Source: Eledone cirrhosa (lineage: Eukaryota). From it: 64,000 nt of DNA. The translations under genes and the position numbers were made by a program. Positions 1 through 64,000 of this stretch are shown here, one piece after another; within the stretch, counting starts at the first letter, position 1, and every line of letters begins with the position of its first letter. The stretch spans positions 23,064,001 to 23,128,000 of the forward strand of contig OZ024753.1 in NCBI GenBank assembly GCA_964016885.1, given 5' to 3'. Below the pieces are notes generated by a model. It worked only from the letters and a program-made list of their open reading frames with translations, searched no databases and was not told where the DNA came from.

Positions 1-904
1 AGTGATAATATATCGTTACGTTAGAGATGAACAGCGTACGTGCAGGTTTGCTCAACGAGTATAAATTATATTCCGGAGAAATGTAGAAAGGATGAATATA
101 AAATGAAAGTGCTTTTGTTAAAAAAGGAATTTATTAGGTATTGACATATGTTTCTGTAACAGACCGAATACCTATGTATCGCTGCTTGCGTAATCATATA
201 ATGTTAGCAAGTATTCGATAGCAAATGTATAATCAGTTGTCACTTCTTCAGAGATTTTGGATAAACTGGATAAAATCAGAAAAGTTGAAGTATTTATATT
301 AGTAAAAGAGGAAGGAACAGAGGGGATAGAATATGACAGATGGTAAAATAATTTACTGCTAAACAAGTATATAATGGGTTTTTAATGAGAATACCATGAG
401 TAAATCTAAATAAGAATTTTGGGGGTGCCGATTTTAATCTCTACTTGACCAACTGGACAGTGGACAGGGCTGGTCATTTGGTGCAGTAGTATTAATCATA
501 AAGTGTCAATTGGGGAAGGGGGAGATTTCGATTGCTACTAAATAACATCAATGCTAGTGGTCAGCTGGTATTTGCTCTAGGGAATTGAATCAAAAAATCA
601 GAAATCTCATTTTATCTATAGCAGTTTGTATTAAAAGGTAAATAATAGAAGAGTTGATAGAATTAAGACTAATAAAGAATGTTCATATCTATTTTGACAA
701 TCAAACGGGGATAGAGGCAGGCGTTCAATTCTGGTAGTATTTATAATACAACTGATTATACATTTGCTATCGAATACTTGCTAACATTATATGATTACGC
801 AAGCAGCGATACATAGGTATTCGGTCTGTTACAGAAACATATGTCAATACCTAATAAATTCCTTTTTTAACAAAAGCACTTTCATTTTATATTCATCCTT
901 TCTA
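1..904 (-). mobile_element. PLE 3'UTR/pLTR fragment (family P), inverted doublet: arms ~84-240 and ~748-904, tail 1-83
   Basis: Arms are reverse complements; HHR-like motif followed by AATAAA; right arm ends in (TA)n; end region resembles family E. Confidence 0.75.
815..852 (+). ncRNA. Atypical hammerhead-like motif (family P); mirror copy 136-173 (-)
   Basis: Stem I AGGTATT/AATACCT, GAAA, palindromic stem III CATATG, GUC site; CUGANGA/stem II replaced by CGGTCTGTTACA. Confidence 0.55.
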
Positions 905-953
905 AATATATATATATATATATAAATATATATAAATATATATATATATATAA

Positions 954-1021
<68 letters not shown>

Positions 1022-1025
<4 letters not shown>

Positions 1026-1867
1026 CATAACTCATGTCTATAGTATTAATCAGATATTAAAATATATACTATTTCTTCTTCTAATCAGCATAATCAACCA
1101 TATACATAATCAAATCCAGCAAGCTTTAAGAATAAATTTTCTAACGGGGAAATCTCCGACACATAACTGACCGCAGCTAGTTCGCGTTAACTCCGTTCAC
1201 CATTTATCAAACACTTCGGCAGCATGCAGAATCCGATCTAGCAGCATGCTTACCCGCCGTAAGCGACCAATCACACGCTTTCTCTCTGGCTGTTACACAG
1301 CTACATAGCGATCTTAGCCATTTTTTAATCTAAATTTGGCGCGGTCTGTCTGAGAAATTAAATGTCTATTTCTGAGTTTGTCTCCTGAAGATTCCTGACT
1401 CAAAGCATATCCATATTATTTGGATGTCCTAAACTAGGAAGAAACCATGGTAGAGATATAATTACGGTATGTGCGCATTTCTTCTAAGTTTAATTTTACT
1501 ACTAATTACGTGCGGTTGACGGTGTATTTGACCGGATTCTGCATGCTGCCGAAGTGTTTGATAAATGGGGACCGGAGTTAACGCGAACTAGCTGCGGTCA
1601 GTTATTTGTCGGAGATTTCCCCGTTAGAAAATTTATTCTTAAAGCTTGCTAGATTTGATTATGTATATGGTTGATTATGCTGATTAGAAGAAGAAATAGT
1701 ATATATTTTAATATCTGATTAATTCTATAGACATGAGTTATGATATAATGCTCTGATTTTTTTATTTTAATTTATTAATTCTTCATTGAGCTTAAAAGTG
1801 AACAGTTGCAACACATATATATATCCTTGATTTAATTTAATTTAATTTTATGTATGTGATAACCTCT

Positions 1868-1868
<1 letters not shown>
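1022..1868 (+). mobile_element. Non-coding PLE pLTR fragment (family Q), inverted doublet: arms ~1022-1235 and ~1533-1746, tail 1747-1868
   Basis: Inverted arms with a few substitutions; (TA)n on both sides; HHR-like TTGATAA-ATGGGGA...TCCCCGT-TAGAAA at 1552-1640. Confidence 0.65.
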
Positions 1869-2719
<851 letters not shown>

Positions 2720-2720
<1 letters not shown>

Positions 2721-3346
2721 TATTAAAATAACAGATTAAAGTTTAAGCAAAGAATCGCTGCTTTCACCCTTAACGGGATCTTCTGAAACTAACAAAGTCA
2801 ATCTGTAAACGCAGAACTGGATATTTCAAAAAACGTTGCAACCGGAGGAAGACAGGAAGACGATACTTTGGTTCATGGTGACGTTCGCTGGCAAAGAACG
2901 GGAAAAAACGAATAATACGTCATTAATAGGAGCGGTGAAAAACAATTACGTGCAAGTACAGAACTACTTAGAGAACATTAGTCTACGACCTCTTTTATAC
3001 CATAAACGTGGTTCTGTACTTGCACGTAATTGTTTTTCACCGCTCCTATTAATGACGTATTATTCGTTTTTTCCCGTTCTTTGCCAGCGAACGTCACCAT
3101 GAACCAAAGTATCGTCTTCCTGTCTTCCTCCGGTTGCAACGTTTTTTGAAATATCCAGTTCTGCGTATACAGATTGACTTTGTTAGTTTCAGAAGATCCC
3201 GTTAAGGGTGAAAGCAGCGATTCTTTGCTTAAACTTTAATCTGTTATTTTAATAAATATTTGCTCTTCGGTTCTTATATATTTGATATATATTTTCCTTA
3301 TCGAGCCCTCTCTGGATTTTAGTCTTCAATTTTATTATTATTACTA
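2720..3346 (+). mobile_element. Non-coding PLE pLTR fragment (family B), inverted doublet (2720-2962 / 3016-3258) plus tail; mirror copy 7759-8388
   Basis: Inverted arms; degenerate HHR-like CAGAAGA-TCCC-GTTAA-GGGT-GAAA (~3190-3213), AATAAA, GCTC...TCGAGC tail. Confidence 0.65.
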
Positions 3347-3348
3347 TT

Positions 3349-3397
<49 letters not shown>

Positions 3398-3432
3398 ATT
3401 TATATATATATATATATTTATATATATTTATA

Positions 3433-3485
<53 letters not shown>

Positions 3486-4934
3486 ATATATACGATATTA
3501 AATAAATGGAAACTATATTTATAAAACCATATTTATTTCATTATATATATTTCAGGGATATCATATTAACAATATGTTATGCCTTCCTCAGACAAAATAC
3601 AATATAGACAGTTTTATAGATAAATAGATTTGACATACCGTTCAACATCGACTTGTATTTGAGAAAGTTGATTTGGCAGTGAAAAATTGTAAACAGAAAG
3701 AAAGAAAGAGAGAAAGAAGGAAAGAAAGAAAGAAAATGAAGAAAAAGAAGAAAAAGAAGAAATGCATGTAACAAAATAGAGAGATGGAAAGATAGATAAA
3801 GAGAAGAACTTCATGTAAAGAAACAGAGAGAGATATATATAGAGAGAGAGGAAATAGATAGAGATAGATATATATAGAGAAAAGTAGGTAGTTGGAACGT
3901 ATCAATGATACATTTATTTATTTATTTATTTATTTAGCTCTAGTATTAATGTAAGGGAGATATATGTGGTTAGGGAAGAAACCAGCCGTTATATATAGAG
4001 AAAAATGAAAAGTAACCAGACATAGGCGAGGCATAATTTAAAAACCCTATGTTTTAATGTAGAAGTATTAGTACGTATAAAAACCAGGCGCTATAATGTA
4101 AATATCAGTATTCCTGAATGAGACACGTATCCATAATGTGTGAAAAGTAATGATCTTATGTTTAGTTTTAAAAATTCATATGTTTATATGATAACTACAA
4201 ACATCGATGTGAATTTACGTGATCAATTCTGCAAATCCTTATTTCACACGGAGAACATTCTCATTGTGCTATAAAAATTTAAGTATACATATATGTGTAT
4301 ATATATAGACATATATATAGAGTCTATATTAATTTTAACAATACTATTCTTGTCTTTACTCTACATGATTATCTATCAAGCAGAAATAGAGAACAGATTT
4401 CAATATATTAATAAAAAAATATCAGAAACAAAAAATAATAATGATAATAATAATAATAAATAATAATAAATTAGAAAACTAAAAAATAAAAAATATTACA
4501 AGAAAATATTACATATTAAAAATAAAAATATTAGAAAATATTACAATAATAAAAATAAACCACAAAGATCAACCCTTCAAAATTAATTGACAATATATTG
4601 CCAAGTTCATTATAAGCATCAGAGTCGAAAACAGATAAAGCTAAAAATTATTTATCAAATCGCGTCTAGCAAAAATCATTTCAAAAAGTTTAGAATGCCC
4701 ATTTGGTCTACATGTGTTCTTATATTTATTCTTATATTTATGTTCTTATATTTAATATAGAAGTTTATCTAGTGTAACGTTTATTCGAAATATTTGGAGC
4801 ATCAACTTTTAGGGTAGTTTAATTTTTCATGAAGAATGTTTAAATAAAAATAAAAATAAAAAGAAGAATAAAAAGAAGAAATCGAAAGATTTATCGGCTA
4901 GTTTCCCAAATAATTATAAAACAAACTAAATATA

Positions 4935-6685
4935 CTACATTTTAAATTTAAATTTATATTTAAAAGTTGAGTTTAATCTATGTTTGCAGCAACTGAATAA
5001 ATGTGTCCGTAGATTAAGGGAATTTTTAGATTTTAGTATAAAGAATATCTCCTCTGCGCAGAGGTCACATGTCTCAGAGGTTGAATTAAAAGGAATCCCT
5101 CTTGAGACTATATTCCAAGCCGTCGAATATCTAACGTTATCTAGCTTAAGTTGCCAGAGTACGCCTGATAGTGCTGTTGAAGATTTTTTGCTTGGATCTG
5201 TGAAAGAAATCTTGTGGTTATTATAGCGAAGTTTAAATTCCGTCGATGTGGAACCGACGTAGTTAAAAGAATTAGAGTCAGTTTTAACATTACAATTGTA
5301 TATTATATTTTTAACTAAGCAGTTGTTATTTAACGGACATTTAGATCTATCTCTACAGTTACATTTGTTAACTTGTATATTATTTATGCTATTATCACTA
5401 GGTTTTAAGTTCCTATTATTTATTCTATTAATATTTTGTGCTAAATTTTTGGTGGATGAGCAGGTTAATTTTATAGTATGTCTATTGAAAATTGAGTGAT
5501 ACCTATGTGTTCTAGGGAAGCGATTATCAAAAGCTTTAAAAAATAGTTTAACGATGTGGGTTTTAATGTTTAGTGAGAAAGGGGGGGCAAACCAAATTAT
5601 GTTCCTAGTTCTATTTCTTTTTTGGCTTTTGGAATTATTGTAATGCTTTCTATTATATTTGTTAAGGTTGTTGCCGTAATTAAAATAGTTGTTATTTTGT
5701 TTAGTTTGTCTATCATTATCTATGTACATAATCTTATCACTATATCATGCTCTAGCTAACGCTTCATTGTAGTACTGGGCTTTTTCGTCGAAAATCTTTC
5801 TATTAGACGAGATTCTAGAGATACGTTTTTGAACAGAGTTTACTATAGTGTTTTTGACAGATCTGGGGTGGTTAGAGTTAAAGCTGACATAGTTTAAGTT
5901 TTCATTCAACTTGTGAAAAGGATAGTGAAGACATGTGTTGAGATGTAATGTTATATCTAGGAAATTGACTATTCTATGGTTGTTCTCAATTTCTATTTTT
6001 AGATTAAAGTAATTAAAAAATTGTGTAATTTGTTTTCTTTTTCTATTTAGTTCAGAGTTATTATTATCAATAAGTAAAAGCATGTCATCTCTATATAAAC
6101 CTCCGGTAGTACCAGGTATTTTCCTACGTAGCGAATTGATTAAAAATAAGCCCACAAGGTCAGTTACCTGAGCTGAGTCGGATGATCCCATAGTAATGTC
6201 AAAATTGCTATCTCTATCTGCTCTGGTCCATAGTTGGTCATTAAATTCTATCAATGTTTTCCTAGCCGATAATATAATGTGCATTTCATTGCTAGTTAGG
6301 TCTGTATGTTTGAATGCGTAATTTAGTGCCTTATTTAGTAGATTAGGGATAATAGAAGAAGAATAGTTAGCAATATCAAGTTACTCTTTTACTCTTTTAC
6401 CTGTTTCAGCCATCCGGCTGAGGCCATGCTGAGGCACCGCCCTTGAGTTGAATAAACTTATTATTATTGTTATATTTAATTTGCTTAAACACATGAACAA
6501 CCTCTCCAGTTCCCTTCCACAAGCTCAGGTTAGGTAAACAATCCAAGTTCTTAATTTGCTGTATCACCCTGTCAAGAATGTTTTTGCTTAATTTGCCCAG
6601 GTCCGATTTTGATGGTGCGATCAATCTAACTGGCAAATCATTTTCAAAATTCCTTTGTGATCTTTCATATTGATCTTCGGTTTCT
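4935..6685 (-). pseudogene. Disrupted PLE RT + GIY-YIG endonuclease ORF (family A)
   Basis: MGSSDSAQVTDLVG, GLYRDD, VNFLDITL, SNHP, CNCRDRSKCPL (CxCx5C), IIY..YVGST, CDLC; in-frame TGA at 5745-5747 and SINE-tail insertion at 6381. Confidence 0.93.
6381..6446 (-). mobile_element. 5'-truncated SINE/LINE 3'-tail insertion interrupting the RT (FIQL/DIANY)
   Basis: GC-rich GGCCATGCTGAGGCACCGCC plus (TTACTCTT)2 tail and possible AGTT duplication; from memory resembles a common octopus SINE 3' end. Confidence 0.65.
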
Positions 6686-7519
6686 TATATTTTTTTTATT
6701 AATATATTGAAATCTGTTCTCTATTTCTGCTTGATAGATAATCATGTAGAGTAAAGACAAGAATAGTATTGTTAAAATTAATATAGACTCTATATATATG
6801 TGTATATATATACACATATATGTATACTTAAATTTTTATAGCACAATGAGAATGTTCTCCGTGTGAAATAGGGATTTGCAGAATTGATCACGTAAATTCA
6901 CATCGATGTTTGTAGTTATCATATAAACATATGAATTTTTAAAACTAAACATAAGATCATTACTTTTCACACATTATGGATACGTGTCTCATTCAGGAAT
7001 ACTGATATTTACATTATAGCGCCTGGTTTTTATACGTACTAATACTTCTACATTAAAACATAGGGTTTTTAAATTATGCCTCGCCTATGTCTGGTTACTT
7101 TTCATTTTTCTCTCTATATAACGGCTGGTTTCTTCCCTAACCACATATATCTCCCTTACATTAATACTAGAGCTAAAAAAATAAATAAATAAATAAATAA
7201 ATAAATGTATCATTGATACGTTCCAACTACCTACTTTTCTCTATATATATCTATCTCTATCTATTTCCTCTCTCTCTATATATATCTCTCTCTGTTTCTT
7301 TACATGAAGTTCTTCTCTTTATCTATCTTTCCATCTCTCTATTTTGTTACATGCATTTCTTCTTTTTCTTCTTTTTCTTCATTTTCTTTCTTTCTTTCCT
7401 TCTTTCTCTCTTTCTTTCTTTCTGTTTACAATTTTTCACTGCCAAATCAACTTTCTCAAATACAAGTCGATGTTGAACGGTATGTCAAATCTATTTATCT
7501 ATAAAACTGTCTATATTGT

Positions 7520-7583
7520 ATTTTGTCTGAGGAAGGCATAACATATTGTTAATATGATATCCCTGAAATATATATAATGAAAT
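7520..7583 (+). ncRNA. Type I hammerhead ribozyme, family A (other copies ~3535, 16495, 17278, 19240, 21990, 25448, 40879, 55918)
   Basis: ATTTTGT-CTGAGGA-AGG..CCT-GAAA-TATATA-TA-ATGAAAT; some copies have ACGAAAT (G-U to G-C in stem I). Confidence 0.8.
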
Positions 7584-7630
7584 AAATATGGTTTTATAAA
7601 TATAGTTTCCATTTATTTAATATCGTATAT

Positions 7631-7669
<39 letters not shown>

Positions 7670-7708
7670 AATATATAAATATATATAAATATATATATAT
7701 ATATAAAT

Positions 7709-7757
<49 letters not shown>

Positions 7758-8402
7758 AATAGTAATAATAATAAAATTGAAGACTAAAATCCAGAGAGGG
7801 CTCGATAAGGAAAATATATATCAAATATATAAGAACCGAAGAGCAAATATTTATTAAAATAACAGATTAAAGTTTAAGCAAAGAATCGCTGCTTTCACCC
7901 TTAACGGGATCTTCTGAAACTAACAAAGTCAATCTGTAAACGCAGAACTGGATATTTCAAAAAACGTTGCAACCGGAGGAAGACAGGAAGACGATACTTT
8001 GGTTCATGGTGACGTTCGCTGGCAAAGAACGGGAAAAAACGAATAATACGTCATTAAAAGGAGCGGTGAAAAACAATTACGTGCAAGTACAGAACCACGT
8101 TTATGGTATAAAAGAGGTCGTAGACTAATGTTCTCTAAGTAGTTCTGTACTTGCACGTAATTGTTTTTCACCGCTCCTATTAATGACGTATTATTCGTTT
8201 TTTCCCGTTCTTTGCCAGCGAACGTCACCATGAACCAAAGTATCGTCTTCCTGTCTTCCTCCGGTTGCAACGTTTTTTGAAATATCCAGTTCTGCGTTTA
8301 CAGATTGACTTTGTTAGTTTCAGAAGATCCCGTTAAGGGTGAAAGCAGCGATTCTTTGCTTAAACTTTAATCTGTTATTTTAATAAATATATATATAAAT
8401 AT

Positions 8403-8439
<37 letters not shown>

Positions 8440-8440
8440 A

Positions 8441-8471
<31 letters not shown>

Positions 8472-8594
8472 AATATATATATAAATATAAATATATATAT
8501 ATATAAATATAAATATATAAATATATATATATATATATAAATATATATATACATATAAATATAAATATATATATATATAAATATAAATATATAA

Positions 8595-8675
<81 letters not shown>

Positions 8676-9135
8676 TATTATTATTATGTAATAAACAACA
8701 TAAGACAATTATTCCATTTACCAGTGGTTTCTTAAAAGCAAAATGTTTTGCTTTCAACCCTCAGAATGAAAAATCCTGGTTTGTTTATTGAATATGGATT
8801 CTAAAAACAAAAATGCAATCTATATGAAAGTGAGGCTGGAAAAGGGAGAAGGAAAGGAAAAATAAAATAAAACTACACATGCAAACACACACAAAAAAAC
8901 ACAAAAGCATACTTACACACACATACATATATACATATAATTAAATGTACGCATACATATATACATATACACATATATATATATAAAACGTACCCCTACA
9001 CACACATACACATATATACACACATATACACATACATACATTCATACATACACACACACACACATATATACACACCCAGACACACACACATACACACACA
9101 CATATATATACATGTACATATATATATACATATAC

Positions 9136-9194
<59 letters not shown>

Positions 9195-9602
9195 TACACA
9201 CACACACATGTGTGTGTACAAGCATACACATACACAAACATAGCCATACACACACACATATATATACACATACATACATTCACACAAACATACAACGTAC
9301 ATACATACACATACATGAATGCATTCCTCTACATATTCACACACGCAAATAAATATAAGAAAAAAATATATAAATATATATTAAAAAATTTTTGACAGCG
9401 ATACATGCCCCAGCTAACAGGACAGACACGCGTGGTAAGTAATACACACAAAAGCACATATACGTACGTACGAAATAGTAAACACATACACACACTCTCA
9501 CACATAAATATACATATACAAATACATAAACACGTACATACACATACATACACAAACACGCACACGTATATGATATAAACACACACATGTATATGTAATT
9601 AT

Positions 9603-9657
<55 letters not shown>

Positions 9658-9986
9658 TATTGAGATTTCCGTTGGAAACAGAAAAGGTCGTAGAAATGAA
9701 GAGTGCTCTATGTAAGTATCAGAGCAAAATTATATACATACACACACACATATACATGTGTGTATGTGTAAAGCTCAGTATTAGATAAGACAAATGAACC
9801 TTACATAAACGTATATATAGTAGTAAAGTAATAAAGCAACACAAGGCAATTAATCCATTCACCAGAGGTTTCTTAAAAGCAAAAAAGTTTCCTTCAATCT
9901 TCAGAATGAAAAAAAAGCCTGGTTTATCCACATATACATACATATACACACACAAATATACAATTATATACACACATACACACACG

Positions 9987-10030
<44 letters not shown>

Positions 10031-10036
10031 AATATA

Positions 10037-10084
<48 letters not shown>

Positions 10085-10285
10085 TATATACACACAAAAA
10101 TACATACACATACACATAGGTATGTGAAGGGCAAAACAAAAAGAATATATGGGGGGGGGGCATAAGAGAAGGTAAAATATAAGGGGAAGTAAGGGAGAAC
10201 AAATTTTTTTTTAAATATACAAGAGTACATAAGGTAGAGTCAGCAAAATAAAAACCGTAGCAAAAGTAAAGAGCAGAGAAGGAGT

Positions 10286-12423
10286 TCAAGGCGGTTGATT
10301 TCTCATAGGAGTGTCAATCCAGTTACAGATCAGATGCGATTTCAGATGAGGACAGCATCTGAAGATCTCAGTCTTTGAGTTAAGGCAAGCGGAAGTGGCT
10401 CTCAAGTTTAGCAAAATCCTATACTTTTCTGTGGTGCACAAAGAACAATTCTTTGTGCCCCTTTGGTACTCCTTCGAATGGTCTAATATAGACAAATCAA
10501 TAGAGTACGGGATATTACTATCCTTGAGATCCCATACCTTACTTGCGAGGGCCGTTGATGTTCGTTTATCAGAGTGCTTAAAAGAAGCGACATGTGAGTA
10601 AAATCTGGTTTTAAACCTGTCCTGGGTCATACCGACATATCGCTCACTCCTGGCTGGCTGGTTGTTGATAACTGGCGTTATCTTAGCCTCATAAACGACA
10701 GATTTTGTGTTACATTTACCCTGCAATGGGCATTCATCCGGCTTCCTGCAACTGCATCCTGGATTTATCCTCGTACGGTTTGAACTGGTGATTTTGGACT
10801 TCATGGATGGGCAACAAGAGTAGCTGATCTTAACTACATTCCTATTAAAAATCTTATAATATCTATGAATAGGAGGAAAATGTTTGTCTAATAGTTCAAG
10901 GAATTTCCTTCCTACATTAGTTTTGACAGTTAGAGAGAAGGGGGGGGGGGGTGTGAACCAAATCATCTTCCTTTTCCTGTTATTATGTTTAGTTTTAGGG
11001 GGGGAGTAGGTAAATAAGAAATTTTTTCCGTCTAACCGCTGTTCTTAAGGGCTTTATTATAATAAGGGGCGGCTTTATTAAAAATGTCTATAGACGAAGA
11101 TAAGGTAGAAATCCTACGGCTAATGTTAGGAATAAGATTATTAAAAACTATAGGGGGATGGCAAGACTCTTTGTGTATATACCTAAGATTTTCATTAGGT
11201 TTATGATAGGGTTTAAAAGAGGCAGTAAGCAGATCAAGATTAATATCAAGAAAGTTAGCATTAGTAAGGTTCGTATCTATAGTAATTTTAAGGTTAAGAT
11301 TAGCAAAAGTATTAATTAAATCTTTACGGAATTTATCAAGATTATGGCCGTTGGTGGTATGAGAAACTGCTAATCCGTCATCACGGTATAAACCGATATT
11401 ATGGGACGGAAATTTCTCTTTGAGTGTGTGGAGAAGGAATAATCCTACTAAGTCACACACATCCGCACTGTCATATGAACCCATTGCAACATCAAAAGAG
11501 CTTTCAGGATTTGACTTTTTAACCCAAATATTATCATTAGTAAAAAGTAAAGTTTTTCTAGCATGAAAGATAATGTCCTCTTCTAATTTAGAGATATTAA
11601 TGAAGGGTCTTGCAAAATCTAAGGCATTGGTTAATAAGGAAACAGTAATAGAAGGGTAAAAATCGACAATATCAAATTGGGTAAATCTACACTTATTTTT
11701 ACCTTGTATATTATTGAACCAAGAAATAACAGAGGAAGTATTTAGCCACTGTGAAAGGTCAGTGTTAGTTCTAATTTGGAGAATTATTTTTCTTAAGATT
11801 TTCTTACTAGCAAGGCCAACCTCGGATTTAGCCGGGTTAATCAGTCTACAACTAGGTCGATTAGTAAAGTCCAATTTATGGTCTTTAAGGGTAATATATA
11901 CTTTACGCTTAGCTAAGCTTTCAATCCGGTTATCTATTTGTAAAGAACTAGCTAGTTATTTAGCTTCTTTATTGATAGTATTGTAGCTATTATTATTAGT
12001 TAATTGATATTTATTTGTAATACTGTTAGTTAAAAGTTGGTTATACAAATTACTATTAACTTCAAAGAGGTTTTTGGTTTTATCAGAAAGAACGAAAGTG
12101 TTTGTAGAATTTCTAAAATTAGAGATATCGTTAGAAAGTTTAGTTTGAAAGTTATTATTGTACTTACGAAATTTGATATCACTAATTAGATTAACGAGGT
12201 CTAATTCGAAGTTGGCCATGTCTTTAATTCTAGGTGGATATTTACGGGATTTAATGTCAAAATAATCTTTAGTATCAGCACTGAATAGTCCATCGTAAAC
12301 CATTGCCTTCCATCTCATTCTTTTAACAACTTGTTCGATTTTATCAATGAGGATTTTGGTGTAAGTTGTGTTGGGAGGAGTGGGTATATTTTTGATAGAA
12401 TAATCCAAATCATAAAGGTCCAT
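10286..12423 (-). pseudogene. Full-length but disrupted PLE RT + GIY-YIG ORF (family C)
   Basis: YSIKNIP, RMRWKA, LKDHK, QFDIVDFYPSI, MGSYD, GLYRDDGL, CSCRKPDECPL, YVGMT, CSLC; stops at ~11956 and ~11032, frameshift near 11020. Confidence 0.95.
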
Positions 12424-12642
12424 GGTGTATGTTGGTTAAATTCCTGAAAACTGTAGAGTGCTCAACTAATCGGGCTGGAAAGTGCCAATCGTATATGTAA
12501 TATAGAATATGCTGCGATCAATCCCGGTTGGAGCTGTATAAATGAAGTAATTCCATCGGAAAAGTCCAGGAAAAAAGAGTGCTCTATGTAGGCAACAGAG
12601 CTTAATTATTATTATTATGTAATAAACAACATAAGGCAATTA

Positions 12643-12701
12643 TTCCATTTACCAGTGGTTTCTTAAAAGCAAAAGGTTTTGCTTTCAATCCTCAGAATGA
12701 A
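12643..12701 (-). ncRNA. Type I hammerhead ribozyme, family C (also 8712-8770; paralogue with GUG site at 9854-9910 and 14153-14209)
   Basis: TTCATT-CTGAGGA-TTGAAAGCAAAA/TTTTGCTTTTAA-GAAA-CCACTGG-TA-AATGGA. Confidence 0.85.
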
Positions 12702-12984
12702 AAATCCTGGTTTGTTTATTGAATATGGATTCTAAAAACAAAAATGCAATCTATATGAAAGTGAGGCTGGAAAAGGGAGAAGGAAAGGAAAAATAAAATA
12801 AAACTACACATGCAAACACACACACAAAAAAACACAAAAGCATACTTACACACACATACATATATACATATATATAAATGTACGCATACATATGTACATA
12901 TACACATATATATATATATAAAACGTACACCTACACACACATACACATATATACACACATATACACATACATACATTCATACAT

Positions 12985-13021
<37 letters not shown>

Positions 13022-13657
13022 CATACACACACACATATATATACATGTACATATATATATACATATACATATTTATTTCCTTACCTTATAAAATTATGTT
13101 TTTTCACAAAAAAGTATTCTGTCTCTTATATATTCCATGTGCCATTACCAACCTCAATTTTCTCTATAAACTTCGTTTTGTGTAGAAAATTACACTTTTC
13201 ATATATGTATATATATACACATATACACACATACACACACACACATGTGTGTGTACAAGCATACACATACACAAACATAGCCATACACACACACATATAT
13301 ATACACATACATACATTCACACAAACATACAACGTACATACATACACATACATGAATGCACTCCTCTACATATTCACACACGCAAATAAATATAAGAAAA
13401 AAATATATAAATATATATTAAAAAGTTTTTGACAGCGATACATGCCCCAGCTAACAGGACAGACACGCGTGGTAAGTAATACACACAAAAGCACATACAC
13501 ATACATACGAAATAGTAAACACATACACACACTCTCACACATAAATATACATATACAAATACATAAACACGTACATACACATACATACACAAACACGCAC
13601 ACGTATATAATATAAACACACACATGTATATGTAATTATATACACACACACACACAC

Positions 13658-13688
<31 letters not shown>

Positions 13689-13821
13689 CATACAAAAATA
13701 TAAAAATATAAGCGCACACACACACACACACATATAAATACGTAAACACACATATACACACATAGCTAAACAATTATACACATGCAAATACGTATATATC
13801 AAAAGCACGCACAACCAAATA

Positions 13822-13937
<116 letters not shown>

Positions 13938-14285
13938 AATATAAATAAATACACACGCACACATATACAGATATATATACACACATATATATATATATAT
14001 ATACACACATACACGTACACATACACACATGCATACACATACACACACATATACATGTGTGTATGTGTAAAGCTCAGTATTAGATAAGACAAATGAACCT
14101 TACATAAACGTATATATAGTAGTAAAGTAATAAAGCAACACAAGGCAATTAATCCATTCACCAGAGGTTTCTTAAAAGCAAAAAAGTTTCCTTCAATCTT
14201 CAGAATGAAAAAAAAGCCTGGTTTATCCACATATACATACATATACACACACAAATATACAATTATATACACACATACACACACG

Positions 14286-14353
<68 letters not shown>

Positions 14354-14359
14354 AATATA

Positions 14360-14397
<38 letters not shown>

Positions 14398-14612
14398 CAT
14401 ATATATACACACAAAAATACATACACATACACATAGGTATGTGAAGGGCAAAACAAAAAGAATATATGGGGGGAGGGGGCCATAAGAGAAGGTAAAATAT
14501 AAGGGGAAGTAAGGGAGAAAAAAAATTTTCAAAGGCCCTCGCAAGTAAGGTATGGGATCTCAAGGATAGTAATATCCCGTACTCTATTGATTGGTCTATA
14601 TTAGACCATTCG

Positions 14613-17444
<2,832 letters not shown>

Positions 17445-17481
17445 AATATAAATAAATATATATAATATATATATATATATA

Positions 17482-17524
<43 letters not shown>

Positions 17525-17551
17525 TATGTATATTTATAAATATATATATAT

Positions 17552-17667
<116 letters not shown>

Positions 17668-17731
17668 GTAGATAAATCTACCAAGAGTTTACGGTAGTGT
17701 CCAATCCGTATGAAGAACTCTCCCAAAGTAT

Positions 17732-17813
<82 letters not shown>

Positions 17814-18672
17814 GTGTGGTATGTGTGTGTTTATGTATATATGCGTGTGTGTGTATGAATGTATGTATATGTGTGTATATATGTATGTATATATATATGT
17901 ATATGTATGTATATTTTGTCTGTAGATTATAAACATACAGATACATTAGCCCTAAATTTTTATATTTACATACACTTTTTCGACATGCGTATGCATGTGA
18001 ACATATATTTTTATGCATATCTGTGAACGAATTTACTTACATATATACACACACCTAACTGTATTTTCTTGATGAATTTTTATGTATTTCATTGGTCTAT
18101 TTAAAATCTGTTCCCAAACAGACCTGTAATTTTGAATTGTTGTTATTATCAATAAATATACTTCATTATTTCTGAAGACAGCATATATATGTGATGGTAT
18201 GTATATTCTCCTTGATAGTTTGTATAATTTTGTACATAGATCTTTTGAATATGCATGCCAATTCTAACACATATATGTCCTAGAAACGATCGTAAAATAA
18301 TGAACTTTTTTTGTTTAATATAAGGAACTGTTTCTTTGTTTTATTCATTATTTTTTTAATATTTTATATATATATATATATATAAATATATATATATATA
18401 TTTGTGACAGAAACAAAATGGCGGAGGACAGAAAAAAGGAAAGGCACAGAAACAAAGAAAGGAATCCCCAGTCACTGAAGAGGTCACAGAGTGTGTTACG
18501 AAAGGACTATGACTATATATAAACAACTATCTGGTTGTGGAACCAACCAACCAACCAGAAATTTATAAGTTTGTAGATTTGTAAATTTATAAATTTATAA
18601 ATATATAATAAATTGAAGTGAAAGCAACTGGTGCGTGTGTTTCTTATTGGGAACATGACCCTCCCAAAGTAT

Positions 18673-18680
<8 letters not shown>
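17668..18680 (+). mobile_element. Composite of family F and G pLTR pieces: F/G chimera 17668-17737, F 3'UTR ~17810-18366, G pLTR 18402-18680
   Basis: Similarity to 51200-51780 (F) and 42930-43203 (G); HHRs at 18165-18301 and 18470-18514. Confidence 0.85.
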
Positions 18681-18755
<75 letters not shown>

Positions 18756-18765
18756 TATATATATG

Positions 18766-18931
<166 letters not shown>

Positions 18932-18942
18932 AAAATATATAT

Positions 18943-18977
<35 letters not shown>

Positions 18978-18978
18978 A

Positions 18979-19069
<91 letters not shown>

Positions 19070-19077
19070 AATATATA

Positions 19078-19110
<33 letters not shown>

Positions 19111-19114
<4 letters not shown>

Positions 19115-21131
19115 AGTTATATTTAAATTGTTGGGTTACAACTAGTAAATATTTATAACTGATATAAAAGCACTCGACAAGTATTTGGAGTATATTTACA
19201 ATATTAAATAAATGGAAACTATATTTATAAAACCATATTTATTTCATTATATATATTTCAGGGATATCATATTAACAATATGTTATGCCTTCCTCAGACA
19301 AAATACAATATAAACAGTTTTATACATAAATAGATTCGACATACCGTAACAACATCGACTTCTATTTGAAAAGGTTGATTTGGCAGTGAAAAAAATGTAC
19401 ACAGAGAGAAAGAAAGAGAGAAAAAAAGAGAGAAAAAAGGAAAGAAAGACAGAATACGAAGAAAAAGAAGAAAAAGAAGAAATGCATGGAACAAAATAGA
19501 GAGATGGAAAGATAGATAAAGAGAAGAACTTCATGTAAAGAAACAGAGATATATATATATATATAGAGAGAGAGAGGAAATAGAGATAGATACATATATA
19601 TAGAAAACTAGGTAGTGGGACGTCTGTTGGGTAAACGTATCAATGATACATTTATTTATTTATTTATTTATTTAGCTCTAGTATTAATGTAAGGGAGATA
19701 TATGGAGAGAAACCAGCTGTTATATATATAGAGAAAAAATATAGAGAGAGAAAAAATTCAAAAATAACCAGACATAGGCGAGGCGTAAAAACCCTATGTT
19801 TTAATGTAGAGGTATTAGTATTTATAAAAACCAGCCACTATATTGTAAATATCAGTATTCCTGAATGAGACATGTATCCATAATGTGTGAAAGTTAATGA
19901 TCTTATGTTTAGCTTTTAAAAAAAAAATTCATATGTTTATGTGATAACTACAAACATCTATGTGAATTTACATGATCAACTCTGCAAACCCTAGGTTCAC
20001 GGAAAACATTCTCATTGTGGTATAAAAATTTAAGTATACATATATGTGTATATATATACACACAAATATATATAGAGTCAATATTACTATTCCTGTCTTT
20101 ACTCTACAAGATTTTCTATCGAGCAGAAATAGAGAGCAGATTTCAATATACTAATAAAAATATATATCAGAAACAAAACTAAAAAATAACAATAATAATA
20201 ATAAGTAATAATAAAATAGAAAACTAAAAAATATTACGAAAGAATATTACATATTGAAAATATTAAAAATAAAAATATTAGAAAATACTACAATAATAAA
20301 AATAAAAATAAACCACAAAGATCAACCCTTCAAAATTAATTGACAATATATTGCCAAGTTCATTTATTAGCATCAGACTCGAAAAACAGATAAAGCCAAA
20401 AATTATCTATCAAATCGCATCTAGCAAAGATCATTTCAAAAAGTTTAGGATGCCCATTTGGTCTACATGTGTTCTTATATTTAATATAAAAGTTTATCTA
20501 GTGTAACGTTTATTCGAAATATTTGGAGCATCAACTTTTAGGGTAGCTTAATTTTTCATGAAGAATGTTTAAATAAAAATAAAATAAAAATAAAAAGAAT
20601 AAAAAGAAGGAATCAAAGATTTATCGGCTAGTTTCCCATATAATTATAAATCAAAGTAAATATACTACATTTTAAATTTAAATTTATAATTAAACGTTGA
20701 GTTTAATCTATGTTTGCAGCAACTGAATAAATTTGTCCGTAGATTAAGGGAATTTTTAGATTTTAGTATAAAGAATATCTCCTCTGCGCAGAGGTCACAT
20801 GTCTCAGAGGATGAATTAAAAGGAATCCCTCTTGAGACTATATTCCAAGCCGTCGAATATCTAACGTTATCTAGCTTAAGTTGCCAGAGTACGCCTGATA
20901 GTGCTGTTGAAGATTTTTTGCTTGGATCTGTGAAAGAATTCTTGTGGTTATTATAGCGAAGTTTAAATTCCGTCGATGCGGAACCGACGTAGTTAAAAGA
21001 ATTAGAGGAGATATTCTTTATACTAAAATCTAAAAATTCCCTTAATCTACGGACAAATTTATTCAGTTGCTGCAAAAATAGATTAAACTCAACGTTTAAA
21101 TATAAATTTAAATTTAAAATGTAGTATATTT
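19111..21131 (-). mobile_element. Family A copy 2: EN C-terminus, 3'UTR and tail, with short 5' inversion (21004-21131)
   Basis: YVGSAS..CDLC..CCKH ORF end nearly identical to 4935-5275. Confidence 0.9.
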
Positions 21132-21443
21132 AGTAGGAGGTGAGTTTTATTGTAGTACAATAAAGCAATGCAGATATCGGATAAGAAGCACTCTACAGTT
21201 TGTGGGACAGGAGTATGCATAATATAAGATCAAAAGATGGTTAAAGGAGTTCCATATATTTTATTATGCGCATTTCAATGTTGATTTAAAACTGCACTAT
21301 CAACAAGTGTTTTTTTAGCCTTCATATCATGTTCTCCTGTTATACCTGATGAAAACACAAATATTATTGCTTGATGATGTTTGTTTTTGAAATGCGCATA
21401 ATAAAATATATGGAACTCCTTTAACCATCTTTTGATCTTATAT

Positions 21444-21446
<3 letters not shown>
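21132..21446. mobile_element. Family H pLTR inverted doublet, fused directly to family A copy 2
   Basis: Similar to 31114-31941; HHR at 21340-21406. Confidence 0.75.
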
Positions 21447-21517
<71 letters not shown>

Positions 21518-21520
21518 AAT

Positions 21521-21643
<123 letters not shown>

Positions 21644-21688
21644 TATATATATAAATATATATATATATAAATATATATATATATAAAT

Positions 21689-21925
<237 letters not shown>

Positions 21926-21946
21926 AATATATATATATAAATATAT

Positions 21947-22346
21947 ACGATAGTAAAAAAATGGAAACTATATTTATAAAACCATATTTATTTCATTATA
22001 CATATTTCAAGGATACCATATTAAAAATATGGCATGCCTTCATCAGATAAAATACAATATATAAACTGACTACCAAGCCAGCTTCCTACCTTAATTGTCG
22101 CTTATATTTATGGTACGTCAAAATTATTTATTAAACAGTTTATATATTGTATATTATCCGACGAAGGCATGCCATATTTTTAATATGGTATCCTTGAAAT
22201 ATGTATAATGAAATAAATATGGTTTTATAAATATAATTTCCATTTGTTTACTATCGTATATCTACTCCCAAAACTTGTCGAGTGCTTTATATCGGTTATA
22301 AAATATTTACTTGTTGTAACCCAACAATTTTAAATAGAACTTTTGC
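21947..22346 (+). mobile_element. Family A-like pLTR inverted doublet (tail on right arm)
   Basis: Arms ~21947-22068 and ~22133-22258; tail TACTCC...GTCGAGTGC. Confidence 0.8.
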
Positions 22347-22407
22347 ATATATATTAATATATATAAATATATATATATAAATATATATATATAAATATAT
22401 ATATATA

Positions 22408-22443
<36 letters not shown>

Positions 22444-22538
22444 AATATATATATATAAATATAAATATATATATATAAATATAAATATATATAAATATAT
22501 ATATAAATATATATATATATAATTATATATATATAAAT

Positions 22539-22571
<33 letters not shown>

Positions 22572-22954
22572 AGTTGAAAAAAATGAAAACGAAATTTCAT
22601 TTCTCACTCTTAGTATGGCACTTACTTTTTCAACTTATCGTTTTCGGTATGCTTGACCGATTTAACTCACTCAATATGCAAATTAGGCTGCTCAGCCATT
22701 AATTTTCATATGGAAAGTATTTACTTTCGAACGTTCAACTATCTGGCAGATGGGTAAACGGTGCTGATGATAGCTAACAAGCTTGAAACTAGTACATCGT
22801 TCCTGTGTCAGTGTTGAACAAAAAGGTGACGTGGATGCCTTAACACCGTATGGCATAAATTCAGGCTGTTCAGTTTGTTGACAAACGAACAAAGCGGCGT
22901 TATAATAAGCGTCCGCAAAACTGATGCGTGCATATATGTATGTGTACCTGTATG

Positions 22955-23041
<87 letters not shown>

Positions 23042-23465
23042 GCTACTGTACGTCTGTATACATATATGTATGTACGTATACATACATACTTACATTTAAG
23101 TAAGTGCCATACTAAGAGTGAGAAATGAAATTTCGTTTTCATTTTTTTCAACTTATTGTTTTCGGTATGCCTGACCGATTTAACTCACTCAATATGCAAA
23201 TTAGGTTGATCAGCCGTTAATTTTCATAAGGAAAGTATATACTTTCGAACGTTCAACTATCTGGCAGATGGGTAAACGGTGCTGATGATAGCTAACAAGC
23301 TTGAAACAAGTACATCGTTCCTGTGTCAGTGTTGAACAAAAAGGTGACGTGGTTGCCTTAACACCGTATGGCATAAATTCAGGCTGTTCAATTGGTTGAC
23401 AAACGAACAAAGCGGCGTTATAATAAGCGTCCGCTAAACTGATGCGTGCATATATGTATGTGTAC

Positions 23466-23532
<67 letters not shown>

Positions 23533-23976
23533 TGCTACTGTACGTCTGTATACATATATGTATGTACGTATACATACATACTTACGTTTAAGTATGTGCC
23601 ATACTAAGAGTGAGAAATGAAATTTTGTTTTCATTTTTTTCAACTTATCGTTTTCGGTATGCCTGACCGATTTAACTCACTCAATATGCAAATTAGGCTG
23701 CTCAGCTGTTAATTTTCATAAGGAAAGTATATACTTTCGAACGTTCAACTATCTGGCAGATGGGTAAACGGTGCTGATGATAGCTAACAAGCTTGAAACT
23801 AGTACATCGTTCCTGTGTCAGTGTTGAACAAAAAGGTGACGTGGTTGCCTTAACACCGTATGGCATAAATTCAGGCTGTTCAGTTTGTTGACAAACGAAC
23901 AAAGCGGCGTTATAATAAGCGTCCGCTAAACTAATGCGTGCATATATGTATGTGTACCTGTATGTATATATGTATG

Positions 23977-24057
<81 letters not shown>

Positions 24058-24519
24058 TGCTACTGTACGTCTGTATACATATATGTATGTACGTATACAT
24101 ACATACTTACATTTAAGTAAGTGCCATACTAAGAGTGAGAAATGAAATTTCGTTTTCATTTTTTTCAACTTATCGTTTTCGGTATGCCTGCCCGATTTAA
24201 CTCAGTCAATATGCAAATTAGGCTGCTCAGCCGTTAATTTTCATAAGGAAAGTATATACTTTCGAACGTTCAACTATCTGGCAGATGGGTAAACGGTGCT
24301 GATGATAGCTAACAAGCTTGAAACTAGTACATCGTTCCTGTGTCAGTGTTGAACAAAAAAAAAAAAAAAAAAAAAGGTGACGTGGTTGCCTTAACACAGT
24401 ATGGCATAAATTCAGACTGTTCAGTTTGTTGACAAACGAACAAAGCGGCGTTATAATAAGCGTCCGCTAAACTGATGCGTGCATATATGTATGTGTACCT
24501 GTATGTATATATGTATATG

Positions 24520-24575
<56 letters not shown>

Positions 24576-24585
24576 TGCTACTGTA
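22572..24585 (+). mobile_element. Retrozyme-like tandem array (family L), ~4 units of 492-525 bp, each with one HHR and an internal (TA)n
   Basis: HHRs start at 22757, 23275, 23767, 24292; no credible ORF; short inverted piece at the 5' edge. Confidence 0.85.
22757..22801 (+). ncRNA. Minimal type I hammerhead ribozyme, family L
   Basis: AACGGTG-CTGATGA-TAGC..GCTT-GAAA-CTAG-TA-CATCGTT; palindromic 4-nt stem III. Confidence 0.85.
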
Positions 24586-25554
24586 TTATTATTATTTATA
24601 TAATGCATATATATGCATGCTACTATATTATTATTTTTGTTTTTGCTTCTGATATTTTTATTAATATATTGAAATCTGTTCTCTATTTCTGCTTGATAGA
24701 TAATCATGTAGAGTAAAGACAAGAATAGTATTGTTAAAATTAATATAGACTCTATATATATGTGTATATATACACATATATGTATACTTAAATTTTTATA
24801 GCACAATGAGAATATTCTCCGTGTGAAATAGGGGTTTGCAGAGTTGATCACGTAAATTCACATCGATGTTTGTAGTTATCATATAAACATATGAATTTTA
24901 AAACTAGACATAAGATCATTACTTTTCACACATTATAGATACGTGTCTCATTCAGGAATACTGATATTTACATTATAGTGCCTGGTTTTTATACGAACTA
25001 ATATTTTTAACTTCTGCCTCGCCTATGTCTGGTTACTTTTCATTTTTCTCTCTATATAACGGATGGTTTCTTTCCTAACCACATATATCTCCCTTACATT
25101 AATACTAGAGCTAAATAAATAAATAAATAAATAAATGTATCATTGATACGTCGTTCAACTACCTACTTTTCTCTATATATATCTATCTCTATCTATTTCC
25201 TCTCTCTATATATCTCTCTCTGTTTCTTTACATGAAGTTCTTCTCTTTATCTATCTTTCCATCTCTCTATTTTGTTGCATGCATTTCTTCTTTTTCTTCT
25301 TTTTCTTCGTTTTCTCTCTTTCTTTCCTTCTTTCTTTCTTTCTTTCTTTCTGTTTACAATTTTTCACTGCCAAATCAACTTTTTCAAATACAAGTCGATG
25401 TTGAACGGTATGTCAAATCTATTTATCTATAAAACTGTCTATATTGTATTTTGTCTGAAGAAGGCATAACATATTGTTAATATGATATCCCTGAAATATA
25501 TATAATGAAATAAATATGGTTTTATAAATATAGTTTCCATTTATTTAATATCGT
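24586..25554 (+). mobile_element. Family A 3'UTR/pLTR fragment fused to the L array
   Basis: Highly similar to 6688-7626; HHR 25448-25511. Confidence 0.88.
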
Positions 25555-25584
25555 ATATATATATATATATGTAAATATATAAAT

Positions 25585-25657
<73 letters not shown>

Positions 25658-25728
25658 TATAAACATATATATATATATATATAAATATATAAACATATAT
25701 ATATATATATATAAATATATACATATAT

Positions 25729-25761
<33 letters not shown>

Positions 25762-25830
25762 AATATATATAAATATATATATATATTTATAAATATATAT
25801 ATATATATATATAAATATATATAAATATAT

Positions 25831-25888
<58 letters not shown>

Positions 25889-25902
25889 CTATAAATATAT
25901 AT

Positions 25903-26079
<177 letters not shown>

Positions 26080-26096
26080 TATATATATATACATAT

Positions 26097-26321
26097 ATTT
26101 CGTTTCTGAATTTGTTTAGCAAGATTCTTTATCTGAAATCGTGTGTTGAAACCGATATTGTTATACTTTGGGAGGGTCATGTTGCCAATAAGAAACACAC
26201 GCACAACCAACCAACCAGAAATTTATAAATTTGTAAATTCATAAATATTTAATAAATTAAATTGAAGTGAAAGCAACTGGTGCGTGTGTTTCTTATTGGC
26301 AACATGACCCTCCCAAAGTAT

Positions 26322-26328
<7 letters not shown>
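26097..26328. mobile_element. Family G terminal inverted doublet
   Basis: Matches 41080-41190 and 43070-43203. Confidence 0.8.
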
Positions 26329-26398
<70 letters not shown>

Positions 26399-26407
26399 TA
26401 TATATAC

Positions 26408-26870
<463 letters not shown>

Positions 26871-26893
26871 TATATATATATATATATATATAT

Positions 26894-27820
26894 AGTATTT
26901 ACGTATCTAGAAAGAGAAAAAAAGGGGGGATGGGTGATACATATAGTTATTTGCCAAGTAGCGTATGCCAAAGGTGCTCGATACTAGTGCCGGCAGTATT
27001 AAATATTCGACATGTTATATTTAGTGGGCTAGAGAGTTAGCAGAGCGTAAGCACGTGGGAAAGTAAAAAATCGGAGAATAGACCGTTAAAACAAGTTTAT
27101 TTAAAATATCACCTCCGTACGTTTCGCCCAGTTGGGCCTCTCAAGGGCATCAATAATCACAAGTGTTCCTTATATTGCTCGGAAAGAGTTTTGGGGGTTA
27201 AATCCGCATCAAGGTTCATTGCTCGCAAAAATATCTTGTTTTGATTTTGCAGCAGGTCAAGGGAGGTAACTCTGGCCGGTGTTAGGACAGTCTTTCCCGG
27301 ACAAATTTTTTTTTTTTTTTGCCGCATCCGTTTGTCTGAGGCTGGGTTTGGTATGCAAGGATTGTTTCCTGGGTGTTATTTTGAAACGCCTGCCCGCCGG
27401 GGTGTTAAGACTTGTTGCAGGGAGAACCAGTGTACTATTTCACTCTACATCCTTAACCCATCTGAAGAAGGATATTTTTAGGCGATGTGTACAACTTATT
27501 GCTGTTTCAGCTCTGCTGTTGATTAGCTCGTGGGGTGCAGTTATGATGTGGTAGAGCTCCATGAGGCAAAGATCGCATTTCCACTTGAAGTTGTACGGTG
27601 CAGCCCTGCCGACAATCTCCCAGCGAGTGGAGAAGGTGATGTTTAAGTCCTTTAGTGATGTGATGTAGTCCGCGAGCGAAGTGGAGTGCCTTAGTTTTCT
27701 ATTTGCGAAAGAGTGGAGATGTGTTCGAAACATAATTTTGAACGGGCCGGAGGTGGCCCCTATATAATGTTTAACGCTATTGTGGCTAGAAATAGTGCAT
27801 GTATATATAACCCTATCAGT

Positions 27821-27823
<3 letters not shown>
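26894..27823 (-). mobile_element. Hydra-type PLE family I 3' fragment (GIY-YIG ORF 27440-27823, 3'UTR, HHR ~27108-27150, tail)
   Basis: VIY..HYIGAT..CDLC..SCTHR; homologous to 61543-62595. Confidence 0.9.
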
Positions 27824-27914
<91 letters not shown>

Positions 27915-27940
27915 ATATCATTTATATATATATATATATC

Positions 27941-27996
<56 letters not shown>

Positions 27997-28064
27997 ATAT
28001 ATATATCATTTATATATATATATATATCAAGTGAACTATAACCTCCTCCTTCCATATATATATT

Positions 28065-32013
<3,949 letters not shown>

Positions 32014-32014
32014 T

Positions 32015-32199
<185 letters not shown>

Positions 32200-33514
32200 T
32201 ATAAATATATATATATATATAAATAAAGTTAAATAAAAGTCAAATGATTAAAATTTAGCTTCGTTTATTACTGCTATATATATTTCAGTGACAGCCATCT
32301 TTGGCTGTGACCTCTTCAGGCAGTTTGAATTAGTATGGTATAGACAAGTACATATGTTGTTTAGGTGTATGATATTGTCAATACTCTGATATGCCCAGTT
32401 CCTTGTTGGGTTGTTAATTCACTGGGGAACTGGAGTCATATGAATTCAAACAAACGAATTTTAGTGTCACAGGTCCCCTTCTCCTCTCATTGGTCAGTTA
32501 TTAGTGTTGTCATTGTTGGAGTTAGCTTAAAAATTGATAAAATGGTAGAAGGGACAAGGTGTTGAAGGAACACAATATCAAAAAATGTGTCAAACTTCCC
32601 ATTGTTCAGTTCTGAGAGCATTCCTCAGTCAGAAGTCTATAGAATTCTTTCTGGGGTGAGGCTCCCTGTAGTGTTTATGCCTGCTATTGTTCAGTACATT
32701 TGACCTCCACCATTATTTTGGTACTGTTGTTGTTGTAGTGGTCAGCTAATATCTTGCTGCTGCTAACAGTTTAGAAGTATTCAGTTTGTGTTTTCTCTTC
32801 ATCCCACCCGCCACCATCGTAGTGGTGGTGGCGGGGGGGGGGGTATTTCATGTATATGAAGAAATATAAGGCAATAAATGAAGAAAACAGAAGATAAATA
32901 AATAATATAATAAAATAAAATAATTAATATAATTTGTGTAATTTGAAAATAAATAAATAAATAGAGAATAAAGAATAAAGAGTAAATGAGAGATTGGTGA
33001 AAAAGTAATGATAATGTATATGGAGAAGTGAGAAATAATGTAGGATAAAGTGTGTGTGTGTGTGTGCTATAACCAATCTCAAGGTCAGAATATGTTGGAT
33101 AGATTGGTATGATACAAGATGTTAAGATGAGATATTCAATGTGTTTGTATTATAATCTATCTCAACTTAAAATAAATATAAATATAAGGTTATACAGTGA
33201 AGAGGGCAGAAAACAAATAACAAATTAATATAGAGAAATCAAGATTTAAGATTGGAACTTTAGAGTCAGAAATCTGGTAAATTAAAAGTGCTTGTGTTAT
33301 AGATGTTGGCCAGATTATTATGGCTGTGTCCGATTCTGTCTCTAGGCTATCATGGTGTCTGCTCCGCCTGGGTTGTTCCCTATGGCTTGAGGGGAGTTCA
33401 CAACCTAGCGTGTTGTAATTGTCCATATAGCTTGAGGGAGGTCTGGCCGAGAGGTGTTTTCTTGTTCTGTAGAAGTCCCTATAGCTTGAGGGGAGTTCAC
33501 ATCTTCTTGTGTTG

Positions 33515-36052
33515 CTACTGTCCATATATTTTGAGAAAGGTCCCGGCTCTAAGGTATCTGCATGTCCCGAAGAAGTCGGTTCTGAGGTTTATCAGGCCGC
33601 TTCCACCTCTTAGTATCTCGAGGGTCTCGTTCAGGCATAGTTTGCATATGCAAGATCCCCCTTTATCGGGTGGTACTTTCCTGATTATGTACCAGGCCAG
33701 AGAGTATGGGGTCCTGTCCAGCTTAAGCTTCCAGATCAGGTCGGAGAGAGCTGTGCTTTTCCTTTTGGCCTCCTTCTTGAATGAATGGCGATGGTTGTAC
33801 CAGCGGTCCTTAAAGCTCGTTGATGTGGCTCCTATGTAGAGGTGTTCGGAGTTGGGGGTTTTAACCCTACAACCGTACACTATGTTCTTCTTGAGACATT
33901 CATTACCAAGGGGGCATGATTCAGGGTTTCTACAGTTGCAGAGGGTGGGCGGCCTCTGCGTGCTTAGATTAGGGTTCTCATTATGTGTTACATGTTGGTC
34001 TTCCCCCATGCTCGGTGGGGGGTCCTTGGGTCTGTTTGTGTTTCTTGGGTGGGCTCTGGGTCCCCCCTTCCCTCCTTTCACATGGTTCTGCTGAGTGTTT
34101 GTATTGCCATCTTCTGGTTGTGTGTGGTTTTTAAGCCTACTTCTGTTGATGCTAGCTATGTGTTGGGCCAAATTTCTCGTGGTGGAATACGAGAGCTTCA
34201 CAGTGTGTCTGTTGAAGATCCTGTGGTATCTGTGGTCCCTCGGGAAGCATTTGTCAAGTGCTCCAAAGAACAATCGGGCCAAGCTTTTCTTTAGGGCCGC
34301 TGAGTAGGGTGGGTTGTACCACGTGATTTGTCGGTGTCTCCTCCTATATGTGTAGGTTGGGGGCTTCGTGATTTGTTGGAGATTTGTTGGTTTGCTGGTG
34401 GTTTCCGCACTGTTGCTTCCCTTTTGGGCTCTATACTTTCTGTTATCTTCACGGCCCGGATTTGTGGGGTGGTTGTTATCTGCCCCGGGAGATCCATCGT
34501 GGGGTGGTCGCCCGTTTCCTCCCCCCCCCCACGTGTCCTGCGGTTGGGGTTGTCCGTCCTGGGGTAGTTAGCATCACGCCTGAGACTGCTACTCATATTG
34601 TGCTCCATCTCGTGGTCAAGCGCACTAGTCCCCACCGCCCGTGTGGTGGTGTCTGGTACATGGTGCCTATTTGATTTTGCTCTGCCTGTATTGTTAGGGT
34701 TCGCCCTCCCCCCTCTGGTAACGCGGTTGTGGGTGTCTGTTGGGCTATCCACCTCCCGGCTTTTCGGACTATATGTTATATTTCGTCCATGTGCCGCCTT
34801 CTTTAGAGCTGCATTGTAATATTCCGCGTGGTTGTTGAATATTTCCTTACTTGCGGACAGGCTGGAGATCCTGTCCGAGACACTCTTCACCACTGCCTTG
34901 GTTATGGATCTAGGGTGGTTTGATTTGGCGTTAACATATACTAGTTTCTCGTTGGGCTTGTGGTAGGGGTAGTATTGCTCGGTGTTCAGGTTTAGGGTGG
35001 TGTCTAGGAAGTTAACTACCTTCCTATTTGGGTCTATTTCTATGCTGAGCCCCTGGTTCTTAAAGAAATGGCGAATACGCCTCCTCATACCCTCCAACAT
35101 ATTGGTGCTGTGGTCATGTACTGTGAATAGAGCATCGTCACGATATAATCCGCCGCCCAGGCAGGGGATTTCATCTTTTATCTGCTTCAGCAGGTAGAGC
35201 CCAACCAGGTCCGTTACCTGCGCTGAGTCGCTGGAGCCCATCCTGATGTCAAAGTTATTTGGCCAATCACTCCTGGTCCACAGGTCTCCATCGAAGCGGA
35301 TTAAGGTCTTTCTTGCGGCGTGGATGATGCTCACCTCCTCTCGGGTTAGGTCCGTATTGGACATCGCTAAAAATAAGGCCTTATTAAGTACTATGGGTGA
35401 GATTGAGGAGTAGTAGCTTGCGATGTCCAGTTGTATAAAGCTGGTCCTACTTTTCTCCTGCAGTATTTTGAACCATTCTATTACTTCTCTCGTGCATGAC
35501 CATTGCTGTAATTTGGTTTTTTCCGAAGCTTGGGCAAAATCCTATCCAGTATTCTTTTACTGACGATCCCTAGGTCAGATCTGGAGGGGGCTATTAGTCT
35601 GACAGGGAGGTCGAACTCAAAGTTTAACTTGTGGTCTTTAAGGGTAATCCGCGGCTCCCTTGGTTGGTATGGGGCCGTCCTGTCCTCTATGCCGATTTTG
35701 GATATAATCCTGTAAGCTGTGGCATTGATCTCATCCAGGGTAAATCCAGGTGTTTTTTTGTAGCACTTCCTCAGTTCCCTGAGGATTAGCTTATTGTACA
35801 GTTCAGTGTTCATGTTGTAGAGGTTGTTTGTTTTGTCAGCATGGACAAGTATTCCAGTTGTCCCTTTAAGTACTGTAATCCGGTTTCTCAGGTGTCTGAG
35901 GTACTCCTGACTTCTGGTTGGGTTTCCGGAGAATTTGAGGTTGGATATGATGTTAATCATCTCGTTTTCAAACTCCTCCATTAGTCTGTTATGGGGGGGA
36001 TTCCTCCTTGATCGAAAAAGGTACTCCATGTTTTCTGTGTTTGTAGTTTTCT
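33515..36052 (-). pseudogene. Frameshifted PLE RT + GIY-YIG ORF (family D)
   Basis: HADKT, LKDHK, QLDIASYYSSI, MGSSDS, GLYRDD, long low-complexity linker, CNCRNPESCPL, YIGAT, CKLC; frameshifts near 35480 and 34320. Confidence 0.93.
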
Positions 36053-36781
36053 GCGAGGGACCACAGATACCACAGGATCTTCAACAGACACACTGTGAAG
36101 CTCTCGTATTCCACCACGAGAAATTTGGCCCAACACATAGCTAGCATCAACAGAAGTAGGCTTAAAAACCACACACAACCAGAAGATGGCAATACAAACA
36201 CTCAGCAGAACCATGTGAAAGGAGGGAAGGGGGGACCCAGAGCCCACCCAAGAAACACAAACAGACCCAAGGACCCCCCACCGAGCATGGGGGAAGACCA
36301 ACATGTAACACATAATGAGAACCCTAATCTAAGCACGCAGAGGCCGCCCACCCTCTGCAACTGTAGAAACCCTGAATCATGCCCCCTTGGTAATGAATGT
36401 CTCAAGAAGAACATAGTGTACGGTTGTAGGGTTAAAACCCCCAACTCCGAACACCTCTACATAGGAGCCACATCAACGAGCTTTAAGGACCGCTGGTACA
36501 ACCATCGCCATTCATTCAAGAAGGAGGCCAAAAGGAAAAGCACAGCTCTCTCCGACCTGATCTGGAAGCTTAAGCTGGACAGGACCCCATACTCTCTGGC
36601 CTGGTACATAATCAGGAAAGTACCACCCGATAAAGGGGGATCTTGCATATGCAAACTATGCCTGAACGAGACCCTCGAGATACTAAGAGGTGGAAGCGGC
36701 CTGATAAACCTCAGAACCGACTTCTTCGGGACATGCAGATACCTTAGAGCCGGGACCTTTCTCAAAATATATGGACAGTAG
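36053..36781 (+). pseudogene. Inverted duplicate of the family D endonuclease region
   Basis: Same translation as 33515-34243. Confidence 0.9.
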
Positions 36782-37972
36782 CAACACAAGAAGATGTGAA
36801 CTCCCCTCAAGCTATAGGGACTTCTACAGAACAAGAAAACACCTCTCGGCCAGACCTCCCTCAAGCTATATGGACAATTACAACACGCTAGGTTGTGAAC
36901 TCCCCTCAAGCCATAGGGAACAACCCAGGCGGAGCAGACACCATGATAGCCTAGAGACAGAATCGGACACAGCCATAATAATCTGGCCAACATCTATAAC
37001 ACAAACACTTTTAATTTACCAGATTTCTGACTCTAAAGTTCCAATCTTAAATCTTGATTTCTCTATATTAATTTGTTATTTGTTTTCTGCCCTCTTCACT
37101 GTATAACCTTATATTTATATTTATTTTAAGTTGAGATAGATTATAATACAAACACATTGAATATCTCATCTTAACATCTTGTATCATACCAATCTATCCA
37201 ACATATTCTGACCTTGAGATTGGTTATAGCACACACACACACACACTTTATCCTACATTATTTCTCACTTCTCCATATACATTATCATTACTTTTTCACC
37301 AATCTCTCATTTACTCTTTATTCTTTATTCTCTATTTATTTATTTATTTTCAAATTACACAAATTATATTAATTATTTTATTTTATTATATTATTTATTT
37401 ATCTTCTGTTTTCTTCATTTATTGCCTTATATTTCTTCATATACATGAAATAACCCCCCCCCCCGCCACCACCACTACGTTGGTGGCGGGTGGGATGAAG
37501 AGAAAACACAAACTGAATACTTCTAAACTGTTAGCAGCAGCAAGATATAAGCTGACCACTACAACAACAACAGTACCAAAATAATGGTGGAGGTCAAATG
37601 TACTGAACAATAGCAGGCATAAACACTACAGGGAGCCTCACCCCAGAAAGAATTCTATAGACTTCTGACTGAGGAATGCTCTCAGAACTGAACAATGGGA
37701 AGTTTGACACATTTTTTGATATTTTGTTCCTTCAACACCTTGTCCCTTCTACCATTTTATCAATTTTTAAGCTAACTCCAACAATGACAACACTAATAAC
37801 TGACCAATGAGAGGAGAAGGGGACCTGTGACACTAAAATTCGTTTGTTTGAATTCATATGACTCCAGTTCCCCAGTGAATTAACAACCCAACAAGGAAAT
37901 GGGCATATCAGAGTATTGACAATATCATACACCTAAACAACATATGTACTTGTCTATACCATACTAATTCAA

Positions 37973-38027
37973 ACTGCCTGAAGAGGTCACAGCCAAAGAT
38001 GGCTGTCACTGAAATATATATAGCAGT
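37973..38027 (+). ncRNA. Type I hammerhead ribozyme, family D (also 32270-32324, 52862-52916; core-mutated at ~53333)
   Basis: ACTGC-CTGAAGA-..ACAGCC/GGCTGT..-GAAA-TATATA-TA-GCAGT, then AATAAA. Confidence 0.88.
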
Positions 38028-38175
38028 AATAAACGAAGCTAAATTTTAATCATTTGACTTTTATTTAACTTTATTTTACACTACTCCGGAGTAACCAAAC
38101 CAACCTGCGCACTTCGTCGAGTGCTCCAGCCTGCATACTGAGGTGTTGGTATACAACCAACATAAACTCAAAATC

Positions 38176-38383
<208 letters not shown>

Positions 38384-38418
38384 TATAAATATATATATAT
38401 ATATAAATATATAAATAT

Positions 38419-38455
<37 letters not shown>

Positions 38456-38466
38456 AATATGTATAT

Positions 38467-38545
<79 letters not shown>

Positions 38546-38554
38546 AATATGTAT

Positions 38555-38721
<167 letters not shown>

Positions 38722-38730
38722 TATAAATAT

Positions 38731-38781
<51 letters not shown>

Positions 38782-38782
<1 letters not shown>

Positions 38783-39329
38783 GTAGATAAATCTACCAAG
38801 AGTTTACGGTAGTGTCCAATCCGTATGAAGAACTCAATGTATTCCGGATATCATGGAAAGAAGAGATGTAATGAAAAATCACTTTCGGTGAAAGATAAAC
38901 GGAATACAGAGTCAAGATAAAATATTAAACAAATAATGAATAAAACAATGAAACAGTTCCTTATATTAAACAAAAAAAGTTCATTATTTAACGATCGTTT
39001 CTAGGATATATATGTGTTAGAATTGGTATGCATATTCAACAGATCTATGTACAAAATTATACAAAATTATACAAACTATCAAGATTAAATATACATACCA
39101 AACACACATATATGCCGTCTTCAGAAATTTCTGAAGACGGCATATATGTGTGTTTGGTATGTATATTTAATCTTGATAGTTTGTATAATTTTGTATAATT
39201 TTGTACATAGATCTGTTGAATATGCATACCAATTCTAACACATATATATCCTAGAAACGATCGTTAAATAATGAACTTTTTTTGTTTAATATAAGGAACT
39301 GTTTCATTGTTTTATTCATTATTTGTTTA

Positions 39330-39338
<9 letters not shown>
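38782..39338. mobile_element. Family F pLTR spacer-less palindrome (~38919-39338) plus tail module
   Basis: Centre ...GTCTTCAGAAA|TTTCTGAAGAC... near 39127. Confidence 0.85.
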
Positions 39339-39371
<33 letters not shown>

Positions 39372-39402
39372 TATAAATATATATATATATATAAATATAT
39401 AA

Positions 39403-39467
<65 letters not shown>

Positions 39468-40316
39468 CAGTATTTTCCGTTGTGTTGTAATATAAATATT
39501 ACACACAGTAGATTATCAGCTCACGTAGAGTTTGCTCGACGGTTCCAGTTGTAGTTCCAAAAGTAATCCGGAGAAAAATAGAAAGATTTGAATGGATACA
39601 GTTTAGTTGAAAGGAATTTATTGACACGTGTTTCTATAACAGTTACATAACCTAAAACAGCTATCTACAAACTTTTAGTTATGCAGACATTCAATATTTC
39701 AATGTTATTATTTACTGTCATTTCATCAGAATAATATTACTGAGGACCTATTTAGTTTTTATATAGAATATTAGGAGGGAGGGGTGAAGTTGTTAGAAGA
39801 ATAGTTGAAGGAGTGGTTTTTCGATAGCAGTGAGAATTCTTGGTGGCAGTGAGTAATCAGATTCCCATCTGTTGTTTTGACATTTTTTATAGAATATATT
39901 ATTGGTTATTTTTCTAAATCTATAGAAGGATTAGAGATAGTAAAGATATGCGTGGTTGGTTTTGTGTTTGCACTTAATTAACATTCAGACTTAAATTTTT
40001 CTTTCAAGTGTACGTATCCTTTCACCCACGCTTTCACACACAAATATATTTGCACACCTCTACAAAATACATATACTCACAATTCACATATTCATACTTA
40101 CATATATATACACATGCATACACATATATATACACACATGTATTCATGTACATACATACGCGCTCATGTGTATACATTTTCATACTCAACTTATCTTTAT
40201 ATACACACGTATAGACACACACATATATACATACATACTCTAGTCCATGTGTACACACATACACATACTTACACATCCATATACACATATATACATACAT
40301 ATATATACATATATAC

Positions 40317-40387
<71 letters not shown>

Positions 40388-40482
40388 TACATACACATAC
40401 ATACACACACATATACATATATATATATATATATATAAGCACTTTAATACATGAATACACTTACATCTAACTATACACATCA
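39468..40482 (-). mobile_element. Family E 3'UTR and tail fragment
   Basis: Direct repeat of 28155-29150. Confidence 0.88.
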
Positions 40483-40544
40483 TAAATATATATATATATA
40501 TAAATATATAAATATATATATAAATATATATATATCTATATATC

Positions 40545-40658
<114 letters not shown>

Positions 40659-40690
40659 TATATATAAATATATATATATCTATATATCTA

Positions 40691-40777
<87 letters not shown>

Positions 40778-40779
<2 letters not shown>

Positions 40780-40980
40780 AAAGTTATATTTAAAATTGTT
40801 GGGTTAAACCTCTTCAAATGGAAGTCGGTGTTATAACGGTATGTCGAATCTATTTATCTATAAAACTGTTTATATTGTATTTTGTCTGAGGAAGGCATAG
40901 CATATTGTTAATATGATATCCCCGAAATATATATAATGAAATAAATATGGTTTTATAAATATAGTTTCCATTTATTTAAT

Positions 40981-40985
<5 letters not shown>
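40778..40985 (+). mobile_element. Family A mini pLTR with inverted tail tip
   Basis: HHR 40879-40942; 40778-40806 matches the tail end at 19111. Confidence 0.75.
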
Positions 40986-41076
<91 letters not shown>

Positions 41077-41079
41077 AAT

Positions 41080-43201
41080 ATTTCGTTTCTGAATTTGTTT
41101 AGCAAGATTCTTTATCTGAAATCGTGTGTTGAAACCGATATTGTTATACTTTGGGAGGGTCATGTTGCCAATAAGAAACACACGCACCAGTTGCTTTCAC
41201 TTCAATTTATTATATATTTATAAATTTATAAATTTACAAATCCACAAACGTATAAATTTCTGGTTGGTTGGTTGGTTCCACAACCAGATAGTTGTTTATA
41301 TATAGTCATAGTCCTTTCGTCACACACTCTGTGACCTCTTCAGTGACTGGGGATTCCTTTCTTTGTTTCTGTGCCTTTCCTTTCTTCTGTCCTACGCCAT
41401 TTTGTTTCTGTATGTGTGTTGTGTGCTCAGTTTGCGCATGCGCCACATCCGGGTGTCTGTGTTTATTTGTGTTCATTTATCTATTTGTTTATTTATTTAC
41501 ATGTTGTTGGTTGGTTGTTTGTTCTATGTGTGTGTGTGTTTTCATTTTGTCCTTAATTGTAAGTTGTGATGTTGCTGTTCCACTCATATTTTCTATTTAA
41601 TTTTGGTTGTAATTCTTTTATGCTTACTGCCTAAACATTGCATCTTTTCTGTGTGTGGATTCTATTTTTATTAATATGTTCTCTAACTTACTCTTGTGTT
41701 CTATCTTAGAATGTTGGTAGAGTACAGATGATTCTTTATTATCTTGAAGGTCTCGCCAGTGTTCATTTATCCGTTCCCCTATACTACGAGCTGTCTCACC
41801 TATGTACACTATATTTTTGTTTCTACATTGTCCTTCAGTACATCTTATGCTATACACTACATTTCTAGTTTTACAGTTAATATGGGGGCTTATTTTACAG
41901 GTTATACATTTCTTATCTATACATGAGGGTCTTTGGAACGGGTATGTCTTGCTAATAAGTGTTTTTACGGAGGTACCTGGTCTTTCTACTATCTTAATAT
42001 TGAGTTTATGTTTATTTAGGGCCCTTCTAAATTTGTAGGCTAGTTCGCCTATAGGGGTTGTATTGATAAACATTACACTCTGGTATTTATTGCTATCATA
42101 CCATGAGTTTATTCTATTGGCCTTGTTCCTAGTTCTTTCTATTCTATTCCAAAATTTGCTCCTGTACAAGGGGCAGGTCCCATTTATGTCATTATTTACC
42201 ATTTTTTCCCATTTGGTTCTGGCTCCTCTATACACTGTGATTCTATCTCTCTGATTGTAGCCAGAGAACTGCATCCGGTGGATGAAGTGTTGTATGTGTC
42301 TCTCTAGTTCTTCCGGGTTGCACATGCGGGACACCTTTCTCATCACCCGTACCAAATCCGCAATCAGTATGTTGATTTTGGTATGGTCCGAAATGGCCGA
42401 GTTTCGGTGGATCAGATGTTTGGAAGTCATGGGTTTGGCATAATGGGAATGGAGGATTTGTTTTTGGTTGTTAATGGTATCTAACCAGAGCTCTGTGTCT
42501 AGTACAGGTAATCGATGGTTGGGGTGTCTACTTGGGTAGTCTATAGTAACTCTAATGATCTCGTGGATGGAGTTTGCTATTTGCTGGATGCTTTCCATTG
42601 TGTTTTTCTTTAGTTCCTGACTGTTCTCTAGTGGGGGTGTTTTAACTACGATGTTTATATCATCTACGTAGCGGGAGTACATTATCAGGGTTAAGCTGTC
42701 TTCTAATTGTTCTTTAAGTTTAAGTTGGAATTACAACCAAAATTAAATTGAAAATATGAGTGGAACAGCAACATCACAACTTACAATTAAGGACAACATG
42801 AAAACACACACACACATAGAACAAACAACCAACCAACAACATGTAAATAAATAAACAAATAGATAAATGAACACAAACACACACAGACACCCGGATGTGG
42901 CGCATGCGTAAACTGAGCACACAACACACACACAGAAACAAAATGGTGTAGGACAGAAGAAAGGAAAGGTACAGAAACAAAGATAGGAATCCCCAGTCAC
43001 TAAAGAGGTCACAGAGTGTGTGACGAAAGGACTATGACTATATATAAACAACTATCTGGTTGTGGAATCAACCAACCAACCAGAAATTTATAAGTTTGTG
43101 GATTTGTAAATTTATAAATTTATAAATATATAATAAATTGAAGTGAAAGCAACTGGTGCGTGTGTTTCTTATTGGCAACATGACCCTCCCAAAGTATAAC
43201 A

Positions 43202-43203
<2 letters not shown>
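41080..43203 (-). mobile_element. PLE family G (CCHH-type EN, Neptune/Nematis-like), 5'-truncated, with inverted pLTR 42728-43203
   Basis: RT/EN ORF; HHR 41304-41348 (AGTCA-CTGAAGA-GTCACA/TGTGAC-GAAA-GGAC-TA-TGACT). Confidence 0.9.
41624..42725 (-). pseudogene. PLE RT C-terminal half + GIY-YIG endonuclease (family G)
   Basis: RYVDD, LPVLD, YAKP, CIDKKCITC linker, VVYSIRC..C..YIGETARSIGERINEH..H. Confidence 0.9.
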
Positions 43204-43284
<81 letters not shown>

Positions 43285-43357
43285 AATATATAAATATATA
43301 TATATATATAAATATATATATATAAATATATATATATATAAATATATATATATAAAT

Positions 43358-43414
<57 letters not shown>

Positions 43415-43604
43415 AATATATAAATATATATATATATAAATATATATATATATAAATATATATATAAATATATATATATATATAAATATATAAATATATA
43501 AATATATATATATAAAAAAAATATATATATATATAAATATATAAATATATATATATATATAAATATATATATATATAAATATATAAATATATATATATAT
43601 AAAT

Positions 43605-43635
<31 letters not shown>

Positions 43636-43768
43636 AATATATAAATATATATATATATATAAATATATAAATATATATATATATATAAATATATATATAT
43701 ATAAATATATAAATATATATATATAAATATATATATATATAAATATATAAATATATATATATATAAAT

Positions 43769-43799
<31 letters not shown>

Positions 43800-43810
43800 A
43801 ATATATAAAT

Positions 43811-43841
<31 letters not shown>

Positions 43842-43852
43842 AATATATAAAT

Positions 43853-43885
<33 letters not shown>

Positions 43886-43920
43886 AATATATAAATATAT
43901 ATATATATATAAATATATAA

Positions 43921-44045
<125 letters not shown>

Positions 44046-44046
44046 T

Positions 44047-44079
<33 letters not shown>

Positions 44080-45115
44080 AAATATTAAAAAAATAATGAA
44101 TAAAACAATGAAACAGTTCCTTATATTAAACAAAAAAAGTTCATTATCTAACGATCGTTTCTGGGATATATATGTGTTAGAATTGGCATGTATATTTGAC
44201 AGATCTATGTACAAAATTATACAAAATTATACAAACTATCAAAATTAAATATACATACCAACTCATATATATGCCGTCTTCAGAAATAATGAAATATATT
44301 TATTGATAATAACAACAATTCAAAATTACAGGTCTGTTTGGGAACAGAGTTCAAATTGATCAATGGAAACACAAAAAGTTTATACAGTTAGGTGTGTGTA
44401 TATATGTAAGTAACTTCGTTCACAGATATGCATAAAAATATATGTTCACATGCATACGCATGCCGAAAAGATGTATGTATATACAAAAATTCAGGGCTAA
44501 TGTCTCTGTATGTTTATAATCTACAAATAAAATACATATACGCATATAAACATAAAAATAAATATATACATATTCATATACTCACACATATACATACATT
44601 CACACACACACGCGCATATATGCATAAACATACACACAACTACGAACATACATACACACACACACTCCCACACACATATATGTGTATATACTATTATCAT
44701 AAGCATATGGACATTAATGCGCGCACATAAACACTGCCACACATATTTAGATCCAGATACAGAAAGTAGGTGAGGGGGGGGGGGCGGAGAGGTCAGTATT
44801 TACTGGTGTCAGCAAACTGCCTATTTATAAATGTATCTATAAATTTAGAAATAAAAATAAAAAGAAAAAAGAAAAATATTAAGAAAATATATATATATAT
44901 ATAAACAAGTAAAATATAAAATATACATCGATATACATACATATATATATATATATATATACATACATATACATACACATATACATAAACACATACATAC
45001 ACATACATATACATACACACACCAACCATATACATACACATACACATACACACACGCGCATACATATAGAGACACATACATATACACATATAAATACATA
45101 GACATATACATATAT

Positions 45116-45175
<60 letters not shown>

Positions 45176-45227
45176 ATACCACATACATAAATACACTCAT
45201 GTATATACACATATACACATACATACC

Positions 45228-45273
<46 letters not shown>

Positions 45274-45274
45274 C

Positions 45275-45314
<40 letters not shown>

Positions 45315-45373
45315 ACACATACATGTACACATACACATATATAAAGATATATATATATACACACACATATATA

Positions 45374-45420
<47 letters not shown>

Positions 45421-45675
45421 TATACATACATACATATATATACTCATACATAGAATACATATATACACACACACATACACACATACATATACGCATATAT
45501 ACACATACATACACATCCATGTATGCGTATACACATACAAACACAACCACACGCTCACACAACTCAGACATACATAAATAAAGGGATATACATACACATA
45601 TATACATATATAAATAGAGATATATATACACATATAAATATATACACACATACACACACACACACATATACATAC

Positions 45676-45706
<31 letters not shown>

Positions 45707-46113
45707 CATACACACACACATATATATACATATATATATATATATACATATATATACATATATATAAAAATAAAGAAATAAAAAAAATGTTTGTTTAATA
45801 TAAGGAACTGTTTCATTGTTTTATTCATTATTTTTTTAATATTTTATCTTGACTCTGTATTCCGTTTATCTTTCACCGAAAGTGATTTTTCATTGCATCT
45901 CTTTTTTCCATGATATCCGGATTACATTGAGTTCTTCATACGGATTGGACACTACCGTAAACTCTTGGTAGATTTATCTACATAATTTTGCTCCTATTTT
46001 CACGGAAATATTCGTATTTTTGTACTGTATGTGTGTGTTAATTTTATATTTATGTATATACATATATATGTATGATTTTGTAAACCCATATACAGTTAGT
46101 TGAGCTCTTTCAA

Positions 46114-48575
46114 TTGTCCATCATCCATATCACAATTGAAAAACAATACTTGGGAACCTCTTTAAAGAATATACCAATACCTTCTAAGGATCACTTCTTA
46201 CTCCTTATGATTCAAAAAACCAACCAATTTATCAGAAGAGTTAGATGGAGGGCCTACCACTTCGATAAAAAATCTAAATATGCAGATAGGAAATATATGT
46301 ATGATTTCAATACTTACAAGAATCCACCACACAACTCTTTACTTGAAGACTTTGAGAAAGACCTTTTTGATTTAATTAAACACCTCAAATTTAAGAAGTA
46401 TAAATCTGTCTTTCAAAAGGACCTTGATTCTACCCTATTGGACCTAAAAAAGTCTAAAAAAATCCATGTCCACTCGGACAAACTGGTAACTTGTATCACA
46501 TGGATATTGAAGATTATAATGAGTTCATATATAAAGAACTCAGGAAAAATTATAAAAAATCTAATAATGCGTCACTCACCAACATCAACAATAAAACACA
46601 CAACATAGTAAAAAAACTAAACATTGAAGATAGAACTGAACCTTTGGCATTGAAAAGACCACACTTCAACCTGAAGGATCATAAATCAAACTTTAACTCA
46701 AATCCTTCTATAAGACTTATATGTCCCTCCAAATCTGATATTGGAATAATTAGCAAAAAAATTTTGGATAGAGTCATCCCACAAATAAGAAAACACGTTA
46801 ATTTACCACTCTGGGAAAACACTTCCCAGGTAATTAACTGGTTTAAAAATATTAGATGTAAATCTTCTGCTTCATTTCTACAATTTGATATAGATAATTA
46901 CTATTCTTCTATATCACCTATACTCCTGAACAAAGCATTGATATTTGCTAAAAATAGATCTAACTTAACTTTGGATGACATTAATATTATTACACATGCT
47001 AGACTAACACTTATTGAATTTCAGAATGAATACTGGACCAGAAACACATATAGTAATCTATTTGATATTACTATGGGTTCAAGCGATTCCGCCCAAATTA
47101 CTGATCTTGTGGGCCTCTTTCTCCTTTTCAACATAAATGCCTCCTTTCCCCACCTTAAAGGTGGTTTATATCGTGATGACTGTCTTCTTCTTTCCAACAA
47201 CCTTAGCCTTTCAGAAATAGAAAAAAACAAAAAGCATATTAGAACTTTCCTTAAAGACTATTATAGTCTTCATATTACTTTTGAAAAAACAAGTAAAGTA
47301 GTAAATTTCCTAGATATAACTTTAGACTTAGCTACGGGTATCTACCAACCTTACCATAAACCCAACCAAAACTTACACTACATACACTCACAATCTAATC
47401 ACCCTAAATCTATCCTTAAAAACCTTGCATATAATATATCAATTAGAATTTCTAACCTTTCTTCTAACCAAGATGTATTTGATAAAAATGCGACCTTCTA
47501 TAATGAAGCTCTAGATAGAAGTGGCCACAAAAATAGATTAGAATATATACCTTCTACTAAAAATAAAAATACTATAAACATACAACCTAATATTACCAAC
47601 AAACACCAAATGAAAAGTACACACCTAAATGCCACCCACACTATACCCCAAAATACCAACAACTCTTCTAATATAAAGTATAGTAACTCTCAAAAAACTA
47701 CTCATCATACAACTCTAATAAATGTTAATAATAAAACTCCTAATAAACAAGATAAAACACCTAAATCTATAAATCTAACTAAAAATGTGCGTGGTGAGAT
47801 CATTAACATTAATCCTCCTAGTAAACATCACGATACAACCTATAAAAATAATAAACAACATAGAAACCGTAATAGACGAGTTACTTGGTATAATGCTCCA
47901 TTTAATTTACAAATTAAGGATAATATTGCTAAAAAAATTTTTTATATCCTAGAGAAAAACTTCCCGCCAAACCACAAATACCATCAAATCTTAAATAGGT
48001 CTACAGTTAAATTCTCATACTCAACAACCAATAACATAAAACAAAATATAAGTGCCTATAATGCATATAAATGTAAGAATACCATAAGTATACCACCAAT
48101 ACATCAAACTAACCATAATATCTCCTCAAATACAGAATTAACGAAAGGTTGTAACTGTAGAAACAAAGCAAACTGCCCATTAAAAGGAAATTGTCTTGTT
48201 AACAACATAGTTTATAAATGTAATGTTAAAACTAAAGATTCTATTTGCTCATATATAGGAGCTACTTCTAACAATTTTAAGGTAAGGTTTAATACCCACA
48301 AACATAGTTTTAAAAATGCCGCACTGGCTAATACAACATCTCTAGCAGAAAAAATCAATAGTTATAAAAATAAGAATATAGAATATGATATGACCTGGAG
48401 TGTGCTCAAAAGAGCCACCCCTTATCAAAATAATAGAAATGAATGTAGATTATGTTCCCAAGAACTATTTGAAATAATGAAATCTAAGGATATCCTATTA
48501 AATAAACGACAGGAATTAATTATATCGTGTAATCATAAACTAAGAAAAACATTTAAATATTATAAACCTAATTAA
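46114..48575 (+). pseudogene. PLE RT + GIY-YIG ORF (family F), one frameshift near 46485
   Basis: SLKNIP, RVRWRA, SDK, LKDHK, QFDIDNYYSSI, GLYRDD, CNCRNKANCPL, YIGAT, CRLC, SCNH; no in-frame ATG at the predicted start. Confidence 0.93.
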
Positions 48576-48906
48576 TAACATTATTTTAGAAATTAATATA
48601 TAATTTAATTTAAATGTTAGTTAACCTATAAATTTAATTTAATTAAAATTCTACTACAGATGAGATTATAAAATATTGTGTAATCATAAATTGTGAAAAA
48701 CTTTTAAATATTACTAATATATACTTCGTAAATTAATTTGGTTAACCTAAAAATTTAATTTAATTGGCTTAAAATTAAAATCCTAATACAGATGGATTGC
48801 AGAGTGTCATGTAATCATAGACTGAGATAGGTTTTGGATGTATACCTAGTTAATATATTCTTTGCAATTTTTGAAAAAATATGTATATGTATATATATAT
48901 GTATGT

Positions 48907-48944
<38 letters not shown>

Positions 48945-49610
48945 ATGTATATATATATGTGTATATATTAATTTTAATTTCTGTTTACCTATAATTATAT
49001 TCTACTATAGATAAAATACAATATCTGTTTTAATTATTATAAACCTAATTAACATATACTATAGAAATTAATATATAATTTTTAATTTAGTTAACCTATT
49101 ATTTATATTCTACTACCGATGTAATATTTTATTTGGTTTTTTTCCCTATTACTTAATTAATTTCCTAATATTGATACCATAACGTTAATAATTTTAATTT
49201 AGTTATACTATAGTTAATACTCTACTACTATTTAACTTCAAAATTCCGCTTCAAATATTATAAACCTAAGTAATATACACCTTAGAAATCAATATATTAA
49301 CTATCTTTAATTTAGTTAACCTATAATTAATAGTCGACTTATATTAAAATGCATAATTTTGCCTTCTTTCTTACATTTCCTAATACTGAAACTACTATGT
49401 AAACACATATTATGATCTAAATGCAGATTAATATTCTATGTTTCTTGAAACCTATATTTACTATAATCCCCCCCCTCCCCCCTCCCTATTATTATTTGTA
49501 TTTGTAAGCGTGGATGTATGTATGTATATGTAGGTAGGTATGTATGTTTGGGTGTTTGTATGTGAGTATAAAAATACATATGTGCGCATGTAAATAAGGG
49601 TGTATGATTG

Positions 49611-49655
<45 letters not shown>

Positions 49656-49812
49656 ATGTATATATATGTATCTATGTATTTATGTGGGTATATGTATGTA
49701 TGTATATGTATGCGCATGTACACGTCTATGTGTATATGTGTGTATGTGTATATATGTACGTATATGTGCATGTATATGTGAGTGTGTGTATATTTATATA
49801 TATATCTATATG

Positions 49813-49846
<34 letters not shown>

Positions 49847-49891
49847 TGTAGTTGATGTGTGTATGTGTATATATATGTATGTATCTATGTG

Positions 49892-49948
<57 letters not shown>

Positions 49949-50385
49949 GTATATATTTATATATATGTATGTGTATGCATATTTGTCTGACTGGGTGTAT
50001 TAATTAATTAATTTATTTATTTATTTTATTTTATTTTTTTATTTCTTTATTTTTATATATATGTATATATATGTATATATATATATGTATATATATGTGT
50101 GTGTGTATGTATATGTATGTATGTATGTATGTGTATGTATATGTGTGTGTATGTATGTGTGTATATATTTATATGTGTATATATATCTCTATTTATATAT
50201 GTATATATGTGTATGTATATCCCTTTATTTATGTATGTCTGAGTTGTGTGAGCGTGTGGTTGTGTTTGTATGTGCATACGCATACATGGATGTGTATGTA
50301 TGTGTATATATGCGTATATGTATGTGTGTATGTGTGTGTGTATATATGTATTATATGTATGAGTATATATATGTATGTATGTATA

Positions 50386-50445
<60 letters not shown>

Positions 50446-50635
50446 GTGTGTGTATATATATATATCTTTATATATGTGTATGTGTACATGTATGTGTGTA
50501 TGTGTGTATATATATATATATATATATGTATATGTATATATATATATGTATATATATATATACATATATATATGTGTGTGGGTATGTATGTGTATATGTG
50601 TATATACATGAGTGTATTTATGTATGTGTGTATAG

Positions 50636-50669
<34 letters not shown>

Positions 50670-50867
50670 TGTGAATGTATGTATATATGTATGTGTGTAT
50701 ATATATGTATATATATATGTGTGTATATATGTATATGTCTATGTATTTATATGTGTATATGTATGTGTCTCTATATGTATGCGCGTGTGTGTATGTGTAT
50801 GTATATGGTGTGTGTATGTATATGTATGTGTATGTATGTGTTTATGTATATGTGTATGTATATGTAT

Positions 50868-50908
<41 letters not shown>

Positions 50909-51566
50909 TATCGATGTATATTTTATATTTTACTTGTTTATACATATATATATATATATTTTCTTAATATTTTTCTTTTTTCTTTTTCTTTTTCTTTTTC
51001 TTTTTCTTTTTCTTTTTCTTTTTCTTTCTAAATTCATAAATACATTTATAAATAGGCAGTTTGCTGACACCAGTAAATACTGACCTCTTCCCCCCCCTCA
51101 CCTACTTTCTGTATCTGGATCTAAATATGTGTGGCAGTGTTTATGTGCGCGCATTAATGTCCATATGCTTATGATAATAGTATATACACATATATGTGTG
51201 TGGGAGTGTGTGTGTGTATGTTTATTCGTATATGCGCGTGTGTGTGTGAATGTATGTATATGTGTGAGTATATGAATATGTATATATTTATTTTTATATT
51301 TATATGTTTATATGCGTATATGTATTTTATCTGTAGATTATAAACATACAGAGACATTAGCCCTGAATTTTTGTATTTACATAAATCTTTTCGGCATGCG
51401 TATGCATGTGAACATATATTTTTATGCATATCTGTGAACGAAGTTACTTACATATATACACACACCTAACTGTATAAACTTTTTGTGTTTCCATTGGTCA
51501 ATTTGAACTCTGTTCCCAAACAGACCTGTAATTTTGAATTGTTGTTATTATCAATAAATATATTTC

Positions 51567-51714
51567 ATTATTTCTGAAGACGGCATATATATGAGTTGGT
51601 ATGTATATTTAATTTTGATAGTTTGTATAATTTTGTATAATTTTGTACATAGATCTGTTAAATATACATGCCAATTCTAACACATATATATCCCAGAAAC
51701 GATCGTTAAATAAT
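51567..51714 (+). ncRNA. Type I hammerhead ribozyme with ~115-nt stem II, family F
   Basis: ATTATTT-CTGAAGA-(115 nt, partly self-complementary)-GAAA-CGATCG-TT-AAATAAT. Confidence 0.8.
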
Positions 51715-51911
51715 GAACTTTTTTTGTTTAATATAAGGAACTGTTTCATTGTTTTATTCATTATTTTTTTAATATTTTATCTTGACTCTGTATTCCGTTT
51801 ATCTTTCACCGAAAGTGATTTTTCATTGCATCTCTTCTTTCCATGATATCCGGATTACATTGAGTTCTTCATACGGATTGGACACTACCGTAAACTCTTG
51901 GTAGATTTATC

Positions 51912-51983
<72 letters not shown>

Positions 51984-51992
51984 TATATATAA

Positions 51993-52783
<791 letters not shown>

Positions 52784-52818
52784 TATATATATAGATATAT
52801 ATATATATATATAAATAT

Positions 52819-53535
52819 AGTTAAATAAAAGTCAAATGATTAAAATTTAGCTTCGTTTATTACTGCTATATATATTTCAGTGACAGCCATCTTTGGCTGT
52901 GACCTCTTCAGGCAGTTTGAATTAGTATGGTATAGACAAGTACATATGTTGTTTAGGTGTATGATATTGTCAATACTCTGATATGCCCAGTTCCTTGCTG
53001 GGTTGTTAATTCACTGGGGAACTGGAGTCATATGAATTCAAACAAACGAATTTTCGTGTCACAGGTCCCCTTCTCCTCTCATTGGTCAGTTATTAGTGTT
53101 GTCATTGTTGGAGTTAGCTTAAAAATTGATAAAATGGTAGAAGGGACAAGGTGTTGAAGGAACAAAATATCAAAAAAGGGGACCTGTGACACGAAAATTC
53201 GTTTGTTTGAATTCATATGACTCCAGTTCCCCAGTGAATTAACAACCCAGCAAGGAACTGGGCATATCAGAGTATTGACAATATCATACACCTAAACAAC
53301 ATATGTACTTGTCTATACCATACTAATTCAAACTGCCTAAACAGGTCACAGCCAAAGATGGCTGTCACTGAAATATATATAGCAGTAATAAACGAAGCTA
53401 AATTTTAATCATTTGACTTTTATTTAACTTTATTTTACACTACTCCGGAGTAACCAAACCAACCTGCGCACTTCGTCGAGTGCTCCAGCCTGCATACTGA
53501 GGTGTTGGTATACAACCAACATAAACTCTAAATCT
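52819..53535. mobile_element. Family D pLTR inverted doublet, tail on right arm
   Basis: Matches 32221-32585 and 37815-38176. Confidence 0.88.
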
Positions 53536-53547
53536 ATATATAAATAT

Positions 53548-53646
<99 letters not shown>

Positions 53647-53649
53647 AAT

Positions 53650-53687
<38 letters not shown>

Positions 53688-56022
53688 GCAAAAGTTTTAT
53701 TTAAAACTGTTGGGTTACAACGAGTAAATATTTTATAACTGATATAAAAGCACTCAACAGTTTCTGGAGTAGGTTTACGATATTAAACAAATGGAAACTA
53801 TATTTATAAAACCATATTTATTTCGTTATATATATTTCTGGGATATCATATTAAAAAATAGATCGATAATAGACAAACTAACCAAAATAACAACAATTTT
53901 AATTACAGTAACAACTTTAACAACTATAATAGAAAGCACTACAATAATTCCAAAAACCAGAAAAGAAATAGAACTAGAAATATAATATGGTTTGCCCCCC
54001 CCCCCCCCCTTTCTCACTAAACATTAAAACCCACATCGCTAAACTATTTTTTAATGCTCTTGACAAACGCTTCCCTAGAACACATAAATATCACTCAATT
54101 TTCAATAGACATACTATGAAATTAACGTACTCGTCCACCAAAAATTTAGCACAAAATATTAATAGAATAAATAATAGGAATCTAAAACCTAGCCAAAATA
54201 CCGAAAATAGCCTAAACAATATTCAAGTAAAAAAACTGTAACTGTAGAGATAGATCTAAATGTCCGCTAAATAACAATTGCTTAGTTAAAAATATAATAT
54301 ACAACTGTAATGTTAAAACTGATTTAAATTCTTTTAATTATGTTGGTTCCACCTCGACAGAATTTAAACTTCGCTATAATAATCACAAAAATTCTTTCAC
54401 GGATCCAAATAAAAAATCTTCAACATCGCTGTCAGGCTTACTCTGGCAACTTAAACATGATAAAGTTGGATATTCGATGGTTTGGAATATAGTCTCAAAA
54501 GGGATTCCTTTTAATTCCTCTTCTGAGACATGTGACCTCTGCGCGGAGGAGATATTCTTTATACTAAAATCTAAAAATTCCCTTAATTTACGAACCAATT
54601 TATTCAGCTGCTGCAGACATAGATTGAACTCAACTTTTAAATATAAATATAAATTTAAAATGTAGTATAAAATGTAGTATATTTACTTAAGATTTTTAAC
54701 TATTTATGAAACTTGGCGATAAATCTTTCGATTCCTTCAATTTTTTTAAAACCTTTCTGCATGAATATATAATTAATGAGATTAAATAAACTACCCTAAA
54801 ATTGGCGATGTTCCCAATCTTTTGAATAAATTTTTAAGCTGGATAAACTTCTATAATAAATATAAGAGCATTTGTAGAATAAGTTTTGAATGATTTCTGC
54901 TAAATAAGGCTTGGTGAACAATTTTGGTTTTGTTTGCTTTTGATTCTGATTTTATGTGACTGATATGCGTGGCATACTATGTTCTCTTGCGTCCATAGAT
55001 ACTCTGTGGAGTGACGAAGATATTCTTGGCGTTTTTAATTTTTAATATTGATATCTGTTGTCTATTCTATGCTTGATCGATAATCATGCAAGTGAGGCAG
55101 GAATGTTACTTTAAATGTTAATGTATATCTTATATATTTTATGTCTATATATATGTATATATGTATGTAAATATGTGTAGGGTGGAATCTTTTGTAACGC
55201 AATGAAGATTTTCATGAAATATAAGAATCTGTGGAGCATATCACGTAAGTTCACATGTGTGTCTATAATTATCAACTTGAATTTGAGATAACCATCTCTT
55301 TTCTCTTTTTTCTTTTTTTTCATGAGAATGCATATATACTTATGTTTGAAGTTTTGTCTCAGATTTTGCTTATAGACCTAAGAATTTTTAAACTAAGCAT
55401 GGGGTCATTTTTTTCACACATTATGGATATGTGTCTCATTCATGAATACTGATATTTACATTATAATACCTAATTCATAAAAATTGATAATTCAAATGGA
55501 TGAGACATAATATATTTTTAATATATTTTAAATATATCATCTTTCTTTCTTTTTCTCCTCTACACTGGACGTGATTTATGTGTCGGCTAGTTTAACTGTA
55601 TCCCTTCCCTCCTTAACCTCTCACATATACGATGATCATCTGTCCAAAAGCTGCCTACTATATTTTTTCGCTTCCTCAATGTATTTTTCTCTCTCCCATA
55701 TCTCCTTCTCTCTCTATCTCGCTCTGTTGTTTTTCTTTACATACATCTCTTCATCTTCTTTTTTATTTACATACATCTCTTCATCTTCTTCTTTTCATCT
55801 TCGTTTTTCTTTCTATATAACTGTCATAACAGTTTCACTACCAAATCAACTTTTTAAATGGAAGTTGCATTATTATAAGGTATGTCAAAATTATTTATAA
55901 AACAGCTTATGTATTGTATTTTGTCTGAGGAAGGCATACCATATTTTTAATATGATATCCCAGAAATATATATAACGAAATAAATATGGTTTTATAAATA
56001 TAGTTACCATTTGTTTAATATC

Positions 56023-56024
<2 letters not shown>
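53688..56024 (+). mobile_element. Family A' 3' fragment (frameshifted EN ~53860-54665, 3'UTR, HHR 55918-55981) with inverted tailed arm 53688-53858
   Basis: WF.PPFS, CNCRDRSKCPL, YVGST, CDLC; EN close to family A, 3'UTR diverged. Confidence 0.9.
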
Positions 56025-56079
<55 letters not shown>

Positions 56080-56146
56080 AATATATATATATATAAATAT
56101 ATAAATATATATATATATAAATATATATATGTATAAATATATATAT

Positions 56147-56183
<37 letters not shown>

Positions 56184-56212
56184 AATATATAAATATATAT
56201 ATATATATATAA

Positions 56213-56243
<31 letters not shown>

Positions 56244-56250
56244 TTTTTTT

Positions 56251-56865
56251 GTTACAAAATATCTGGTAGAGAATGTTGAGAAGCCAGAGGGGATCACTAA
56301 TGTAGGCGGGAAGCCGCTGGAATTGGTTGAGGACTTCCTGTATTTGGGAGTAAAGATTGGGAATACGGAGGATGATGTGGTTGAGAGGAAGAGCAAGGCC
56401 TGGGCGGCGTGCCACAGCTTGAGATCGGTGTGGAAGTCGGACCTTCGTAGAGACCTGAAAATCTGCCTCTTCATTGCTGTAGTGGAGTCTGTGCTGCTGT
56501 ATGGGTCTGAGACTTGGACACTGACCAAGAAACTCACTCAGATGGTGGATGGGTGCTACACGAGAATGCTGAGGATGAAAAACTCAGAGCTGTATGGGAG
56601 CATCCCAAAAGTCTGCTCAAAAGTGACACAGAGGAGACTGAGATTGGCTGGACATGCTCACCGACATCCAGAGTTGACATTGCACTCAGTGCTCCTTTGG
56701 GAGCCCCTACATGGACACACTAGAAGAGGAAGACCAAGGTTAACATATGTTGATGCCATAAGGACAGACACTGGTCTGTTGGAGATACAGGATATGGCAG
56801 CGATAATGAGGGACAGAGACCGCTGGAGAGAACTCGTCCATGGATCTCGGGAATTTTACCCGCCT

Positions 56866-56868
<3 letters not shown>
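56251..56868 (+). pseudogene. 3' fragment of an RTE-type non-LTR retrotransposon ORF
   Basis: [50 protein letters not shown]; no GIY-YIG domain. Confidence 0.85.
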
Positions 56869-56939
<71 letters not shown>

Positions 56940-56940
56940 A

Positions 56941-57027
<87 letters not shown>

Positions 57028-57058
57028 TATATATATATATGTATACATATATAAATAT

Positions 57059-58251
57059 ATATTGTTATACTTGGGGAGGGTCATATTTGCGTAATATTGC
57101 CAGAATTAATAACAGAACACACTGACTGCTTGGTTGGTTTTCGCTTCTCGCTGTCTCTTATATCTGCGATCTAACTTACTCGGTCCTCAATGTTGCCATT
57201 GACTGACCGACGGTCAAAAATAATACAGATACAATATAGACACAAACACATATATATAGTTTACATAATTTACATAAATCTTTCGTTGCACATCTGCAAC
57301 ATCGTCAGTGGTGTTATATTTTTTTCCTCCTGTTGTGTTGTATGTCTACGCCATTTTCTTTATTCAGTCTGTCTATATATTTATTTATTTATTTGCTTGT
57401 TTGTTTATTTTATTTTGTCTTCTTTGCGCATGCGTTTGCGTGTGTGTATAGTGTTATGTGTGCTGTGTGACTAGTGTGTATAGTGTTGTGTCTGCTGGGT
57501 GACTAGTGTGTGTTTATGTTTAGATATTAAACATAGGAATGACCCAGCAGATAGGCAAATCGGAGAGGCCAGTGAAATAGAAATTAGAAGACCATAGCTA
57601 AACAGAAAGAATGAGTGGAACAACAACAACACCCAAACAAACAACACTGACCTAAGAGAAGTATAAATAAGTAAATAAATAAAATAAAATAAAATAAGAT
57701 AAATAAATACATACACAAGCACAATAACAACAAGCACATAAACACACACTAGTCACCCAGCAGACACAACACTATACACACTAGTCACACAGCACACATA
57801 ACACTATACACACACGCAAACGCATGCGCAAAGAAGACAAAATAAAATAAACAAACAAGCAAATAAATAAATAAATATGTAGACAGACTGAATAAAAAAT
57901 GGCGTAGACATACAACACAACAGGAGGAAAAAAAATATAACACCACTGACGATGTTGCAGATGTGCAACGAAAGATTTATGTAAATTATGTAAACTATAT
58001 ATATGTGTTTGTGTCTATATTGTATCTGTATTATTTTTGACCGTCGGTCAGTCAATGGCAACATTGAGGACCGAGTAAATTAGATCGCAGATATAAAAGA
58101 CAGCGAGAAGCGAAAACCAACCAAACAGTGAGTGTGTTCTGTTATTAATTCTGGCAATATTACGCAAATATGACCCTCCCCAAGTATAAAAATATCTGTT
58201 TCGACACACGATTTCATATAAAAAACCTCGCTAAACTAATTCATCGCCGCT
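57059..58251 (+). mobile_element. Non-coding pLTR inverted doublet (family J, related to G)
   Basis: Arms ~57059-57520 and ~57737-58194; end TGACCCTCCCCAAGTATAA as in G; HHR CTGACGA-GTTGCA/TGCAAC-GAAA at ~57941-57983. Confidence 0.8.
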
Positions 58252-58265
58252 ATATAAATATATAT

Positions 58266-58324
<59 letters not shown>

Positions 58325-58376
58325 AATATATAATATATATATATATATAAATATATATATAAATATATAAATATAT

Positions 58377-59447
58377 AAAAATTAGAATTGTAGCTCTGAA
58401 ATAGCAATATATATATGGATGTAAATATAATGTATTTTGCAATACACTTTATGCTTAATTAAAAGCATGTTGAAGACCGTAAGCTATTGTTTTAAAGTAG
58501 TGACAAATTCACTCACTTCGATCTCAGCAAACAGGAGGAGATAAGCCGACATGACATGTTTCGCTTTTGTTGAAGCTTATCAAGGCCAACTACCCCACCC
58601 GTCTGCTGAGATCAATGATGTTATATTCTTATAGAAATCTAGTAAATAATCAGGAGCTGATTATGCAGAGCGGTTGTTGGTCAGGCAGAAATTAAAAATT
58701 AGAATTGTAGCTCTGAAATAGCAATATATATATGGATGTAAATATAATGTATTTTGCAATACACTTTATGCTTAATTAAAAGCATTTTGAAGACCGTAAG
58801 CTATTGTTTTAAAGTAGTGACAAATTCACTCACTTCGATCTCAGCAAACAGGAGGAGATAAGCCGACATGACATGTTTCGCTTTTGTTGAAGCTTATCAA
58901 GGCCAACTACCCCGCCCGTCTGCTGAGATCAATGATGTTATATTCTTATAGAAATCTAGTAAATAATCAGGAGCTGATTATGCAGAGCGGTTGTTGGTCA
59001 GGCAGAAATTAAAAATTAGAATTGTAGCTCTGAAATAGCAATATATATATGGATGTAAATATAATGTATTTTGCAATAAATTATATTTAAATATAATGTA
59101 TTTTGCAATACATTATATTTACATCCATATATATATTGCTATTTCAGAGCTACAATTCTAATTTTTAATTTCTGCCTGACCAACAACCGCTCTGCATAAT
59201 CAGCTCCTGATTATTTACTAGATTTCTATAAGAATATAACATCAATGATCTCAGTAAACAGGTGGGGTAGTTGGCCTTGATAAGCTTCAACAAAAGCGAA
59301 ACATGTCATGTCGGCTTATCTCCTCCTGTTTGCTGAGATCGAAGTGAGTGAATTTGTCACTACTTTAAAACAATAGCTTACGGTCTTCAAAATGCTTTTA
59401 ATTAAGCATAAAGTGTATTGCAAAATACATTATATTTACATCCATAT
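58377..59447 (-). mobile_element. Retrozyme-like 317-bp tandem repeat (family K, ~2.2 units) plus an inverted unit
   Basis: Unit starts 58381, 58698, 59015; HHR (U3-A8 core) at 58544-58589 and 58862-58906 (-), 59271-59318 (+). Confidence 0.8.
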
Positions 59448-59467
59448 AAATATATATATATATATAA

Positions 59468-60391
<924 letters not shown>

Positions 60392-60398
<7 letters not shown>

Positions 60399-60920
60399 TG
60401 AATATACCACGAACGCCATCCGCAGGACCATACGGAGGGAGGGACTTGACATACATTTGGCCCACACAGGACCTTCGCTCCGAAGATGCCTATCTACCAA
60501 ACCCGACGAGTCAGATGGGATGTGTTCCCTCAGCAACTGCCCGATACGGGGGGGAGATTGCCTACGCACCTATGTCGTATATAAGATTCAATGCGATAAA
60601 TGTAACAAGTCTTACTTAGGTAGCACCATCCGACCCCTACATCTTCGTATCAAGGAACATGTCAACACCAACGCATCTTCCTTCCGTAAACACATCCTTA
60701 AATGCGGAAACCCACAGGGCAGACCCTTGGTCACAGTCCTAGCGACTGAACGCAGCATCGGATCCTTAAGAATAAAGGAAGCACTTGTTATTAAGAACCT
60801 CAGACCCCACTTAACAACCGGGCTGAGAGAAATGAGCTGACATGGCTAATCTAACCATAGTGACCAGTAACAGCCCCTACGGCCTACTATCTTTCACACA
60901 CACGCACTTATATGTATACC

Positions 60921-60952
<32 letters not shown>

Positions 60953-61482
60953 TCTATATTTATACACGCACACATGTTTATACAACCTACCACCTTTCAC
61001 ACCCTTTGAATTCCAGCTCTACGGCCCACTATCTTTCACACACACACACTCACATACATACACACATACACATATACACACACTGTTACACACATATATA
61101 TTTACACACACATATTTTACGGCTTTCACACGCTAGCGCACCCTATTGATTTAACCCAATTGGTCAGTAGCTTTTGCCACAGCCTATCACGCGCACGCGC
61201 ATTCTTTCCCTCGTTTGAATTTTTCCCCATAACGGCATTCCTATGCTTTAACGACAATACAACTTTCTCCGGCTTAGCCTGTTCCCCCCTTTTGAAACTT
61301 TCCCCCCGTTGATGGGCGTGAGCCCGAAATATTGGGATTAAATCTCCACTACGGTAACCCTTCTACCTTTGTTTTGTTTGTTTTCGTTTTTTCGTTTCTC
61401 TCAATTTTCACTTTTCTCCTATTTCTCACTCACTTCCTACCTCGAGATTTCCCATCTGCATTGTTGTGGCTTTCTAAACTAC

Positions 61483-61490
<8 letters not shown>
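60392..61490 (+). mobile_element. PLE family N 3' fragment (CCHH GIY-YIG ORF to ~60850, 3'UTR)
   Basis: CSLSNCP linker, VVYKIQCDKC..YLGSTIRPLHLRIKEH..H; degenerate HHR-like GGGC-GTGA-GCCC-GAAA ~61305-61338. Confidence 0.82.
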
Positions 61491-61542
<52 letters not shown>

Positions 61543-61544
<2 letters not shown>

Positions 61545-62593
61545 CACCTCGACGCAGACGCACCTACACCTGACAATAACTGTATCGGCCTTAACAACTC
61601 CCTGACAGCATCCAATAGTGTTGGCAACGGCATCCGCAGACGCAACCAGAATAACCGCGAAGTGACTGGGGAACATGCAAAACATGGCGTGCGGAATAAC
61701 AATCGCACCATCCCGCGTGCTGTGGGCTGTAATTGTGCTAACGACAGCTGCGGTAGCGCAGCTAGCAACGTAGGTAGCAACAATGATAGCCTTATCGTGG
61801 GAAATAGACGGAACAGCGACAGAAATTGCAACTGCCGCGACAGAGGACGGTGCCCCCTTAGAGGATACTGCTTGACCGATAGGGTTATATATAGATGCAC
61901 TATTACTAGCCACAATAGCGTTAAACATTATATAGGGGCCACCTCCGGCCCGTTCAAAATTAGGTTTCGAACACATCTCCACTCTTTCACAAATAGAAAA
62001 CTAAGGCACTCCACCTCGCTCGCAGACTACATCACATCACTAAAGGACTTAAACATTAGCTTCTCCACGCACTGGGAGATTGTCGACAGGGCTGCACCGT
62101 ACAATTTCAAGAGGAAATGCGATCTTTGCCTCATGGAGCTCTACCACATCATAACTGCACCCCACGAGCTCATCAACAGCAGAGCTGAAACAGCGATAAG
62201 TTGTACACATCGCTTAAAAATATCCTTCTTTAGATGGGTTAAGAATGAAGAGTGAAATAGCACACTGGATCACCCTGCAACAAGTCTTAACACCCCGGCG
62301 GGCAGGCGCAGCAAAATAACACCCAGAAAACAATCCTTGCATACCAAAAATTATCCGGGAAGGACTGCCCTAACAAAGTTACCTCCCTTGACCTGCTGCA
62401 AAATCAAAACAAGATATTTTTGCGACCAATGAATCTTGATGTGGATTTAACCCCCAAAACTCTTTCCGAACTATATATGGAACACTTGTGATTGTTTATG
62501 CCCTTGAGAAGCCCAACTGGGCGAAACGTACGTAGGTGATATTTTAAATAAACATGTTTTAACGGTCTATTCTCCGATTTTTCACTTTCCCAC

Positions 62594-62595
<2 letters not shown>
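61543..62595 (+). mobile_element. Hydra-type PLE family I 3' fragment (linker + GIY-YIG ORF to 62255)
   Basis: CNCANDSC and CNCRDRGRCPL, YIGAT, CDLC. Confidence 0.9.
62498..62540 (+). ncRNA. Type I hammerhead ribozyme, U3-A8 core variant, family I
   Basis: ATGCCC-TTGAGAA-GCCC-AACT-GGGC-GAAA-CGTACG-TA-GGTGAT. Confidence 0.75.
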
Positions 62596-62642
<47 letters not shown>

Positions 62643-62653
62643 TATAAATATAT

Positions 62654-62912
<259 letters not shown>

Positions 62913-62922
62913 TATATATATA

Positions 62923-62974
<52 letters not shown>

Positions 62975-62984
62975 TAAATATATA

Positions 62985-64000
62985 ATAATTATAATGAAAT
63001 GACAGGAGGCTGGATTTGTGTAAATCCTTGAAAGGTTTATTATACTATGATCATTTCAATGACCGGGTTCCGTATGAATCCGGTGATATCATCAGGTATT
63101 CGAAATATAATACGTGAATGTAATAGATAAAATCCATGGGGTTTAAAATCGAGGACCCGAGGGCGACCGCTATTCTGCTCCTTCAACCTCAGCCGGTCGC
63201 CCTGGAGTGACGAGTCTAAAGTTTATAGTATGCTACTACTGGTCAAATAAACGAAAACAGAAAGGGATGGGAGCATAAGTTAACGTCGATCTCATGACAC
63301 AAGGTAAAAGAAAGAAAGAAAGGAAGGAGAGAGAAGAAGGGGGAAGAAAGAAGAAGAGAAGCCAGGGTTAATGTCAGCTAAAAGAAGAAAGGCAACTACT
63401 ACCGGTCAGATATAGGCAAGCAAGAGGGGAAGGAAGATAAGTCTGCGGGAGGAAGACAGGAAGAGGGGAGAAGAGAAGGAAGAGAAGAGAGAAGTATAAA
63501 GTAACGGTTGATGGCTACAAGAAGGAAGATAGAAAGAAAGAGGAAGAAAGGTCGATATTAATGTCAGACCACAGTCAAGCCAGGAGTGGCGCGAGAAAAT
63601 GTTCACAGGGACCCGCATCTTAGCAGAGGTGAATATATTGGGAGTCAGTGTGTTACAGTGTTTAGACTTCTAGGATGAAGTTAAAAAAATTAATAATCAA
63701 TATTCAATATTAAAGAGGTTAGAAAATTTAAAGTTCAACAGTTTAACATTTTATTATATAATAGTTCCGATTTGTTCTGTAATTTAAGGGTACTATGTGG
63801 CGGTTAAAACACCGGCCGCGCCCCGGGCCCCATGGCGAATTAAGCTACGCCGAGTATTTTCATTTACTGAAAGAAGGGGAAATTTATTTTTCCAAGCACT
63901 CCAGGTGAGCTCGTTCACCACATAGTACCCTTAAATTACAGAACAAATCGGAACTATTATATAATAAAATGTTAAACTGTTGAACTTTAAATTTTCTAAC
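62985..64000 (-). mobile_element. PLE 3'UTR/pLTR (family M); inverted arm starts ~63918 and runs off the window
   Basis: 63918-64000 is the reverse complement of ~63718-63820; HHR plus AATAAA near the (TA)n end. Confidence 0.75.
63042..63099 (-). ncRNA. Type I hammerhead ribozyme, family M
   Basis: ATAC-CTGATGA-..ACCGGATTC/GAACCCGGT..-GAAA-TGATCA-TA-GTAT, then AATAAA. Confidence 0.85.

Follow-up and report, generated by a model that had tools for sequence, protein, structure and literature searches.

Conserved tandem hairpins next to the two 3' ends of a Hydra-clade Penelope-like element, candidate docking sites for its own reverse transcriptase

Penelope-like elements (PLEs) are the sister group of telomerase. 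The Hydra clade of PLEs was defined by Craig et al. 2021 (PMC8557442), who listed its hammerhead ribozymes, reported tails of 30–40 nt and credited these tails to resolution by the endonuclease; the portions of that text used here make no mention of hairpins. Frangieh et al. 2024 (PMC11167929), in the part drawn on here, described Poseidon PAc of the green anole, whose reverse transcriptase (RT) begins at two internal sites that delimit the tail and depends on RNA about 50 nt past the second of them; both DNA strands are cut and extended, and a dimer was modelled. Our comparison with the literature also drew on parts of PMC4209133 and bioRxiv 2026.07.22.740005. Internal starts and tails of PLEs are known already; what is new here, as far as we searched, is a conserved twin hairpin (each copy is called a module below), a putative UA priming patch, and a rule by which inverted insertions carry one 3' end of each kind. 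These findings bear on a question flagged in PMC11167929 and PMC8557442, as far as these papers were used, that of start choice, tails and inverted arms in PLEs.

The window analysed, a stretch of 64,000 nt, is AT-rich and packed with (TA)n arrays and PLE fragments. The main insertion of family F (44077–51917) consists of an inverted, 5'-truncated arm on the minus strand (44077–45786), which ends against (TA)n at the first of the two 3' ends described below (site A) and is 90.7% identical to reversed 50034–51780, followed by a direct arm (45790–51917). The direct arm has a 195-nt repeat at each end and an RT-endonuclease ORF inside (46135–48575, plus strand). Its upstream repeat, part of the pLTR (45790–45984, plus strand), is 99.5% identical to 51723–51917; the downstream repeat holds a further copy of module 1 (51785–51865, plus strand), and the insertion ends at the second site, B (51910–51917, plus strand), before (TA)n. 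A hammerhead ribozyme of type I, whose stem II is long and stem III palindromic, was read from its core positions and fold at 51564–51717 on the plus strand; its stems I and II fold with a z-score of -5.95, the cut is predicted after 51707, and there was no Rfam match to it among the matches listed. The direct arm starts 15 nt downstream of the predicted cut, which in this single copy would fit a 5' end made by the ribozyme. Three further F insertions are present in the window: one inverted with the B end on the left and the A end on the right (38780–39338), one inverted with the opposite order (52021–52471), and one at 17665–18367 whose short B arm (17665–17720) and A arm (17822–18367) are split by the end of another element and a TA array.

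The F ORF was assigned from motif reading, homologues and reads. It contains a YRDD core and the C-terminal order VY..YIG..R..H..E..N, which is kept in 32 homologues; a full-length homologue comes from the octopod Argonauta hians. An RWR motif is found in the N terminus of F, RWK in family G and the homologues, and RW in the consensus. The homologue consensus also has ADKT (DKG to DKT), a motif that in the window copy is split by a frameshift. The remaining marks are CNCRNKANC, a CxCx5C linker, one cysteine between VY and YIG, and CRLC and CNH, which fit the CxxC and CxH of the clade around the conserved E and N; CCHH is absent. The frameshift, near 46479, sets the window copy apart from most reads (205 of 232 and 150 of 167 differ from it), and the start codon of this copy (46137) deviates from nearly all reads; both breaks are copy-specific or assembly errors. 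The element has the marks of Hydra-clade PLEs, an RT with a C-terminal GIY-YIG domain, a hammerhead with enlarged stem II in the 3' repeat and insertion at (TA)n, and it shares with the clade, as described in the consulted part of PMC8557442, RWx, DKT, CxCx5C, a C-terminal GIY-YIG-type domain without CCHH, the 3'-repeat hammerhead, (TA)n and a one-end tail. Judged by its motifs rather than by an RT tree, family F is a Hydra-clade PLE, and the element itself is an ordinary member of that known clade. Assignment to the Naiad/Chlamys PLEs, which have an N-terminal endonuclease and no canonical hammerhead, was rejected, as was a Naiad carrying a SECIS element: the endonuclease is C-terminal and a hammerhead is present. 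Pfam gave no match for the F protein, a sequence search of the PDB with it returned only a weak match to a retron RT (E 0.026), and homodimer prediction for residues 1–460 of one homologue (P0004), run without an alignment, scored 0.00. Asparagine-rich insertions lie between RT and endonuclease at 47560–47860, and also in the homologues P0004 and P0006; they resemble insertions reported in rotifer Penelope elements (PMC3846280, used in part).

Both 3' ends of F lie just upstream of a module. Site A, a UA-rich patch on the plus strand (45841–45847; ATTTTAT), ends 4 nt ahead of module 1 (45852–45932), which has an ACUC/GAGU stem, a UU bulge and a long inner stem. Site B, also UA-rich and on the plus strand (45977–45984; TCTACATA), ends 5 nt ahead of module 2 (45990–46105), which has a GCUC/GAGC stem, a UU bulge and a branched interior. 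Because the last 3 nt equal the (TA)n target, the real junctions lie at 45844–45847 and 45981–45984. The folding of both modules beats shuffled sequences, and these large modules favour the sense strand (z-scores of -3.99 for module 1 and -3.55 for module 2, vs -2.47 and -1.02 in antisense). The initial annotation had placed the stem strands exactly (ACTC 45852, TTGAGT 45927, GCTC 45990, TTGAGC 46100), and all eight F copies that it cited meet (TA)n at the two words, with coordinates accurate within 3 nt.

That annotation had also predicted two sharp peaks of 3' ends rather than ends scattered over all TA dinucleotides, and reads from four runs placed on 45790–46700, two of them raw RAD-seq runs of a separate study, bore this out. 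In the two RAD-seq runs, exits into (TA)n were concentrated at 45847 (425 and 445 reads) and 45984 (570 and 508 reads), out of 3450 and 3474 placed reads, RAD reads being uneven and over-sampling some loci; site A reads had just 58 nt of reference to their left. The A and B ends were similarly frequent, and depth past 45984 dropped about 13-fold, in run X15 from about 1240 to about 90. There are 38 TA dinucleotides in 45800–46130, and no other TA was a (TA)n 3' end among the best six loose-end rows listed per run, of which the lowest had 60 and 98 reads. Contigs under a second organism label (X4) end at the same two F sites. The position rule, by which copies end a few bases ahead of a module and two modules go with two ends, is confirmed in these reads and in the other organisms treated below; the tandem pair is not special to F. 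The stronger claim, that the motif dictates where cDNA starts, is an inference, since in sequence data priming on RNA and cutting by the endonuclease next to a hairpin of single-stranded DNA would look alike.

In comparison with PAc, as described in the part of PMC11167929 drawn on here, F likewise has a hammerhead followed by two putative internal starts that bound the tail, and AT-rich targets. In PAc, RT begins within the ORF, at an AC-rich stem-loop reported to lack homology to the target, whereas the putative starts of F lie before the ORF, in target-matching UA patches, each with its own conserved copy of the hairpin. The binding motif of PAc is given there only as the 'first 172 nt', and by eye the GCUC/GAGC module is absent from it. 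A different bulged hairpin is visible by eye in the PAc template 3 nt past the second start (PMC11167929, in part), and we note it as a lead only.

The module is a bulged stem, RCUC-Y…R-UH-GAGY, with a 4-bp outer stem, a 2-nt bulge on the 3' side and a variable inner stem. Covariation was analysed in 71 distinct candidates upstream of ORFs, anchored on the outer letters alone, with 5000 shuffles. The next three inner pairs are Watson-Crick in 65 of 71, 44 of 71 and 33 of 47 sequences, against shuffled means of 37.6, 20.5 and 13.0 (maxima 50, 34 and 25); the eighth pair, which comes after those three, is not above the shuffles (15 of 37 vs 9.7). Pairing requires a bulge of exactly 2 nt (67 of 71 candidates, vs 0, 2, 8 and 20 for bulges of 0, 1, 3 and 4 nt), and the bulge letters are UU in 44, UC in 16, UA in 8 and other in 3. 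Two-sided changes in an alignment of 28 sequences numbered 38 vs 14.7 when shuffled, and none of 500 shuffles was as high, although these shuffles ignore relatedness. The four outer pairs are invariant in that alignment and so uninformative for structure there; the outer pair varies elsewhere, being A-U in F, H, J and L and U-A in one related locus (L071). The sixth pair of module 2 is unpaired in 16 of 27 cells of the alignment. The stem is followed by ACU in 63 of 71 candidates, a figure to which the anchor itself contributes. Of 93 compact modules, 29 have the better fold in sense and 48 in antisense, with a mean of -1.9 kcal/mol as DNA vs -4.2 as RNA, and G-U pairs (12) vs A-C (6) give a weak strand signal; for compact modules, folding energies do not pick out RNA over single-stranded DNA, or the sense strand. 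Rfam, with its ribozyme, SECIS, miRNA and epsilon families, returned sub-threshold microsatellite matches only for 45790–46140, and no match at E ≤ 1 for the 10 of 87 related loci searched. The possibility that the module is a broken or degenerate hammerhead was discarded, as the CUGANGA and GAAA core is absent and a real hammerhead lies 42–71 nt upstream. No description of this hairpin was found in the literature searched, which held few of the subscription papers. Two regularities were seen: the 3' strand of the stem and the next bases often form a short interrupted palindrome, AG-NN-CT (loci L001–L087), and window modules closed by A-U have, as its two middle letters, the reverse complement of the pair found in modules closed by G-C.

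Ten other families in the window have a bulged stem behind their insertion end, 2–6 nt past the last shared base: G, G' (with a deduced end), H, J, K, L, M and three near 50, 1750 and 3262. Family G, on the minus strand, carries modules 1 (12601–12581) and 2 (12534–12460) ahead of its ORF, the pair spanning 12460–12601. Module 1 lies at 16426–16444 in H (minus strand; also 19172–19191 and 53752–53770), 38083–38122 in J (plus; also 53442–53481), 28221–28261 in K (minus; also 39534–39574), 31171–31195 in L (minus), 26976–27046 in M (minus) and 1750–1791 in a further family (plus), with others at 50–79 (minus), 3262–3306 (plus) and 9705–9725 (minus). No module 2 was seen in the window for H, J, K, L, M and three more families. 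A descriptor built on the window gave 26 matches there, seven of them away from ends, vs a mean of 3.4 and a maximum of 9 in 100 shuffles. As a side observation, the ORF of family G (9656–14600) lies between related hammerhead repeats, G upstream and G' downstream, that are 82–85% alike; this arrangement may be a recombinant or template-switch product.

We then applied the descriptor out of sample to 87 related loci, 77 from metagenome contigs (from the best 80 of 383 relatives) and 10 from genome bins; no relatives were found in viral contigs. The genome-bin loci (L078–L087) are Hydra-clade elements with TA arrays in ten contigs of bacterial bins and are very likely animal host DNA. The descriptor matches the coding strand in 63 of 87 loci and the opposite strand in 11 of 87, and a stricter compact descriptor gives 119 sense vs 7 antisense matches; the antisense matches come mostly from neighbouring elements in opposite orientation. 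When the loci were grouped at 80% RT-core identity, 43 of the 61 RT clusters had the module and 25 a tandem pair; the other 18 were without a strict module, many contigs being short or cut. Upstream of the 39 ORF starts with more than 230 nt of preceding sequence there were no modules in 4, one in 9, two in 23 and three in 3 (nested calls). The 28 module pairs have a start-to-start spacing of 55–83 nt. Of the 66 modules that are first or unclassed, 53 have a hammerhead core upstream, at a distance of 42–71 nt in every case but one. The conserved layout is hammerhead, UA patch, module 1, UA patch, module 2 and ORF, and two modules in tandem are the normal arrangement in this clade. About 30 nt separate the end of module 2 from the start codon in F, and in the loci module 2 starts 55–91 nt before the conserved N-terminal motif. 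F is peculiar only in its large loops (81 and 116 nt vs 16–34) and its long tail (137 nt vs module spacings of 55–83 nt); tails in the window measure 85–158 nt, against the 30–40 nt given in the part of PMC8557442 drawn on here.

Junctions in these loci follow the same rule in most cases. There are 72 TA junctions, of which 25 have a visible continuation in their own locus: in 14 a module starts within 0–8 nt, in 4 a variant module was seen by eye (L056, L064 and L071 twice), and in 7 there was none. TATA or ATAT occurs at most 12 nt upstream of 53 of 91 modules, vs 5 of 91, 5 of 90, 4 of 89 and 12 of 84 in controls, so that each module has a short patch able to pair with a nicked (TA)n end. 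Published consensuses agree in part: in File S7 of PMC8557442 (a paper used in part) the module is plain by eye in 3 of 6 consensuses, Hydra-1_Ajap (twice), Hydra-2_Ajap and Hydra-2_Amil, the hosts being a sea cucumber (twice) and a coral, while Hydra-1_Crog, of a sea louse, has a variant with a C-G for U-A swap, and in the remaining two the module was not seen by eye. A search for six 9-mers of the module 3' side in the supplement of that paper found 7 places, 4 of them in Hydra consensuses and 3 without a matching stem by eye; line breaks and variants may hide more. A covarying motif of 16–27 nt, present twice, spans cnidarian, echinoderm, arthropod and other hosts. The module rule is real, holds outside the window and is broader than the initial annotation saw.

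The two ends are also used together. Clean inverted insertions of the module-bearing families in the window have one A and one B end in 14 of 14 cases (F 3, H 4, J 2, L 2, K 1 and two other families 1 each), for which the chance under free choice is about 6e-5; A and B, which the initial annotation took as alternative ends, are thus not independent of each other. There is one A+A case (3493/7625), which lies within a 2.06-kb inverted duplication that takes in flanking DNA; when it is counted, the result is 14 of 15, about 5e-4. In the loci of one other assembly, 4 of 4 inverted insertions are A+B by eye (L081, L084 and L085 twice). The inner ends of the inverted arms are scattered, as expected of 5' truncation. 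The inverted duplication itself (2397–4494 / 6665–8703, 96.8%) takes in the end of a family H copy, a TA array and the complete insertion next to it, and came about either when read-through captured the flanks or when the assembly folded back on itself. Three arms of F terminate at the hammerhead's 5' strand (39127/39128 and 52223; equivalent to 51565–51570), and the 39127 junction is a near-perfect palindrome, one of two such F junctions. The module is absent from the window PLE families N and P, which nevertheless have two paired ends, and three of their insertions likewise pair them. These non-Hydra families (41081–41149, 26098–26326 and 57062–58250), of which N has a GIY-YIG match in the Pfam search, have two 3' ends about 60 nt apart that pair; N and P share a different conserved sequence just past the first end, possibly a positioning signal of their own.

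Telomerase RNA, the R2 3' UTR and hepatitis B epsilon are structured RNAs that place an RT at a set point of its template; in telomerase the primer also aligns with a short complementary stretch, and epsilon is a bulged stem-loop. Each of these has one site, whereas F has two in tandem, one per DNA end; the likeness is in how they would work and is drawn on position alone, Rfam giving no match. In the same manner, each module is probably an RNA docking site for the element's own RT-endonuclease, with (TA)n priming on the UA patch. From the structure, position and end pairing described above we infer binding, priming and a form of the template that would act as follows. The RT-endonuclease would bind the bulged stem, its endonuclease would nick (TA)n, and the released 3' end would pair with the UA patch 2–8 nt upstream of the stem; RT would then begin at the patch and copy upstream, and the module that had guided it would remain outside the copy. 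The 'tail' would correspond to the stretch between sites A and B, and in F its 137 nt tracks the module spacing of 138 nt, the tail being long because module 1 is enlarged. A full copy that ends at B (e.g., 45790–51917) calls for a template that carries the 3' UTR upstream of both modules, which could be a tandem read-through RNA, a circle made by the hammerhead or a template jump. In inverted insertions, priming would take place at A for one target end and at B for the opposite one, with the cDNAs then joined head to head. Poseidon PAc is a precedent for this reading (PMC11167929, in part). Against it speak the junctions without a module (7 of 25 in the loci), the 18 of 61 clusters without a strict one, the compact modules that do not favour sense RNA in folding, the weak G-U signal, the outer pairs that are invariant in the alignment, the eighth pair at shuffle level, the often unpaired sixth pair of module 2, the PAc start that lacks homology to the target and such a stem, families N and P with two paired ends and no module, the families for which module 2 was not seen, and the one A+A insertion.

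In L1 twin priming both target ends prime on RNA, leaving a 5' inversion; there the second start is variable and the arms do not overlap, while in F modules would fix both starts, and the overlapping arms form inverted repeats. A more specific form of docking, which we put forward only tentatively, is programmed double-ended priming, in which one RNA with two docking hairpins would take two proteins and prime one DNA end at each. Hints of a single RNA come from B arms that halt at or just inside site A: the L086 copy starts at the TA that immediately precedes module 1 and finishes at B, just ahead of module 2, one L085 arm begins 4 nt into module 1, and 72 reads, probably of one locus, stack at 45848. 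If true, double-ended priming would explain together why PLE insertions have a tail, why they have it at one end only and why their arms are inverted head to head. The L086 copy (3532–6094) is a full-length direct copy that runs from site A to site B plus one unit.

The same ends could be cut rather than primed, if the module worked as a single-stranded DNA hairpin to which the GIY-YIG endonuclease binds on a longer cDNA or tandem intermediate and then cuts a few bases upstream, possibly at the UA patch. In the sources as far as used, this accords with the ascription of the tail to endonuclease resolution by Craig et al. (PMC8557442), with the D. virilis endonuclease, which required the tail sequence to cut (as cited in PMC11167929), and with the bacterial GIY-YIG enzyme SsnA, which binds a single-stranded DNA hairpin through both its sequence and its structure, accepts altered loops and cleaves immediately upstream (PMC11893778); module folding, which separates neither strands nor polymers, is compatible with it as well. 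We nevertheless regard cutting as unlikely, for loops of 16–116 nt and a one-sided bulge exclude a plain double-stranded site, the compact modules are weak as DNA, and the sole Penelope-like protein tested starts RT internally on RNA at genomic ends (PMC11167929, in part). Module 2 ends so close to the start codon, and the UA patch is conserved on its own, that the hairpins could instead serve translation or packaging of an uncapped, ribozyme-cut RNA, with the ends set by UA patches pairing with (TA)n alone. This is rather improbable: many nearby UA-rich patches, a long one inside module 2 among them, are not ends in the rows listed, and the distance from end to stem is kept at 2–8 nt for both modules and across families.

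With an antisense RNA as template, the hairpin would act as a barrier, comparable to the template boundary helix in telomerase RNA, and A and B would be the ends of synthesis. A template of that kind was proposed earlier for head-to-head palindromes (PMC3846280, in part), near-perfect palindromes occur at two F junctions, and compact modules fold as well in antisense as in sense. Against it, the hammerhead and modules keep a fixed order on the coding strand, the ends precede the stem at a target-matching UA patch and the inner ends are scattered as for 5' truncation, the large modules of F fold far better in sense, and the template used in vitro was sense RNA (PMC11167929, in part), all of which makes an antisense template very improbable. 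An assembly artefact or a chance match in an AT-rich, repeat-dense window, with its large perfect inverted repeats and long TA arrays, has hardly any likelihood. The descriptor was indeed written after the window had been seen, and not all its matches there are at ends, but the same two ends are seen in raw reads of a separate study and in the contigs under the second label, the motif recurs out of sample and in published consensuses, and the window matches far exceed those of the shuffles.

For PLE insertion, the module offers a minimal substrate with exact predictions. It is also a simple boundary rule for annotating these elements in genomes, and could serve as a compact RNA handle in any work on such enzymes as tools for insertion at (TA)n.

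Other elements were observed in the window. The region 58386–59444 contains a tandem repeat of about 317 nt with an inverted arm and sub-threshold Rfam matches to hammerhead HH9 (31 bits vs 52), and looks like a non-autonomous retrozyme-type element. Another tandem repeat (22578–24496 and 59593–60361), about 500 nt long, is flanked by TA, has inverted arms and lacks the module; it is probably a non-autonomous Penelope-like family. Finally, an RT fragment of another retroelement, RTE-like by eye and with a weak DUF6451 match, lies at 55891–56868, where it is split by a TA array.
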